A model generated the notes under the pieces. That model was not told where the DNA came from and did not search any database. It saw only the letters and a list, made by a program, of their open reading frames with translations. This document shows, one piece after another, positions 1 to 60,966 of a stretch of 60,966 bases of DNA; the first letter of the stretch is position 1, and every line of letters begins with the position of its first letter. Source of the DNA: a virus (taxonomy: Duplodnaviria > Caudoviricetes); the IMG/VR virus record IMGVR_UViG_3300017963_000051, positions 1-60,966 of that record; one strand, given 5' to 3'. The position numbers and the translations under genes were made by a program.

Positions 1-123
1 GGCCACACGGGCCTGCTCGCTCGCCTGGAGCGGGAGCACAAGTCCGCCACTCTCGACGAGTGGACGGACGCGGATTTCGCGCGACTTGCAAAATCGGTTG
101 TGAATAGGTAGTCAGGTAGTCAC
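1..123. repeat. Terminal direct repeat, left copy (circular assembly overlap)
   Basis: Identical to 60844-60966; ORF 60739..60954 runs through it. Confidence 0.97.
106..122 (+). promoter_or_regulatory. Operator-like tandem repeat AGGTAGTCAGGTAGTCA
   Basis: Motif recurs about 10 times, always near gene starts. Confidence 0.75.
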
Positions 124-124
124 T

Positions 125-403
125 ATGAAAGCCCGAAACTTGTCCCTGTTCGTGCCCCTGCTCGCAGGGTGCATCTATGCCAACCGAGCCCCCGGCACCG
201 TGGCCGCACAGGGCGGTGACATCTCCGAGGCGGTGGACCCGGCGATGGACCACTGCCGACGCAAGGAGGTGGACCTGGGGATGGTCTGGCGTCCCGAGGA
301 CCGCGAGATGTGCGTACGCAACTCGATGGGCCGTGATGCGTGGGAGCAGCTCCCGAACCACCCGCACCAGCACGCGAGCGTGCAGAGGTGGATCGGGGAC
401 TAG
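125..403 (+). CDS. Small predicted lipoprotein
   Basis: Basic N-terminus, hydrophobic stretch, lipobox LAG-C. Confidence 0.7.
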   Translation: MKARNLSLFVPLLAGCIYANRAPGTVAAQGGDISEAVDPAMDHCRRKEVDLGMVWRPEDREMCVRNSMGRDAWEQLPNHPHQHASVQRWIGD

Positions 404-436
404 TCGCGCATTCTCCGCAAACGATTTTCCTCCTGG

Positions 437-473
437 TGAATAATAGTCAGGTAGTCACGTCATACCCAGCACG
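437..473 (+). promoter_or_regulatory. ECF-like promoter TGAATA-N15-CGTC with operator (444-457) in the spacer
   Basis: One of five conserved copies; CGTC starts 16 nt before ATG. Confidence 0.7.
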
Positions 474-1388
474 ATGGACACGACCACCGACACCATGAAG
501 ACCTCCCGCCACCCCTTTGCCCGCGCGGGCTACGCCGCCCCCTATACCTTCCGGGCGACCCTGGAGAAGACGCACCGAGCGGGAGACGAGATCAAGCCGG
601 GCGGGACCTGCGACGTCTGCGGCACCTGCTGCCGGTACATGGCCCGCTGGTCGGACGCGGCGGGGGTCCAGTTCGACACCGGGCTCGACTGTGCCGCGAA
701 GGCGCACGTGGACTTCGACTCGGCCACCGCGGAAATGCTCCGCGATGCGAAGAAGGCGATGGTCCGGGAGGCTCGTCGGGCGGCCCGTGAGGAGAAGCGG
801 GCGGCGGCCCGTGCCGAGCGGGAGGCCCGCGAGGCGGAAGAAGCCCGGGAGGCTGAGGTGTGGATGGACACGGCGATCGGCGAGCTGGAGGGGTACGCCC
901 ACCCCACCCCCGCTCGTGCTGCGAAGGGCGAGTCGTACGCGGACTATCTTCGGTGGTGCATGGCGAACATGAGCCCCCGCGCAGCGTACGATAAGGCCCA
1001 CGATGCTCGGGTCGCGCTGGACAAGGGCGAGCTGAAGCCGGTCCGCAAGCCGCTGCCCCGCCCGGACGGGTCGAGCGAGTATGTGGGCAAGGTCAAGGAG
1101 CGGCTGTCCCTGTCGGTACTGTGCGTGGGTCGTGCGGCCTTCGAGACTTACTACGGCGTGACCTTCGTGGACAAGTTCATGGACGCGGACGGAAACTACT
1201 TCGTGTGGAAGGGCAAGGGGATCCACATCGCCGATGATGCGGGGGAGTACATGGAGCCGTTGGGGCGGTACTTCGAGATCAAGGCGACGGTCAAGGCGCA
1301 CGACCTGGACCGATACGCCGACGACGCGAAGGCCACTTACCTGACCCGGGTCAAGGTGGTGTCGGTCGGGGGAGAGTTCGCGGGCTAG
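474..1388 (+). CDS. Phage protein with Cys motif, coiled coil and probable C-terminal OB fold
   Basis: CDVCGTC motif; beta-rich C-terminus (YVGKVKERL...DADGNYFVW). Confidence 0.75.
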   Translation: MDTTTDTMKTSRHPFARAGYAAPYTFRATLEKTHRAGDEIKPGGTCDVCGTCCRYMARWSDAAGVQFDTGLDCAAKAHVDFDSATAEMLRDAKKAMVREARRAAREEKRAAARAEREAREAEEAREAEVWMDTAIGELEGYAHPTPARAAKGESYADYLRWCMANMSPRAAYDKAHDARVALDKGELKPVRKPLPRPDGSSEYVGKVKERLSLSVLCVGRAAFETYYGVTFVDKFMDADGNYFVWKGKGIHIADDAGEYMEPLGRYFEIKATVKAHDLDRYADDAKATYLTRVKVVSVGGEFAG

Positions 1389-1399
1389 CCTGCCTCTCC

Positions 1400-1446
1400 T
1401 CGATCCCGCCCCCGTAGCCCGCCAGGGCACGGGGGTTTGGCGGTAG
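1400..1446 (+). repeat. Intergenic hairpin element, copy 1
   Basis: Core cccccgtagcccgccagggcacgggg is identical to the minus-strand copy at 13760-13806. Confidence 0.8.
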
Positions 1447-1734
1447 ATGGCTCAGCTCAAGCTACCCCCTCGAATCCCTACTGACGCCGCGTCTGCCTGG
1501 CTGCTCCGGGCCCTGGACGGCAGCCCGCACACGTGGCGGGCAAGGCCCCCCAGCGGCGTGGAGATCTCCTTCCCCTCGGGTACCCTCGTCCGGGTATTCC
1601 GGGGGCGTCTCGGGCCGCCTACGGCGTTCGTGCTGGACCCCAACGGCTTCGTCACCGATGCGTGGCCCATGGCAAGCCGGGAACAGGCCCGGCACGTGGC
1701 TCGGGAGCTTCGTGCCCGGGAAGGGTCGGTGTGA
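1447..1734 (+). CDS. Hypothetical protein
   Basis: ATG directly after hairpin element; fits operon. Confidence 0.6.
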   Translation: MAQLKLPPRIPTDAASAWLLRALDGSPHTWRARPPSGVEISFPSGTLVRVFRGRLGPPTAFVLDPNGFVTDAWPMASREQARHVARELRAREGSV

Positions 1735-1765
1735 GCGATGGACTAGCGATCCAAAGGACAAGACG

Positions 1766-2230
1766 ATGGCGAAGCATAGAACAGTGGTCGTCCTGACCGG
1801 CGGGCGCGATGTCGAAATCGAGCCCGTGCTAGTGGCCAAGCTTGCGCACGCGCTCCAGTGGCTCAGGCCCGCCGTCGCCATCTGCGGCGCGTGCCCGACG
1901 GGCGTGGACAAGTGGGGGGCTGCCGTAATCAGAGCCTGGGGCGCACCGGTCATTGAGATGCCTGCCCTGTGGGATGTGCAGGGGCGAGCAGCCGGGCCGC
2001 TACGCAATCACAGGATGCTCGCGCACGGGCGACGGCTATCGGAGGAGCTTGGACTGCCGCTCTACGTCCTGGCGGGTCCGGGTGGGCGAGGCACCGCCCA
2101 CTGCACAAAGGCCGCGGAGGAGTCCGGGGTGGACGTTCGACGGTTCGGCTTCGATGAGATCGACGTGCGGATCGTAAGAAGAGACACGGGGGAGAAGTCC
2201 AAAGGTCGAGAAGGGGACGGCTCCGGGTGA
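1766..2230 (+). CDS. SLOG family (YspA/DUF2493-like) protein
   Basis: VLTGGRD, GACPTGVD, AAGPLRNHRM, PGGRGT motifs; start reassigned to 1766. Confidence 0.85.
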   Translation: MAKHRTVVVLTGGRDVEIEPVLVAKLAHALQWLRPAVAICGACPTGVDKWGAAVIRAWGAPVIEMPALWDVQGRAAGPLRNHRMLAHGRRLSEELGLPLYVLAGPGGRGTAHCTKAAEESGVDVRRFGFDEIDVRIVRRDTGEKSKGREGDGSG

Positions 2231-2448
2231 TCTCCTGCGACTTCTGCAAGGGCAACGGGAAGATCCTCCGCTTCCCTCACCGTTGCCGTTTTTGGCGAAG
2301 GGGGCACGACTTTGAGTGGCTTCTGTGCCCGCTGTGTGAAGGGACCGGAGTCGCCGACCCCGAGCCCCTCCCTGATCTGGACCCGAGCAAGTGGTTCCAC
2401 TACGTGCCTGAGAGCGTGAAGGAGAACAACGATGCCCACGGAAGCTGA
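2227..2448 (+). CDS. Small zinc-finger protein
   Basis: CDFCKGNG and CPLCEGTG; GTGA overlap with upstream gene. Confidence 0.65.
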   Translation: MISCDFCKGNGKILRFPHRCRFWRRGHDFEWLLCPLCEGTGVADPEPLPDLDPSKWFHYVPESVKENNDAHGS

Positions 2449-2923
2449 AATCTTCGAGAAGACCTACGCCATGCTCCGCAAGGGGCTCTCTCGTCCCTGT
2501 ATCTGTCGAGAGAAGGAGACGCCTGGCAAGTGCAACTTCTGCGAAGGCTCGGGCGTAGATCCCTACAAAGGCGAGCCGTGTTCGATCTGCGACGGCTCGG
2601 GAGTGTGCTGGCAGTGCGATGGGGCGTTGGAGGTGGTACCAGGCCCTCTCGATGACTCACTGAACCTGGCGCTGTTCGTGAGCTGGATCAACGGGATGAG
2701 CTTGTCTCGGAGCCAGGAGAACCACGCAAGGTTCTCTGAGCAGTGGGACGTACTCGAAGCGTACGTCCAGGGGGTCACGCAACTTTCGGTGGAGTCGACC
2801 ACGCCCGAGGAGATGCGCGAGATGTTGGCACGGATGGCTGCGCCCGAGGAGCCCGAGAACAAAACCCCGAACGCCGGGGCCTTGTCCGCTGAAGACCTCG
2901 CAGCGCTCGGGGTTGAAGGCTAG
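2432..2923 (+). CDS. CxxCxGxG zinc-finger protein
   Basis: CNFCEGSG, CSICDGSG, CWQCDG. Confidence 0.7.
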   Translation: MPTEAEIFEKTYAMLRKGLSRPCICREKETPGKCNFCEGSGVDPYKGEPCSICDGSGVCWQCDGALEVVPGPLDDSLNLALFVSWINGMSLSRSQENHARFSEQWDVLEAYVQGVTQLSVESTTPEEMREMLARMAAPEEPENKTPNAGALSAEDLAALGVEG

Positions 2924-3906
2924 TCCTCGCCGAGCCGGGCCACCGCGTCGTGCAGCTCCGTCGAAGCTCGACGGATGTAAATCATGGTCGTATCGAAGCT
3001 GGAGTGCCCGGCGACCTGGGACAGCACGTCGGGCGGCGTGCCCAACGTTGCCAACCTTGTGATCCCCGCGTGCCGGAACCTGTGCGGGCTCACAGGCCCC
3101 TTCAGCCCCGCGATCTTCGCCCACTTGCGTGTGACATAGGCAACCCCGTTTGTGTCCATCTCCGCCAGCCCATGCTTGTGCTCTGGCAGCCGAGTGAACA
3201 GCGGGCCAGCCTCCCGCCCCCGCTCCGAGAGCCACGCCTCAATGGCGAGCACCGTCCGGTCCGTGAGCGGCTGCGGCGTCCGAACCCCCTTGCTCGCCCG
3301 CTTGCGCCACGCCCACACCTCGGCCTTCTTCGGGTCGTAGTGCCCTAGATGCAGAGTCGACACCTCCCGGGCCCGGAGCATCGAGTCGTGGAGCAGCAGG
3401 AGGATGGCGAGGTCTCGCTTGCCAGTCGCCGTCTGCACGCCCTGGACGGCTCCCAAAATCGTTTTCCAGTCCGGGTGGGGGATACCCTCCACGTCCGTGT
3501 ACTTCGCCGGTCTCGGGGCTCTCACGAGGCCCCTGAGCGACCACGGGGCGTAGACGATCCCCCGGTCCGGCTCCGACGCGATGTACCACCGCTCGACCAT
3601 CCCGACGATCGCCTGCAAGGCGCGGGCGACCGTGGCGGGCTCATACCCCTCCGCCTCCATGTGCTCGCGGTACTTTCGCACGAGCTTGGCGGCCCGACTC
3701 TTCGTCAGGCGCAGGAAGTGAGCCGTGAACGTCGGCACGTCCTCGACCCCCACGAACCGGGCGAAGCGCTCGAAGTCGCCCCGGTACAGCTTACGGGTGG
3801 TCTCGGACAAGTCGGACAAGGCCACGTCGAGCAGGTCGTCGCCTTGCTCGGGCAGCTCCACCAGCGCAGGGGCTGGCTCCACTTCTGGGATGACGAGTTC
3901 ACTCAT
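2920..3906 (-). CDS. Tyrosine recombinase (XerC/D-like)
   Basis: MLRAREV, HRFRH, GHSS...TMIY catalytic residues; start MSELV at 3906. Confidence 0.95.
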   Translation of the reverse strand: MSELVIPEVEPAPALVELPEQGDDLLDVALSDLSETTRKLYRGDFERFARFVGVEDVPTFTAHFLRLTKSRAAKLVRKYREHMEAEGYEPATVARALQAIVGMVERWYIASEPDRGIVYAPWSLRGLVRAPRPAKYTDVEGIPHPDWKTILGAVQGVQTATGKRDLAILLLLHDSMLRAREVSTLHLGHYDPKKAEVWAWRKRASKGVRTPQPLTDRTVLAIEAWLSERGREAGPLFTRLPEHKHGLAEMDTNGVAYVTRKWAKIAGLKGPVSPHRFRHAGITRLATLGTPPDVLSQVAGHSSFDTTMIYIRRASTELHDAVARLGED

Positions 3907-4158
3907 GGTACGCTCCAGGCACCGGGCGGCACCTGGGCATGAAACTAGGGGTAGTCGAGTTGGGCTAGGTGTCGTCCGGGGCTTTGTCGGCTCGCTCCCG
4001 CGCGAGCGCTCGCTGGTAGAAGCCAGTGGCCTGCACGAAGAGGTAGGTAGCCGTCTCGGGTCGCATGGATGCGTCCCACGCCGCACGCATGGACGCCCGA
4101 AGGCAATCATCGCCACGGGCCCGCAGCACGGAGGCGGGGGGTTCGGGCTTCGGCGAAA

Positions 4159-4584
4159 TCACTTCCCCACCTTCAGCTCTTCGAGGGTGGCGTGGACGCG
4201 GGGACGTACGGGGTCGTGGAACTTCAGCACCATCAGCCCGCACACCCGTCCGTCATCATCGACGGCCCCGGCGAGTTGTAGGGCGTCGAGCGTGCCCTTG
4301 ACGGGCGCGTCGATGTCGCCTCGGGGCAGGCCCGCCAGGGGCCCCTTGCGGTGCACCGTGGGCCAGTAGCAGAGGAGCTGGACGGAGACGCGGTGCCAGG
4401 GGACGGGGAGGCCGAGGGTCTCTCCGCGGGCCTGGGCTTTGAGTCGAAGCTGGCTCACGGCGTAGGCGGCGGCTTCCCGAAACGCGAGGTAGCCGTCCGA
4501 GAGCTTGTGGCCCCGTCCCTGCGTCTTCCGGTTGATCGCCGCCCACCCGGGCTGCGCATCGATCAACACTTCGAGCTGCGTCAC
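4159..4584 (-). CDS. rusA: RusA-like Holliday junction resolvase
   Basis: GDIDAPVKGTLDAL...VDDDGRV. Confidence 0.85.
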   Translation of the reverse strand: MTQLEVLIDAQPGWAAINRKTQGRGHKLSDGYLAFREAAAYAVSQLRLKAQARGETLGLPVPWHRVSVQLLCYWPTVHRKGPLAGLPRGDIDAPVKGTLDALQLAGAVDDDGRVCGLMVLKFHDPVRPRVHATLEELKVGK

Positions 4585-4727
4585 TCGCCCTTCCTCCGCT
4601 TGTGCCGGAACTCCCGGAATGCCGTCCAGACCGACAAGGGCACGATGACGATCACGAAGACGAGCAAAAGCCAGTCGAACGGCGTCGATACGTAGGCGTC
4701 AGGATCTCGGAAAGCGGGTTGCGTCAC
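4581..4727 (-). CDS. Small membrane protein (48 aa)
   Basis: Fills gap with 4-bp overlaps on both sides; hydrophobic WLLLVFVIVIVPLSVW. Confidence 0.55.
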   Translation of the reverse strand: MTQPAFRDPDAYVSTPFDWLLLVFVIVIVPLSVWTAFREFRHKRRKGE

Positions 4728-5356
4728 CATGGGATGAAGTCTCCATCGTCTTCGGGGCGGGGCTCGATGTGCGTCCAGGCTTGACCATAGACTACCCGTT
4801 CGGTCTGCGCCTTCGAGATGCCGAAGTGCTCAGCGAGGGCCTTCATCGTCCACCCCCACGTGCGCCGGAGCCGGAGCGCTCGCACGGCGTCTGCATCGAG
4901 CACGGCGGAATGGCAGTCGGTGCCGTGGACCTGGCGCTGTTTCGCGCCCCGGTCCGCCATGTTCTCCTCGTGCGTACCGACGGTGAGGTGCTCGGGGTTG
5001 CAGCACGCGGGTGTGTCGCAGGCGTGCAGGACCACAGAGCCCTCGGGAGGCATGACGCCGGTCCAGGCCCACACGGCGAGCTTGTGGGTCATGTTCGTGG
5101 GGGCTCCGGCGACGCGGAGCTGTGTGTACCCATTGCCGCACTTTCGACCACTGGAGATCCAGCAAGGCGAGAGGTGCTCGCGCACGTGCACCTGCTCGAC
5201 GATCGCCTCGATGCGAGCCTGGAGCACGCTCGGGTACTTCTGGACGTAGTCCCAGGCGCTCATCCCATGCTTGCCCCGGATGTGCTTGTGCAGGCCCCCG
5301 ATGGACTTTGAGCGCTTGCCACACTCCCGACAGACGAGCGGGTCTAGCTCAGCCAT
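4724..5356 (-). CDS. HNH endonuclease with N-terminal C2H2 finger and C-terminal HTH
   Basis: CRECGK..HKHIRGKH; VLHACDTPACCNPEHL..GTHEEN. Confidence 0.9.
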   Translation of the reverse strand: MAELDPLVCRECGKRSKSIGGLHKHIRGKHGMSAWDYVQKYPSVLQARIEAIVEQVHVREHLSPCWISSGRKCGNGYTQLRVAGAPTNMTHKLAVWAWTGVMPPEGSVVLHACDTPACCNPEHLTVGTHEENMADRGAKQRQVHGTDCHSAVLDADAVRALRLRRTWGWTMKALAEHFGISKAQTERVVYGQAWTHIEPRPEDDGDFIPW

Positions 5357-5477
5357 ATCGCCAGCCTCACGAGCAGGGGGATCGGCCGGTACTCGGCGAA
5401 GGGGCCCACCAGCAGCTCGCCTCGGTACCCCCGAGGCCGGAGCCAGCGCAGCAGCGGGCCTCGGGGGTCGCGGTAGG

Positions 5478-5765
5478 TCACGTCTTCGCCTTCAACCATG
5501 CCCAACCTTCATCCGTCTGGCGGGCCCACGCCCGCAGCGGCAGGTTCGACCCAGAGGAACGCCACGCTGCCTTGACACGCGCCCCACGGCCCCCCTTGCC
5601 CTGGGACCCGCACTTTTCGCGTCCCGAGGGCGGGTCAGGGCGGTGGCGACGGCGACGCCCCCGGCGGTGACGCTTGGGCATCGCCAGGTTTACGACGGAC
5701 CCCTTCCACATCTCGGGAAGGTGGCCACTGAACTTGACATAGGTCTTCTTTGGGTCTTCTGCCAT
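5478..5765 (-). CDS. Hypothetical basic protein
   Basis: AGGAG upstream of ATG 5765. Confidence 0.5.
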   Translation of the reverse strand: MAEDPKKTYVKFSGHLPEMWKGSVVNLAMPKRHRRGRRRRHRPDPPSGREKCGSQGKGGRGARVKAAWRSSGSNLPLRAWARQTDEGWAWLKAKT

Positions 5766-5947
5766 GACTGTTCTCCTACGGTGCCGCCGAAGCGACGAAG
5801 ATGCCGGCGAGGGTGGCCGAGAGCCACACCGCGCCGAGTTCGAGATCTGCAAGGGCGCCGATCTCCGCGACGAGCAGGGTGCACAGCACCCCCATACACA
5901 TCCGGAACACCACGGTCCGGAGGTTCTCCGAGAGGCTCCCGCGAGGG

Positions 5948-6550
5948 CTAGGAGCGCTCACGGTCTCGCTCCTCATACCACTTGCGGGCCGCCTCGCGGG
6001 CCACGACGATCTCCCGGTACCGAGACTCGTTCCCGCCCCGGTCCGGGTGCAGCTCCAGCGACAGGAGCCGGAACTGGCGCTCGACCACGGCAGGGTCCTC
6101 GGGCGGGCTCCACTTGGGCCCGAAGAGCACTTCGACCCACGCGGGCGAGACCTCGGGCAGCAAAAAGCTGCTTTGCATGAACCCGATGTAGCTGTGCGGG
6201 GCCTCGCGCATGGCCGCCTCGAAGTGCCCGAGGAACTGCCCGAGCCCCCAGAAGTTCGCGGCCACGTCCTGGTAGCGGTCGAAGGGGAACACCAGGCCCG
6301 AGGCAAACACGACGCACACGCCCCCATCTTTGGGCTCCTCGAAGTCGTTGAGGGGAAAGCCGTCCGAGTCCACGTGCACGTTGCTCGTGATCCTGAACTT
6401 CCTCGGGTGCGAGTGCCGGAGCAAGTGCGAGAACAAGCGCCGGAATGCGGCCCGTGTCCCGACGTCGCCCCGCTCGGGCCGCGGGTGCTCCGTGCGAGGC
6501 CAGTGCGCCGGCCAGGCGAGGGGGTAGGGAGGCGGGAGCTTGACGTTCAC
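5948..6550 (-). CDS. J-domain (DnaJ-like) phage protein
   Basis: YPLAWP N-terminus; C-terminal LHPDRGG motif. Confidence 0.85.
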   Translation of the reverse strand: MNVKLPPPYPLAWPAHWPRTEHPRPERGDVGTRAAFRRLFSHLLRHSHPRKFRITSNVHVDSDGFPLNDFEEPKDGGVCVVFASGLVFPFDRYQDVAANFWGLGQFLGHFEAAMREAPHSYIGFMQSSFLLPEVSPAWVEVLFGPKWSPPEDPAVVERQFRLLSLELHPDRGGNESRYREIVVAREAARKWYEERDRERS

Positions 6551-6906
6551 GAGAGCTTCTCCGGGTCCGGGGGGATGACCTCGATGTCGATCGCCTTCAC
6601 GTCCACGTCCCAACTTTTGGGGTAGCAGGTGAACAGGGCCCGCGGGTGGAGCTTGCCGCGTCCCCCGGGGTCCTGCTCATCCTCCCGGGTCTGGAGCATG
6701 AGCAGGACCGACCGCGTCTGAAGGGCGAACCGCGTCAGGGCCTCGACCACGGGGACCTCTCGTGGCTTGTACTCCATGACCGCCTCGAACACCTCGCAGG
6801 CGAAAGGAGAGAGCCCCACGATGCGAGCGGCTTCCCCGGCCGACTTGCCCTCGTGCACGAGCTTCGTGAGGCGCTCTGCGGCGGCTTTGGCTGCGGGATG
6901 GGTCAC
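6547..6906 (-). CDS. Hypothetical protein, possible HTH
   Basis: GTGA-coupled; GKSAGEAARIVGLS. Confidence 0.6.
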   Translation of the reverse strand: MTHPAAKAAAERLTKLVHEGKSAGEAARIVGLSPFACEVFEAVMEYKPREVPVVEALTRFALQTRSVLLMLQTREDEQDPGGRGKLHPRALFTCYPKSWDVDVKAIDIEVIPPDPEKLS

Positions 6907-7388
6907 TCGACCCCCCGAAGCTCCACGAAGCTCATCAGGTCGCGCAGGCGCCTCGGGAGCATCGGTTCCGCAAGCCACGCCAGTTCGTCTCCGAGAGCCC
7001 GGAGCGCTTGCAGGCGCGTGTGCAGGGGAAGCAGATAGGCCAGACTGTCGAGGGCCTCTGCCTGGGCCCGGATGCGCTCGTGTGCGACGTCGAGCTGTTC
7101 TTCGACCCGCTTCCTCCGCTTCTTCTCCCGCTCCGCGTCGCGGCTCCACCGCTGGTGCGCGTCGAGGTAGGCGCACACCACAGGCCACCGAGTATCTTTG
7201 GAAGGCCAGGAAGGGTCTTTGGGCTCTTCGGGGAAATGCCGCAACAGCTTCCCGATGCGCACCCTCGGGGCCTTGCGGTGCATCATGTCGCTAATCCTTT
7301 CCGGATCTTGCATCGCCATGCCGATAGCGGCAGCGCCGAGAATGGTGAACAGGGAGAATCCGGAGATCGGGGTTTCACTCTCTTCCAT
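6903..7388 (-). CDS. Hypothetical protein
   Basis: Coupled ORF; operator at 7388-7404 covers its start. Confidence 0.65.
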   Translation of the reverse strand: MEESETPISGFSLFTILGAAAIGMAMQDPERISDMMHRKAPRVRIGKLLRHFPEEPKDPSWPSKDTRWPVVCAYLDAHQRWSRDAEREKKRRKRVEEQLDVAHERIRAQAEALDSLAYLLPLHTRLQALRALGDELAWLAEPMLPRRLRDLMSFVELRGVE

Positions 7389-7404
7389 GACTACCTGACT
7401 ACCT
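7388..7404 (-). promoter_or_regulatory. Operator-like tandem repeat
   Basis: TGACTACCTGACTACCT is the exact reverse complement of 106-122. Confidence 0.75.
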
Positions 7405-7854
7405 AAATGCGGGGTGGTTGTAAAGCTCCAGGAGCCCGGAGATCAGGAGATCTCGCAGGCTCCGCTTCTCGGGCTGTTCGGGCTCCGACTCCGACTCCGA
7501 CTCCGGCTCCGACTCGGGCTCCGGCTCCGACTCCTCGTCCAACGTCGCCTTCAGCTCCCGCTTGTACTCGTCCGACACCTCATCGTGGAGGCGGTCTGCA
7601 ATGGCACGGAACGGGCGCACGATCTGGAGCGCGTCTTCTGGCTCGATTTGAAGCCCCTGGTCCTGCCTCCCGTGCTCGTGAAGCTGGATGAAGTAGCCGT
7701 TGCTGCTGCGAAAGACCGTGAAGCTCACGCACAGCGGCAGCTCTTCACCCCCGAGAGGGCCCCACCCCGAAAATGCCCCCTGTCGCGTCCTGCGACAGAA
7801 CTCCCGGACAGCACACAGCGCCGCGCCAATCTCCTGAACTCGTTTCGTGCTCAT
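7399..7854 (-). CDS. Hypothetical protein with (ES/EP)n linker
   Basis: Coupled ORF. Confidence 0.65.
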   Translation of the reverse strand: MSTKRVQEIGAALCAVREFCRRTRQGAFSGWGPLGGEELPLCVSFTVFRSSNGYFIQLHEHGRQDQGLQIEPEDALQIVRPFRAIADRLHDEVSDEYKRELKATLDEESEPEPESEPESESESEPEQPEKRSLRDLLISGLLELYNHPAFR

Positions 7855-8015
7855 CGTCGTGCCTCCTTCAGTGCCTTCTCTAGCTCTCGGATTCGTTCAT
7901 GGGCCTGCAACAAGCGCTTGGCCCCAATGCGGGCGACGTCTCGCCAGCCTCCGCGGTCGTAAGCCCACAGCCCCTTCTCCTCCAGCACGGTGAGAGCCCA
8001 CGTTTCGTCCGACAT
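7851..8015 (-). CDS. Hypothetical protein (54 aa)
   Basis: MSDETWAL...; ATGA overlap with downstream gene. Confidence 0.55.
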   Translation of the reverse strand: MSDETWALTVLEEKGLWAYDRGGWRDVARIGAKRLLQAHERIRELEKALKEARR

Positions 8016-8026
8016 CCGTGTCGGCT

Positions 8027-8347
8027 TCATCCCCGCATCTCCTTCAGCTCTTCCTCGCTCACCAGAACGCCCCGCCGTTCGATCTCCCGTTCGAGGTAAG
8101 TCGAGGCCCGCGGGTGTCCCTTGACCGCTTCTCGAAGACTCTCCAGAGCTTCCTCGGACACCAGCAGCCTCTCCGCGTCCCCGAAGTGCTTTTGCAGCAG
8201 CGCCAGCGCCACAGTGTCGTGGTGCCGGTCTATGGCGCTGCGCAGGTACGGGCCTTCCTCCGACGGCCGGCGACGTGAGGGGATGACGAACCCGAGCACG
8301 AAGAACAAAAGCAGAGGCAACGCAACGAGTAAGGCCAGGGGGATCAC
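8027..8347 (-). CDS. Membrane-anchored hypothetical protein
   Basis: GTG start, N-terminal TM helix. Confidence 0.6.
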   Translation of the reverse strand: MIPLALLVALPLLLFFVLGFVIPSRRRPSEEGPYLRSAIDRHHDTVALALLQKHFGDAERLLVSEEALESLREAVKGHPRASTYLEREIERRGVLVSEEELKEMRG

Positions 8348-8775
8348 CGTTCCAGACTCCCGACGTCGTAGCCGAAGTCGGCCATGGTCTTGTTCCACAC
8401 CCTTGCCAGGTCTTCCTTGGAGTTTCGGGGCTCGTCGTTCACATGACCTAGAAGACGAGATGAGCCCCACATCCTCCAACCGAAGCACTCGTGACTGTTA
8501 CGCCATAGCTGCTCCATGAGACAGTCGTAGTCCTGTCTGAAAGGGTGTCCGATGTTGACTGCAACACTAGGATCGCCCGTAAACACCTTACGGGCCCAGC
8601 CCGAGAGGCAACAACAGTTTTCGTCGGGCGCGTAGCCGAGGATATGGCTGGGATGTGCTGGGGGAACCGTCCAGTCCGGCACCTGCCTGTAATAGAAACC
8701 TCTGTGGATGTGCTTCGCTTCGAGGATCGGGACTTCATCCGGCCATGCATGGGGGTGGGGTAGTTCGATACTCAT
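8344..8775 (-). CDS. Hypothetical protein
   Basis: Coupled ORF, visibly lower GC. Confidence 0.6.
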   Translation of the reverse strand: MSIELPHPHAWPDEVPILEAKHIHRGFYYRQVPDWTVPPAHPSHILGYAPDENCCCLSGWARKVFTGDPSVAVNIGHPFRQDYDCLMEQLWRNSHECFGWRMWGSSRLLGHVNDEPRNSKEDLARVWNKTMADFGYDVGSLER

Positions 8776-9116
8776 CCTTCGCTCCTCGCCTTCTTCGCAG
8801 CTTCGTGGCGCTCGCAGAACTCGCGCCCCTTCGTCGTCACGACCCACACGGTCGCCGTGCGTCCCGAGCGAGTCTCTGCACGTCCCCCGGAGTCCTCCAC
8901 GAACCCCTTGATCACCAGCCCCCTCCGCCTCGCACTCGCGGTCTGGTGCCGCATCTTCAGCCGCACCTCGATGCCGTCGTCGGTGTCCGCCTGGCGGTGC
9001 AAGGCGAGCAGCACGCGAAGCTCGTCCGTCTCCGCGTTCTGGCGCACCGACGCGGCAGCCGCCCGGCTCGTGGCCCTCGGGCCCCCAGGGACGATGGGCT
9101 CCCCGAGGCTCACCAC
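8772..9116 (-). CDS. Winged-helix DNA-binding protein
   Basis: TDDGIEVRLKMRHQTASARRRGLVIKGFV..TRSGRTATVW. Confidence 0.75.
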   Translation of the reverse strand: MVSLGEPIVPGGPRATSRAAAASVRQNAETDELRVLLALHRQADTDDGIEVRLKMRHQTASARRRGLVIKGFVEDSGGRAETRSGRTATVWVVTTKGREFCERHEAAKKARSEG

Positions 9117-9415
9117 TCCACGGTCTCCCCCGCCTTCAAGGCTTCTTCAGCTTTCCCGTCCTTCAGATCTTCCTGGATGAGCAACACCGCCTTGGCGATG
9201 TCGATGTTCCGGTGGCGGGCCAGCAGATCCTCGAAAATGCGGGCCGTCAACTTTTCGTCGCACAGGCCCCGCAAAGCGTAAGCCATGTTCTCTGCCGTCA
9301 TGAGCAGCCGTTCGTAGTGACCCACCCCAGGGAAGGACTCCTGGAAATAGGCGATGTCTCCGTCTTCGAGGTGGGCTCGGTACTCTTTCCGGTCGATGGT
9401 CATTTCGTCAGCCAT
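9110..9415 (-). CDS. Hypothetical protein
   Basis: AAGGAG RBS upstream. Confidence 0.6.
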   Translation of the reverse strand: MADEMTIDRKEYRAHLEDGDIAYFQESFPGVGHYERLLMTAENMAYALRGLCDEKLTARIFEDLLARHRNIDIAKAVLLIQEDLKDGKAEEALKAGETVEW

Positions 9416-9484
9416 GGTCGTTTCTCCTTCTCTGTGTTTCACGATAATGTACGGTATCCTGAAAATCAAGGGCTCATCTGGGCT

Positions 9485-9796
9485 TCACGGGCCTTCCGTC
9501 GCCAGCACCAGGGCCGCGAAGCGCACGAACCCTTCGAGCGTGTCCGCAGCCGAGATCTCCCCGTCCAACTGAGCAAAGTGGATCTCCGCCCCTACTCCGG
9601 CAGCCGTCTCGGGGAAGAAGGTCACGTGGCGGGACACCAGCATGGGACCTCCCGAGCCTGTCCGGGCCCAACGGAAGCGCCCGCGCAGGACTTCATACGC
9701 CCACGACTCCCATGCGGCCCTGCACGCTTCCTCGCCGCTCCCGTGTGGACTAAGAAAGTGCGTCAACGGCGGGGCGGTGTGGTCGACGAAACTCAT
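9485..9796 (-). CDS. Hypothetical protein
   Basis: Coupled ORF. Confidence 0.55.
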   Translation of the reverse strand: MSFVDHTAPPLTHFLSPHGSGEEACRAAWESWAYEVLRGRFRWARTGSGGPMLVSRHVTFFPETAAGVGAEIHFAQLDGEISAADTLEGFVRFAALVLATEGP

Positions 9797-10086
9797 CCCT
9801 TGCTCCCTTCCCGCATCCCTGCGTGCACGCCCATGGCGAACAACTCGACTTCCCGTGCCGCAAACTTGGGGTCCTCTCGACGGTCGGGCGTGCCGGAAGC
9901 CAGCGTCGACCCTTCGGGGCGGATTGCCTCCCAGCGCCAGAGCAAGGGGCCGGGGAGCCACGGGGGGCCGGTCTTCTCTGCGAAGACAATCAGGTTCAGC
10001 TCCTTTCCGTCAGGCAAAGCAAACGCCCTGAAGAACAGGTGGGCTCCTCGGGCCTCCCACGGATTCTGTAGTGCGGACTCGCTCAC
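9793..10086 (-). CDS. Hypothetical protein
   Basis: Coupled ORF. Confidence 0.55.
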   Translation of the reverse strand: MSESALQNPWEARGAHLFFRAFALPDGKELNLIVFAEKTGPPWLPGPLLWRWEAIRPEGSTLASGTPDRREDPKFAAREVELFAMGVHAGMREGSKG

Positions 10087-10448
10087 TTCCCCGTCTTCCT
10101 TTCGGCAACGACAAACACGTCGCTCCACTTGGCGAGCAGGGAATCGTGCTCCCAGATCTCCACTTCGAGCAAGATCCAGAAGTCATAGCGCCCCTGGAGA
10201 TATCTTGGGAGATCCACGTGGGTGGTCGACTCCTGCCCCGCCACGAAGCGATCTGCCATCAGCGAAGCCAGGCGCATCATCGCCTCCAGCGAAGGCGCCT
10301 GCGCCTTCTGTTCGATCGTCACGTACTCCACGACCGGGGACCATTCCGGCTTGGTCCCTCCCGTGCGTTGCGTGTACTCGTGCCGACACCGTGTGCGGAC
10401 CACGAAGCTCCGAGGCACGGGCTTGTGGTTGAAGCTGCCGTCGCTCAT
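10083..10448 (-). CDS. Hypothetical protein
   Basis: Coupled ORF. Confidence 0.55.
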   Translation of the reverse strand: MSDGSFNHKPVPRSFVVRTRCRHEYTQRTGGTKPEWSPVVEYVTIEQKAQAPSLEAMMRLASLMADRFVAGQESTTHVDLPRYLQGRYDFWILLEVEIWEHDSLLAKWSDVFVVAERKTGK

Positions 10449-11557
10449 ACCCTCGACACCCCCTTCGTCGGCACCCGCACCGCCGGCACGTACGGCAACG
10501 ACTCGTCGCCAACGACCATGGCGTCGATCCATACCTCCTTGATCGCCAACCACTCGTCCGGCCCCGGCGGGGGCATCTCCCGCGAGGAGAGCCGCTTCGC
10601 ATCTTCGGGTGAAAGCTGTTTTCCGGGGGTGTAGACCCGGTAGCCGCGCTTGCGGTAGCTCTCGGCCTTGCGCGGTTCGAGCGGCATCGGGTCTCGGTCG
10701 ACGTAGCAGCGCTCGTGTCCCCGCCGGTCGTAGCGGTAGGAGCAGGCAGCTCGGGGAACACCTCCCGTCGTGTGGCGATCTACCGACCGAGAAATCTCAT
10801 CGCGCATGAGCAGGATGTAGAAATCCGGAGGCACGTGACCTCGCAAAGTTCTCCGAGCCTTTTTCTGGAGACGCTTCGGTCCGATGCGCTCCACAAACTG
10901 TCGGTGACTGTTTATCAGGTCCACGAGTACCGGAAGAGCCCAGTTTGCAGCGACAGGGGAGTCCACCCACCGCCCCCCGCTCGCGTCAGCCACCCGCAAA
11001 GTACGAATGTTCACGAGGATGTCTTCCGGGGCCCTGTAGTAAGCCACCGCCGAAAACTGAAGGACGTCCCCCTCTTCCGTGAGCAAGTGCGCGAAGGGGT
11101 AGCAAAACTTCACGTCTGTCGGCTTTCCATCTTGCCGAGACACCGCCGCCAAATCGAGCCGATCTAACAACGACGCAAGGGGAGTCCCTTCACCCTCAGC
11201 TACTCCGTAGCCAACGTAGGTCACAGGAAAAGGTAAAGGTCCCGGTCGACGGAAGCTCGAAACCGTCTTAGCCAGAGGAAGGTAGAACTCGTCTCGCCAA
11301 CGGTCTCCGGGGAGCAAGCCTGCCTGTGCCGCACGTTCTACCTCTTTTCGGGCCCACGACTCCCCCCTGAAATGTTCGTCGAGCATCTTCGTCGTCGTCT
11401 GCTCTACAACCTCACGATAGAGGGCTTTCGGCACGTGGATGACTCTGGCCTTTTTGAGCAAAGCCCGAACATCCGGCAGAGTCTCAGGGGACTCTCTATG
11501 CGCCAAAAAGACCCGCAAAGTGTCTTTTGCCCCCCGAGAAAATCTGAATACGCTCAT
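10445..11557 (-). CDS. Phage hypothetical protein with C-terminal RRGHxR...WI motif
   Basis: Long coupled ORF; motif resembles a recurrent phage family. Confidence 0.7.
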   Translation of the reverse strand: MSVFRFSRGAKDTLRVFLAHRESPETLPDVRALLKKARVIHVPKALYREVVEQTTTKMLDEHFRGESWARKEVERAAQAGLLPGDRWRDEFYLPLAKTVSSFRRPGPLPFPVTYVGYGVAEGEGTPLASLLDRLDLAAVSRQDGKPTDVKFCYPFAHLLTEEGDVLQFSAVAYYRAPEDILVNIRTLRVADASGGRWVDSPVAANWALPVLVDLINSHRQFVERIGPKRLQKKARRTLRGHVPPDFYILLMRDEISRSVDRHTTGGVPRAACSYRYDRRGHERCYVDRDPMPLEPRKAESYRKRGYRVYTPGKQLSPEDAKRLSSREMPPPGPDEWLAIKEVWIDAMVVGDESLPYVPAVRVPTKGVSRV

Positions 11558-11859
11558 CCTTCGCCCCCTTCTCGCCACGTCTCCAGCGCTTCGCGGAAAC
11601 GCTCCTCGCCCCAATCCCCCGAGTGCCACCACTCCAGGGCCTTCCACACGTTCGCCAGCTCGTGCACCTTGTCAGTGAACTGCTTTTCGAGGGCCGCTAG
11701 CTCTTCCCGCAAGGCTTCCGTGGCCTTGGCAGCGTCCTCGGCCCCCTCGGCGGCGAGAGCATCCCGCATCGACTCCAGGTCGTGCTGGCGGTCCACGAGC
11801 TTCAGCGGGCCTTCGATGTCCGCCACGTGGCACAGGTAGTTGTAGCTGCCGCCGCTCAC
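11554..11859 (-). CDS. Conserved phage hypothetical protein
   Basis: MSGGSYNYL...VWKALEWWHSGDWG. Confidence 0.75.
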   Translation of the reverse strand: MSGGSYNYLCHVADIEGPLKLVDRQHDLESMRDALAAEGAEDAAKATEALREELAALEKQFTDKVHELANVWKALEWWHSGDWGEERFREALETWREGGEG

Positions 11860-12287
11860 TCCGCCTCCAGCTTCTCGCGCCAGTCGTCAGGCACGACGCA
11901 CCAGAACCCGAACTGCATGACAGGGCAGCCCGAGGCGATGGGGGTGAGCGCGATGGTGATCGGGTCCTCCCACGTGAACGTGCGCCAGTTCACCGGGACG
12001 GGCTCCCTGCACGCGAGCGACAAGATCCCCAGGTCCGGACGTGCCATGAACTCCTCACTGTGCATGACGGCGTCTCCACGGGCCTGGAAGCAGTAGGGGC
12101 GCATCGGGAACCGAGGGATGCCCCGGACCCGCTCCACGTCCGTAGGCTGACCCACGAAGAAGGCGTCGTGCAGCGGGTACGAACGGTACAGGAAGGTCCG
12201 CAGCTCCCGGGTCGAGAAACGATTTCCAGACGGGCCTAGCTCGGAAGGATCGCTCAAGGCCAGGACCACTGCTTGACCCTCGTTCAT
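11856..12287 (-). CDS. Hypothetical protein
   Basis: Coupled ORF from MNEGQ. Confidence 0.55.
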   Translation of the reverse strand: MNEGQAVVLALSDPSELGPSGNRFSTRELRTFLYRSYPLHDAFFVGQPTDVERVRGIPRFPMRPYCFQARGDAVMHSEEFMARPDLGILSLACREPVPVNWRTFTWEDPITIALTPIASGCPVMQFGFWCVVPDDWREKLEAE

Positions 12288-12679
12288 GAACACCGGCTCA
12301 GCCCCTCCCGCTCGACCACGAAAGAAGCCCCGTCGGCATCCTCCACCACGGCGAGCTTGCCGCTGTTCATGAAGCGAAGCACCCGCACGTTCGTCCGCTT
12401 GCCCTCCTCGCCTCCCCTGGTGTCGATCGCCTTCACCGTCATCCCCACCTCGGGCACAAACGGCTCGGTCTCCAACGCTTCGAGCCGCTCTTCGAGGGTG
12501 GCGATGTCGGCCCGGAGGGCTGCGAGCGACCCCTCGACCGACTTGTGCACCATCTCGACCCTGCTCGACCACACCGCCAGCTCTTCGAGCGTCTTCGTCG
12601 TCTCGCCGAGCACCGACTCCAGGACGCCAATTCGCCCTTGCGTGCGCTCGACCACCTTCAGGACTTCTTCGTGTGTCAT
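12284..12679 (-). CDS. Coiled-coil protein with C-terminal SH3-like beta domain
   Basis: First gene of leftward operon. Confidence 0.65.
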   Translation of the reverse strand: MTHEEVLKVVERTQGRIGVLESVLGETTKTLEELAVWSSRVEMVHKSVEGSLAALRADIATLEERLEALETEPFVPEVGMTVKAIDTRGGEEGKRTNVRVLRFMNSGKLAVVEDADGASFVVEREGLSRCS

Positions 12680-12688
12680 CGTGAGGAG

Positions 12689-12718
12689 AGTATACACGTA
12701 TCGTAGGCAGGTAGTCAA
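12689..12718 (-). promoter_or_regulatory. Sigma70-type promoter TTGACT-N18-TATACT with operator half-site over -35
   Basis: Near-consensus hexamers; -10 lies 9 nt before ATG 12679. Confidence 0.8.
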
Positions 12719-12801
12719 AAAAGTGCCGGCCACGACGCCCCAAAACGTCGTGGCCGACTGCGGGTGTTACGATGCCACCGCCCGCTGGGCATCCATGCGC
12801 G

Positions 12802-13746
12802 CTATCCCGCCTTCGGAGGCGCCTTCTTCCCCCCGTTCTTCGCCCGCTTGGTCTCCGCCTTGCGGGCCTTCTCTTCGTCAATCTCCCGAAGCAGCCCCGT
12901 CAGCCCCTTGATCTGCGTCGAATCCGTCTCCCCGAGGACCCACCGCAGAGCCCGGACCACGTTCGGCTCCAGACCCCCGCCCTCCTGCGCCGCGGCGAGC
13001 ACCGCCTGGATGCGCCGCTTGCCAGGGGCGAGGGAAACCGTGGCCGTGCCCCCCTTCTCGCCCTTGCTGCCGCCCTTCTTCTCCCGCGTCTTCGCTTCCG
13101 CGGCCTTGACCGTGGCCTTGCCGCCCTCGGCCTGCATCTCGCGCCAGGACGCCCGCTGCGCCTTCCTGTCGAGCTTGGCGAGCTTGGCCGCCGCAGTGGC
13201 CGAGAGCAGCCCATCCTCGACCGCCTGAAGGACGACGTCGTCACACTCGCGCAGAGCGAGCCAGTTTTTGACCGCCTGCGTCGTGACGCCGAAGATCACG
13301 GCGATCTCCTCTGCGTCGTTGCCCTGGTCTTCGAGCCATGCCGCCTTGCGGGCCTTGGCGAGCGGACCATCGTCGCGGCGGATCTCGTTCTCCGAGATCA
13401 TGATGCCGGCCATGTCCTTGTCACTGCCCTTGCGGGCGATCACCGGGATCTTCACCGTCGCCTTGCCCTGCTCGCGCAGCCGGCGGTTGGCCTCGCGGGC
13501 GTGCAGCGTGCGACGACGTCCCGCCACCACCTCGGGCACCTCGCCATCCTTGCGAATGAGGATCGGCTCCAATACGCCTTGGTACATGATGTTCGCCACC
13601 ATGCCTTCGTCCAGCGGGTGCTTGACGCGCTCGTCGTAGAGCGGGTGTTCGGGGCCGTCGTTCGTGTCGTGACCGATCACGCACACGTCCTCGGGCTCCA
13701 TGTGGAAATAGTTTCCGCGCTTACCGGGTAGAGCTTGCTTTGCCAT
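12802..13746 (-). CDS. parB: ParB/Srx family protein
   Basis: GVLEPILIR, VVAGRRR, ISENEIRRD, HTH. Confidence 0.9.
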   Translation of the reverse strand: MAKQALPGKRGNYFHMEPEDVCVIGHDTNDGPEHPLYDERVKHPLDEGMVANIMYQGVLEPILIRKDGEVPEVVAGRRRTLHAREANRRLREQGKATVKIPVIARKGSDKDMAGIMISENEIRRDDGPLAKARKAAWLEDQGNDAEEIAVIFGVTTQAVKNWLALRECDDVVLQAVEDGLLSATAAAKLAKLDRKAQRASWREMQAEGGKATVKAAEAKTREKKGGSKGEKGGTATVSLAPGKRRIQAVLAAAQEGGGLEPNVVRALRWVLGETDSTQIKGLTGLLREIDEEKARKAETKRAKNGGKKAPPKAG

Positions 13747-13759
13747 CGTAGGGGTCTCC

Positions 13760-13806
13760 TACCCCAAAGCCCCGTGCCCTGGCGGGCTACGGGGGTGGGG
13801 TCGATT
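13760..13806 (-). repeat. Intergenic hairpin element, copy 2
   Basis: Shares 26-nt core with copy 1 and ccaatcgacccc with copy 3. Confidence 0.8.
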
Positions 13807-13818
13807 GGAAGGTCGAGG

Positions 13819-14346
13819 CTAGCTCGCTTCTCGGAGCATCGCAGCCACGCCGGACGCAAACGCGATGGCGTCATCATCCGAGCATCCGGTCTCACGCTTG
13901 GCGAGACGGGCGATCTCCGGGAGTACCCGGTGGGCCGGCATCTCCCCAGCAACCGCCTTGGCGAAGATCGGGGCGACGACCGCGGCCACCGCCTTGCGGA
14001 AGGTATCCGGGTCCATCTTCTTCGGCTCCGGCTCCGGCTCGCACTCTTCGATCCGGTAACTCAGGAAGGTGTGGCAGCACACCCGGAGCTTGCCATCCCG
14101 TTCGATGTCCGCCCACCATCCATCGGGGCTCTGCTCGATTTCGTCCGCGAGGCGGACGAGCACATCAGGATCCGCCATGGCATCCCGCTTGTGGGCTTCA
14201 TCCGTCTGATCGCAGTCCGTGGTAAGGTTCGTCCGGACAAGGCGGACCTTGCCCGACCGGAGCATCTTCAGGTATGCGGGGCGGCGGATCTGCCCGCGGG
14301 GAGTGATCTTCGTGGTGACGCCTGCGAAAGTGATTTGCTGTGCCAT
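13819..14346 (-). CDS. Hypothetical early protein
   Basis: Start MAQQITF at the conserved distance from an ECF-like promoter. Confidence 0.7.
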   Translation of the reverse strand: MAQQITFAGVTTKITPRGQIRRPAYLKMLRSGKVRLVRTNLTTDCDQTDEAHKRDAMADPDVLVRLADEIEQSPDGWWADIERDGKLRVCCHTFLSYRIEECEPEPEPKKMDPDTFRKAVAAVVAPIFAKAVAGEMPAHRVLPEIARLAKRETGCSDDDAIAFASGVAAMLREAS

Positions 14347-14394
14347 CGTGCTAGGTCTGACGGATAGCACAGTAGTCTATTCATCAGGTAGTCA
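14347..14394 (-). promoter_or_regulatory. ECF-like promoter TGAATA-N15-CGTC plus operator (14384-14394)
   Basis: Conserved motif, divergent from the 14464 promoter. Confidence 0.7.
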
Positions 14395-14463
14395 AAAATC
14401 ATTTAGCTTGCGCGAGATGCGTGACGCGAAGATCGCGCAGCTCGAAGAAAATCTGAAACCGTG

Positions 14464-14501
14464 TGAATAGTAGTCAGGTAGTCACCGTCTGACCTTGCAC
14501 G
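14464..14501 (+). promoter_or_regulatory. ECF-like promoter TGAATA-N16-CGTC with operator (14470-14484)
   Basis: Conserved motif. Confidence 0.7.
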
Positions 14502-14681
14502 ATGGACACGAACAGCTCCAACCCCGTAACCTCCGATGACTCCCGCCTGGCCCGCAAGGCCCGCGTGCTCGAAGTGGCCGAGTACACCAGCACCGACCCC
14601 CGCGACATCTTCTCCCAGCTCGTCTGGGAAGGCCGCGAAGGCGGCTGGACTCTCGAAGAGGTTGAGGCTCTTCTAAAGTAA
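14502..14681 (+). CDS. Small early protein (59 aa, MDTNSS...)
   Basis: Below ORF-track cutoff; lies between promoter and hairpin element. Confidence 0.7.
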   Translation: MDTNSSNPVTSDDSRLARKARVLEVAEYTSTDPRDIFSQLVWEGREGGWTLEEVEALLK

Positions 14682-14696
14682 GCCCCACCTCCCCAA

Positions 14697-14753
14697 TCGA
14701 CCCCCGCCCCTGGCTAGCTCGACTAGCAGGGGCTTTCGGGGTGTATGGACACC
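14697..14753 (+). repeat. Intergenic hairpin element, copy 3
   Basis: 14701-14753 identical to 14975-15027 (53 bp). Confidence 0.9.
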
Positions 14754-14960
14754 TCGACCGCGAACCCCTCCCGACTCACCGAAGCCTGTCGCCGCGCCAT
14801 CGTCCGGATGCAGTCTGGCTCCGTCCCCATCGCCCGCGTGCCTAGCGATGCCCGTCACGTGCTCGAAGACCGCGGCATCGCCTGCGAACTGTCCGCGGCC
14901 GGGTACCTGGAGCTGACGCCTCGCGGCCGAGGCGTGGACCCTGCAACTTTCGAGGCGTAG
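14745..14960 (+). CDS. Small protein, possible winged helix
   Basis: LEDRGIA...LELTPRGR. Confidence 0.7.
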   Translation: MDTSTANPSRLTEACRRAIVRMQSGSVPIARVPSDARHVLEDRGIACELSAAGYLELTPRGRGVDPATFEA

Positions 14961-14969
14961 GAAAACTCC

Positions 14970-15027
14970 TCGACCCCCCGCCCCTGGCTAGCTCGACTAG
15001 CAGGGGCTTTCGGGGTGTATGGACACC
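14970..15027 (+). repeat. Intergenic hairpin element, copy 4
   Basis: 53-bp direct repeat of copy 3. Confidence 0.9.
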
Positions 15028-15267
15028 GACAAGATCCGCAATCTTCTGGACGAGATCGAACGCTGTAACCACCTTGCTCATGAGATACGCAGCTCTTCCC
15101 AGACCGTAGCGCTTCAGTTCAACATGGACGGGACGATCGATGTCGACGATGGCACCTTCACTTTTGAAGCGTCTCAGGGAGCCCATATCCGGGAAGATCT
15201 GGCACGCTACTTCGCAGAACACGTGAACTGCCTGAAGGCACAAATCTCCCAGGAAGCGGCCTCATGA
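15019..15267 (+). CDS. Hypothetical protein
   Basis: ATG embedded in the repeat. Confidence 0.7.
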   Translation: MDTDKIRNLLDEIERCNHLAHEIRSSSQTVALQFNMDGTIDVDDGTFTFEASQGAHIREDLARYFAEHVNCLKAQISQEAAS

Positions 15268-15509
15268 AACCCAAACACGGCTACATCCACGACGCCATCC
15301 ACGAGATGAGCTGCACCTTCCACGCCGAAGCATCCCGGGACCCCACCGCGAGTCTCGACGAGCGCAAGCTGTTTGTGTGCCCGCGGTGCAAAGAGCTGTT
15401 CTGCTACTGCGCCGGCTCGGCCGACACCTCGGTCTGCAACGACTGTGCGTGCGCGCTCGAAGACCTCGGGCACACTTTCGAGGAGATTGAGGAGATGTAC
15501 CCACCATGA
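15264..15509 (+). CDS. Cys-rich zinc-binding protein
   Basis: CPRC, CYC, CNDC; ATGA overlap. Confidence 0.65.
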   Translation: MKPKHGYIHDAIHEMSCTFHAEASRDPTASLDERKLFVCPRCKELFCYCAGSADTSVCNDCACALEDLGHTFEEIEEMYPP

Positions 15510-15666
15510 CCCGCCGCTACGCACGAACCCCGAAGCTCTACAACCTGTTTCACGTCGCACCGCGCTGCGGCGTGTGGCGGACCCGCGTCCCGCTCTCGGC
15601 TCTCGCCCGACAGGTCGAGAAGTACCAGAAACGGTTTGGCTGCGAACCTGAAGTGGAGGAGATCCG

Positions 15667-15933
15667 ATGAAACGCAACATCGTATGGACCATCATGTGGG
15701 CGATCGTCTCCGCCGGTCACTGGCACGACGCCCGCGAGTGGCACACGCGCAGCGACAGTCGGTGGTGGGCGAGACAGATCACGAAGGCGTGGAAAGACCT
15801 CGACGTGCAGCGGGCCCACCTCGTCGACACCCGGGTGCGCGCCAGGGGCATCCGTCGCCCGACCCCGAAGGCCCCGCGAATCTCCACAGCTCGCCTGACG
15901 AGCCTGTCGGAAAGCGGCGGACGCGCAATGTGA
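15667..15933 (+). CDS. Hypothetical protein
   Basis: GGAGGAG RBS. Confidence 0.5.
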   Translation: MKRNIVWTIMWAIVSAGHWHDAREWHTRSDSRWWARQITKAWKDLDVQRAHLVDTRVRARGIRRPTPKAPRISTARLTSLSESGGRAM

Positions 15934-15942
15934 AAACAGTTT

Positions 15943-15980
15943 TGAATACCTGACTACCTGCCCACGTCTACCCTTGCACG
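15943..15980 (+). promoter_or_regulatory. ECF-like promoter TGAATA-N16-CGTC with inverted operator
   Basis: Near-identical to 16231-16268. Confidence 0.7.
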
Positions 15981-16226
15981 ATGGACACGAACAACTCCCA
16001 GACCCCGACCCTCCGCCTCTCCCCCGCACAAGCTCGCGCCATGGACCTACTCGCCCGTGGTTACCGGGCTGAAGTCATCTACAACGACAAAATCGAAGTG
16101 TTCATGGAGTCCGGAGGCCGCCCGCGTATCGAAAAACGCACGTGGAAGGCCCTGGAACGTCGCGGACTCATCGACCGCAACTGGACTAACACCGGGACGT
16201 GTCTGGTAGCCTTGATTCAGGACTGA
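15981..16226 (+). CDS. Small winged-helix-like protein
   Basis: LSPAQARAM...RTWKALERRGLI. Confidence 0.7.
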   Translation: MDTNNSQTPTLRLSPAQARAMDLLARGYRAEVIYNDKIEVFMESGGRPRIEKRTWKALERRGLIDRNWTNTGTCLVALIQD

Positions 16227-16230
16227 AGTT

Positions 16231-16268
16231 TGAATACCTGACTACCTGCCCACGTCTGACCCAGCAAC
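16231..16268 (+). promoter_or_regulatory. ECF-like promoter TGAATA-N16-CGTC with inverted operator
   Basis: Conserved motif. Confidence 0.7.
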
Positions 16269-16673
16269 ATGGCACACCGCATCTACCTCTCAAAGCCCCG
16301 CGCGAAGTTCCTCGACAAGATCACGGAGGGCCTGACCCATCCCGCCCACGGCGACGGATCCGCCCGCAAGTTCAACAATGCCCCGGACACCTTCATGCCC
16401 CTGTCCGTCGAGCGGCTCGGCGAGAATCACTACTCGGTCGGACACTACTTCGAGCAGAACGGAGACCTCGTGCCGGACCCTGACTTGGAGTTCGTGCGCG
16501 ACAGCTCCGGCCGCTGGTCCGTCGTCGCCGCAACCATGGCGACCGGGCACTACACCCGCGTGGCCGAGTTCGACGACAACGGCGTCACCGGCTTCCGCCC
16601 CCGGGCCCTCGCCTCGGTCCGTCCCCTGGCGAACCTCCTGCTCGACAACGCCAAGCGACAGCAGGGCCTCTAG
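16269..16673 (+). CDS. Conserved mobile-element protein (resembles DUF1249/DUF6908-type)
   Basis: FMPLSVE..YSVGHYFEQNGDLVPDPDLEF. Confidence 0.75.
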   Translation: MAHRIYLSKPRAKFLDKITEGLTHPAHGDGSARKFNNAPDTFMPLSVERLGENHYSVGHYFEQNGDLVPDPDLEFVRDSSGRWSVVAATMATGHYTRVAEFDDNGVTGFRPRALASVRPLANLLLDNAKRQQGL

Positions 16674-16694
16674 TTCCTCTCACGTCCATCGTGC

Positions 16695-16724
16695 AGCCCC
16701 CGGCAATGGTGCCGGGGGCTTTTT
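16695..16724 (+). terminator. Rho-independent terminator
   Basis: AGCCCCCGGCA-loop-TGCCGGGGGCT followed by T tract. Confidence 0.85.
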
Positions 16725-16852
16725 ACGTGAGAACCCCCGCCCCGGAGGATTCCGGGACGGGGGTGGAGTGAGAGTGGAGACCCCGAGCATGGCCGACCGG
16801 GGGATGCACCATCCTACCACGCCCCTCGGGGACGTGTGGTATCCTGGCAACC

Positions 16853-16948
16853 ATGGCGCCCTTGTACCGCAACCCCGCGGCCCTGCTCATGCTCGCCTCC
16901 CTCGGGCTCGTCGTGGCCCATGGGCTCGCGTACGGGGCGAGCCGGTGA
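16853..16948 (+). CDS. 31-aa hydrophobic peptide, probably leaderless
   Basis: gTGgTATCCT 7 nt before ATG; GTGA overlap with next ORF. Confidence 0.5.
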   Translation: MAPLYRNPAALLMLASLGLVVAHGLAYGASR

Positions 16949-17160
16949 CCCCTCCGAGACAGATCCGGACGCACCCCTTCTTCGACAAGGTGGGGGAGAC
17001 GTCCAGCAAGCTCGCCAAGCTGGCTGAGCAGCTCCGAGATCGTTGCCGCGAAACCGGAGACCCCACGGGTGCGGGCATGGCCGAAATCCTCCGCATGAAG
17101 CTCACAGAGCTTGCGCGCAGCACGCTCGTGGAGACCCAACCGATCGACGTGGAAGACTAG
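16945..17160 (+). CDS. Hypothetical protein
   Basis: GTG start, coupled. Confidence 0.55.
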   Translation: MTPPRQIRTHPFFDKVGETSSKLAKLAEQLRDRCRETGDPTGAGMAEILRMKLTELARSTLVETQPIDVED

Positions 17161-17164
17161 ACCG

Positions 17165-17455
17165 ATGTCCAAGCTCCTGAAATGGGCCAACACAGGAACA
17201 GAGCGCGGTAAAGCCCTTGCCGCGAAGTACAAAGCCAGTTTTGCCGTCTCCGCGGCCCCGATTCTGGTTGAAGGGGTCGACGTAGTGGTCTTCTCGGTGC
17301 CCTACCTCGGGAAAGAGGGAGGGAAGCATCGAGGGTGGTTCGTGTGTCGCACCGACAATGAGCGGACCCTCGTCGAGTACGCACCGACGAAGAAAGCTGC
17401 ACTCGCCAACGCCGCGGAGAACCTTCGCTACTACGGGCCCGACTTCCGAAGCTAG
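17165..17455 (+). CDS. Hypothetical protein
   Basis: Starts 4 nt after upstream stop. Confidence 0.6.
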   Translation: MSKLLKWANTGTERGKALAAKYKASFAVSAAPILVEGVDVVVFSVPYLGKEGGKHRGWFVCRTDNERTLVEYAPTKKAALANAAENLRYYGPDFRS

Positions 17456-18375
17456 ACCGGGGCCCGGAGCTGTGTCGGGTCGAAGTCCCGCCCGCCCTGG
17501 CGCGCACGTCGGGCCAGGCGTTCCGCGGCGACGGGGGGCGTAGCGCCGCCGCCGGGGGCGTCGTAGTCCAGCTCGGGGACGTACAGGTTGAGGGTCTGTG
17601 CGGGCGTGAGGCCAGCACGGGCCCCGATGGCGGGTCCTGGGACCATCCACGTATCAGGGATGGGGGCGCCGGAGCCGAAGCTGTACTCGGGGTCGAGCAC
17701 CGCCCCGAGGGCGTCTCGGGCCCACAGGGCTCCCTGCTGCCAGATCGTTCGGCCCGAGTCGTTGCGCCGGCTGCTGTGCGTCTGTCGGTGCGTCACGATG
17801 ATGCCGGCGTCGATCCCCTCGTCGGCCAGGTCGTCGAGGATCAGGAGGATCGCCCTGCGCAGGGCGTGCACCTGGACCTCCCCCAGCTCCTCCCCTTCCT
17901 TCCACAGCCCGCCCACCTCGATGGAGACCGTGCCGTCATTGAAGCCGTGCGAGGCCGCGAGCCACGTGTCGTACGGGTGGATGCGGTAGACCTTGCCGTC
18001 CTCGCTGACCCCGATGTGCGCCGTGACCTTCGGCCAAGCGCTGTCGCCCACGTTGTCGACGGCGACTTGATGCAGGCAGATGCCGAAGATGTCCGAGAGG
18101 GGGCGCGGTGAGTTGAAATCCCGCTTGTTCTGCCCGGCTCCGCCCCAGTTGCCGGACTTGTAGTTGACGGTGGCGGCCTTGTCCTGAACATCGACGATCT
18201 CGATGTTGTCGTAGAGCCACTGGATGTACTCGTCGTCGCTGCCCCAGCCTCCCCCGCCTGGCAGGTCCATGTCGAGACCGCCGAGGCCGGAAGACGTCGC
18301 GCTCGAACCACCGCCCGCCATGGCGAGCAGCGCTCCGCCGCCGAGGAGAGCCCAAAGCCAAGGGGGGATCTTCAT
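17452..18375 (-). CDS. Membrane-anchored N-acetylmuramoyl-L-alanine amidase (Amidase_2)
   Basis: ICLHQ, AHIGVSEDG, SHGFN..SIEVGG, THRQ; N-terminal TM. Confidence 0.85.
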   Translation of the reverse strand: MKIPPWLWALLGGGALLAMAGGGSSATSSGLGGLDMDLPGGGGWGSDDEYIQWLYDNIEIVDVQDKAATVNYKSGNWGGAGQNKRDFNSPRPLSDIFGICLHQVAVDNVGDSAWPKVTAHIGVSEDGKVYRIHPYDTWLAASHGFNDGTVSIEVGGLWKEGEELGEVQVHALRRAILLILDDLADEGIDAGIIVTHRQTHSSRRNDSGRTIWQQGALWARDALGAVLDPEYSFGSGAPIPDTWMVPGPAIGARAGLTPAQTLNLYVPELDYDAPGGGATPPVAAERLARRARQGGRDFDPTQLRAPV

Positions 18376-19115
18376 GTGTCGCTCCCGAAGCCGAAGGCTT
18401 CCATCATGACCGCGTCCACGTCTTCCACAGGCTTCTCCACGCCCATGAGCACCATACGCTCTTCCCGGTACCAGTCCGGGTGTGGGATTCCTGCTCGCTG
18501 TGCCGCGTGCACGAACACGTCGTTTGCATTCTCCTCGGGTTTGGGAATGCCGCTCTTCTTCGCCTCTTTGTAGAGGTCCGAGAGAGCCACACGCATCCGG
18601 TCTCGGTCAGCTCTGCGACGCTGCCCCATCTCCGCCACCGCCACAGCAGAGCGCTTGCTCGGGAACTTCAGCACGAGATGCTCGCCGCGGTAGAGGTGGT
18701 GCTTGCTCCCGTCTTTGCGAAGACGAAAGCCCCCAGGAAGATCCTCCCCGTAAATCAGTTTGTTGAGCCTGATCGCCGTCGCCGACAGGGCGTTAGATGC
18801 TCTGCGGTCGAACGCCTTGTCCCCCCGTCCCTCTTCCGCCTGTGCGTCGTAGCTGTTCGACAAGTCCAGGAGAAGAGCCGCCACCTTTTTCTGATCCGGA
18901 AGACTGCTCGGAACCTTCAAGCGCCCGCCTTTGGGATACCTCACACCTTCAGGACCCTCGACCCTCCCCCACCCTCGATCGAAGCTGCGGGCCAGGGCCC
19001 GATACGCCATGGTCTCCTCGCGGCTCAGCCCATGACCTTCCGGGTCGCGGGCAAGCTCCACGACATCCGTCTCGATGACCGAGATCACCGTCTCAGGAAC
19101 CTTGACGTACGGCAC
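18372..19115 (-). CDS. Hypothetical multi-domain protein
   Basis: Coupled ORF. Confidence 0.65.
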   Translation of the reverse strand: MPYVKVPETVISVIETDVVELARDPEGHGLSREETMAYRALARSFDRGWGRVEGPEGVRYPKGGRLKVPSSLPDQKKVAALLLDLSNSYDAQAEEGRGDKAFDRRASNALSATAIRLNKLIYGEDLPGGFRLRKDGSKHHLYRGEHLVLKFPSKRSAVAVAEMGQRRRADRDRMRVALSDLYKEAKKSGIPKPEENANDVFVHAAQRAGIPHPDWYREERMVLMGVEKPVEDVDAVMMEAFGFGSDT

Positions 19116-19124
19116 GGCAGACCC

Positions 19125-19475
19125 CTACAACGACAGGCCCGGGGGCGTCAGGGCCTTGCCGAGCATCCGGGCGATGCGAGCCGCCAGATCTTCGAGCGCA
19201 TCCATCAGCTCCGCTCGACGCACCGCGATGGCTTCGAGCTTCGCCGTGGTCCCGTCCCGGTACGCACGCCAGTCCTCGGGCGAGAGCCGAAGCGCCAGCG
19301 CGACCTTGGCCTCGCGCGTGTCCCCAGACCGGAGCGCTCGCACGACGTCTCGAAGCTCGTCCTCCGCCAGCTCCGCGAGGTTGTCCTGGTTCTCCTCGAA
19401 CCAGGTTTTGCCCACGCCACGTAGCCCGCTGAGAATCTCCTCGGGCCTCCCCTTGATCCACTCTTTCACGTCCAT
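19125..19475 (-). CDS. Hypothetical helical protein
   Basis: AGGAG RBS. Confidence 0.65.
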   Translation of the reverse strand: MDVKEWIKGRPEEILSGLRGVGKTWFEENQDNLAELAEDELRDVVRALRSGDTREAKVALALRLSPEDWRAYRDGTTAKLEAIAVRRAELMDALEDLAARIARMLGKALTPPGLSL

Positions 19476-19489
19476 CTTTTTCACTCCTG

Positions 19490-20119
19490 CTAGGACCCCT
19501 GCAAAAACGGTGTTGACCAAGGATCTTCATCAGCTTGCTTTTTGAGCAAAGCAAACAAGTGGTTGAAAGAAGCAAGTCCATTCCCCATCCACATGCCAAC
19601 CTCGTGTTTTGCACGATTATCGTGGTCCGAGAAAGTCTGCTCCAACAAAAGTCGAGGTCTCTCAGGGTAGCCAGTCACGAAAACCTTGACGACTAAGTAT
19701 GCCTTCTCTCCCGGGTACTCTAGCGTGGTGATCTTTACCGGCGTGTACCAGTCTTGATCCGGTATGAGCGCCAGTACCTTGTCCAAGAAAGCAGTTTCTT
19801 CCGATTTCCCGCGAGGAGGAATGCTCCACTGCCAGTCCCCCGGCCCAGCCGGAAACTCGTGATCCTTGGGGTGCCACATCCCCGCCTGATAGTAGGGATT
19901 CATCCAAGCCGGAGGCAGCGAAGAGGGGATACCCGGAGACGGAGTCTCCTCGGGCGCTACGTCGACATAATACGCTGGCGCACTGGCTTCCTTTTCCAAG
20001 AACTCTGACAGATCGATACCGCCCAAAACGTCAAAATCCGCCTGCGAACCCTTCCGGCTCGACGCGAAGAAAAGCACGAGACCGCCAGCCCCGAGCAACC
20101 AAGGCCACATGCGCTTCAT
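19490..20119 (-). CDS. Membrane-anchored hypothetical (virion?) protein
   Basis: WPWLLGAGGLVLFF anchor; lower-GC body. Confidence 0.7.
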   Translation of the reverse strand: MKRMWPWLLGAGGLVLFFASSRKGSQADFDVLGGIDLSEFLEKEASAPAYYVDVAPEETPSPGIPSSLPPAWMNPYYQAGMWHPKDHEFPAGPGDWQWSIPPRGKSEETAFLDKVLALIPDQDWYTPVKITTLEYPGEKAYLVVKVFVTGYPERPRLLLEQTFSDHDNRAKHEVGMWMGNGLASFNHLFALLKKQADEDPWSTPFLQGS

Positions 20120-20156
20120 GGGTGCTTCCCCCTGGACATCGTCTTCTCCCTCATGC

Positions 20157-20723
20157 TCATGCCGGCGCCAAAATGAAGTAGTCCGAAAGAGGCACCGTCA
20201 CCGGAGCCCCGAAAGTGTCCTGGTTACCCCGACGCTCCAGCGACCACGCGACCGAGTCTCCAGGAATGGCCGCCGAGATGTCGAAGGTCGCCGAAGCCCG
20301 AAAACGTAACAGGGAGGCGTTGGCGGGGACGCTCAAGGGCACCACCGTGACCGACGACGGGGTCTGCGTACCGTCGATGCGGTCTCCATCGCTCACCAGG
20401 GCTCGGTAGAACACGAACAGGAGGTCGCTGGCCGCCTGGTCGAGATTGCCCAGCACGTACTCCCAATGGTAGGTAACGGGCTGCGAGATGTCGGCATTTT
20501 CGGGGATGCGGAAGATCCCCGAAAACCGCTCGATGACGCCGTCGCGGAACTGCGACTGGTTGGCCCGCACCTCGAAGACGCCGATGTTGAGCGTCTGTCC
20601 TCCCGGGACGGCGCTGGGATCCGCCCCCCGTCTCGCCTCGATGCGGATCGGTGCGGCCGACACTGCCTTCGCCTGCGGGACGAAACCCACCGTCGTGCGG
20701 ACTGGATCTGCCGGCGTCACCAT
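20157..20723 (-). CDS. Beta-rich structural or receptor-binding-like protein
   Basis: Alternating hydrophobic beta pattern. Confidence 0.6.
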   Translation of the reverse strand: MVTPADPVRTTVGFVPQAKAVSAAPIRIEARRGADPSAVPGGQTLNIGVFEVRANQSQFRDGVIERFSGIFRIPENADISQPVTYHWEYVLGNLDQAASDLLFVFYRALVSDGDRIDGTQTPSSVTVVPLSVPANASLLRFRASATFDISAAIPGDSVAWSLERRGNQDTFGAPVTVPLSDYFILAPA

Positions 20724-20736
20724 GGCTCAGCTCCCC

Positions 20737-21270
20737 CTACGGGTACTTCCCCCCGGGCTGGTGCCCGGTCGCGTTCATGACGGCTGCACTGAACGTGCTC
20801 TGGTCCCCGCGAGCCCACTGGACCCACGCCCACACCTGCGGCCCCCCGAGCCCGTCCACCTCCATGCGGTCGTACTCTTCGAGCAGAGCCAGCGTCGCGG
20901 GGATCCCCGCAAAGATGTTCTCCGCCGCTCGCACGTCCGTCTGAAACGCTTTCAGGGCCGTGCGGTAGGCGTCGGTCGCCTCACCGTCCCGGTTCGTCTT
21001 CCGGTAGCCGAGGGCGTACAGAGCGTTCTGGAGCTTCTTCCGCGCTGCCTTCCTCGGATCACCCTCGGGGAGCGGCGGGGGCGGCTCTTCGCCCGCCTCC
21101 TCCTTCTCCGCCACCTCCAGGTCGCCGAGGAACAACGCCTCCAGCTCCGGGCCCTTCAGATCTCCCTCGGGCTCCTCGGGCTCCTCCTGCGGCGTCTCCC
21201 CGCCAAGCCCCATGAGGATGAGCAAAGCGCCGCCGATGGCGAGCCAGTGCCACGACTTCTTCAAGCTCAT
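20737..21270 (-). CDS. Membrane-anchored protein with peptidoglycan-binding-like domain
   Basis: KLQNALYALGY..DG..ALKAFQ..VDGLGGPQVW. Confidence 0.75.
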   Translation of the reverse strand: MSLKKSWHWLAIGGALLILMGLGGETPQEEPEEPEGDLKGPELEALFLGDLEVAEKEEAGEEPPPPLPEGDPRKAARKKLQNALYALGYRKTNRDGEATDAYRTALKAFQTDVRAAENIFAGIPATLALLEEYDRMEVDGLGGPQVWAWVQWARGDQSTFSAAVMNATGHQPGGKYP

Positions 21271-21274
21271 GGCC

Positions 21275-21856
21275 CTACTCCCCTTCCGTCTCGGAAACAG
21301 TTTCGGGCGCACGCTCAGGCTCAGGCTTGTCGCGCTTGACGATGTCGTCGATCAGCTCGGCCTGACGAGCCATGGCGCGCAGGTCTTCAAGCGGGACCGG
21401 GCACGGGTCGATCTCCGCCAGCTCGCAGCGCTGGAGGATGACGTTCGTCTGCACTGCGTGGTCCTCCGCCGGCACCTTCAGCGTCTTCGAGAGGCAGCCG
21501 GAGAGCACCAGGGGCACGAGCACAAGCAGCGCCGCGGTCGACCCCGAGCCCTTCTTCGGCTTGCGAGCGTTGAGCTTGTCGAGAATCTCCTGGCCCGCAG
21601 GACCAACCTTCGCCAGCTCGTCGAGCACGAACTGCACGTCGGTGTCGCGGCGACGCTCGAAGATGTGCCGCACCGCTGCCGCTACCGCGAACACGCCCAT
21701 GGCGATGGCGGCGAAAAACGATTCGTCGAGGCCCCACTTCGCAGCGAGCCCGGAAGCCACCGCGATCGTGGTCACCGTCGAGAGGATGGACGCGAGGATG
21801 TCCTGGCTCTTCTCCGCCGGGGCTCGCTCGATGGGGGTACGTTCGGCCTGTGCCAT
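21275..21856 (-). CDS. Holin-like membrane protein with internal lipobox-like segment
   Basis: Two TM helices, then LLVLVPLVLSG-C and CxxxxxxxC. Confidence 0.6.
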   Translation of the reverse strand: MAQAERTPIERAPAEKSQDILASILSTVTTIAVASGLAAKWGLDESFFAAIAMGVFAVAAAVRHIFERRRDTDVQFVLDELAKVGPAGQEILDKLNARKPKKGSGSTAALLVLVPLVLSGCLSKTLKVPAEDHAVQTNVILQRCELAEIDPCPVPLEDLRAMARQAELIDDIVKRDKPEPERAPETVSETEGE

Positions 21857-22194
21857 GCGGCCGAGTTTACCACAAACCAAAAGGAGAAGAGCCGGACTTC
21901 GGTGGCCGGTCACCATTCTTCCCCCCAAGATCTCCGCCTGCGCCCTCGATAGCCCGTTTCGGTGACGGGTCACCAGTAACGAACGCGACAGGTCGTCGCC
22001 TCTCCCTCCCCCGTCATGGCAGCGTTTCGCTGCAAGGCCCATAGAGCTGGCCGGGCCGGAACCCTCTCGTCAGGGAGGTTCCTGGATCTACCACGTACCG
22101 GTCACGAAGAGAAGACCCGCGAGAATCCAGACCACCATCCCCACTAGCATCAACGCGATCGGGCCTTGGAGGACCGGGTCTCGGGCCGTATCAT

Positions 22195-22494
22195 CTAGTG
22201 CTCGCCAGACTCCTCGCGGGTAGGAATCGGATGCACGCCCGTCACTTCCTCTCGACCTCGGACTCGTTCGCGCCATCTCTCCAACGAGGCTATCCGCTTC
22301 TCGTGATCCTGTCGACCCACCCGCTCTTCAGCAAGTGCTTTCTGGACCTGCGAGAGCTGCTCCCGGATGCGACCCACCGCCATGAAGGCGCCACCGATGA
22401 CTGCCATGGGCGCCACGATGGCGAGCACCGTCCCGAGCACGAGGCCCGTGGAGATCTCCGGTAGTGCCTCAGCGGCGAGGGCGTAAGCGCTCAC
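22195..22494 (-). CDS. Single-TM coiled-coil protein (lysis accessory?)
   Basis: TM followed by DHEKRIASLE. Confidence 0.65.
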   Translation of the reverse strand: MSAYALAAEALPEISTGLVLGTVLAIVAPMAVIGGAFMAVGRIREQLSQVQKALAEERVGRQDHEKRIASLERWRERVRGREEVTGVHPIPTREESGEH

Positions 22495-22568
22495 CCCCCT
22501 ATTTCAGCGCGAACCGGCCCCCGGGTCAACCTGAATAGGGCAACCCGGAAACCAGTGCGGCCGAAGCG

Positions 22569-23123
22569 CTAGCGCGGGTAAAGCGCTTTGCAGATATCCT
22601 GCATCCGGATGATCGACCACAGGATGTCGTCGAGGGCCCGGTGCGCCACATGCTCGGGGCGTTTTGCGAGGCGGGAATCCTGGAACCCCCACCGCTTGTA
22701 CCCCTCCATGAAGCCAGACACGTCGAGGTGCCGGTGCGAAAGCGCCTTGTCCAGCTCCGGCATGTGCTTGTGGATGAAACCCCGGTCGAAGTGCACCGAC
22801 TGCCCCCCGAGCAGGGGCTTTTTCCCCTCGGGCATCCACCGCTCGATGAGCCCGAGGATCTGGCACTCCGCATCCTCAACCGTCACCTGCGACGCCTTGA
22901 CCTCGTCCCACAGCCCCGACTCCCCGTGCGTCACCCGACACCAGTCATTCATCTCGCCCCACAGGTCGTCTGCGAGCTTGTCCCTCACGACCTCTTCGAC
23001 GATGCCGATAGGGAGGAGATTCGGTGTCGTCATGACCGCCGCAACCTCGATGATGGAGCAGCGCTCAGGGTCGAGCCCCGTCGTCTCCAGGTCGATCCAC
23101 AGGATGTTGTGTTCGTGCTTCAT
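22569..23123 (-). CDS. orn: Oligoribonuclease (DEDDh)
   Basis: WIDLETTGLD, IIEVA, GQSVHFDRGF, HRHLDVS, HRALDDI. Confidence 0.92.
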   Translation of the reverse strand: MKHEHNILWIDLETTGLDPERCSIIEVAAVMTTPNLLPIGIVEEVVRDKLADDLWGEMNDWCRVTHGESGLWDEVKASQVTVEDAECQILGLIERWMPEGKKPLLGGQSVHFDRGFIHKHMPELDKALSHRHLDVSGFMEGYKRWGFQDSRLAKRPEHVAHRALDDILWSIIRMQDICKALYPR

Positions 23124-24067
23124 GCTGTCAGAACCTCTCGGATGCTCTTCGCCTTGTCGTGGGCCTTGAAGTCCCATCGGATATCGGCACCGAGCTTCGG
23201 CGCGATGTGGTCCACGAGGATCTCCGTGGGGACTCGGCCGGGACACGGCTTGTTCGTCCACGCCGCGTGGATCGTGAACTCCAAGCCCTGGCGGAAGTGC
23301 CCCTCCCTCATGCCCTTGTTCACCGTGCGATTGACGTGCTGAAACATGACGTGCTCGTCGTACTCGTCGAACCGCGAGTGCGCGTCGAAGCACATCGACA
23401 GATAGTGCGTGTTCGCCCCGTGCGAGGCCCACGTAACCCACTCGAAAGGCAGGTTGAAGTACAGCACGCCAGGCAAGGTCGAGATGACCTGATAGGCCAC
23501 GCCGTTGTTGTACTCTCCGGGAGGATCGCCGATCCACCGATGCTTCAGCGCCATGAAGTGCTGGTACTGCTCCCGGGTGATCTCCAGATTCGGCTTTTGG
23601 AACCAGCCGCTATCCAGCGGTGCGTCCGCGTACAGCTTGCGGCGGCTGCTGTGCGTCCCGAAACCCCCCCTCACCGCCGAGTGGTGGAAGCACAAACCGC
23701 GCTTGTACGTGAGCCGGGTGCTGCCCGTCGTGTCGCCGAACGTCGTGTGGGGGCTGTACCACTTGACCTTCCCGCGCTTGCTCACGGGCGTGTCGCGGAG
23801 GTCAATCACCGCAAACAGCTTGTCGCCGGAGACCCCTTCGCTATCCCCTGCTTCCTTCGCGCGGTTCTCCTCGGTGATCTGGAGCGCTCGGTCGGCGTAG
23901 TGTCGAAGCTGCTCGCTCTCCTCGAAGAGCCGCTGCGCCACTTCATCGCAGAGCATCGCCGCGCCTGCATCTTCGAGGTCTTGTCCTCGACTCTCAGCGA
24001 TGCCCCCAGCCCCAGCCACGATCTGTGCCACGTACTGGAGCGTCTCAATGTCCTTTTGTTCTGCCAT
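23120..24067 (-). CDS. Endolysin-like amidase (Amidase_2) with helical N-terminus
   Basis: CFHHSA, WASHGAN, IHAAWTNKPCPG. Confidence 0.75.
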   Translation of the reverse strand: MAEQKDIETLQYVAQIVAGAGGIAESRGQDLEDAGAAMLCDEVAQRLFEESEQLRHYADRALQITEENRAKEAGDSEGVSGDKLFAVIDLRDTPVSKRGKVKWYSPHTTFGDTTGSTRLTYKRGLCFHHSAVRGGFGTHSSRRKLYADAPLDSGWFQKPNLEITREQYQHFMALKHRWIGDPPGEYNNGVAYQVISTLPGVLYFNLPFEWVTWASHGANTHYLSMCFDAHSRFDEYDEHVMFQHVNRTVNKGMREGHFRQGLEFTIHAAWTNKPCPGRVPTEILVDHIAPKLGADIRWDFKAHDKAKSIREVLTA

Positions 24068-24230
24068 GCCTTCTCTCCTTCAGTAGCTTCGTGGCCGCCT
24101 CCGCCGCTTCCTCGTGCGACCGGAAGCCATTTCGGAAGTCTCTCGACCCGTCGGGCCAGGAGATCACGTATCCCCACGAGACCCAAGCGTTGCCCTCGTG
24201 GCGGAGGATCTTCAGATCAGTCTGTCTCAC
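24045..24230 (-). CDS. Hypothetical protein
   Basis: Fits operon. Confidence 0.55.
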   Translation of the reverse strand: MRQTDLKILRHEGNAWVSWGYVISWPDGSRDFRNGFRSHEEAAEAATKLLKERRHGRTKGH

Positions 24231-24573
24231 TGCCCCAGACTGAGCGCTCTGCGTCCGTCAGCGGTCGCCCGAGCATGTCTTCTGCCCAACCATCCACCAC
24301 CGCCTCCAGGCAAAAGAGCAGGCTCCGAAAGTCGGGCATCTTCTCGTCGACCTTGAGCTTTTTCGCGGTGTCGAGATCCGCCACGTGGTAGCCCCCGTCC
24401 CGAAGCTCCTCCCGATTCGCATAGACGATACGTCCGAAAGACACCGCGCCCGGGGGAACGTGCCCGCTGCCCGAGTGCTCCTCCTTTTCTCGAACACGAA
24501 AGTGCGCCCACACCTCGCGGACAATGTCCTCGCGGCAGCGACGGGCGATCTCCTCTTCGACGGGGTCACTCAT
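24217..24573 (-). CDS. Hypothetical protein
   Basis: Fits operon. Confidence 0.6.
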   Translation of the reverse strand: MSDPVEEEIARRCREDIVREVWAHFRVREKEEHSGSGHVPPGAVSFGRIVYANREELRDGGYHVADLDTAKKLKVDEKMPDFRSLLFCLEAVVDGWAEDMLGRPLTDAERSVWGSETD

Positions 24574-24895
24574 CCTCGGCCTTCTCCTTCTTCCCGAACA
24601 AGCCGCCGACCGCCTTGCCGAAGCGCTCGCCCATGCCGCCAGCCACCGACCCCGAGAGCAGGCCGGGGCCGAACGTCATCGCCAACTCGATGCCCTGGTC
24701 GACGCGCTCGTTGAGCTTGACGATGCCGTCGCGGATCTCCTCCAGGTACACCGCACACGTCGCCGTGGCGAACACCTGGCCCGCCGCTAGCGTCGTCTGC
24801 ACATCCTGTGTGGCGAAGCCCTGGCGCATCACGTGAGCGCTCTGGCGTCGCAGGGCCTCCAGGGGGGTCAGTTCTTCTTTCTTCTCGTCGGTCAT
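24566..24895 (-). CDS. Hypothetical protein
   Basis: GAGG RBS, coupled. Confidence 0.6.
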   Translation of the reverse strand: MTDEKKEELTPLEALRRQSAHVMRQGFATQDVQTTLAAGQVFATATCAVYLEEIRDGIVKLNERVDQGIELAMTFGPGLLSGSVAGGMGERFGKAVGGLFGKKEKAEDE

Positions 24896-25488
24896 GATTC
24901 CACCTCGTTCCCCCACACGTCCCACCCGTCACGCGGGCGACGGGCAAACATTTCGAGGCGAGGGCCGGGGGAAGTTGACTCCACCACCTCGAAAATCGCT
25001 TTGGGTTTGACGCTGTGCGCCTCTCTCGGCGCCGCCACCACCGTGGGGCGCCGGTCCTTCGGAACGGGCACATGCGCCGTCCCTCGCCGCCCGAATAGCA
25101 CCAGCTCGTGCGAGCCGCGGGCGTACTGCCCGAGCCCCACTTGCAGCATGTTCGTGAGGGCTCCGGCGTTGTCGTGGCCGAGGGTGAGCCCCTGCTTGAC
25201 CTTGACCCACGCGAGGTTCAGCTTGTACGCGAACCCGAGCGCGTCCATGAGCTGAAGTCCCGCCGGAAGGTAGTTGTTCGTGACGGCGATCCACAAGTGC
25301 ATCGGTCTGCCCTTGCGCCTGTCGTGCCCGTCGAGCACAGGAGCGAGCACCCGCTGGTGCAGCTTGACGATGTCCGGCACCTTCATGACGGCATAGTGCC
25401 GATCCGCCCCCCGCTTGATCTTTCCTCCACCCCGCTCCGGCCAGGGCGGGTCCGTGAAGATGCACTGGTAGTTGTTGCGGGGCAGCAC
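24892..25488 (-). CDS. MT-A70 family adenine methyltransferase
   Basis: DPPW, HYAVM, GLGQYARGSHEL, HSVKP, LEMFARR..GWDVWGNE. Confidence 0.93.
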   Translation of the reverse strand: MLPRNNYQCIFTDPPWPERGGGKIKRGADRHYAVMKVPDIVKLHQRVLAPVLDGHDRRKGRPMHLWIAVTNNYLPAGLQLMDALGFAYKLNLAWVKVKQGLTLGHDNAGALTNMLQVGLGQYARGSHELVLFGRRGTAHVPVPKDRRPTVVAAPREAHSVKPKAIFEVVESTSPGPRLEMFARRPRDGWDVWGNEVES

Positions 25489-25688
25489 TAGAAGAACTCC
25501 ATCGACGTCAGCAGCTTGTCATACGCATCCACCGCAGATACCGAACTCTTCCACTGGTGCATCCTGTTACCGCGCGAAGCCGCTGCCACGTAGAAGCCAG
25601 CGCTGCGAAACCCGTAGAACCTCCATCCCGCGTGCAGGTAGATGTCCACTTCGGAGATCACAGGGTCGGCAAGTAGAGGATGGTCCAT
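25488..25688 (-). CDS. Hypothetical protein
   Basis: 3' part of a listed ORF; start uncertain. Confidence 0.4.
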   Translation of the reverse strand: MDHPLLADPVISEVDIYLHAGWRFYGFRSAGFYVAAASRGNRMHQWKSSVSAVDAYDKLLTSMEFF

Positions 25689-25752
25689 GCGATGAGTGCG
25701 GCTCCAAGCGCGTATTCCATGTAGAGCGGTAGTCCGGTCCGGCCTGTCGGAC

Positions 25753-25787
25753 TTGTGGATATCATAGTCAGATAGTACCATCAACAC
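25753..25787 (+). promoter_or_regulatory. Promoter TTGTGG-N17-TACCAT with degenerate operator TAGTCAGATAGTA
   Basis: -10 lies 6 nt before the ATG of the RHH gene. Confidence 0.6.
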
Positions 25788-25997
25788 ATGGGAACGAAAA
25801 AGAGCAAGCCGGCAAAGAAGCCGGCTCCTGTGGCCGAAGACGCGAAGCCCCGTATCTCCGTCGTGTTCACGGAGGACGAGCGCCACGCGGTGCGCATGGC
25901 CGCGGCAAGCTACGACCTCTCCATGAGCGCGTTCATCAAAACGACGCTTGGAGAGGCCGGGATCTTCGACGACATCGAGAGCGAGTACCGCCCCTAG
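25788..25997 (+). CDS. Ribbon-helix-helix transcriptional regulator (candidate repressor)
   Basis: PRISVVFTEDERHAVRMAAASYDLSMSAFIK; lone counter-oriented gene. Confidence 0.8.
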   Translation: MGTKKSKPAKKPAPVAEDAKPRISVVFTEDERHAVRMAAASYDLSMSAFIKTTLGEAGIFDDIESEYRP

Positions 25998-28900
25998 GCG
26001 AAGTACACGACCTTGGCCTTCGGCTGCCGCTTCTTCGTAGCAGCCTTCTTTTTCGGCTTGGCGGGCTTGTCCCGCCGCTTCGCCTTCTTCGCCGCTGCGG
26101 GCACGCCAGGCACCTCGCAGGTCGTTTTGGCGTGCACCATGCGTGCCGCGTTCGAGCGGGCGATCGGGTCCTTCGCCGCGTAGACGGAGTGGCACCCGCG
26201 GGTGCCCACCCGCATGACCTTGCCCTTCAGGGCTCGGCGCATCTTCTGGGCCTTGTAGAGCGAGATCCCAAAGTGCTTGGCAAGCCCCGGGTCCGTCGCC
26301 GGGGTGCGCTTCAGCAGCTCCAGCATCGCCTCCTGGCACTGCTTGTCCGTCATCTCCTTGCGCTTGCCCTTGGCGGCGCGTGACGGCTTCTTCGGCTTGC
26401 TCGGGGCCTTCTTCGCGGGCTTGGCCTTCGGCTTGCTCGGGGCCTTCTTCGCGGGCTTGGCCTTCGGCTTGCTCGGAGCCTTCTTCGCGGGCTTGGCCTT
26501 CGGTTTGCTCGGGGCCTTCTTCGACTCGGGCTTCGGCACATCGAACGCAAACAGACCGCCCTGGGCCTTGCGCATGGCTTCGATCTCCGCCGCACGCTTG
26601 GCACGGGCGCTAGCTTCCCCTCCCGCAGTGTCGCGGGCGCAGCGGTCGATCTCCTTGCGAGCATCCACCACATCCTCGCCCTCGAAGTCCACGTCCCACT
26701 CCAGTTCTGCCATCATGCCGTCAATGGCATCCTGGTAGGACTTCTCCGCCGCCTTGAACGCAGCGACCTTCGTGTCGTAGGTCTTCGTCCCACGCCTGGC
26801 CTTGACCGCCGTCTCGCCGGCCTTCTTCGCCTTCAGAAACGACTTCAGCACGGGGGCAAAAGCCCGCTGCACATCCTGGCGAAGTTCCCGGGAAGGCGTG
26901 TTCTCGTCCCGGTGCCACATCTCCCACTGGTAGAGAGCGGCCGGACAGGCATCGAGCTGAGCGGCACGGGCAGCCTTCTCGCGGGCCTCCCGGCTCATGC
27001 GGGGCGCCTTCTTCTTCCCCTTCTTCGGTTCGCGCTTCGCAGCGGCAGCAGCCTGCTCCTTCGCCTCGCGCTCCTTCCGGGCCTTCTCTGCGGCCTCCAC
27101 ACGCACGCGAAGCTCCTTCATGAAGGTGTCCACGCCGCTGCGACCGTCAGCGCGCCCGAGGAAGTCATGAAGCCGGTTCGCGGAGTTGTCCACACCGCGG
27201 TCGTACAGGTCGCCGTACGTGCGAAACGGCTCGGCCCGCTTCATGAGAGCCTCGGCCGCCTTGCGCTGCGCGTCCGTCACCGCGAACTTCGACATCCCTC
27301 CAGCCTTCTCGGAGATCTTCGCCACCTGCTCCGCGGCGTACCAAGCCGCGTTGGAGATCTGGCGCTGCCAGGCCCCTTCGTTCCGACTCCAACGGAAGCC
27401 ATAGGACTTCAGGGCCTTCTTCTCCTCGTCCGTCGCCCGGCGATCGTACTTCGTGCGCATCTGCGTACGATTCACGTCCGGGTTTTCGACGATCTCCCAA
27501 TCGCCGATCTCCGTCTGACGTGCCGTCCGCTCCGCTCGCTTCTCCAGCTCCTCGATGCGCTCCTTGACCCGGCGAATGTTCGCCCCGAGGTTCGAGAGCA
27601 CGTAGGAGGGGTAGCCCTTCTCGGGCTTGTGGTAGCTCGCCGAGGGGCCGAGGTACTTGGCGATCCTGGAAATGGCTTCCTGGTCACCCTTGCGAGCCAG
27701 ACGGCTGAACCGCTTGATCTGTTCTCGCTGCGCCTCCATGTAAGCCAGCTTCTTCTGGAGCTTCTCCAGGGCCTTCGGATCGTCGCTGGAGATCGCCCCA
27801 GACGCTTCAGCCGCCGCAGCTCGACGCTCCAGCTCCTCCGCCTCCCGGCGGGCCTCCACCGACTTGCGGCTGTCCGCCTGGATGCGCTCGATGTCTCGGC
27901 GGTGGCGCTTCTCCGAGTGGTGCCCCTTCAGGATGGGCTGGCCCAAAGGAATCCGGCTCGCCCGCTCCCCTGACGACTGCCAACGCGCCTCCGCCTCGGC
28001 CTTCTTCTTCGCCGCCCGCTCTTCGAGCCGCTCGATGCGAGCCTCTTTGCGCTCTTCGTAGTCTTCACGACCCACCCCGAGCTTGCGGCCTTCGGGCTCC
28101 GCTTTCTGCTTCGCCTCTATGCTCGCAATCGCCTTGTCCACGACCTGCTGTCGCTTCTCCTTCGCCGTGGGGATCTCCCGCTGGCTGTAGTACGGCTTCG
28201 CCGGGTCATAGGCCCACACGTCCACGCCCACATCGGTGTCCCGGGGCTGACTCCAACTCGCCGCACGCCGGACCTCGCCCGTCTTCACGTCCACGAACAG
28301 GAACGCTTCTCCTGGCTTGTCCCGATCCCGGGCCTTCCGGCCCACCTTGGCCCAACGCTTCCCCACCACGTAGGCGAACTTCTCTCCGGGGATCTTGCTG
28401 TGCCTTTCCAGCCCCACCACGAGGCGGTCGAGACCCTCACGCATCTTCGGAGAAATCTTGTCCTCCCCCTTCTTCGGCTTCTCCTTCGGGGGTGGGGCTG
28501 GGATGTCCGTCGTCTCGACTCGGGCCCCCAACGACTGAGCCATGGACTGTGCCAGCGTCGGCTTGCGGCCTTCGGGCTCCGCCGGCTTGCGACCAAACTG
28601 TTTTTGCTCGAAGGGTCTGAGCAGCGGGTTGTAGTCCCAGACCTTGACTCCGATGTCCGCGTCTTTCGGAGCCTTGAAGCTCACAGCCTCTCGCACCTCG
28701 CCCGTATTCACATCCACAAATAGGAACGCTTCCGCCAAGGTTCCCGGGTGAAAGCTACTCTCCGGACCGATTTTGGCCCACTTCTTCCCCACCACGTACA
28801 GGTGGGGCCGCTTGGAGTGGTGGTGTTGTTGGAGCCCGGCCACGAGCTTGTCCAGGCCCTCCCGCACCTTCGGGGAGAGCTTGTCCTTCCCCTTCTTCGG

Positions 28901-31519
28901 CTTCTCCTTCGGGGGTGGGGCTGGGATGTCCGTCGTCTCGACTCGGGCCCCCAACGACTGAGCCATGGACTGTGCCAGCGTCGGCTTGTCCGTCCACCAC
29001 GCCTTGCGATCCCTGTCCCACTCGAACCCCGCCTTGCGAAGCTGGATGCGTTGGGGGTAGGTCGTCCCTTGTAGGTAGATCTTCGTACCAGGCTTCGCCT
29101 CGGGCATCTCCATCGCCACAGTCGCCGTGGCGGGCTCGCCCATGAGCCACTTGCTCGACTCGTTCAGGGCCATGGAAACGCGCTCACGCATATCCTCCAC
29201 AGTCTTCACGTTTTTCCAGTTCCACGACTTGCCGCGGGACTCGTCTTCCATCTCCTGCACAGAGAGATCACCCGAACTGCCTGCGAACCAGACCACCTGC
29301 AAAGCACGAGTGCTGTACTCCCGAGGACTCTCAAACGCCCACTGGTAGTCCGAGCCGGTCATCTCCCCGAACTGGAAGTTCGTCAGCTTCAGGCCGCGGG
29401 TGTCGGCGAAGTCCATGGCCGCCTTGCGTACCGCCTTTTGCGCCAGGATGGTCGGCTTGCTCGCCTTCTCTTCTTCACGCACCTGAAGTTCGACCATACC
29501 GCGTACGCGCGGGTGTCTCGACTGCTGCCCATGGGTCACGATGCGGTTGACGTCTGCCAAAGTTGCCCGGCGACCCTCGTCAATGTCGTAGATCAACTCC
29601 CCGCCTTGGAGCTTGGGCACCACCTGAAACACCCGCCAATCCTTGTGCCTCGGGTGTTGGGCCAACACTTCGTACGCCGGTTCGAGATCGAAACCTTCCG
29701 GCCACAAGCGAATCCCTCGCGTGAACTTGGCGAAAGCAGTACCCTCAGAAGCAGCCTCACGCATCCACTTCTCAAACGCGACGGCTCCGTGATCCGAAAG
29801 AGTGAAGATGTTTTCGGATTGCCAAACCGAAGGCGGTGCCGGGTTCGGGTAGTAGGGATCTCGCAATCGGATGATGCGCTCCCGCTCCGCCTCCCGAGCT
29901 TTCTTCTGCTGGACTTCACCTGAAGTTTCTTCAAGGATCGTCTCTAGGGGAGTGAACTCTCTTGCCCTCCCCCCGTTGCGCTGGATGAACGGCACGAGAC
30001 CGGGGATCTTGTAGATCTTCTCCGACAACTCACTAGGGTCTCGGGTGGTCCAGACCTCCGGGTACTTCGCCAACACCTCCCCCACCTTGAGCGCCATCGC
30101 CTTGCTCACTCGCGGGGCGTCGTTGTGAAACGCACGCATCCCCGAAAACTCATGAGACAGCGCGTATCCGCTACTGCCTGGGGCTTTGTGAACGATCAAC
30201 CCCGGAGTCAACACCCACGCCTTGACCGTAGGTGCTTCCTTCGCCGCCGCAGACTTCGCCAAAGTGACTTCCTTTGAGGGAAAACCTTTCAACGAAGCTG
30301 CTTTCATCCTGGCGGCTTCCTTGGCAACACCTTGGGCTTTTTCTTCCCCCGTACCCCGGAAGAATGCGGCCCCCCGCTCCAACACCTCGCGGGGGATACT
30401 GCCAAGCCGCTTTTGGGCTTGTACGTGATCCGCATTCGACGTGCCATAGGCCCCGAGAGACTTGAAGCTCGCAACTAGGGCGTCGTACACATTGAGATTT
30501 GAAGGTCGGGCCTCTTGCGTGACTTCCTGATCTCCAGGGAGCACTTTCCCCCAAGAGATCACCGTGTACCCCTTTGTCGACGAAGGCTCAAAAGTGACAC
30601 CAGGAAGGGCTTTCACTAGGGCATCCCGAACCATGCGAAGCCCCTGGCGCTTGTCTGCGGCAGTGGGCTTCTGCACAAAGGTCGCAGACATGCGAGACGC
30701 AAGCAAAGCCTCGCGCACCACATCGGCGTCACTCGATTTCGCAGCGTCCGTAAACGGAACGCTCTTCAAAAAAGCGTCCCTCTTCGAGAGAGGGAGACTT
30801 CCGAGAGACAGCCCCGTGGGAATATGGTCCACAAAGACGTACCCGCCGTAAAGCGCCCCGCGGGCCTTGCGGAACCCGTAGGGGAAGTACACCTCGCCCT
30901 GCACCTGCTCTTTACCCTTCGATGTCGTGATCTCATAGAGATCGCCCCGAGGTTCGGGCACCTTTGATTTACTCGCCTTCGGAGCCGGAACCAGCTTCGG
31001 CTTGCTCGCCTTCTCCACCTCCGCCTGCACTCGCTTCGTGGCCCGGTCCCGCAGCGCCTTCGCCGGCTCCGAAGGTGCCTTCACATTCCAGCTCACGACC
31101 CAATAGCCATCGGCTCTCTGGTCGAGGCGAATGTTGGTCGCCCCCTTCATCTTCAAGCGCATGGCAAACTCCTGAGCCGACGAATACTCGCGGTAGACCT
31201 CCTCTTCTCGGACAGTGCGTCCGGCCTCGGGAGCCTTCGGCTTGCTCGCCTTCTCAACCTCCGCCTGCACTCGCTTCGTGGCCCGGTCCCGCAGCGCCTT
31301 CGCCGGCTCCGAAGATCCCTTCTCGAACACCGCAAGCTCCATCATCGAGCCGTCCGGCTTGACCGCCACCAGCTCATAGGCGGGCGGCTTGGTCATGCGC
31401 CCGAGCATCCGGAAACGGATGTCGGTGCCCCCGATGTTGAACGCCTGGCTTTCGCTCGCCACGCGCCCGTACCCGGGCAGGTTGATCTCGACAGGACTCC
31501 ACTTGACGGTCGGTGCCAT
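25994..31519 (-). CDS. Giant mosaic (polyvalent-type) protein with DUF3560-like domain and Lys/Ala-rich tail
   Basis: IPLGQPILKGHHSEKRHR, ISSDDP, GFRWSRNEGAWQR; internal duplications; start 31519 after gTGgTAGACT. Confidence 0.88.
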   Translation of the reverse strand: MAPTVKWSPVEINLPGYGRVASESQAFNIGGTDIRFRMLGRMTKPPAYELVAVKPDGSMMELAVFEKGSSEPAKALRDRATKRVQAEVEKASKPKAPEAGRTVREEEVYREYSSAQEFAMRLKMKGATNIRLDQRADGYWVVSWNVKAPSEPAKALRDRATKRVQAEVEKASKPKLVPAPKASKSKVPEPRGDLYEITTSKGKEQVQGEVYFPYGFRKARGALYGGYVFVDHIPTGLSLGSLPLSKRDAFLKSVPFTDAAKSSDADVVREALLASRMSATFVQKPTAADKRQGLRMVRDALVKALPGVTFEPSSTKGYTVISWGKVLPGDQEVTQEARPSNLNVYDALVASFKSLGAYGTSNADHVQAQKRLGSIPREVLERGAAFFRGTGEEKAQGVAKEAARMKAASLKGFPSKEVTLAKSAAAKEAPTVKAWVLTPGLIVHKAPGSSGYALSHEFSGMRAFHNDAPRVSKAMALKVGEVLAKYPEVWTTRDPSELSEKIYKIPGLVPFIQRNGGRAREFTPLETILEETSGEVQQKKAREAERERIIRLRDPYYPNPAPPSVWQSENIFTLSDHGAVAFEKWMREAASEGTAFAKFTRGIRLWPEGFDLEPAYEVLAQHPRHKDWRVFQVVPKLQGGELIYDIDEGRRATLADVNRIVTHGQQSRHPRVRGMVELQVREEEKASKPTILAQKAVRKAAMDFADTRGLKLTNFQFGEMTGSDYQWAFESPREYSTRALQVVWFAGSSGDLSVQEMEDESRGKSWNWKNVKTVEDMRERVSMALNESSKWLMGEPATATVAMEMPEAKPGTKIYLQGTTYPQRIQLRKAGFEWDRDRKAWWTDKPTLAQSMAQSLGARVETTDIPAPPPKEKPKKGKDKLSPKVREGLDKLVAGLQQHHHSKRPHLYVVGKKWAKIGPESSFHPGTLAEAFLFVDVNTGEVREAVSFKAPKDADIGVKVWDYNPLLRPFEQKQFGRKPAEPEGRKPTLAQSMAQSLGARVETTDIPAPPPKEKPKKGEDKISPKMREGLDRLVVGLERHSKIPGEKFAYVVGKRWAKVGRKARDRDKPGEAFLFVDVKTGEVRRAASWSQPRDTDVGVDVWAYDPAKPYYSQREIPTAKEKRQQVVDKAIASIEAKQKAEPEGRKLGVGREDYEERKEARIERLEERAAKKKAEAEARWQSSGERASRIPLGQPILKGHHSEKRHRRDIERIQADSRKSVEARREAEELERRAAAAEASGAISSDDPKALEKLQKKLAYMEAQREQIKRFSRLARKGDQEAISRIAKYLGPSASYHKPEKGYPSYVLSNLGANIRRVKERIEELEKRAERTARQTEIGDWEIVENPDVNRTQMRTKYDRRATDEEKKALKSYGFRWSRNEGAWQRQISNAAWYAAEQVAKISEKAGGMSKFAVTDAQRKAAEALMKRAEPFRTYGDLYDRGVDNSANRLHDFLGRADGRSGVDTFMKELRVRVEAAEKARKEREAKEQAAAAAKREPKKGKKKAPRMSREAREKAARAAQLDACPAALYQWEMWHRDENTPSRELRQDVQRAFAPVLKSFLKAKKAGETAVKARRGTKTYDTKVAAFKAAEKSYQDAIDGMMAELEWDVDFEGEDVVDARKEIDRCARDTAGGEASARAKRAAEIEAMRKAQGGLFAFDVPKPESKKAPSKPKAKPAKKAPSKPKAKPAKKAPSKPKAKPAKKAPSKPKKPSRAAKGKRKEMTDKQCQEAMLELLKRTPATDPGLAKHFGISLYKAQKMRRALKGKVMRVGTRGCHSVYAAKDPIARSNAARMVHAKTTCEVPGVPAAAKKAKRRDKPAKPKKKAATKKRQPKAKVVYFA
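26391..26523. repeat. 36-bp tandem repeat (about 3.6 units) encoding KKAPSKPKAKPA
   Basis: Visible in DNA and protein. Confidence 0.9.
28466..28988. repeat. About 100-bp direct repeat (28466-28565 / 28889-28988)
   Basis: Each copy precedes a copy of a duplicated domain. Confidence 0.9.
30995..31314. repeat. 80-bp direct repeat (30995-31074 / 31235-31314)
   Basis: One mismatch; encodes SEPAKALRDRATKRVQAEVEKASKPK. Confidence 0.9.
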
Positions 31520-31546
31520 GGCACCGGAGTCTACCACGCGCCGCGG

Positions 31547-31783
31547 CTAGGGGGGTAGGGACGAAATCAGTTCCCGGTGGGCCTCGATGTCCGCCACAGC
31601 TCCCCGGACCGTCCACGACGCCCCGTAGTTCTTCACGCCCCAGCCATCGTCCGGCCACTCGGCCAACGCCCACCGCACCCGACCGTCCCGAGCCCGCCAC
31701 ACGTGGTACTTCTCGTCCTCCGTCACCAGAATGGCGACAGACCCCTTCGACGTCTCCACGACGCCGCTTTTCAGTCTCTCCAT
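31547..31783 (-). CDS. Hypothetical protein
   Basis: AGGAG RBS. Confidence 0.6.
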   Translation of the reverse strand: MERLKSGVVETSKGSVAILVTEDEKYHVWRARDGRVRWALAEWPDDGWGVKNYGASWTVRGAVADIEAHRELISSLPP

Positions 31784-31790
31784 GGCTCTC

Positions 31791-32198
31791 CTAGCCGATG
31801 TACGTGATCCGGCGGGCTCGGCCCCCGCCCTTGCTCTCGCGGGCCTTCTCCGCCCGCTCCACGGCTCGCGTGGCGAACCTGTCACCCGGGGACCCGCCCC
31901 ACAGGTCCGACGCCCCGATGACCTTGTCGTCCATCGGCGTCCGCCCCAGAGCCTCCAGCTCTTGGATGCGAGATCTCCACCTCGGGAAGAAGTGGGTCAC
32001 CTTGCGCGCGTCTACCGCACGCCCCGACGCCATGGCACGAGCCATGGACCGGCCAGCACTCGTGCCGAACTGGCGCGACTTCGGGAGCTTCTTTAGCGCC
32101 CACAGGGCGCGCAAGGCCCGACGTTGGGCCGCCTCCGGGAAGACGACCCACACCGGATCTGCGGACTGCGGGCCGCCCTTACGCGGTGCCTTCGCCAC
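31791..32198 (-). CDS. Phage protein with GTxxG..AR..FFxR..LWGG domain
   Basis: Motif resembles a domain recurrent in phage head-associated proteins. Confidence 0.65.
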   Translation of the reverse strand: MAKAPRKGGPQSADPVWVVFPEAAQRRALRALWALKKLPKSRQFGTSAGRSMARAMASGRAVDARKVTHFFPRWRSRIQELEALGRTPMDDKVIGASDLWGGSPGDRFATRAVERAEKARESKGGGRARRITYIG

Positions 32199-32484
32199 CG
32201 ACCTGCACCTCGGCGACGGGGTTCAGGCGGACGGTCGCCCGCTCGCGCCCGTAGCTGCCCACCTGGACGGTGATCCAGAGCTGCTCGGGGATGTCTCGGT
32301 CGCCCCACGTCAGTTCGTAGCGACCGGGGCCGAGCTTCTCGCACTCGATGTCGCGGTGCTTCTCGACGATCGCCACGGGATCGTCAGTCGGCCAGCCCTT
32401 GTGGTTCTCGACCCGGAAAAACGCCTTGCGCTGGCCCGGGTAGATCTTCTGGTTCACGGGTAGAATCTGGTTGGAATGGGGCAT
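32179..32484 (-). CDS. Hypothetical protein
   Basis: Starts just after the polymerase stop. Confidence 0.6.
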   Translation of the reverse strand: MPHSNQILPVNQKIYPGQRKAFFRVENHKGWPTDDPVAIVEKHRDIECEKLGPGRYELTWGDRDIPEQLWITVQVGSYGRERATVRLNPVAEVQVGGEGTA

Positions 32485-32486
32485 CG

Positions 32487-34439
32487 CTAGCTCCAGGCTA
32501 CCATACGTCCGGTAGCATCGTACTTCGGTTCGTCAAACTTCTTACTCCAGTAGCGCATCGCCGTAGCCTCTGCGCGGACTGGCACATCTGGGCACGTGCG
32601 GTTGTACTCGTCGCACATGACCTTCTCCAGCTCGACCGCGCATTCGTGGATGCGGGTCTCGGGGACTTCGAGAATCAACTCATCGTGGACGAAGTTCACG
32701 ATCGCCGTGCCGTACAGGGCCGAGTTCGCCACGTCAAACTGACGGCGCGTCACCTCCCACAGCGCTGCCTTCGCTCCGTGTGCCGTAAGGTGCTGGAAGG
32801 GGAAGTTGCAGCACGCCGTGTACGTCATGCGTCCTCGGGTGAACTTCGTCACCGGGTGCGTCATGTAGTAGCGGTTATTTCGTTCGTGCCTGCGAATCCA
32901 CTCGAAGTATTCGCTCATCTCCACCCACTGCTCGCCCCAACGACGACGCAGGCCCACGCACTCGTCCATCTCCAGGGCCAGCCCGTACGCCTGTGCGTAG
33001 CCGTAGAAGCGCTTGGGGCTCATGCCTCCCGGGAACCCGAAGTTTGCCGCCTTGCTCATCTGGCGCGTCTCTTTGACGCGGTGGCGGTCGAACACTTCTC
33101 CGGTCGGGGCCTCCCACCGTTCGAGCGCCTTTTTGCGGATCTGCACGGCAATGTCGTAGGGGATCCCCAGAATGTTCGCCGCCATCGCCAAGTGCGGGTC
33201 TCGGCCAGCGTTGAGCGCGTCTGCGAGCTTGCTGTGCTTGAAGACCGTCATGCACACCTGGGCGAGCGAGTGCAGCTCCGCGGCTCCGTAGTCGCAGGCC
33301 AGGAGCACGTTGCCCTCGCGCGGCACGAAGCACTCGCGCACGCCCATCTCGATGCCGTCCACGCCTCGCCGTAGATTCTGGATGTTCGGACTGCTGCTCG
33401 ACGTGCGACCCGTCTCCATGAGCGGCTCAAAACGGCTTTGGATCGGGATGACCTTGCCGCGTTCGAGGAAGCGCACGTCCTTTTTGATGAGGTTCTGGAG
33501 CTTGGCAAACCGGGCGTAGTCTTTGAGCACCGCATCCCCAGACTGCACGCACGCATCTTCATCGAGCGCCACATAGCCGCGCTCGATGGCTTCGCGGTAC
33601 GCCACGTCTCGGCGCCCTCTCGAATCCTGGATGAAGCGGATACCCGTTGGCGTCAGCTTCAGGTCGTCGCCAGACGCCGCCACCATGCGCTCTTTGGCGA
33701 CCTTCGTCTGGCGCTTGCCGTCGCTCGATACCAGGCCCTCCGCTTCGAGCCGTATCTGCAACTGCGCAAGCTGTCGGTGGGCTTCCTCCGAGAGCTTGCG
33801 GACCCTCTCGGGGTCCGTGCGGATCCCCCAGCACGACATCAGGTGCAAAGCCACGTGCGCTTTGACGTGGAGAGGCTCGCACGCGAGCACGTTCGGGTCG
33901 CCCTCGATGTCCTGGCGACGGTGCACCCGCAGTGTCGCCTCAGCATCCTCGGCCGCATAGTCGCGGGCCCCTGCCGGCCACTGCTCCACCGGGAGCCGGT
34001 CCAGCTCGTGATATTTCAGCCGCCATGTGTCTTTGTCGAGCTGCACGGCCCCCCGCGTCAGTCGGGAGACGATGTCGGCCAGCCCATAGTGGATCTTCCT
34101 GACGTTGCCCTCTTCGTCTTCGTCCATCCGGTACCACCCGGCGGAGATGTCGATGAGTTTTTGTCGGGTCTGTACGTCGTGGATGCGACCGTCGTCGACC
34201 GCCTCAAAGATGTTCGGCACCAGCTCGGGAAACGTCGTGGCAAACACCGCGAGATCGTAGGGGGCATTCGCGTAGGTGCTCTCTTCGTGGTCGAGCACAT
34301 GCCGGATCAACTCCAGCGCTCGGGGGTCGTCTCGGTGCAACACCCCCCGCTCTTCGCCATGCGCCCACGACACGCAGACCATCCTCGGAGCCAGGATGGA
34401 CGGCACGATGAGAAAGGTCTCCGTGTCGAGGGCGTACAT
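32487..34439 (-). CDS. polA: Family A DNA polymerase with 3'-5' exonuclease domain
   Basis: ALDTET, ETGRTSSSSPNIQN, CDYGAAEL, RQMSKAANFG, VHDEL. Confidence 0.97.
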   Translation of the reverse strand: MYALDTETFLIVPSILAPRMVCVSWAHGEERGVLHRDDPRALELIRHVLDHEESTYANAPYDLAVFATTFPELVPNIFEAVDDGRIHDVQTRQKLIDISAGWYRMDEDEEGNVRKIHYGLADIVSRLTRGAVQLDKDTWRLKYHELDRLPVEQWPAGARDYAAEDAEATLRVHRRQDIEGDPNVLACEPLHVKAHVALHLMSCWGIRTDPERVRKLSEEAHRQLAQLQIRLEAEGLVSSDGKRQTKVAKERMVAASGDDLKLTPTGIRFIQDSRGRRDVAYREAIERGYVALDEDACVQSGDAVLKDYARFAKLQNLIKKDVRFLERGKVIPIQSRFEPLMETGRTSSSSPNIQNLRRGVDGIEMGVRECFVPREGNVLLACDYGAAELHSLAQVCMTVFKHSKLADALNAGRDPHLAMAANILGIPYDIAVQIRKKALERWEAPTGEVFDRHRVKETRQMSKAANFGFPGGMSPKRFYGYAQAYGLALEMDECVGLRRRWGEQWVEMSEYFEWIRRHERNNRYYMTHPVTKFTRGRMTYTACCNFPFQHLTAHGAKAALWEVTRRQFDVANSALYGTAIVNFVHDELILEVPETRIHECAVELEKVMCDEYNRTCPDVPVRAEATAMRYWSKKFDEPKYDATGRMVAWS

Positions 34440-34453
34440 GCTTGCTCCTGTCT

Positions 34454-34939
34454 CTATCCGGCCTGGAGCCGCTCCTGGACCTCGGCGATCTCCTCATCGC
34501 TCAGAGGACGGTACGTGTGCACCGTGAAGGGGTTGCCAGCCTGCGTCTCGGTCATCGAACACTCCAGGCCCACCCAGGCGTTGCGAAGCGGCTGGGAGTC
34601 GCTGCACGCCGCCTCCGCCACCTGCGAGTTGATCTGCTTGTTCGCCTCATCGCTGAACGGGTCGAGCCCGTACGCCGCGGCGAGAAACCGCTTCAGGTTG
34701 AGGGGTCCCAGCTCCGAGGAGAGCCCGCAGTACCAGGCGTGCACGATGCCAGGCTTGATCTCCGGGTTGTTGCTCTCGATGGGCATCATCTCGACGATGA
34801 CCGCATCCCCCTTCGTGCGGGTCTCCAGGAACTTGACCTCCTGGATCTGGACAACGTAGTTGCCCTCCTTGAAGTAGGGACGACGACTGCCGTTGTTGCT
34901 GGTTGCGTCTGCGCTGTCGATGCTTCTCAAACTGCTCAT
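34454..34939 (-). CDS. Putative single-stranded DNA-binding protein
   Basis: Between helicase and polymerase; YFKEGNYVVQIQEV OB-like pattern. Confidence 0.65.
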   Translation of the reverse strand: MSSLRSIDSADATSNNGSRRPYFKEGNYVVQIQEVKFLETRTKGDAVIVEMMPIESNNPEIKPGIVHAWYCGLSSELGPLNLKRFLAAAYGLDPFSDEANKQINSQVAEAACSDSQPLRNAWVGLECSMTETQAGNPFTVHTYRPLSDEEIAEVQERLQAG

Positions 34940-36744
34940 TTCTCTTTCCCTTTCCGTTTGTTCTCTTTCTCGATGTCCTCGCGGACACTTCCAAGCTCGC
35001 CGACAAGGTCAGCGACCAGGAGCTTTTGCGGGCTCTGCGTCAGCGCTCGTTGGTAGAGCGCGTCGCGGTATGCCTGCTTGAACCCTTCGAGCACCTTCGA
35101 GTGCCCGATGTGCACGTCCCCCGTAACCTCGTCCGCCATCTGCCCCTTGCGGTGCGTGCGTCCGAGAAGCTGCTCGGCCACTCGCCCGCTCGTCGGGAAG
35201 CTCAGCATGAGGTTGTGGTTCCATGCCTGGAGGTTGCGACCCTCCGCGTTTGCAGCGATGGACAGGGCGATGGTCTGGCCCTCACGGTCCTCGACATACG
35301 TGCCCGTCGCGTCGAGGCCCTGGTTGTGGTGGTAGGGGATCCCCGCGTTCTTTTCCAGCCACCGCCCGACCGCGATGTGCTCGACCCACACCAGGGTCGG
35401 TCGTTTCGGGATGCGCTTCACGAGCTGTTTCATCGGCTCGTGCGAGACCCACACGGGAACCGTGTTGATCTTGTAGATCCCCCTCACGTTGCGCCACGCC
35501 AGCAGCTCCTCTGCGCCGTGCGGCCGAGCCCCGTGCTCGATGGCGCGGTCGATCGCCTGGGCAATGCGAAGCTCCGAGTCCAGATCGGGCAGTTCGCGCT
35601 CCAAGGTCTCACGCACAAAACGCCACCAGGCGTTACGAGCCCGCATCCACGGGGCGGGGGGCGGTGGCTCCCACTTGTAGTAGAACCCGAGCACAAGCTG
35701 TCTCGACACGCGCCACACGTCGGCCGGCGTGCACTCCTCCCCGTTCGGGGCAACGAAGCTGTGCACCAGATCGTCGAGAAACGGCTCGACGGTGGGCGGC
35801 AGCTTCACCGAGAACCCATCGAGAATGAGGGACGAGTCGACCCCCGCAAGCGGCGTGTGAATCACCCCCGGCGACTCGTGGATCCTCCGAGCAAGGCCCT
35901 GGCGCACCGTCGTCAGGCTCACCTCGCCTTCGACCAGATCGACGAGCACCCCAGGGTGTACCCGCTGCTTGACCTTCTCGTCCACGGCACGAGCCCACCT
36001 TCGCAGCTCCTCTTCATGTCGCGGCAGCGGTGACCGATACCCGAGCGACCACAAGGCCAGGTGACCGAAGTCGCGCAGAGATCGACTCGTGAGCGTGCCC
36101 GACATTGCCACAAACGCACACTCGTCATGCTCCCGCAGGTAGCGCTCGACACGTCGCGTCACCGCGGCCTTGCGGTTTTTCAGTCGGTGGGCTTCGTCGC
36201 ACACAATGAGGTCCGGGTTCACGCGGTCGAGCAGATCGTGCCAGTTCGCCCGGCTCAGCTTTTCATACGAAATGATTTTGTAGCCCCGGTGCGGGTGCCA
36301 GTGCGGAAGCAGTGCCCGGAAGTCGCGGCGCGTCTTCTCTCGGAGCTTGGCGGGGACAATGAGGATCGGGCGCTGCGCCTGGAGCACCATCGGGGCAAGG
36401 TAGGTGATCAAGGTCTTCCCCTCCCCCACGCCGATGAAGCCGAGCAAGCCACGCACGGCACGGATCGCCGCAAGCGATGCCGCCTGGACAGGTCGCAGGC
36501 TCATGGTCCCGCTAGGCGTCTTCAGAGCCCGAGTGTACTCCGCGATGGTCTGTTCGAGACCGTCGTCCTCGTTCCAGTCGTAGACCGGCAACGAGCTAAT
36601 GCGGAGCCACTCCGGCGTCGCTTCCACCCTTCCCGCGCACCCTCGATAGCCCTCCGGGGCTGGCGAGGATGACGGGCTCTCCGTGTCAGGGTCGGGGTCG
36701 AAGTGTCGCTCGAAGATCGCCTGGATGTTGGGCGACTCGCTCAC
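34936..36744 (-). CDS. SNF2-like SF2 helicase
   Basis: GVGEGKT, CDEAH, MSGT, EGRNLQ, EQLLGRTHRKGQ. Confidence 0.93.
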   Translation of the reverse strand: MSESPNIQAIFERHFDPDPDTESPSSSPAPEGYRGCAGRVEATPEWLRISSLPVYDWNEDDGLEQTIAEYTRALKTPSGTMSLRPVQAASLAAIRAVRGLLGFIGVGEGKTLITYLAPMVLQAQRPILIVPAKLREKTRRDFRALLPHWHPHRGYKIISYEKLSRANWHDLLDRVNPDLIVCDEAHRLKNRKAAVTRRVERYLREHDECAFVAMSGTLTSRSLRDFGHLALWSLGYRSPLPRHEEELRRWARAVDEKVKQRVHPGVLVDLVEGEVSLTTVRQGLARRIHESPGVIHTPLAGVDSSLILDGFSVKLPPTVEPFLDDLVHSFVAPNGEECTPADVWRVSRQLVLGFYYKWEPPPPAPWMRARNAWWRFVRETLERELPDLDSELRIAQAIDRAIEHGARPHGAEELLAWRNVRGIYKINTVPVWVSHEPMKQLVKRIPKRPTLVWVEHIAVGRWLEKNAGIPYHHNQGLDATGTYVEDREGQTIALSIAANAEGRNLQAWNHNLMLSFPTSGRVAEQLLGRTHRKGQMADEVTGDVHIGHSKVLEGFKQAYRDALYQRALTQSPQKLLVADLVGELGSVREDIEKENKRKGKEK

Positions 36745-38270
36745 TTGCCGAACAGCTCGAAGTAGCTCTCCATCGCCTGGTCGGCGTAGTCCAGCGGGCG
36801 CCCTGCTTGGATGCACGCTGCGAGGAGCTGAAGGTACGCGCTCTTCATGTCCTTCGACGCCTTGCCACCGAAGCGCTCGACCAGGCGAGTCCGGATGTCC
36901 TCGGAGGCTAGATCGGTCGCGGACACCTCGGGCGACTTCACCTTCGCCTCGACGACGTTGGCAATCACCTCGGCCTTGTCCGCCTTCGACAGATTGCTCT
37001 GAATCACCCGGTGTTGGGCGCGAGACAGATCTTCCTGGGCCGCGATACTTTTCGGGGCTTCAGGGGGCAGCACCGCACGTGCCGGCTCCGTGCGGGGGGC
37101 GACCGGCAACGGGGGCGCCTGGCGAGCGGGCACGGGAGCAGGCGGGCTCGGAGCAGCGGCGGGTGGCGTCGCAGGAGCCAGCGAAGCTGCCGCAGCACCG
37201 GGGAGTTTCGGGCGCGTCCGGGGCTGCACAGTGCCGAGAGCCTGTGCGGGTGGCAGATCTTCGACGTGCTGTGTCGGGGGCGTGGGCGTCTCGTCGTCCG
37301 CATCTTGCGGCCAGCTCGCCAGCACGGCTTGCGGGTCCATGCCAGGACGTGCGGCCGGCTCTGCCGCCACGGGGACGGGTACAGTGGCAGGCTGCGGAGG
37401 CAGTTCGTTGACGCGAGGGGGCGGGAGTTTGGGCTTTCGTGGCTGCATCTCTTTCTCTTTCCTTTTCGCTTCTTCTCTTCGGTCGGCAATCTCAAACGCG
37501 GAGGTCAGCGACGCCAGCGGCGTGCGCTCGCACCTGTGTCGGTGCGGACAACCGCCATAGTCCGCGCACGCCTCCACATTCGGCTGCAAGTCGTTTGCGG
37601 CGTCGGCAAATCGGGCCTTCTCCATGCGACGCACAAGGTCCTCGACGCGCACGAGGTTGTGTTCCACCTGCTCGGAAGGCAGCGTGACGGACACCTTGCG
37701 GGCCTCGGGCTTGCCTTTCGTCAGGTAGTAGATCCACCTTGCCTCGACCTTGTCCGCACCCGAGCGCTGTAAAGCGTCCGCGGAGTACAACGTCTGCTGG
37801 ATGTCGGAGGCCAACTCGTCGGGCGTCAAAGCCCACTTGAAGTCGGAAGTCGTTTTGTGGTCGATGACCAGCGGGTGACCGTCTACGCGAGGCCCAATGT
37901 AGGCGTCCACGTCGATGTACCCCGTGAAGGGGCAGCCAGCGACCGAGAGGCTGAGCTTGCTTTCGATCCCGAGGATGTCCCGCCTGTGCGGCCAGAACTG
38001 AAAGCCCGGAAACGCGATCTTGTGTTCCTTGCTCTCGTTCGGGCGAAAGGCGTCCACAGCCCCCGCGAGATAGTCCTCGATGACCTTGTGCACCCGCGTA
38101 CCAAGCTCCTGGCTTTTGCTCGGAGGCGGCCGGAACCCTTCGATCTTCTCAAAAGCCCACTTGCGTTCGCAGCGGTCGAACGTCTTTAGCTGACTAGCGC
38201 TGTAGACGTACTTCCCTGCCGAGACGCGCATTTTCTCACGCCTCGTGAGCTTCTTTCGGGGTTGGGGCAT
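36741..38270 (-). CDS. Cas4-like PD-(D/E)XK exonuclease with Pro-rich linker
   Basis: SASQLK..C, GTRVH, GYID, DHKT, QQTLY, C..GGCPHRHRC. Confidence 0.9.
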   Translation of the reverse strand: MPQPRKKLTRREKMRVSAGKYVYSASQLKTFDRCERKWAFEKIEGFRPPPSKSQELGTRVHKVIEDYLAGAVDAFRPNESKEHKIAFPGFQFWPHRRDILGIESKLSLSVAGCPFTGYIDVDAYIGPRVDGHPLVIDHKTTSDFKWALTPDELASDIQQTLYSADALQRSGADKVEARWIYYLTKGKPEARKVSVTLPSEQVEHNLVRVEDLVRRMEKARFADAANDLQPNVEACADYGGCPHRHRCERTPLASLTSAFEIADRREEAKRKEKEMQPRKPKLPPPRVNELPPQPATVPVPVAAEPAARPGMDPQAVLASWPQDADDETPTPPTQHVEDLPPAQALGTVQPRTRPKLPGAAAASLAPATPPAAAPSPPAPVPARQAPPLPVAPRTEPARAVLPPEAPKSIAAQEDLSRAQHRVIQSNLSKADKAEVIANVVEAKVKSPEVSATDLASEDIRTRLVERFGGKASKDMKSAYLQLLAACIQAGRPLDYADQAMESYFELFGK

Positions 38271-41200
38271 CAGGCAGTTTCCATGCGGCGGCGGCGGGGG
38301 GTGAAGATGTCCACCGTGTAGGCGAGAGCGCTCTCCCGCATCCGGTCGCGCTCAGGCTTAGCATCGACGTGTACCGTAGTCAAATCGTATCTGTATACGG
38401 GCACCGACTGTCCGTCGATCTTCTTCCGGCCCGCGACCACCTCGATGCCGCACGCCTCGCACAGCCTGTTGAACGCTGCCGTGATCTGGGACTCGTCCTT
38501 CGTGCCCCAGCCGAGCGTTTCCTGGAGGCCCCGGAAGTTTTCGGCCACGAGAGGGGCCAAGGTCTTTCGGATTTCGTGTCCCGTGCGCTCGACCCCGTGG
38601 TTGTCTGCGTGCTCATCGAAGGCGTGAGGGAGCACCTGGCGGAGCACGTGGTGCGTGATCAGGGATCGGCGATAGTCGCTTTTCAGCTCCGCATCATGGC
38701 GAGAGCCGCTCTTTTCAAAGTCCTTGTACGCGAGGAAGTGATCCAAGCGCTCGGGACAGTCCTCTGCCTTGCGGCTCTCTTCGATGGCGATCAACTGGTT
38801 GTAGCGCCGACACTTGGCACGATGTCGTCCTCGGTCATCGCGGAGGACCATGTCCACGTCCACTTCGCGGTCGTAGTAGCGGTGGAGCCAGTAGCGTTCG
38901 AGCTGGGCTTTTTCCTCGGGCGTACAGACTGCCGCCTCGTTGATCTTCTTTGCCGTGGCATCGCTGATTTCCTCTGCCGCTGCCACCTCGCGGGCGTGTT
39001 CGAGATCTGCCTCTTCCTTCGCTTCCTTCTGCTGGGCTCCTAGGAGCTTGGCGATGTCCTCGTTCACTTCGAGTTCCCGGCTGTCGACGAAGTCCCATTC
39101 GAGGCGCTTGCACTCGCGGTACAGCTCGCCGAAAGGATCGTTCTGCGTTTCACGGTAGGTCTGCTGCTGAAGGATCCACGACTCGGTGAAGGTCAGGTCG
39201 TCAGGGACGAACAGCCGGGACTTCAGGTCCACGACCCGGTAGTTCGGGAGGTGGACGTTCCAGTTGCCGCGAACCTCTCGGGCCTGGCGCGTGACGAGCT
39301 TCATCAGGTAGTCACGGCTCGTCGGATACTTTTCCTTCTTCGCGTAGACCGACACCCCGAGCAGGATGCGGCTGTCTTCGAGGTTGCGGCACCTCATGCA
39401 CATCTGCGTCACGTTGCGGGCCACCACCTTGTCGTAGTTCCACAGCACGTACTGGCGCTTCACCGGGGCCTCGATGGAGAGTCCCGACTGCACGGCGGGA
39501 GAGAAGATCAGCACGTCGTACTCCTGTGCCATGCGGTTTGGATCGTGGAGAAGCTCCTGGATGCGCTGCGTCTTCGAGTTGTCGCTCGACACCTCCAGCA
39601 CGCGAAGGTCCGGGCGTTTTTTCCGGACCATCCGTGCCCACTGGCGCACCTTCGCGGCCGATGTCACCGCACAGGCAATCGGGGCATCGCCTTTCTGGTG
39701 CGAGACGACGTCATGGAAGAACGCCTGCATGAGCACCGCCTCGGAGACGGTTTCGACCTTGCGGCGCTTCGTCGCCAGCGGGCGTGCCTTGATCACCACC
39801 GTTGGGCGCGTCGCGTCCACGTCATTGGCCCGGCTCATGAAGAAGAGCTGAAGGTCCGGCGTCCAGTTCGCCGTCGCAGCGATCGGGTACTTCGCCGAAG
39901 CCCAATGGCGCATGACGGTCTTGAAGGTCTGGTAGCGCTCGCGCAACGGGCCCTGGTGGAAGTAGTCGGCCACCTCGTGGGCTTCGTCGATGAAGGCGTG
40001 CCGGCGCGTGTAGTGGCCCGTCTCTGAGTCGACTTCGTCTGGCAGCAGTTCGATCTTCCCCGAGCTGTTCAGGGTCGTGCTCACCCGGCTCACAGAGGGG
40101 GCTGACGGGTCCGTGTAGGGCACGGCTCCGAGCTTGGCGGCGTTGGCATGGGTCAGGGCCGTGAGCGCCGTCATGGCGATGAGAGAGCCCTCTCGCGTCG
40201 CCTGTCGCACCGAATACGTCTTCCCTGCCCCCATGGGGGCGTCCAGGAGGATCGCCGCACCCCCAGGGAATGCCCGCTTCACCTGCTCGACCGCATCGCC
40301 GATGTACTCCACCTCCCCGAGATCTAGGGAGTATAGGGGGCCCCCCGAGTCTGTGGCGTCGAGGAGCTTGACGATTTGCCCGACCTTCGGACTGTAGTCT
40401 GGATCACTATCACTACCTCCAAAGTGCGGGAAAGGCGCGTCACCCACCCGTAGGGGGTTCAAGCAATCTGGGGTGTTTTCGTTAGGGAGAACGCTTGAAC
40501 CCGGAGGGTGCGAAAAAAGCGCATCCTGTGTTTGCGCGTTTTCGCGCTGGGGAGTTTCCCCACCCTCTACCTGTGGGTTTTGTTTGTTTCGGAGCCTGGA
40601 AAGGAGATCGTCCGCCCCCTTCAGGTCGTCCGCATCCTCCCCGAACCCCTTGTCTTTCGCGTAGCGGTAAGCGTTGAGTGCGCGGTCTTCGACGAAGTCC
40701 GGGTCGAGAGGCGGGTCGTTGCGGAGGTTCCATTCCTGGATGACCTCCACCGCGTGCTCGGGAGGCACGCCGAAGTCGTGCGCCTTGCAGCCCAAGGCGT
40801 ACGCGGTCGACGCTCGACCATCGTCCATGCCCGGGACCTTCTTCACGTACGCACGCAACCGCGCTACGCGGCGAGGCAGGATGCCAGGGTCTACCTCGAA
40901 TTCATCGCTGTTCCGAGGGTCGTCGGCGAGGTCGACCTCCCGGGGCTTGTGGTGCCGCGCCTTGCGGGCCTTCGTCCCCAGCTCCCGCTTGATCTCCTCG
41001 AACCGCTCCGACACCCCGAAGCGCTCCATGAGCGTGAAGGGATCGACGCGAGCCCCGATATCACACTTCTCCAGGAGGATCTGAAAAGGGTCGTCCGGGT
41101 CTTTCTGGTGCCAATAGCCGGGCACTCGGAGAATCCGAGCCACGTCCATCGCCTTCGGGTCTGCCCCGCACAGCTCACCGATCGCCATGGCCGCGGCGCG

Positions 41201-41662
41201 GTAGTCCTCGAAGGAAAGCCCGTGCGCGTCGGGCAGACGCCAGTAGACGTGATAGCCGTTCTTCGTCCGCACGATAGCGTGCGGAGGCACCGCCGAAAGC
41301 GATTCCCGCCAACCCTCGTCTGTGGAGTCGATGTCGAGCGCGATGACGCGAAGGTGCCGCACGCTGTCTTTGCGGGCGCCGTTGGCGTCAGGGTCATGGT
41401 GCTGGACGGCAACGAAAGCGGCCCACGGCACGCGGCGGGTGTTCGGCCCGTTCGGTGTCGTGCCCCGGATGTTGACGTGGTCGAAGTAGTCGAGCCCATC
41501 GAAGCCCACCCGCACCACGTTGCGGGCACTCTTCTTCCAATCTGCGGGCTTGTCCGGCCCCTCGGCGATGGCGCGTCCATGCCACACCTCCCGACGCGGC
41601 TCGCCGCTCATCGAGAGGAATTGGAGGAACTGCTCGGCTTGCTTACGGTCTGGACTCAGCAT
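38270..41662 (-). CDS. RepB-type primase fused to origin-binding-type SF2 helicase
   Basis: LDID, GYHVYW, DVARILRVPG; APMGAGKT, IDEAH, SPAVQSGLSI, QMCMRCR. Confidence 0.9.
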   Translation of the reverse strand: MLSPDRKQAEQFLQFLSMSGEPRREVWHGRAIAEGPDKPADWKKSARNVVRVGFDGLDYFDHVNIRGTTPNGPNTRRVPWAAFVAVQHHDPDANGARKDSVRHLRVIALDIDSTDEGWRESLSAVPPHAIVRTKNGYHVYWRLPDAHGLSFEDYRAAAMAIGELCGADPKAMDVARILRVPGYWHQKDPDDPFQILLEKCDIGARVDPFTLMERFGVSERFEEIKRELGTKARKARHHKPREVDLADDPRNSDEFEVDPGILPRRVARLRAYVKKVPGMDDGRASTAYALGCKAHDFGVPPEHAVEVIQEWNLRNDPPLDPDFVEDRALNAYRYAKDKGFGEDADDLKGADDLLSRLRNKQNPQVEGGETPQRENAQTQDALFSHPPGSSVLPNENTPDCLNPLRVGDAPFPHFGGSDSDPDYSPKVGQIVKLLDATDSGGPLYSLDLGEVEYIGDAVEQVKRAFPGGAAILLDAPMGAGKTYSVRQATREGSLIAMTALTALTHANAAKLGAVPYTDPSAPSVSRVSTTLNSSGKIELLPDEVDSETGHYTRRHAFIDEAHEVADYFHQGPLRERYQTFKTVMRHWASAKYPIAATANWTPDLQLFFMSRANDVDATRPTVVIKARPLATKRRKVETVSEAVLMQAFFHDVVSHQKGDAPIACAVTSAAKVRQWARMVRKKRPDLRVLEVSSDNSKTQRIQELLHDPNRMAQEYDVLIFSPAVQSGLSIEAPVKRQYVLWNYDKVVARNVTQMCMRCRNLEDSRILLGVSVYAKKEKYPTSRDYLMKLVTRQAREVRGNWNVHLPNYRVVDLKSRLFVPDDLTFTESWILQQQTYRETQNDPFGELYRECKRLEWDFVDSRELEVNEDIAKLLGAQQKEAKEEADLEHAREVAAAEEISDATAKKINEAAVCTPEEKAQLERYWLHRYYDREVDVDMVLRDDRGRHRAKCRRYNQLIAIEESRKAEDCPERLDHFLAYKDFEKSGSRHDAELKSDYRRSLITHHVLRQVLPHAFDEHADNHGVERTGHEIRKTLAPLVAENFRGLQETLGWGTKDESQITAAFNRLCEACGIEVVAGRKKIDGQSVPVYRYDLTTVHVDAKPERDRMRESALAYTVDIFTPRRRRMETA

Positions 41663-41713
41663 GGCAGAGGGTGCCAAACGCCGAGATCGCAGAACGCGCA
41701 CTTCGACAGCGCT

Positions 41714-41723
41714 TCAGGTAGTC
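41714..41723 (+). promoter_or_regulatory. Operator half-site upstream of replication operon
   Basis: TCAGGTAGTC. Confidence 0.55.
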
Positions 41724-41750
41724 TTTTCCTACCGAATAGCGCTGGACGTG

Positions 41751-41779
41751 TTGACGCGCGGGGCCGAACCCCCTATCCT
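41751..41779 (+). promoter_or_regulatory. Sigma70-type promoter TTGACG-N17-TATCCT
   Basis: Near-consensus with ideal spacing; no credible CDS downstream. Confidence 0.75.
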
Positions 41780-41785
41780 GATCTC

Positions 41786-41899
41786 GACGCATTAGGCAAG
41801 GGGCATGATGCCCCGCGGGAGTCCCCCCGTCAAGAGTGGACGCGGGCTCCCGCCCGGACAGCCCCCAGGATTAGGCCCCTGGGGGCTTTTCTTTGTCCG
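41786..41899 (+). ncRNA. Putative structured sRNA with three hairpins, the last a terminator
   Basis: GGGGCA/TGCCCC, GCGGGAG/CTCCCGC, GCCCCCAGG/CCTGGGGGC plus T tract. Confidence 0.6.
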
Positions 41900-41965
41900 T
41901 AGGGTGCCCTTTGGTTCCGTTTGGTCCCGTTCTGCACCCTGGCGTTCCGCGCAGGCGCGGAAGTT

Positions 41966-42580
41966 CTACGGTTGTAGTCCTACGGCTCCGAGGATGATGC
42001 GCGGGGTCTCGCGCTCGAACTGTTGGGGATCGATGTCCCAAAGCAGGTAGGTGTCGCGCATGTCGGCGATCTGGTCCTCGGCCCACGCCCGGAGGAACTT
42101 CTCCGAGGCCCCCATGCGCTTGAACTGCTGGATCTGCTGCACGTCGGCCCGGGTCTCCAGGACCCAGCGCCCAGCACTGTGCGCGTAGCGACGCTCGAAT
42201 CGAGCATCCCCGAGCCGCTCCCGGTCGCAGTAGTGCACCAGCTCGTGGACGAGCAACGCCGCCTGGCTCTCCGGCGAGCGCTCGTCAAAGTCGTTTCGCA
42301 GGTAGAGGGCGGACTGTCCCGCCGTCCCCCCGGCGATCGGGTTGCGGTACACGACCCGGATGGACTTCAGGGCCAGGCGGTCAAACGCCGCCTGTACGGT
42401 AGCCTCGGGGTCGTCCGAGACCCATCCGGGTTCGCAGGCGGGGTCTGCCGCTTCCGCGAGATCCTCTGCCGTCAGCTCGAACGTGTGCTCCGTGGGCTCG
42501 CTCGCGCCCGAGAACGCGAGAGGGGTGCAGCTCGCTAGGAAGGCGAAGAGGAAGAGGGCGAAAGGCTTGATACGGTCCAT
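41966..42580 (-). CDS. Lipoprotein with HExxH zinc metallopeptidase motif
   Basis: Lipobox LAS-C; LLVHELVHY, downstream LETRA. Confidence 0.8.
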   Translation of the reverse strand: MDRIKPFALFLFAFLASCTPLAFSGASEPTEHTFELTAEDLAEAADPACEPGWVSDDPEATVQAAFDRLALKSIRVVYRNPIAGGTAGQSALYLRNDFDERSPESQAALLVHELVHYCDRERLGDARFERRYAHSAGRWVLETRADVQQIQQFKRMGASEKFLRAWAEDQIADMRDTYLLWDIDPQQFERETPRIILGAVGLQP

Positions 42581-42588
42581 GTGCAGTC

Positions 42589-42852
42589 CTACGGGATGAG
42601 AGACAGCTCTTCGGCGGCCTTGTAGACCCACTGCCAGGCTTCGCCGGAGCTAGCCCAGTTTCTGCGACTCGCATCGCCCACGAGCGCGAGACCTGTGGGC
42701 CCCACGTCAGCGACCGTGAGCCGCCGGCCCCATCGGTCCAGGACATCGTCCCCGGCCTTCAGGGTCGCCGTCAGGGCGTAGGGGAGGTGATAGCGGGTGC
42801 GGCGTGGGTAGTGGGTCACGGCCGACGTGGCGGCTTCTGGAGCGGCTTCCAT
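42589..42852 (-). CDS. Hypothetical protein
   Basis: TATCGT 7 nt before ATG; GTAGTCAC half operator. Confidence 0.55.
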   Translation of the reverse strand: MEAAPEAATSAVTHYPRRTRYHLPYALTATLKAGDDVLDRWGRRLTVADVGPTGLALVGDASRRNWASSGEAWQWVYKAAEELSLIP

Positions 42853-42881
42853 GGTGACTACGATACTACATGCGCACGAAC

Positions 42882-42916
42882 AAAAACAAACCCGACCCCT
42901 CTTTCGAGGGGCCGGG
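42882..42916 (-). terminator. Rho-independent terminator
   Basis: CCCGGCCCCTC-GAAA-GAGGGGTCGGG-TTTGTTTTT on the minus strand. Confidence 0.88.
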
Positions 42917-42967
42917 CCGATGGCACACTACACGCCTCACCATTGAGCCGTGAGCCCGTAGATTGTA

Positions 42968-44389
42968 CTAATCGGGCACGGACGGGTCAACGGCTGCCGC
43001 GTTGAGCAGGTTCCAGAGCGTGCTTGCGTGAATGTTCCCGAGCACCGCGAGGAGCTGGCGCGTCAGGGTCATTTTCGTAGACAGGTCGAGCGTGTCGATC
43101 TTGCGCTTGAGCCCGCGAAGTGCTTGCACTGCGGTGGAGTTGTCCTTCCCCGAGGAGAAACGAATCGCGTCATACACGTCGGGGCCCACCAGCGCCCGAA
43201 CCTTCTGCTCCTGGTGCTTCTCCAGCATGTGGAACCAGAGCAGAAGATGCTCATCGTAACCATTCGGCTCCGGATCGTTCTCAGTACCGCCAGAGAACGC
43301 GAGTTCCGGGAGTTCGGGCGGGGTCCAGTCGTCTCCCGAGGGGATGTCGGCGGTCATGGGATCGGGCCCCTTTTGGGGTTTTGCCTTCTGCGGAGCAGGC
43401 ACGGCACGCGGTGCAGGTGCACCAGGCATCGCCATTGCAGGAGCCTGTGCAGGCATCTGCGGCTGCTGGGGACCTCCCATGCCTCCGAGAGCGTCCATGA
43501 CACCTCCGGCCCCTCCCTGGTTCGCTCCCTGCATCATCTGAACGAGCATCATGGCGCCTTCGGGCGGGATGCCCATCGCCTTGGAGATCAACATGGGCAC
43601 CGCAACGCTTCCGAGCTGCATCGCAACGTCCCACTTCTGCTGCTGCGCCGCTTGATCCGCGCGAGCCAGTTCCGCCTCCAACTCCATCTTGCGCGTCGCC
43701 GTGCTCTTTTGCTCGCTCTCTTTCCAGAGCAGCGAAGCCTCGTGCAACGTCGTGGCGCTCGACTTGGCAACCTCGCCCACACTCGTGGCGATGGCGGGCA
43801 GCTCGTGAGCGCTTCGACAGACCGCGTCCACGAGCTTGTCGATCCGCTTCGCATACTCCTCTTCTCTCTTCATGATGAAGCGCCTCAGCTCATCGTTTTC
43901 GTTTCGCTGCTGCTCGAAGAAGAAGCGAAACAGTTTGAGATCGGTGCGCTCCCGGTCGTCGACCACAGAGTCATCGAACACGGGCGCCCCGTTGACGATC
44001 TTCACCGTGAACTCTCGACGAATCCACTTGATGTCGCCACCCGGGGAGTCGTACCGGATCGCCGTCCGGTAGCAGTATTCCTCGGGGTCGTCAACGGTTT
44101 TTGCGTGACGCTCGGCCAGCTTCATGAGCTGCTGGCCCATGGCATCGACGCTGGGGCGGTTGTCGGGGTCCACAATCAGCTTCCCCGACGCAGACTTGAA
44201 GTTCCGGTCGCCAGGCCCACGCGCTTCGATCCGGAGATCGATGATGGTGTCGTGGTGCTCCTCGATGCGCTCCATGATTTTCGAGGGCAGCTCCGTCATC
44301 TGCACGCTGACAGAACGGTCCCCTTCGTAGAACGGCACGCTTCCTGGGGCCGGATTCGACTCCGCCCACATCGACAGATCGTCGCTCAT
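42968..44389 (-). CDS. Hypothetical protein (coiled coil, hydrophobic segment, Pro/Gly/Met-rich linker)
   Basis: AGGAG RBS; divergent from the structural operon. Confidence 0.8.
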   Translation of the reverse strand: MSDDLSMWAESNPAPGSVPFYEGDRSVSVQMTELPSKIMERIEEHHDTIIDLRIEARGPGDRNFKSASGKLIVDPDNRPSVDAMGQQLMKLAERHAKTVDDPEEYCYRTAIRYDSPGGDIKWIRREFTVKIVNGAPVFDDSVVDDRERTDLKLFRFFFEQQRNENDELRRFIMKREEEYAKRIDKLVDAVCRSAHELPAIATSVGEVAKSSATTLHEASLLWKESEQKSTATRKMELEAELARADQAAQQQKWDVAMQLGSVAVPMLISKAMGIPPEGAMMLVQMMQGANQGGAGGVMDALGGMGGPQQPQMPAQAPAMAMPGAPAPRAVPAPQKAKPQKGPDPMTADIPSGDDWTPPELPELAFSGGTENDPEPNGYDEHLLLWFHMLEKHQEQKVRALVGPDVYDAIRFSSGKDNSTAVQALRGLKRKIDTLDLSTKMTLTRQLLAVLGNIHASTLWNLLNAAAVDPSVPD

Positions 44390-44581
44390 GATGTCTTCTC
44401 TCCTGTTTGGCGCAAACAACGCGCCTTTGGGCTTCCTGTAGTGCAGAATAGCGTCATTTAGCGGCAGAATAGAAACTATTTGAAGCAAAGAGTAGCGCTG
44501 CGCGTGAAGCGCTGTTTACATAGAGGTGCGCGAGATTACCTCGCACGCGAATAGCGCTACACGCGCGCACGGAGATTCAAC

Positions 44582-44932
44582 ATGAAGAAGATCGCCATTC
44601 CCGGATCCCGGAACGAGTTGGAGAAGAAGTACATCGCCTCGCAGACCAAGCTCATGCGAGCTGCCTCCGAGGCCAAGCGCATCGGTGAGAACATGGTCGA
44701 GGTGGCGGTGGCCGGCGGTACCGCCTACCTGTACGGCGTGGTGGAGGACAAGCTCCCCTACGAGGGCAAGATCCCCGGCACCGAGATCGGCTTCGACCTC
44801 GCGGGCGGACTCGCCCTCACGGTCGGTGGCGCCGTCATGAAGGGCAAGATGTCCGGCGCCGTTCAGGCGGTCGGCATGGGCCTCCTACTCCCGGCGCTCC
44901 GTGAGTACGGTCGCGCCGCGACCTTCTTCTAA
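44582..44932 (+). CDS. Small Gly-rich membrane protein, first gene of structural operon
   Basis: GGAG RBS; three hydrophobic segments. Confidence 0.8.
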   Translation: MKKIAIPGSRNELEKKYIASQTKLMRAASEAKRIGENMVEVAVAGGTAYLYGVVEDKLPYEGKIPGTEIGFDLAGGLALTVGGAVMKGKMSGAVQAVGMGLLLPALREYGRAATFF

Positions 44933-44940
44933 GGGTCACC

Positions 44941-45138
44941 GTGACGGTTCGGGACGTCGCTACCGTGGTCGGGGCAGTCGCAGGTACCACCCTGACGATC
45001 GTCCTCCTCGCAGAAAAGCTCGGCAGGCGCCGATCTTCTGAGGGGCACGACTGCGGCACGACTGCCGATTGCGAGTCCATGCTCGCGTGTATCGACGGCA
45101 AGTGCGTCCCGGACCCTCGCAAAGTTCCCTCTCCCTGA
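44941..45138 (+). CDS. Small TM protein with Cys-rich motif
   Basis: TM then CGTTADC..CIDGKC. Confidence 0.6.
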   Translation: MTVRDVATVVGAVAGTTLTIVLLAEKLGRRRSSEGHDCGTTADCESMLACIDGKCVPDPRKVPSP

Positions 45139-45276
45139 CACGGTCACCAGGGCAGAGCGCCGTCGCCGGGCCAAAAATACAGGCGAGTGAACTGACCATC
45201 CGGTGCCGGGAAACAGGCACGCGCGAGACGAGAAACGATTTCCACCCCTCTACCGCCCGCAAGGGCAACCGGAGAC

Positions 45277-46098
45277 ATGAAGATGAACCAGAAGATTTCT
45301 CGCGCTTACGCGCACGCCATGAAGAACGCCCGCATTTCCGGCGGGATGCCCGACCTCCAGGACGTCAAGCAGATCGCTGACGAGTTCCACGGCAACGGTC
45401 GCCTTCGCCAGCTCGCCGAGCGGGCCGCGGCCGAGAGCGCCATCGCCAGCGTTGGCGGTCGTGCCGGCGTCAACTATCGCGGCATGGGTCGTGACCACGG
45501 CAAGGCCGGTTACGGTACCATGGGCGGCAACGGCAACTCCTGCGCTCGTGACTACACCCCGACCCACGGGTCGGACGGTCGCGTGAACACGGAGGACCAG
45601 GGCTACAAGGAGCGCGGCGTCCCCTCGTTCCGTGGCCTGGCCGACTGCGACGAGGCCCCGTACTGCGGTGGTGACATCCTGGGCTTCAACACCCTGGAGG
45701 CCGCCAACTTCCCGCTGTCCGGTCCTCCGGCTCCCCTTCCGCCCCCTGCTCCGGTTCCCCCCGCGGCGATCGGTGCGGCGATCAACATCAGCTCGGAGAC
45801 CGCGGACGTCTACCAGCCTCGCGCGCTGTTCTTCGAGTTCCGTGACGTCGAGCAGAGCTTCGCTGTGATCCCGGGTCTCCTTCAGGACGCCCGCATCGGC
45901 CCCGCCCAGCAGACCATCGGTGGTGCTGTCGGCAACGGCATCACCTCCGCGGTGTTCGCCCTGACCAACACCCCACTGCCGGTGGGTTGGGATGCCTTCC
46001 GCAACGTCGGTGGGCAGACCCTCCAGCTCACCTTCGCCAACTTCCTGGTCGGCACCAACGCCCAGGTCTTCGGCGTGCTCTGGGGCGACGCCAAGTAG
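45277..46098 (+). CDS. Candidate major capsid protein (single jelly-roll-like C-terminal domain, Gly/Arg-rich N-terminal arm)
   Basis: About 140-aa all-beta C-terminus; own 140-nt leader; downstream UUCG hairpin; fold is inferred. Confidence 0.6.
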   Translation: MKMNQKISRAYAHAMKNARISGGMPDLQDVKQIADEFHGNGRLRQLAERAAAESAIASVGGRAGVNYRGMGRDHGKAGYGTMGGNGNSCARDYTPTHGSDGRVNTEDQGYKERGVPSFRGLADCDEAPYCGGDILGFNTLEAANFPLSGPPAPLPPPAPVPPAAIGAAINISSETADVYQPRALFFEFRDVEQSFAVIPGLLQDARIGPAQQTIGGAVGNGITSAVFALTNTPLPVGWDAFRNVGGQTLQLTFANFLVGTNAQVFGVLWGDAK

Positions 46099-46109
46099 TC
46101 GCCTCTTCG

Positions 46110-46140
46110 AGCGCTCCCGCACCTTCGGGTGCGGGGCGCT
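46110..46140 (+). terminator. Stable UUCG hairpin (mRNA stabiliser or partial terminator)
   Basis: CCCGCACC-TTCG-GGTGCGGG. Confidence 0.7.
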
Positions 46141-46163
46141 CCCTCAAGTTTTAGGATTCCGGT

Positions 46164-47069
46164 ATGGCAGACACACGCATCCCCGTCCAGCAGCTCGCGG
46201 TAGGGTCGAAGTGGTGGGACTCCACCGGGGTTCAGTTTCTCGTGCAGACTCCGACGCCGAACCAGCGTACGGGGTACAGACCGATCAAGTTCGTTTCGCT
46301 GAAGCCGAAGTCGAAGCTGTGTGACCCCGATGGCAAGCCTTGCTCGCTGTGGTGGACGGTCAACGCGAACGCCTCTGAGTTCTTCCGGGTCGTGCCCAAC
46401 AGCACGAGCCTGACGCTGCCCCGCTTTTCGGACATCGAGAACGCGGGACTGCCGGCGTCACTGCTCCAGCTCCAGGTGGAGTGGGACAGCTCCACGGCGT
46501 TCGTGGACATCGGCCCCGGAACTCGTTTCAGCATCCTGGCACCGACGATCACCCTCGGCCTGTGGGTACCGAGTACGGCGGTCGTGCCGAACAAAAACAC
46601 CGCCAACCAGGCGGTGCGTACGGGTCTCACGACGCCAGCTCCCGTGAACGAGTACACGGTGGTCGATGCTGCGGCGACGGTGAGCGTTTCGTGTTCGACG
46701 GCGCCGATCGGCGACCGGATCGCCACGGTGACGCGAAGTTACACGCCGACCGGAACGGATCTGCCTACGGGGCAGTACGACGGGTTCCCGCTGAACCCGG
46801 CGGTGGCAGGGACCTACGAGATCCCCCCGCGTGCGCGTCGCGTGCAGTGGTCGACGAACATCCCCGGATTTACTCCGGGCGTGGGCGTGGGCCCGATCTA
46901 CCGCTCCCCTTCTCCTGCGGCGGGCTCCATCGACCGCGGGCAATACGACGCTTGGGGTCGCGCCATGAGCAACATCCACGACATCCCACGAAACGCTACG
47001 TTCGTGGACCTGGGGCTGTTTGCCGGAAGCGTCGACTACCTTACCGCTGTATGGGAACTGGAGATGTAG
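46164..47069 (+). CDS. Beta-rich structural protein (second capsid or penton candidate)
   Basis: Follows the capsid candidate; beta-strand pattern, Thr/Pro/Val rich. Confidence 0.65.
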   Translation: MADTRIPVQQLAVGSKWWDSTGVQFLVQTPTPNQRTGYRPIKFVSLKPKSKLCDPDGKPCSLWWTVNANASEFFRVVPNSTSLTLPRFSDIENAGLPASLLQLQVEWDSSTAFVDIGPGTRFSILAPTITLGLWVPSTAVVPNKNTANQAVRTGLTTPAPVNEYTVVDAAATVSVSCSTAPIGDRIATVTRSYTPTGTDLPTGQYDGFPLNPAVAGTYEIPPRARRVQWSTNIPGFTPGVGVGPIYRSPSPAAGSIDRGQYDAWGRAMSNIHDIPRNATFVDLGLFAGSVDYLTAVWELEM

Positions 47070-47070
47070 C

Positions 47071-47598
47071 ATGAAGGACCACCACAACCTCGTCATCGAG
47101 ATCCCCAAAGCCAAGAGCGAGCAACTCCGCCGCTACTGGCAGCGCATGGTCGACGGGCTGAGCGAGTACAACGCGGAGTGGCTCGCCGACCATCCCGAGG
47201 CACAGGACGGACCGTTCCCGATGTACGAGCTGCCGCGCTCTGGCGGCCGGTGTGCGGACCAACGGGTGGCGAGCGCTCCCATCATCCTGGAGCGGAACAA
47301 AGCCACTTGCGTGGAGTGGGCGTGCTTCATGGTCGGCTTGTACCGGCTCCGAGGCGAGACCGAGGCGTACGTGCGTCTCATCCCGATCTTCTCCGAGACC
47401 TACGGACGTGCGGTGCCCTACCAGTACCACGCAGTCGTGGTCCGGGCCGATGGCACCATCGAAGACGTCACCGCGGACCTGCCCGGGTACAACCTCCCGG
47501 GCCCGTGGTGGAAGGCCGCGGGGCACTGCTGCGCAGACTGTGCCCTCGGCAAGCACGGCCCTGTGGAGCCGTGTGAGCCCTGCGCGGAAGGACACTAG
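47071..47598 (+). CDS. Transglutaminase-like (papain-fold) cysteine protease candidate
   Basis: ATCVEWAC helix, YHAVV, IEDVT give a C-H-D triad in order. Confidence 0.7.
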   Translation: MKDHHNLVIEIPKAKSEQLRRYWQRMVDGLSEYNAEWLADHPEAQDGPFPMYELPRSGGRCADQRVASAPIILERNKATCVEWACFMVGLYRLRGETEAYVRLIPIFSETYGRAVPYQYHAVVVRADGTIEDVTADLPGYNLPGPWWKAAGHCCADCALGKHGPVEPCEPCAEGH

Positions 47599-47601
47599 AC
47601 C

Positions 47602-48090
47602 ATGAAGACGAGCAACCTACTTCTCCTTCTCGCCGCTGGCGCGGGCGTCGCTTTCGTCATGGCCGGCTCGGGTTCGAGCGGTTCCGGTCCGACCTTGACG
47701 CGACTGAAGCCGAACCGGCTTTCGTTCGTGGACGTCGGCGAGACATACCTGCTCGAAGTCGAGGATGTGCCGGATGCCATCCTCGCCATGGCGCAGCCGG
47801 ACGGTAGCCTTCCGTTGGATTCCGTCATCGTCAACACGGTGCACGACATGGCGACGGAGGGTGAGGCTTTCATCGACGAGAACGGCAGGCTGGTACTTCC
47901 GGTGACGTTCCTGTCACCGTCTGAGAAGGCCGAGGACGTGCAGCTCTTGTGGGGCTTGGGCACGCCCTTTCCTGTGGGCTCGTTCAACATCAATGCTCGG
48001 ACCGAAGCGGCTTCCATGGGCCGGCGTCGGCTCACAGGTCGCCGTGTGGGTCACCACCACGAGTTGGTGCGTGTGCCGGGGGTGGTCTAG
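47602..48090 (+). CDS. Membrane-anchored virion protein candidate
   Basis: N-terminal LLLLLAAGAGVAFV. Confidence 0.7.
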   Translation: MKTSNLLLLLAAGAGVAFVMAGSGSSGSGPTLTRLKPNRLSFVDVGETYLLEVEDVPDAILAMAQPDGSLPLDSVIVNTVHDMATEGEAFIDENGRLVLPVTFLSPSEKAEDVQLLWGLGTPFPVGSFNINARTEAASMGRRRLTGRRVGHHHELVRVPGVV

Positions 48091-48092
48091 CC

Positions 48093-48632
48093 ATGTTGTG
48101 GATTCTCATCCCGTGCGGCATCGCTGCCTGTCTGGCTCTCGGAACGGACTCCGAGAAGAAGCGCGAGCAGGAAGAGAAGAAGCGGCGGGGCCAGATGGGC
48201 CGCCGGGGGGTCTCGCGCGTGGTCGGGTCCTACGCCTGGGAGGGCAAGCCGAGCTACCGCCGAGCGATGCCCCTGACGGGCGTCACGGCTCGGCCCCGCT
48301 CCTACTCCTGCCCCGAGCGAGCGCTCCCGTACAGACACCCGCTGGAGTCGGGGATTCTTCCCTGGCTTCCGGACCGGGTCGACGATGCCATCGTGCACCA
48401 GATCAACCACGGGCACCGTGACTGCGATGTGATCGCCACGCTGGTGCTGCGGGAGGTCTACCCGGTGACGACGAGCGGCGAGCCGATCTCCTGGCCCTGT
48501 GTCCCCCGCGACGCGGCGGCGCTCGGGTGCCTGGAACAGCGAGTGAAGATCCGAGTGCAGCGACACCTCGCGGAAGTCTCGGATCTTGAAGCGGACCACG
48601 ACTACCCCGACGATACGGGGCTGGAGGACTGA
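48093..48632 (+). CDS. Membrane-anchored virion protein candidate
   Basis: N-terminal MLWILIPCGIAACLALG. Confidence 0.7.
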   Translation: MLWILIPCGIAACLALGTDSEKKREQEEKKRRGQMGRRGVSRVVGSYAWEGKPSYRRAMPLTGVTARPRSYSCPERALPYRHPLESGILPWLPDRVDDAIVHQINHGHRDCDVIATLVLREVYPVTTSGEPISWPCVPRDAAALGCLEQRVKIRVQRHLAEVSDLEADHDYPDDTGLED

Positions 48633-48635
48633 ACC

Positions 48636-49067
48636 ATGGCGCACAGCAAGCACACCCACGAACAGATGGCGATCTACAACTCCAAGGAGATCGCCCACTA
48701 CGCCCGAGAGATCGTCCGCATGTTGGAGGCCGGCGAGCCCCTCATGCCCTGGCAGGCCAATCTCCTCGCCAAGTGCCGGTCGAGTATCGGCGAGGTCAAG
48801 CACCGCATGGAGACCCGCTCGGGCGCCATCGGCCAGCCTGTCAGCGCCATGAACCGCGCCGCGACCGGCCAGCCCATCAGCGCCATGAACCGAACCGCGG
48901 GCATGTCCGGAGACCCGGACCGGGATGGACATCCCGACATCATGGAAAGCGGTCTCTCGGGTTCGCAGCGCATCGCCAAGATGCGGGCGAAGAACGCGAA
49001 CTATGGGGGCCACAAGGGTGGCACCCCCTACCGCCGCTACATGAAGAAGAAGTCGGCGAAGAAGTAG
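48636..49067 (+). CDS. Small basic protein with internal duplication (core protein candidate)
   Basis: GQP(V/I)SAMNR twice; Lys-rich tail. Confidence 0.75.
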   Translation: MAHSKHTHEQMAIYNSKEIAHYAREIVRMLEAGEPLMPWQANLLAKCRSSIGEVKHRMETRSGAIGQPVSAMNRAATGQPISAMNRTAGMSGDPDRDGHPDIMESGLSGSQRIAKMRAKNANYGGHKGGTPYRRYMKKKSAKK

Positions 49068-49074
49068 TCTACCC

Positions 49075-49695
49075 ATGAGCAACTCCCGCACCGGCATGTA
49101 CGTGGGCGCAGGCATTCTCGGCCTCGCTCTGATCGCCTCTCTTCGCCCCCGAGACGCTGAGACCGAAACGGTTTCTGGCGGCGACGGCGACGGCGACGGC
49201 GATGGTGATGCCGTGGACGACGATCCCACACGGGGTGCCATGGGCTTCTCGCCGGCCCGCTACATCCGAAACGATGCGGTGCACGGCAGCTTCTACGAAT
49301 CCCGACGCGGGGACCTGCTGCTCGGGAAGGGTCCGAAATCGATCACCTGGCGGGCGCTGTTTCAGGCTGCACTCGATGCGGGCTTTCAGGCCGAGTCCGA
49401 TGATGGTGTCTCGGCTGAGTGCATCGCCAACGACAGCGCTCGTCGGGTGGCTTACGCGGGGTTGATCTGTGCAGCCCCGGCGAACGCCGCCCATCTCACG
49501 CACGACCTGCGCGAGAGAGACTTCCGCAACCACGAGGGCGTGGGCATCGATCTCCGCACACGCCCCCTCCTTTGGCTTCCGGTCATCGACCTGGAGATGC
49601 TCACCCGCTGTGGCGTCATCCAGTCGACCGTCTGGGAAGAGGACGGCACGTCCACCTTGGAGATCCCACCGGAGCTTCGCTATGTCGAACGGTAA
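49075..49695 (+). CDS. Membrane-anchored virion protein candidate
   Basis: YVGAGILGLALIA; (GD)n linker. Confidence 0.7.
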   Translation: MSNSRTGMYVGAGILGLALIASLRPRDAETETVSGGDGDGDGDGDAVDDDPTRGAMGFSPARYIRNDAVHGSFYESRRGDLLLGKGPKSITWRALFQAALDAGFQAESDDGVSAECIANDSARRVAYAGLICAAPANAAHLTHDLRERDFRNHEGVGIDLRTRPLLWLPVIDLEMLTRCGVIQSTVWEEDGTSTLEIPPELRYVER

Positions 49696-50185
49696 GGACA
49701 TTCCCTGGACCTGGATTCTCGGTGGCGGTGCCATCCTCGCTGTCGGCCTGTTCGCCTTCCGTCGCGGTGGGGGCAGCGTCGAACAGAAGGCGCTCGGCGG
49801 CGACGGGGAGCTGGTGGACATCTTCGTTCCCGAGGATGCCAGCGAAGTGGCCCCGGATGATGCCCCGCCGCCTGGCCCCCCTTCGGGTATCCCGGCGGAG
49901 GTGGAGACGTATGGACGTGAGCTGGCGTCGGCGGAGATCGCAAACCGCTTCCGAATCGAGTTCATCCAGTTCGGCAAGCTCCACAAGGGGGAGTGGCGGA
50001 TCTCCTACGTCATCAACGTGTACGACGCAGAGGGCAGCGGCATCGAGACCTTGCCCGAGCTGTGGGACGGGTACTGGAACCCGGACCTCATCATCGCTGA
50101 AGGTCATTTCGACAGCGACGAGTACGACGCGGCGCGTAGCTACTATGACACGAACCTCGGCCTACTCGTGGAGGCGGCCGAGTGA
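49682..50185 (+). CDS. Membrane-anchored virion protein candidate
   Basis: PWTWILGGGAILAVGLF. Confidence 0.7.
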   Translation: MSNGKDIPWTWILGGGAILAVGLFAFRRGGGSVEQKALGGDGELVDIFVPEDASEVAPDDAPPPGPPSGIPAEVETYGRELASAEIANRFRIEFIQFGKLHKGEWRISYVINVYDAEGSGIETLPELWDGYWNPDLIIAEGHFDSDEYDAARSYYDTNLGLLVEAAE

Positions 50186-51165
50186 GCAAGGCGATCGGTT
50201 ACGTCGGTGCAGGTGCACTGACGCTTGCCGGGTTGTGGCTCATGACCCAGCCCGGCAGCGGCGGTCCTCGTGTAGAGGACGTCGCCCTACCTTCCGACGA
50301 GGTGTTGGACCTCGAAGCGGGCATGTTTGCCGTGCGCGAGAAGGTCAACGCAGACCCGACGATCTTGACGGCGGCGGACTGGTTGAAGCTGCGCGACCCG
50401 ATCCTCACCTACTTCGATCAGGTGGAGATCTTCATCATGGAGTCGACGCTTCATGTGGCCGCGGACGCGGTAACGATCAACCGCGGGGAGAACGGGCACT
50501 ACCTCACCGATGAGGCTGTCCGAGAGCAAGCGATGGCGGCGCTGGATAAGACGTACGAAGAGGTGAAGCCGGGGTGGCTGGATCAACTTGCGCCCTGGTT
50601 CGCGGGGCTTGGCATCCTCGGCGTGGCCCTCTCCGCTCCGGACATCGCGGTACAGCAGGAGCTTCTGCGTCAGTTCGAGCCGGTGTGGGACACCTACCAC
50701 GAGGCCCGAGCCCGGATCGAAGCGATTTTCGAGGCTCTCGAAGAGCTGCCCGCCGACACGCCAGACCCCCAGGTCAACATCGTGATCCCGGCGACGCCTT
50801 TCACGTCGGAGATCGTGCTCGACGAGATCACCCCCATGGAGATTCTCTTTGCCGAGGGCGGGCGCTCGTCGAGCTACGGTCTGTGGTGGGACGCCAAGAT
50901 CGCGGCAGACATGGCAGCACAGCTCACTGCGGTGTCGAGCGACCTGCCCGGAACGCTGCTCGAAGCGGTGCTCCAGACGACGGCGGAGTGGGCGGTGTTC
51001 GTCATGGCCGAGCTGCTCGGCATCATGCTCGAACTCGTGGGCGTGAGCGACGAGAACATCGAGAAGGCGAAAGAGCTTTTGAACAGCAACCCGAACACAG
51101 CGCTCGGAGCCATGCTCGTGCTCGCGGGTGGGGTGGTGGCTTTCCAGACGGCGAGGACGCCGTAA
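50182..51165 (+). CDS. Acidic multi-TM membrane protein
   Basis: N-terminal, internal and C-terminal hydrophobic helices. Confidence 0.75.
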   Translation: MSKAIGYVGAGALTLAGLWLMTQPGSGGPRVEDVALPSDEVLDLEAGMFAVREKVNADPTILTAADWLKLRDPILTYFDQVEIFIMESTLHVAADAVTINRGENGHYLTDEAVREQAMAALDKTYEEVKPGWLDQLAPWFAGLGILGVALSAPDIAVQQELLRQFEPVWDTYHEARARIEAIFEALEELPADTPDPQVNIVIPATPFTSEIVLDEITPMEILFAEGGRSSSYGLWWDAKIAADMAAQLTAVSSDLPGTLLEAVLQTTAEWAVFVMAELLGIMLELVGVSDENIEKAKELLNSNPNTALGAMLVLAGGVVAFQTARTP

Positions 51166-51214
51166 GTCGGGCCGATGGCAACGAGATAACCCAGAAACGA
51201 CGGAGACAAAGACG

Positions 51215-51817
51215 ATGAACACGAAACTACTTCTCGGGCTGGGCGCTGGTGGGCTTGCTCTCCTCGCCCTGAGTGGGGCTGGCGGTGAGACGCCGGCCGA
51301 TGGCACGAAGCCGGCTGGCAAGGGCCTCGGCCCTGGAACGAAGATTCCCGGGGGCCCGAACCCTCCGGCGATCGACAAGCAGACGGAGGCCAAGGTGACG
51401 GCTCTTTCGCGCGATCTCATGAACGCCCTGGGCTACGCCTTCGAGACGGGTGATGCGTCCGCGGACGCGAACCAGATCCGGCGCTTCCAGACGCAGTACA
51501 ACGCGGTCAGCCGCCTCGCGGGGTCGAACCTCGCGGGCATCTCGGTGCCCTCGAACATGGGCACCGTGGACGTCAACGAACCTGGGGATTCCAAGATCCC
51601 CGCTGCGACGAAGGCGGCCCTGAACGCTGCCCTCGCGGTCTCGGGTGGCCCCGAGTACGTGGAGACGTTGCTCAAGCCGTACCTGCTCGAAGAGGATGAC
51701 GACCTGCTCCTTCCGGACACGCCCTGGCTCGACATGGTCCGGGCGGCGTGCATCAAGCACGACCAGTGGCTTTGTGTCGAGTGGATCGACGAAGGCGCCA
51801 ACCCCTACGCGACCTAG
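51215..51817 (+). CDS. Membrane-anchored protein with peptidoglycan-binding-like motif
   Basis: LLLGLGAGGLALL; LMNALGY..IRRFQ..PAATKAAL. Confidence 0.7.
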   Translation: MNTKLLLGLGAGGLALLALSGAGGETPADGTKPAGKGLGPGTKIPGGPNPPAIDKQTEAKVTALSRDLMNALGYAFETGDASADANQIRRFQTQYNAVSRLAGSNLAGISVPSNMGTVDVNEPGDSKIPAATKAALNAALAVSGGPEYVETLLKPYLLEEDDDLLLPDTPWLDMVRAACIKHDQWLCVEWIDEGANPYAT

Positions 51818-51837
51818 CGGCGTGGTAGAGTGGAGGC

Positions 51838-52251
51838 ATGTCCGCAATGAAGAGCATCAAGGTCCAGGCCCTGAGCAACGGGTTGATCCTCCACGTCCAC
51901 ACCAGCAAGGGGGAGCAGCAGTTCCTCGTGCCCAACGACAAGTCTTCGGCGTACAAGGCGTTTGCCGAGGCGTGCAAGGAAGCGCTGGACAGCGTGTCGG
52001 AGCCCGAGCCCGAGCCCGAGCCCGAGCCTAGCATGGGCTTCGGCCCGAACTTCGGTCCTACCTCGGACCCCGAGGAGGACGCGGACAACATGAGTCTGGG
52101 GGAAGCGGCGAACGTGTTTCTGTCGCAGAACCCGGGGATCGGTGACTTTCTCGGGAAGTTCATCGGGGGCATGAATGAGGCCGAGAAGAAGCGGGCGGAG
52201 GGGCTCCGTCGCCGCGATGAAGAGTTGCGGCGGCGCCGCGAAAGGAAGTAG
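51838..52251 (+). CDS. Hypothetical protein
   Basis: gTGgTAGAGT 6 nt before ATG. Confidence 0.7.
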   Translation: MSAMKSIKVQALSNGLILHVHTSKGEQQFLVPNDKSSAYKAFAEACKEALDSVSEPEPEPEPEPSMGFGPNFGPTSDPEEDADNMSLGEAANVFLSQNPGIGDFLGKFIGGMNEAEKKRAEGLRRRDEELRRRRERK

Positions 52252-52255
52252 TGAC

Positions 52256-52639
52256 ATGGCGAAGAAGACCGAGAAGAAGCAGTCGATCGCGGCGGGTTTG
52301 ACGGACGCGCAGCGCAAGGGGATCAAGGCGATCAAGGCGGGGCGCAAGCCCAACGTCGGCCAGCTCTCCAGCCTACGTCGTGCCAAGCTCGTGAAGAAGG
52401 ACGGCGAGTTGTCGGCGTCGGGCAAGCGGGCGGCGGCTTCCATCGCCCGTAGCGAGACGTCGTCGAAGCCGAAGAAGGCTGCGAAGAAGAAGGCCGCGAA
52501 GAAGGGCAAGCGCAAGTCCACACAGATGGCGATCACCGCCAAGGGCAAGCGAGTTCCGAAGAAGGTGCAGGAGTGCGCCATCATCCTCGGGCACCACTCC
52601 CGCGGTACGCTTCAAGGCGTCGAGATCGTCTACGTCTAG
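52256..52639 (+). CDS. Lys-rich DNA-binding or condensing protein candidate
   Basis: wHTH-like LTDAQR..LRRAKLV..LSASGK plus KKAAKKK. Confidence 0.7.
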   Translation: MAKKTEKKQSIAAGLTDAQRKGIKAIKAGRKPNVGQLSSLRRAKLVKKDGELSASGKRAAASIARSETSSKPKKAAKKKAAKKGKRKSTQMAITAKGKRVPKKVQECAIILGHHSRGTLQGVEIVYV

Positions 52640-52648
52640 GGCAGGTCC

Positions 52649-53335
52649 ATGAAGTGGTGGATTCCAGTTGCAGCAGGGGCCGGGGCCCTGCTCATTCTCG
52701 GGGGGAGCAGCGCAAGCGCTGCCGACTCCGGGCTGGGATCTCTCGACCTCGACATTCCCGGAGGCGCCACCCCGACCGACTTTGACCCGTCCATCCTCTC
52801 GGACAAGGCACGGCGCGTGTACGACTATGCCCGCCACGTCGAAGATCTGGGGATCTGGACGCCAGGCTTTGCCGAGTTCGCAGTTGCCACGAGCCGCATC
52901 GAGAGCGGTCACAACCCGAACGCGATGAACAAGTCGAGCGCGTTTGAGAACGCAGCCCGAGGGCTCTATCAGATCCGACCCAAAAGCGCTTTCAGTTGGC
53001 GCAATGGGCTGGAGCACCTCCAGGACCAGCCCGAGCTGTTGTTCGATCCCTCATGGGCGACGGCGGTGGCAGCCGACTACGCCAAGCGCTTGGTGGATGT
53101 GTACGCGGACCCGGGGCAGCGTGTGACGTGGGCGGACCTTCGGCGAGGCTGGAAGTACCCGAAGCTCGTGGCGGAGCAGTACCGGGCGACTGAGACCGCC
53201 AACCTTGCTCAGTTTCTGAACAAGGGCATCGACAACACCACGCAGCGCCGTGAGTTGGCCTTGGAAGAGGCTACACTCGGCACGTGGCCCGGAGTGCTCG
53301 AACTGCAAGCCTACCTGGCCGAAAAGGAGTTCTAG
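52649..53335 (+). CDS. Membrane-anchored lytic transglycosylase (SLT-like)
   Basis: IESGHNPNA, ARGLYQI, LFDPSWATAVAADY; N-terminal TM. Confidence 0.88.
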   Translation: MKWWIPVAAGAGALLILGGSSASAADSGLGSLDLDIPGGATPTDFDPSILSDKARRVYDYARHVEDLGIWTPGFAEFAVATSRIESGHNPNAMNKSSAFENAARGLYQIRPKSAFSWRNGLEHLQDQPELLFDPSWATAVAADYAKRLVDVYADPGQRVTWADLRRGWKYPKLVAEQYRATETANLAQFLNKGIDNTTQRRELALEEATLGTWPGVLELQAYLAEKEF

Positions 53336-53339
53336 GACC

Positions 53340-53699
53340 ATGCCGAAGTTCAACGTCGTTCGAGGAGAAGCCCGTGCACGTGCAGGAAACGCGGAAGAGA
53401 CCGCGTCGCAGCCGGAGCAGAAGAAGGCTACCAGCAGCTCCGGCGGGGGCTGGTGGATGCTCCTGCTTGGGGCAGGGGTCGGAGCGCTAGGCTATCACTA
53501 CCTGCTTCGCAACGCGCAGTCCTTCATGGGCGGCGGCTTGAACCTTGGGGGCAACGGGGGGCAGACCCAGGTCTCAGGCGCTCGCGGGCGCTTCCTCGCG
53601 GCCACACAGGCGCCCCAGGCGGTGCCCCAGGTCCAGTACGTGCCGGTGCAGACGCAGGGCGGTCCGGTGGTCATGGAAGAGATCGAGGTTTTGGAGTGA
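53340..53699 (+). CDS. Single-TM protein
   Basis: WWMLLLGAGVGALGYHY. Confidence 0.7.
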   Translation: MPKFNVVRGEARARAGNAEETASQPEQKKATSSSGGGWWMLLLGAGVGALGYHYLLRNAQSFMGGGLNLGGNGGQTQVSGARGRFLAATQAPQAVPQVQYVPVQTQGGPVVMEEIEVLE

Positions 53700-54976
53700 C
53701 GATCTTCGCCACAGAGCTGGCGGAGGGGCTCGGGCTCGTGTTGCCCGACCCTGCCAAGCCGATCCTCTCCCTGGAGCCGTACTTCCGGGGGGCGTGGGGG
53801 TCGTCTGGCCTCGGCGATTTTGTGGACCCGTTCATGGACGTGGCCCGGACCGTCGGACAGCTTGTGGCTCAGCCGTTGGAGTTCGCGGCGGAGCTTCTCA
53901 CCATCATGGATGCGATTCCCGCGGAGGCGATTCCCTTTGCGGGGGCTACGATGAGTGTGGGGATCAACGCTTTCAAGTGGAAGCACGAGAGGGACGTGCG
54001 AGAGAGCCTTTTCGGGCTCGCTTTGGGCACGGGACGCCTTGCACAGCTTGGCGAAGATCCTGTGCCTGCATGGGCCAACGCGGTGGGCGTGCCGTCCTTC
54101 ATCGACTGCTCGGACATGAAGGACGCCCGTGCTCGGACGGTCGTCCCACCCCAGAAGATGCCCGCCCCCTGGCGCAACCCGGGGAGCTACTCCCAGCCCT
54201 CGGGCAACTGCGGGGCCGGCTATGCGGTGTGGTGCAACTTCGACCACTACCCGCACGGGAAGAAAAAGCCTGGAGCGGGTGGCAAGCGCTGTTCGGGGAA
54301 GGCAGACGTGTCGGCTCTCCTGTACCCGTACTGGACAGGAGCCCGCCCGCCAGGACCGGCACCGGCTTTCTTTGCGGAAGGCTCTTTCGAGCGTGAGCAT
54401 TTCGGCACGATCGACACGAACGCCGACATGCTCGCGGCGCAGTCGTACTACCTCGGCACGTGCTTTGGAAACTTCAGCGTCCGCATTTCGGACGTGGTCC
54501 GGATGCGAAACAACTTGCAGTCACGGGTCGGGAAGTACATCGAGATGCAGGTGGCCGACCCGGCGCAGAACTACGTCCTCACGGACGAGCGCTTGGCGGT
54601 GGGGATCACGATGTGCGATGCCTTCATCGCGGCCCGAGCCGCCTTCGTGCAGACGGATGAGGCGGTGGCGCTTTCGATGTCGCCCCCGCTGGCGGGACGG
54701 CTGGATCCGGATGCGAGGGCCGAGACGATGGCGTGGCTCGAAAAGAAGATCGCCAAGCCGAACGTGCCGGTGTTCGTGCCGGGGATCTCCGTGATCGGTC
54801 CGCAGACGCCTGACAATCAGCAGTACCAGGTCAGCGACGGCGAAGGCCCCTTCGTGGGCTACATCCCGGACCTGTCAGCGAAGATCGAAGCTCAAAACAC
54901 TAGCGATGGTGGCGGTGTGGGTGCCATCATGCTGCTCGCAGCGGGCGGGCTGATCTACACCCTCACGAGGAGATAG
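53696..54976 (+). CDS. Virion membrane protein candidate with C-terminal TM
   Basis: GTGA-coupled; ends GAIMLLAAGGLIYTLTRR. Confidence 0.75.
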   Translation: MTIFATELAEGLGLVLPDPAKPILSLEPYFRGAWGSSGLGDFVDPFMDVARTVGQLVAQPLEFAAELLTIMDAIPAEAIPFAGATMSVGINAFKWKHERDVRESLFGLALGTGRLAQLGEDPVPAWANAVGVPSFIDCSDMKDARARTVVPPQKMPAPWRNPGSYSQPSGNCGAGYAVWCNFDHYPHGKKKPGAGGKRCSGKADVSALLYPYWTGARPPGPAPAFFAEGSFEREHFGTIDTNADMLAAQSYYLGTCFGNFSVRISDVVRMRNNLQSRVGKYIEMQVADPAQNYVLTDERLAVGITMCDAFIAARAAFVQTDEAVALSMSPPLAGRLDPDARAETMAWLEKKIAKPNVPVFVPGISVIGPQTPDNQQYQVSDGEGPFVGYIPDLSAKIEAQNTSDGGGVGAIMLLAAGGLIYTLTRR

Positions 54977-54981
54977 CGAAC

Positions 54982-55908
54982 ATGAAGCGTGCAACGATGG
55001 GCGGAGTCTACCGGGCGTACCAGGAACGCAAGGCGCGAGAGCAGGGACGCATGGGCGCCCCTGAAGGTGCTCTCGATGCCGTGCTCGAAGGAGCGCCCCC
55101 GGCGTGCCTGAACGTGGACCCCTGGAGCGGGAGCTTCACTGTCCGCTACGGCGGCCACGAGGCAATCGTCGAGGGGATGCTCTCGGGCTCGCAGTTCTTC
55201 GGGTGGGTTCCTGACGACTCGCAGGGCTTTTGGGACACCGCCACGAAGTACGCATGGGAGCAGACCCAGAAGTACATCAACGGTCTGAGCAACGCGATGC
55301 CGATGCCGTACATCGACAATGGTCGCGTCGCGGAGATCGTGCAGGCAGCGGCCGACGAGCGCTGGAACCTGACCCAGATGGTGTACGGGTTTGCGAACCC
55401 ACGATGGGAGCCGACCGAGGAGTTCGCGTTCCGCAAGGGGATGGCGCGGCTCGGGCAGCTCATCGCCTGCGGGCGCTACGCGGCGGCCCTCTCGAACCTC
55501 GTGCAGCGCTACGCGGACAAGGGTAAGGGCGACGACTACCCCTTCGGGCTCGACCCGAAGACTCAGCTTGGGGTCGGACCGAAGGCGTTTCCGCCCCCGG
55601 TGAGCCCCGAGGACCCCATCATCATCCCGGACCCCGTCGTCGAGCTGCCGGGCAAGTTCACCCTCAAACCAGCACCTCCAGCGCCCCCGAAGACCCCGGT
55701 CGTGGACGCAAGCCGTTTTGGGATCACGGTGGGCCCCGGAGGAGCAGACACTTCGTTCGACCCGCAAGAGGAGGACAAGGAAGGTCCCTGGACGGGTGCA
55801 ACGGGCGAGACTGAAGAGAAGCCGCCCTACAAGGCAGATGCCGGGGGCATGATGTTCCTGGCCTTCCTCGCCGCGGCAGGGGTGGGCTACGTCGTCCTGA
55901 AGAAGTGA
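54982..55908 (+). CDS. Virion membrane protein candidate with C-terminal TM
   Basis: Ends FLAFLAAAGVGYVVLKK. Confidence 0.75.
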   Translation: MKRATMGGVYRAYQERKAREQGRMGAPEGALDAVLEGAPPACLNVDPWSGSFTVRYGGHEAIVEGMLSGSQFFGWVPDDSQGFWDTATKYAWEQTQKYINGLSNAMPMPYIDNGRVAEIVQAAADERWNLTQMVYGFANPRWEPTEEFAFRKGMARLGQLIACGRYAAALSNLVQRYADKGKGDDYPFGLDPKTQLGVGPKAFPPPVSPEDPIIIPDPVVELPGKFTLKPAPPAPPKTPVVDASRFGITVGPGGADTSFDPQEEDKEGPWTGATGETEEKPPYKADAGGMMFLAFLAAAGVGYVVLKK

Positions 55909-55923
55909 TTTGAGGGTGTTGCC

Positions 55924-56103
55924 ATGCCGCTGAAGAAAGGGACCTCTCAGAAAGTCGTGAGCGCGAACATTCGCCAGCTCATGGCGGAGGGGTATCCGCA
56001 CAAACAGGCGGTGGCGATTGCCCTCGACACAAAGCGCAAGTCCGAGAAGAAGTGCAAAACCAAAGACGGCAAGCGGTACTGCTACGTCATCCTAGAAAGG
56101 TAG
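55924..56103 (+). CDS. Small basic phage protein (MPLKKG...QAVAIAL family, 59 aa)
   Basis: Translated by hand: MPLKKGTSQKVVSANIRQLMAEGYPHKQAVAIALD. Confidence 0.8.
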   Translation: MPLKKGTSQKVVSANIRQLMAEGYPHKQAVAIALDTKRKSEKKCKTKDGKRYCYVILER

Positions 56104-56107
56104 AATC

Positions 56108-56863
56108 ATGACCATCCCCAACACCCTCCCCGCACGCACGCCTGTTGGTTTTCGCCCTGTCGGTTGCTGCCCTCCCGACCTTGTGGTGGCGAGTATCGAC
56201 GGGCTCGCGTCTCCGATCGACGAGACCTTGCGCTTCGTTCAGTTTCCGCTCACGCCCGCGAACCCCATAGCGACGCTTGTGCTGTTCGGTCTGAACTTCG
56301 ACAGGCAGACGCAGATCAAGTTGCTGGCTCCTCCGGTGACGGTGCCCCCGCTGCCGCCGGTTCCCCCCAACACGCTCGCGCCTCCGACGCTGACCGAGGT
56401 TGCGCGGATTCTCCCGAATCTCGCAAACAACGAGGCGGGGCTGCTTTCGTTCTCCCTGGAGGCGACGCAGTTCCCCGCGCCGGGAGACGACCCCGAGGGG
56501 TGGGGGATTGCGGTGGTGAACAGTTGCGGCTGTTCTCAGGTCATCGGTTTGGTCCTGGTGGGCGAGGGTGCGGCGAGCTGTCCGGAACTGCTTTCGCTCT
56601 CACCGGGCCCGTACATCTCTGGGGCTCCGAGCGCTCTCATGACCCTGACGGGCGTTGCACTCGATGGGTCGTACACGCTCGACGTGACGAGTGCTGTCGG
56701 CGGCCCGATCCCGTTCTTCCCTGCGGGTCCTCCGGCTCCCGCGAGCTACGACATCTCGCTCGACCTCTCCCTGGTGCCCCAGGGGCCTGCCACTGTGACC
56801 TTGACGCCCACGGATCCCGGGTGTCCTCCGACGTCGCTTCCCTTCACCATCATCTCGGCATAA
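56108..56863 (+). CDS. Two Ig/IPT-like domain structural protein
   Basis: LVLFGLNF...VVNSCG; LTGVAL...ATVTLT. Confidence 0.7.
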   Translation: MTIPNTLPARTPVGFRPVGCCPPDLVVASIDGLASPIDETLRFVQFPLTPANPIATLVLFGLNFDRQTQIKLLAPPVTVPPLPPVPPNTLAPPTLTEVARILPNLANNEAGLLSFSLEATQFPAPGDDPEGWGIAVVNSCGCSQVIGLVLVGEGAASCPELLSLSPGPYISGAPSALMTLTGVALDGSYTLDVTSAVGGPIPFFPAGPPAPASYDISLDLSLVPQGPATVTLTPTDPGCPPTSLPFTIISA

Positions 56864-56873
56864 GGGAAAGGCC

Positions 56874-57347
56874 ATGGGCATTCCGGGCAACGTCACAGTC
56901 CGCACTCCTGAAGGGATGCGCCAGATCGGCAACCAGCCGATCTACCTGCGCAGCTTCTACCAGGACGATCCGCCACGCCTGGGCTCCGGGACGTATGCTG
57001 AGAGCTTCCCGGTTCCCCAGAACTACGGGGCCCGCCTGTTCCGACTGGAGTACCTGTCGGTCCGGTGGGACTTCCCGTTCTCTGCGGGCGAGAGGGCCAG
57101 GATCCGTCTCTACCGCTACCGGAAGACGGGGGAGTTCGGAACCTTCTTCTATCAGCAGATGACGAACACGTTTGACGCTGACGATACGCGGGACTGGAGC
57201 TGGACGTACGACATCAGCGACCGGATCCGAAACGATTTTGAGTTGAACCCGATCACAGACTCCATCGCGGTGAGCAACGTGTACACTGCGGGGGGCACTC
57301 CGAGTGTCCGAGCGCTTCGCGTGGACTTCGGACTGAAGGTGGTGTGA
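56874..57347 (+). CDS. Beta-sandwich structural protein (vertex candidate)
   Basis: All-beta pattern, 157 aa. Confidence 0.65.
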   Translation: MGIPGNVTVRTPEGMRQIGNQPIYLRSFYQDDPPRLGSGTYAESFPVPQNYGARLFRLEYLSVRWDFPFSAGERARIRLYRYRKTGEFGTFFYQQMTNTFDADDTRDWSWTYDISDRIRNDFELNPITDSIAVSNVYTAGGTPSVRALRVDFGLKVV

Positions 57348-57471
57348 CGATGGAACCGAAGAGAGAGAAACCCGTGTGGCCTCCCGCAACGACTCCGGAA
57401 GAGCAGAAGGCGGACGATGAGGGCGGCCGAGAGAAGGAAGAGCCGACCAAGCCAGCGGAGGGTGAGAGGCA

Positions 57472-58260
57472 GTGAGCACGCCAAAGACATTAGTCGCGCG
57501 CACTCCCGAGGGTTTTCGCGTTGTGGGACCGTCTGCACAGCCTGGTGGTGGGGGAGTGTCTCGGGACTTCTCTGTCAATGAGGCACAGGCTTACCTTACC
57601 TCCGAGCCAGAGCTGGTGTTGCGAACCTCAGCTCTCGCGCCCGGGGCTGGCGGCTACAACGGTGGAGGTGTTGGGAACAAGGCGATCTGGGGTGTGTGGG
57701 GGCTTGACGGGCTTCCTATCGCTCAGTTTCTCTCGGCGGAGCTTGTGTGGACGAATGTTGTGGGGCCCGCGGGGATCAACTACATCCCGGCGGAGCCCAC
57801 CACCGTTGCCACTCCGTACCTCAACTTCCTCGTGGACTTCGATCCACTCGGTGCCGGCGACATCCGGGTGTGTGTCATCTGCACCGATCAGCTCAACCCT
57901 GCGATCAACAACGCAGTCGGAACCCAGGCCAACAACGGATCGAACGAACTGACCTACTCATGGGACGGCAATACACAGGACGTCCTGATCGTCGGGGCAC
58001 CTCCGGCAGCCGTGCCGGGCGGAGTCGCACCGAACGTGTCCGTCGGTCCCGGTTGGTTTGAAAACAGCTACACCTGGCAGGCTCTGGTAGCCGCCAATCC
58101 TAGTGCCGTGCTTGTGGATGCGTACAGCGGCGACGGTGGACTTCCTGCGGGAGCGATCACTCCGGCGTTCATGGTGATCTCCGGAGACAGCAATGCGCAG
58201 ATCAAGCAGGGCAAGCGCATCCTTTCCCTCGACGCCAATGGCATTGATGGGCTCGCGTAG
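57472..58260 (+). CDS. Spike or receptor-binding candidate
   Basis: Gly/Asn-rich beta protein; shares V(A)RTPEGxR with the upstream protein. Confidence 0.65.
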   Translation: MSTPKTLVARTPEGFRVVGPSAQPGGGGVSRDFSVNEAQAYLTSEPELVLRTSALAPGAGGYNGGGVGNKAIWGVWGLDGLPIAQFLSAELVWTNVVGPAGINYIPAEPTTVATPYLNFLVDFDPLGAGDIRVCVICTDQLNPAINNAVGTQANNGSNELTYSWDGNTQDVLIVGAPPAAVPGGVAPNVSVGPGWFENSYTWQALVAANPSAVLVDAYSGDGGLPAGAITPAFMVISGDSNAQIKQGKRILSLDANGIDGLA

Positions 58261-58288
58261 TTTCACAAGGACACGAAAGACAATCACG

Positions 58289-59023
58289 ATGGGCACTCTT
58301 TTTTGGATCGCACTTGGAGCCGGCGGGCTCTTCCTTCTTGCAGGAGCCGGCAGCGCTTCGATCGCCGTGAGCGCGGACTGTTCGACGATCACGGTCCGTG
58401 GAGGTGAGGAAGCCTTGCGGAAGCTGCTGTCGGACAAGTCGGGACCGGCCATGCAGGGTCTCGCCGATGCGCTTGCGGAGACGGGAGTGCTGCCCACGGG
58501 CATGGAGACGTTCAACGCGATGTTCGCTCCCTTCGCGCCGGCTGGCTGTTCGAGCTTTCCACCGAACACGCAGGTCGATCTTGGTGGCGGCAATGTCGTC
58601 ACTCTCGGGGAGATCGCCTCGATGTGGGACGAGATGACGGGGGGCGTGCAGGACCAGATCAACGCGGCGGCTGAGGCTGCTGAGATGTCGGAGTCTGGCG
58701 AGTGGGATCCGGAGATCAACCTCCCCGAGTTCCCGGAGTTCCCGCTGCTCCCAGGAGTCAACGACGATGAGGTCCCGGAGCCTCCGAGCATGGGCCCGGT
58801 CGACCCGGGGGAGCCCCCGAGCATGGGCGGCAGGACCCCGCGCCTCGACGCGGCGGGGACGCTGTTCATGGCCCGCAAGGCTCGGATGGGCGGCGGGGGG
58901 TACTACGTCAAGCGCGGGGTGAAGACGCCCCGCTCGAAGGTCAAGGCTCTCGTCGGGGCTCGGGTGGTCCGTGCACCGCGAGATACCAGCGCCATGTTGC
59001 AGGGGGCACGGCGTAAGCGGTAG
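58289..59023 (+). CDS. Membrane-anchored virion protein candidate with basic tail
   Basis: FWIALGAGGLFLLAG. Confidence 0.7.
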   Translation: MGTLFWIALGAGGLFLLAGAGSASIAVSADCSTITVRGGEEALRKLLSDKSGPAMQGLADALAETGVLPTGMETFNAMFAPFAPAGCSSFPPNTQVDLGGGNVVTLGEIASMWDEMTGGVQDQINAAAEAAEMSESGEWDPEINLPEFPEFPLLPGVNDDEVPEPPSMGPVDPGEPPSMGGRTPRLDAAGTLFMARKARMGGGGYYVKRGVKTPRSKVKALVGARVVRAPRDTSAMLQGARRKR

Positions 59024-59071
59024 AATCCCCCACGGTCACTACACGACGACCATTCAGAGGAGAAAGACATC

Positions 59072-59431
59072 ATGAGCGCAGATCAGATCAAGCCGGGCAA
59101 CCCCGGAATCACGGGCCGGGCTGCCGGCAATCAGACCATCGACGACGCCACCGTACCTGTGCAGAGCATCGGTAGCGGCACTCGCACGGTGCGTGCCGAC
59201 ACCACGGGCGGGAACATCCAGGCGGACCTTCCCAACGCGCAGGGCTACGCGGGCTCGTCCATCGCTCTCGACTACGTGGCGGGCGGCAACCAGCTCGTGC
59301 TCGCGGCGGCCAGCGGCAACACCATCCTCGGCCCATCGGGCACCTCGGGACCGTCCGAGACCTTGGCCGCGGACGGACTCTTCCTGCTCGTGCCCTTCGG
59401 CACCGAGTGGCGCGTCTTCGTCAGCGCCTAG
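59072..59431 (+). CDS. Small beta-rich structural protein
   Basis: ADTTGGNI..LP..G..GNTI..GTEWRV resembles fibre or decoration domains. Confidence 0.7.
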   Translation: MSADQIKPGNPGITGRAAGNQTIDDATVPVQSIGSGTRTVRADTTGGNIQADLPNAQGYAGSSIALDYVAGGNQLVLAAASGNTILGPSGTSGPSETLAADGLFLLVPFGTEWRVFVSA

Positions 59432-59949
59432 TCGGCGTCCGGGAAGTCCCGGACATCGGTGTCGAAAGTGGCTTCGTCCTCCTCGGGGGTCGAAGCCATT
59501 TTCGCGTTCCGGGCCCGACGCTTGCGGCGGGTCTCGCCCTTTTGCTCGGCGTCGGCTCGTGCGGGGTGGTCGACGTACCAGGCAGCGAGGGCAACACTGG
59601 CGTTGTTCGAGAAGCTGCCGTCCGGCATGAGGTACTTCTCGGCGTCTTCGGCGGGGGCTTCCGGGTCCGGGTGTTGGTCGATCCACTTTCCGAGACCCTG
59701 GATGTCGCGGGGATAGTGGCCGAGGATGACGGCGAGCTTCGAGGCACGGGAGATCCACAGGCGAGCATCCTCACTCGGAGCGCTCTCGTCACGATTCGCA
59801 TCATCCTGCGACGAATCGTGTACTTCCGCCTCCGTGACCTCGAACGGCACGTCAGCGGACATTTCGCTCCCCTGGACGATGGCGAGTGCCGCCGCTTCGA
59901 GCTGGGCCGCTTGTGAGAGTAGCAACTGTGCGATGGGGTTTGCGGGCAT
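59428..59949 (-). CDS. Hypothetical protein
   Basis: TATAGT 6 nt before ATG 59949. Confidence 0.65.
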   Translation of the reverse strand: MPANPIAQLLLSQAAQLEAAALAIVQGSEMSADVPFEVTEAEVHDSSQDDANRDESAPSEDARLWISRASKLAVILGHYPRDIQGLGKWIDQHPDPEAPAEDAEKYLMPDGSFSNNASVALAAWYVDHPARADAEQKGETRRKRRARNAKMASTPEEDEATFDTDVRDFPDAD

Positions 59950-59971
59950 GGCCCCACTATACTCGCCCGCT
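59950..59971. promoter_or_regulatory. Bidirectional overlapping -10 elements
   Basis: TATACT (+, 59958-59963) and TATAGT (-, 59956-59961) between divergent ATGs. Confidence 0.7.
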
Positions 59972-60742
59972 ATGCGATTCCTAGCTCGATTCGTGTTTCG
60001 CGCCTGGCTGTCCCAGCTTGCACAGGAAGACGTGGCAGAGGTGGAGCGGCTGGAGCGGGTTTCGGCCCCCGAGTACGTGGCCGCCATTGACCACGCCCTC
60101 GCCCGGGTCGACCCCCGAGGGGAGCACCCGGAGTGGCGGCCGATGCTGCTGCGCGTCTGTCGGCGAGAGGGCTGGTGCGGACGCTTCGGGCCCGTGGGCC
60201 GACATGAGATCGACGCATGGGCCGGCGTGGGGCGCTACGGGGCTGCTCTGGCTCGCGGCCACCTTGACCCCGTGGGGTGCCCGGAGCACCGTCTGAAGGA
60301 CTACAGCCAGGTGCGGGAGGACGTGGAGAGCTGGCCCGTCTCGAACGGCTGGTGGCGACGTCGCCGGGCTCGCGCCTTGGAGACCCTCGACGCCGCCCCT
60401 GTGGGCGCGTACGCGGCGGGTGACTTCTCGACCCGCGGCACTTTCGGCATGGCCGCGAGTCGCAACCTGCGGCGTCTGGGGCCGTGCACGCCGCCCGAGG
60501 CGATGGACGAGCCCGAGGGGGCGGCCCTGGTGGCGGCCCGGTACGTGGCGAGCTGTGGGCGGGACGGGGAGGCGTGCACGTGCGAGGACCACCTCCGACG
60601 GTGGGTCGGTGCGGGTCGGTGGGCCGGGCGGTCGTGGTGGGGGAAGGTGCGGACCTTGCGTCGCCAGTGTGGCGCGGTTTACGCATTTACCTGGGCCTTC
60701 GGTGAGCCGTTCGGCGAGGGCCGGTCGACTGAAGGGACATGA
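59972..60742 (+). CDS. Divergent lysozyme or transglycosylase-like protein
   Basis: VCRREG, STRGTFG, MDEPEGAALVAARY resemble SLT motifs. Confidence 0.5.
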   Translation: MRFLARFVFRAWLSQLAQEDVAEVERLERVSAPEYVAAIDHALARVDPRGEHPEWRPMLLRVCRREGWCGRFGPVGRHEIDAWAGVGRYGAALARGHLDPVGCPEHRLKDYSQVREDVESWPVSNGWWRRRRARALETLDAAPVGAYAAGDFSTRGTFGMAASRNLRRLGPCTPPEAMDEPEGAALVAARYVASCGRDGEACTCEDHLRRWVGAGRWAGRSWWGKVRTLRRQCGAVYAFTWAFGEPFGEGRSTEGT

Positions 60743-60954
60743 CCCCGAACATCGACCTCTCCGATCTCGACCACCTGAACCTGAGCCCGCGTGCCAGGAG
60801 GATCGCCCTACGGGCCCGTCTGCGCGGCTGGGCCGAGCGGGAGGGCCACACGGGCCTGCTCGCTCGCCTGGAGCGGGAGCACAAGTCCGCCACTCTCGAC
60901 GAGTGGACGGACGCGGATTTCGCGCGACTTGCAAAATCGGTTGTGAATAGGTAG
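60739..60954 (+). CDS. Hypothetical protein
   Basis: ATGA-coupled; ends within the terminal repeat. Confidence 0.6.
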   Translation: MTPNIDLSDLDHLNLSPRARRIALRARLRGWAEREGHTGLLARLEREHKSATLDEWTDADFARLAKSVVNR

Positions 60955-60966
60955 TCAGGTAGTCAC
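60844..60966. repeat. Terminal direct repeat, right copy
   Basis: Identical to 1-123. Confidence 0.97.

Follow-up and report, generated by a model that had tools for sequence, protein, structure and literature searches.

The window analysed here is the whole 60,966-nt viral record, a complete genome of 61 kb with a 123-bp terminal repeat. The target ORF at 45277-46098 on the plus strand (hereafter 45277) encodes 273 aa, and its GC content by codon position (0.67/0.50/0.85) is the coding signature of a 64% GC genome. Its third codon is an ATG at the point where close homologues begin and GGAGA is located 8 nt 5' of it, so the true start is probably 45283. A leader of 138 nt (45139-45276, +) separates the ATG at 45277 from the preceding stop codon at 45138, a GC-rich hairpin with a UUCG loop (46109-46141, +) is located 11 nt past the stop of the ORF, and the gene 46164 (46164-47069, +) follows. 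Two small syntenic genes upstream (44582-45138, +) code for a Gly-rich protein of 116 aa and for a protein of 65 aa with a transmembrane segment and a Cys-rich tail. Downstream in the same core module is a conserved and syntenic gene for a 175-aa protein (47071-47598, +) in which Q64, C80, H120 and D132 were invariant in 16 sequences. This protein had no Pfam or NCBIfam match and is a candidate thiol peptidase or transglutaminase-like enzyme.

ORF 45277 is real and conserved, with 35 close homologues (E<=0.01) and 63 clusters in a profile search (E<=1e-3), and in 63/63 clusters the matched stretch ended at the C-terminus or close to it. The protein matched no Pfam, PHROGs or NCBIfam family, tblastn with 45277 and 46164 as queries returned no match among 50,697 phage records, the family profiles of both gave nothing meaningful against PDB sequences, and four IMG/VR scans (alignment A1 and the three subfamily alignments A4-A6) found no relative. 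Of 33 related loci, 29 keep the two genes side by side, and the remaining four contigs end less than 350 nt from the gene. Gene order supports placing 45277 in a module of virion type and in tight linkage with 46164. BLAST identity was higher for 45277 than for 46164 in 16 of 18 distinct loci, which is a rough measure as alignment lengths differ.

The sequence-only reading had credited the ORF with its own leader of about 140 nt, with frequent CGT and GGT codons and with a UUCG hairpin past the stop, and these features were confirmed. Ten leaders were aligned (alignment A7) and RNAalifold gave 11 pairs, of which 5 vary in both partners, and G-U pairs in 3 sequences. In the two stem-loops (45163-45186 and 45203-45220) 94.5% of cells were paired, a value equalled by none of 500 shuffles, while slid controls reached 21-50%. 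On this alignment the two stem-loops are conserved and covary; an Rfam search of 44400-46300 found no family match. CGT accounted for 5 of 16 Arg codons and GGT for 15 of 37 Gly codons, compared with 0.117 and 0.144 across the 45 genes counted, and the combined CGT and GGT frequency per codon (0.073) was the highest of these genes. The hairpin, a terminator-like or RNA-stabilising element, folded at -32.9 kcal/mol over 70 nt (z = -3.9) and none of 200 shuffles folded as well. A UUUU run starts 7 nt past its stem, and this displacement of the U run accounts for the hairpin not being listed by a consensus terminator scan. Of 22 related intergenic regions, 21 have a strong hairpin in the corresponding position, and in several a U run follows it directly.

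The 45277 protein, in which no signal peptide or transmembrane segment was found, consists of three parts. The N-terminal segment, residues 1-53 (45277-45435, +), includes the invariant D26 and D29 and AlphaFold2 helices at residues 4-20, 27-38 and 42-53 that were of low confidence (pLDDT 47-65). The Gly-rich linker, residues 54-130 (45436-45666, +), is poorly conserved and probably disordered (pLDDT <50 for residues 53-130) and ends at C124 and C130, a Cys-x5-Cys pair that was invariant in 36 sequences and that distant family members keep as a pair or triplet. The N-terminal part of the family varied in both length and sequence, and inspection of the Gly-rich region found it to be without collagen-like periodicity. 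A Gly/Arg-rich, disordered N-terminal arm of about 130 aa had been proposed. Residues 1-130 are Gly-rich and moderately Arg-rich (15.4% Gly, 9.2% Arg) but not a strongly basic arm, with a net charge of +3 (21.3% Gly and net charge 0 over residues 56-130), and about 75 aa look disordered rather than the whole 130, with helices at 4-53. The beta pattern noted in the C-terminal 140 aa or so agreed with the model, where residues 131-273 (45667-46095, +), the conserved core of the family, form a beta-sandwich with a pLDDT of 76-94 in 10-residue blocks. Modelling of the monomer, as had been suggested, returned a confident fold for this part but not for the N-terminus. The poly-Pro loop was also real (about residues 146-166), and 8 of its residues are an insertion missing from the four closest homologues.

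Structural matches of 45277 covered residues 127-273, the best with Z 7.4 and none with Z >=8 among the matches listed. The neighbours of the domain were jelly-roll capsid proteins together with PHM, CUB, discoidin and GOLD sandwiches (Z 5.6-7.4), virus capsid or scaffold proteins made up 16 of the 50 best matches in an unbiased structure search and 30 of 50 in a second look, and Foldseek against the PDB returned 0 matches at E<=1e-3. A jelly-roll-type beta-sandwich is supported for the C-terminal 140 aa or so by the confident all-beta prediction and its jelly-roll neighbours, with matches only at background strength. Since no match exceeds background, the jelly roll tells little about function. 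The comparison proposed with P23-77, SH1 and a portoglobovirus did yield alignments, to VP16 (Z 6.3-6.5), an SH1 chain (Z 7.1) and SPV1 VP4 (Z 6.0), but these scores are in the background range. VP4 is the single jelly-roll major capsid protein (MCP) of SPV1 (Portogloboviridae); its chain 6oj0_Z aligned over 106 residues, more weakly than many other jelly rolls, and SPV1 differs in its archaeal host and has nothing else in common with the present virus. PRD1 P31, the HCIV-1 or SH1 vertex proteins and STIV A223 were absent from the best 50 matches, an absence that proves nothing. The ESM Atlas gave 30 look-alike clusters (score 0.94) of viral hypothetical proteins of 175-193 aa, mostly carrying automatic Uroviricota labels. 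Weak BFVD matches included collagen-repeat proteins with globular heads from phages and giant viruses (E 7.4e-4 to 4.2e-3) and also phage virion proteins.

Of the core genes only 45277 and 46164 were folded, 45277 being the single beta-sandwich. The AlphaFold2 model of 46164 (pLDDT 84.5, pTM 0.83) has two beta domains, and Foldseek returned 25 PDB matches at E<=1e-3, the best being the double jelly-roll (DJR) coat proteins of PRD1, PR772 and STIV (E 3.5e-5 to 4.6e-4). These coat proteins were all 13 of the rows shown for ranks 1-16, and the first other protein shown was at rank 24. PRD1 P3 was the best match (E 3.5e-5), with both domains aligned (12..301 with 35..381) and a Z of 6.8 over 203-209 residues. 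The coat-protein fold expected of a Bamfordvirae-type module was thus found at moderate strength, as TM-scores to DJR proteins were only 0.24-0.27 with Z 6.4-6.8 at rmsd 6.0-6.8 A, and single-domain matches to CUB and SIDT1 outscored the DJR matches, up to Z 8.3. The trimer expected of such a coat protein was found in a model, where the homotrimer had a median score of 0.74 against 0.00 for the best of 3 controls, on a calibration made with two copies rather than three, in which 20 of 30 homomeric pairs of solved structure attained this mark, as did 1 of 23 single chains. Contacts agreed between runs to at least 94% with a partner pLDDT of at least 83, and the interface was head-to-tail, formed mainly by domain 2 of one copy on domain 1 of the next. 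This result may reflect likeness to solved DJR trimers. ESM Atlas returned weak leads only for 46164 (0.83, DUF7243). An hhalign comparison of the 45277 and 46164 families found no profile similarity (probability 0.13%) and so gives no indication that either family derives from the other.

Because DJR coat proteins match best and the homotrimer scored above its mark, 46164 is on these models the likelier lattice-forming MCP. The sequence-only reading had taken 45277 for a single jelly-roll MCP with 46164 as partner capsid protein or penton. The jelly-roll-type sandwich of 45277 was indeed modelled but the main shell builder is likelier 46164, whose two beta domains, DJR matches and modelled homotrimer do not suit a second single jelly roll or a penton. 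The roles of the two proteins are probably the reverse of those proposed.

The surrounding module includes many proteins with terminal hydrophobic segments and one SLT transglycosylase. A conjugative or secretion module, considered because membrane proteins are numerous and one protein has an SLT domain, was rejected as no VirB4, VirD4 or other ATPase was found. Further along the genome the ORFs 56108, 56874 and 57472, which have an N-terminal motif in common, bear a closer resemblance to exchangeable spike proteins. No tailed-phage (HK97) virion module was found, with HK97 capsid, terminase, portal and tail families absent among 38 proteins compared with Pfam, 19 with PHROGs and 10 with NCBIfam, and 0 matches in six-frame searches for Phage_capsid (PF05065) and Terminase_6N (PF03237). 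Six-frame searches with PF01580 and PF04665 for an FtsK/HerA or A32-type packaging ATPase likewise returned 0 matches (E<=1), six related loci also yielded none, and among called genes only the primase-helicase has a clear Walker A motif, although a very divergent ATPase could escape these searches. The module around 45277 is therefore not a standard DJR virus module. Some prokaryotic DJR groups are also without a packaging ATPase, according to a survey (PMC5894146).

We regard it as an even call that 45277 has a structural role in a virus predicted to be icosahedral, without a tail and probably lined by a membrane, where it would be the single jelly-roll companion of the DJR MCP 46164 and not the lattice former. 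Within this reading 45277 is more likely a penton (vertex) or accessory shell protein. A close parallel is with the Tectiviridae PRD1 and PR772 (Bamfordvirae), which have the DJR coat protein P3 and the single jelly-roll penton P31. The likeness extends from the P3 match and trimer model of 46164 to a single jelly-roll protein in the same module and to the many small membrane proteins and SLT transglycosylase, the virion transglycosylase of PRD1 being P7. The present virus differs in that no FtsK/HerA ATPase was found, 45277 is extended by 130 aa at its N-terminus and no other gene of the module has expression signals as strong, the sequences show no similarity, and P31 was not among the matches listed for 45277. 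Its genome also has 61 kb compared with 7-18 kb in the prokaryotic DJR viruses covered by the survey (PMC5894146).

In such a virion 46164 would form PRD1-P3-like trimers tiling the facets, and the C-terminal jelly roll of 45277 would oligomerise and join the same shell, most probably as a pentamer closing the twelve vertices by analogy with the minor capsid proteins of DJR viruses that have a single jelly roll. Vertical jelly rolls have both ends of the chain facing inward, and the N-terminal helices of 45277, on their Gly-rich tether, would then extend to an internal membrane or core and hold the shell to it. The invariant Cys pair, located at the base of the jelly roll, would be close to an interface between subunits. 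The structured leader and downstream hairpin would make 45277 a regulated cistron of its own. Several points argue against a penton: far fewer copies of it are needed than of a coat protein, yet none of the other genes among the 45 equals 45277 in codon bias, 45277 has its own leader, a terminator-like hairpin is located between it and the coat gene, and 45277 is conserved as much as 46164 or more.

These same features are consistent with 45277 being a vertical single jelly-roll MCP that builds pseudo-hexameric capsomers with 46164 as the larger co-MCP, or in a variant a mixed lattice with both in comparable amounts, which appears unlikely though credible. Two such MCPs are present in the Helvetiavirae (VP7 and VP4 of SH1, HHIV-2 and HCIV-1; VP16 and VP17 of the Thermus phage P23-77), where a small jelly-roll gene precedes a larger beta-rich gene as 45277 precedes the adjacent 46164. 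Chains of about 170 aa from HHIV-2 (6h82_D, Z 7.3, 114 aligned, rmsd 3.1), HCIV-1 (6h9c_I, Z 7.2, 114 aligned, rmsd 3.0) and SH1 (6qt9_g, Z 7.1, 112 aligned, rmsd 3.0), which we take to be VP7, aligned over nearly their whole length and were among the best 45277 matches listed, and the alignment to P23-77 VP16 points the same way. However, these scores were tied with those of the STMV coat protein, PHM and GOLD domains. While 45277 fits a single jelly roll, the two beta domains of 46164 align best with DJR proteins, a comparison that does not separate side-by-side from stacked domains, and the larger protein looks in the models like a fused double jelly roll trimerising alone rather than a jelly roll with a tower. 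Given DJR matches over both domains and the modelled homotrimer, 46164 needs no partner for a pseudo-hexamer, and the lack of profile similarity between the two families also argues against such a pairing. Sphaerolipoviruses have a packaging ATPase gene upstream of the capsid genes, unlike the present locus where none was found. According to a review (PMC6356626), SSIP-1 is a tailless membrane-containing bacteriophage of PRD1-type architecture with almost no database similarity, and both SSIP-1 and IN93 are said to encode two MCP types. The two proteins of the present virus matched no record of the 50,697-record phage collection. The SSIP-1 genome is about 44 kb.

It is more doubtful that 45277 is an outer or accessory virion protein, such as a spike or fibre head, a decoration or cement protein or a capsid-membrane linker, with the jelly roll as a binding module on a Gly-rich stalk. 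The variable N-terminal part, the BFVD matches to collagen-repeat proteins with globular heads and to phage virion proteins, the discoidin, neuropilin, CUB and GOLD binding modules matched at Z 6-7 and the Uroviricota look-alikes of the ESM Atlas would suit this role. The Atlas labels are automatic, however, the Gly-rich region has no collagen-like periodicity, and spikes are more readily seen in ORFs 56108, 56874 and 57472. Receptor-binding heads usually vary fast, whereas few proteins of the module are as conserved as the 45277 domain. A very improbable reading is that 45277 is an abundant non-structural protein (a scaffold, or a host-directed or secreted factor) that is merely beside the capsid gene. 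Nothing direct places 45277 in particles, the terminator-like hairpin divides it from the capsid gene and all its fold matches are at background level, but it adjoins that gene in every locus extending far enough, belongs to a fold class typical of capsid proteins and has neither a signal peptide nor a transmembrane segment.

A more elaborate and improbable proposal is that 45277 is an abundant second shell protein rather than a low-copy penton, in a new 61-kb bacterial virus lineage without a packaging motor, where a single and a fused double jelly roll would share one lattice. Its inward Gly-rich arm would be trimmed at maturation by the adjacent Cys-His-Asp enzyme, as adenain trims adenovirus precursors, and the leader RNA with its two hairpins would control production of 45277. 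If true, the mixed lattice would be a living intermediate, with the two-MCP Helvetiavirae on one side and the DJR Bamfordvirae on the other.

If the preferred reading of 45277 as companion of the DJR coat protein 46164 holds, the pair would mark a lineage of tailless jelly-roll bacterial viruses without a recognisable packaging ATPase, and with the pair in no Pfam, PHROG or NCBIfam family, standard marker-based virus detection would miss such viruses. The genome would be more than three times the size reported for prokaryotic DJR viruses in the survey (PMC5894146), and the literature search listings showed no paper on bacterial DJR viruses of about 61 kb or on jelly-roll viruses of Planctomycetes/Planctomycetota. 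The leader RNA, the terminator-like hairpin and the possible maturation protease beside the coat gene bear on the regulation and assembly of large jelly-roll capsids. The 45277 family, with its 63 clusters, is a usable marker for finding such viruses. Among DNA sequencing runs the whole stretch was present in 2 of 17, both possibly its source, and no RNA run was listed; samples with the sequence come from sediment or an estuary. A scan of 401 Planctomycetota genomes gave one match, to the 2.3-kb MAG contig with the label Algisphaera already returned by the genome scan, and the host is therefore weakly indicated.

Directly downstream of the ORF at 45277-46098 (+; 273 aa, likely start 45283) lies a gene at 46164-47069 (+), which the sequence-only reading had taken as the partner or penton (vertex protein) of a single jelly-roll major capsid protein (MCP) encoded at 45277. 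A 46164 homologue was found directly 3' of the 45277 homologue in 29 of 33 related loci, and the other four contigs stop within 350 nt of the 45277 gene. In contigs L022 and L034 the two homologues are about 750 nt apart and an extra gene seems to have been inserted between them. The 301-aa 46164 protein was modelled as all-beta (AlphaFold2, 21 sequences; pLDDT 84.5, pTM 0.83) with two domains at about 2-180 and 185-301. At E<=1e-3 Foldseek returned 25 PDB matches, the best with E 3.5e-5 and a probability of 0.98, at low TM-scores of 0.24-0.27; those listed in ranks 1-16 were all double jelly-roll (DJR) coat proteins of PRD1, PR772 or STIV, and the first non-coat protein among the matches listed was at rank 24. 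The top VIA-align scores belonged to single-domain CUB and SIDT1 sandwiches (up to Z 8.3), and both 46164 domains aligned with PRD1 P3, PR772 and STIV over 194-209 residues at Z 6.4-6.8 and an rmsd of 6.0-6.8 Å.

A three-copy model of 46164 had a median score of 0.74 against 0.00 for the best of three controls. In calibration, 20 of the 30 solved homomeric pairs and one of the 23 single chains scored that high; these counts hold only roughly for this trimer, since the calibration was run with two copies and with alignments made by the tool itself. Contact agreement between runs was at least 94% and partner pLDDT at least 83. The modelled interface was head-to-tail, mainly domain 2 of one copy against domain 1 of the next, as six jelly rolls arranged in a ring would lead one to expect. 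The homotrimer pass may stem from resemblance to solved DJR trimers, which is the point at issue. On the Foldseek ranks, the two-domain alignment and the trimer pass, 46164 is quite probably a DJR-type MCP with the 45277 protein as its companion; the models make it the better candidate of the two for the lattice-forming protein, and the likely MCP of this 61-kb bacterial virus. The next gene (47071-47598, +) encodes a 175-aa core-module protein for which no Pfam or NCBIfam family was found. Across its 16 sequences Gln64, Cys80, His120 and Asp132 were invariant and followed the order known from papain or transglutaminase; a role in capsid maturation, as a protease encoded beside the coat gene, is possible.

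Residues 131-273 of the 45277 protein were modelled as a confident beta-sandwich (AlphaFold2, 36-sequence alignment). Foldseek gave no PDB match at E<=1e-3, and its weak list was rich in jelly rolls including Eph ligand-binding domains, PRD1/PR772 P3, tymovirus coats, SPV1, P23-77 VP16 and BclA. In a Foldseek-independent search the best Z was 7.4; of the 48,161 chains, 99 scored at least 5 and none reached 8. Sixteen of the best 50 of these 99 chains were virus capsid or scaffold proteins (PBCV-1 in two entries, HCIV-1, FBNSV, STMV, EhV, faustovirus, HHIV-2, ASFV p72, SPV1, the Orf virus scaffold, MSV, VP16, VP17, STNV and PRD1), and PHM, GOLD, discoidin and neuropilin domains scored level with them. 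Re-alignment of the Foldseek top 995 placed chains of about 170 aa from HHIV-2, HCIV-1 and SH1 at Z 7.1-7.3 (112-114 residues, rmsd 3.0-3.1) and the second jelly roll of PRD1 P3 at Z 6.9. Guidance for this search method holds that Z below 8 may mean merely a common arrangement, and therefore the fold class was accepted and kinship with any one capsid protein was not. The jelly-roll fold read earlier from the sequence was supported for the C-terminal domain by this modelled sandwich, with neighbours that were largely jelly rolls, all below Z 8; P23-77 VP16/VP17, SH1 and the portoglobovirus SPV1, from the groups named as comparators at that time, all matched, but below Z 8 and tied with non-viral domains.

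All elements previously described for the 45277 gene were present, with three corrections needed. The N-terminal 130 residues had been called disordered, which agrees with pLDDT below 50 at residues 53-130, whereas residues 4-53 were predicted with low confidence as helices that contain two invariant Asp. The supposedly Gly/Arg-rich arm is Gly-rich but nearly neutral (net charge +3), and is therefore no classic basic nucleic-acid-binding arm. The poly-Pro loop exists, although eight of its residues occur only in this genome, as an insertion. Homologues numbered 35 (212-335 aa) in a word-indexed search, and a full profile search across 1.84 billion representatives yielded 63 clusters (E<=1e-3, 100-301 aa), with no named protein or Pfam domain among the homologues. 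Matches ended at or near the C-terminus in all 63 clusters. Conservation centres on the C-terminal domain, with invariant C124 and C130 ahead of it, a place at which distant members also keep a Cys pair or triplet; the N-terminal part differs among members in both length and sequence.

The 45277 gene thus encodes a conserved jelly-roll protein with very probably a structural role, as the earlier assignment had it, but the likelier lattice former is the DJR-like 46164, and 45277 is most likely its single jelly-roll companion, a vertex or accessory shell protein. The conserved single jelly-roll protein of DJR viruses (Bamfordvirae) is the penton and, since 45277 is a core gene always adjoining the coat gene, a penton is by analogy the default reading. 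Three features argue for an output above a penton's need. The CGT+GGT codon fraction of 45277 was the highest among 45 genes counted, and it alone in a tightly packed module has long spacers on both sides. A GC-rich hairpin just 3' of the stop (46109-46141) recurs in 21 of 22 related intergenic regions despite differing sequences, followed directly in several relatives by a U run as in intrinsic terminators; transcription from upstream into the coat gene would have to pass it. Separately, of 18 distinct loci 16 had a higher BLAST identity for 45277 than for 46164, suggesting conservation equal to or above that of 46164, though the measure is rough as alignment lengths differ. These signs of output and conservation keep two further roles in play. 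The protein may be co-major with 46164 as first proposed, against which stands that 46164 is itself DJR-like and passes the homotrimer test, or it may be a cement or linker protein, which the same signs would suit.

Two stem-loops (45163-45186 and 45203-45220) were identified in the 138-nt leader of 45277 (45139-45276) from ten aligned leaders, each with GGG at the start and ACA at the end of the loop. RNAalifold gave 11 pairs, five of which stay paired through double-sided changes; the occurrence of one pair as G-U in three sequences speaks for RNA rather than a DNA palindrome. The named structure had 94.5% of cells paired against 21-50% in slid controls, and none of 500 shuffles reached this value or the covariation score. 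The count of double-sided-change pairs was reached by 8 of 500 shuffles, and the ten leaders represent only about four lineages and so few independent events. No Rfam family matched the leader. The stem-loops are a candidate new cis-regulatory RNA, for which translational control, or antitermination acting on the downstream hairpin, are guesses.

The record is a complete virus genome, 60,966 bp long and bounded by direct terminal repeats (repeat length of 123 bp confirmed), and a GC content of 62-67% throughout. A gene map built on GC3 showed two blocks. The minus-strand block (about 2920-44488) includes an integrase, ParB, an HNH nuclease, an amidase, an 1847-aa DUF3560 protein, a family A DNA polymerase (PolA), a helicase and a PD-(D/E)XK nuclease, together with a RepB-type primase to which a Walker A domain is fused; this primase-helicase is the only called gene with a clear Walker A motif. 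The plus-strand block (44582-59431), to which 45277 belongs, is nearly all without annotatable families, an SLT transglycosylase (52649-53335, +) being the sole match. Families of HK97 capsid, portal, terminase and tail gave no matches (38 proteins against Pfam, 19 against PHROGs, 10 against NCBIfam), and six-frame searches of the record found no Phage_capsid, Terminase_6N, FtsK_SpoIIIE or Pox_A32 at E<=1. Many plus-block proteins carry a single N- or C-terminal hydrophobic segment, from which we infer a tailless virus with an internal membrane.

In a 2018 survey (PMC5894146), prokaryotic DJR viruses have genomes of about 7-18 kb, in contrast to 61 kb, and an FtsK/HerA ATPase is encoded by most of them, though not by groups such as Odin and FLiP, whereas an FtsK/A32-type packaging ATPase was undetected in the window. 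A review describes SSIP-1 and IN93 as of PRD1-type architecture with two MCP types (PMC6356626). No paper describing a bacterial jelly-roll virus of such size, or one in Planctomycetes, came up in literature searches.

Its amidase and SLT genes suggest that the virus infects bacteria. The sole genome match of the 45277 family was a 2.3-kb contig in a MAG labelled Algisphaera (Planctomycetota), the same MAG being the only one of 401 Planctomycetota genomes with the family. Near-identical DNA occurred at full length in two sediment/seawater sequencing runs, possibly the record's own source samples, and partially in runs labelled sediment, seawater and estuary; no RNA run was listed among them.

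Other genes of interest included a 506-aa protein (42968-44488, -), divergent from the virion block, with coiled-coil-like and Gly/Met/Pro/Gln-rich low-complexity stretches and synteny kept in nine related loci. A Lys/Arg-rich ORF (52175-52639) is protamine- or H1-like, and proteins 48636-49067 and 51838-52251 have basic C-terminal tails. By composition these could be DNA-condensing proteins, which, if true, would be in keeping with a virus that lacks a packaging motor. Three consecutive beta-rich ORFs (56108-56863, 56874-57347 and 57472-58260, the last below the GC3 filter and filling an apparent 845-nt gap) share an N-terminal (T/V)xxRTPEGFRxxG-like motif and may be paralogous, exchangeable vertex or spike proteins that have their anchor in common.
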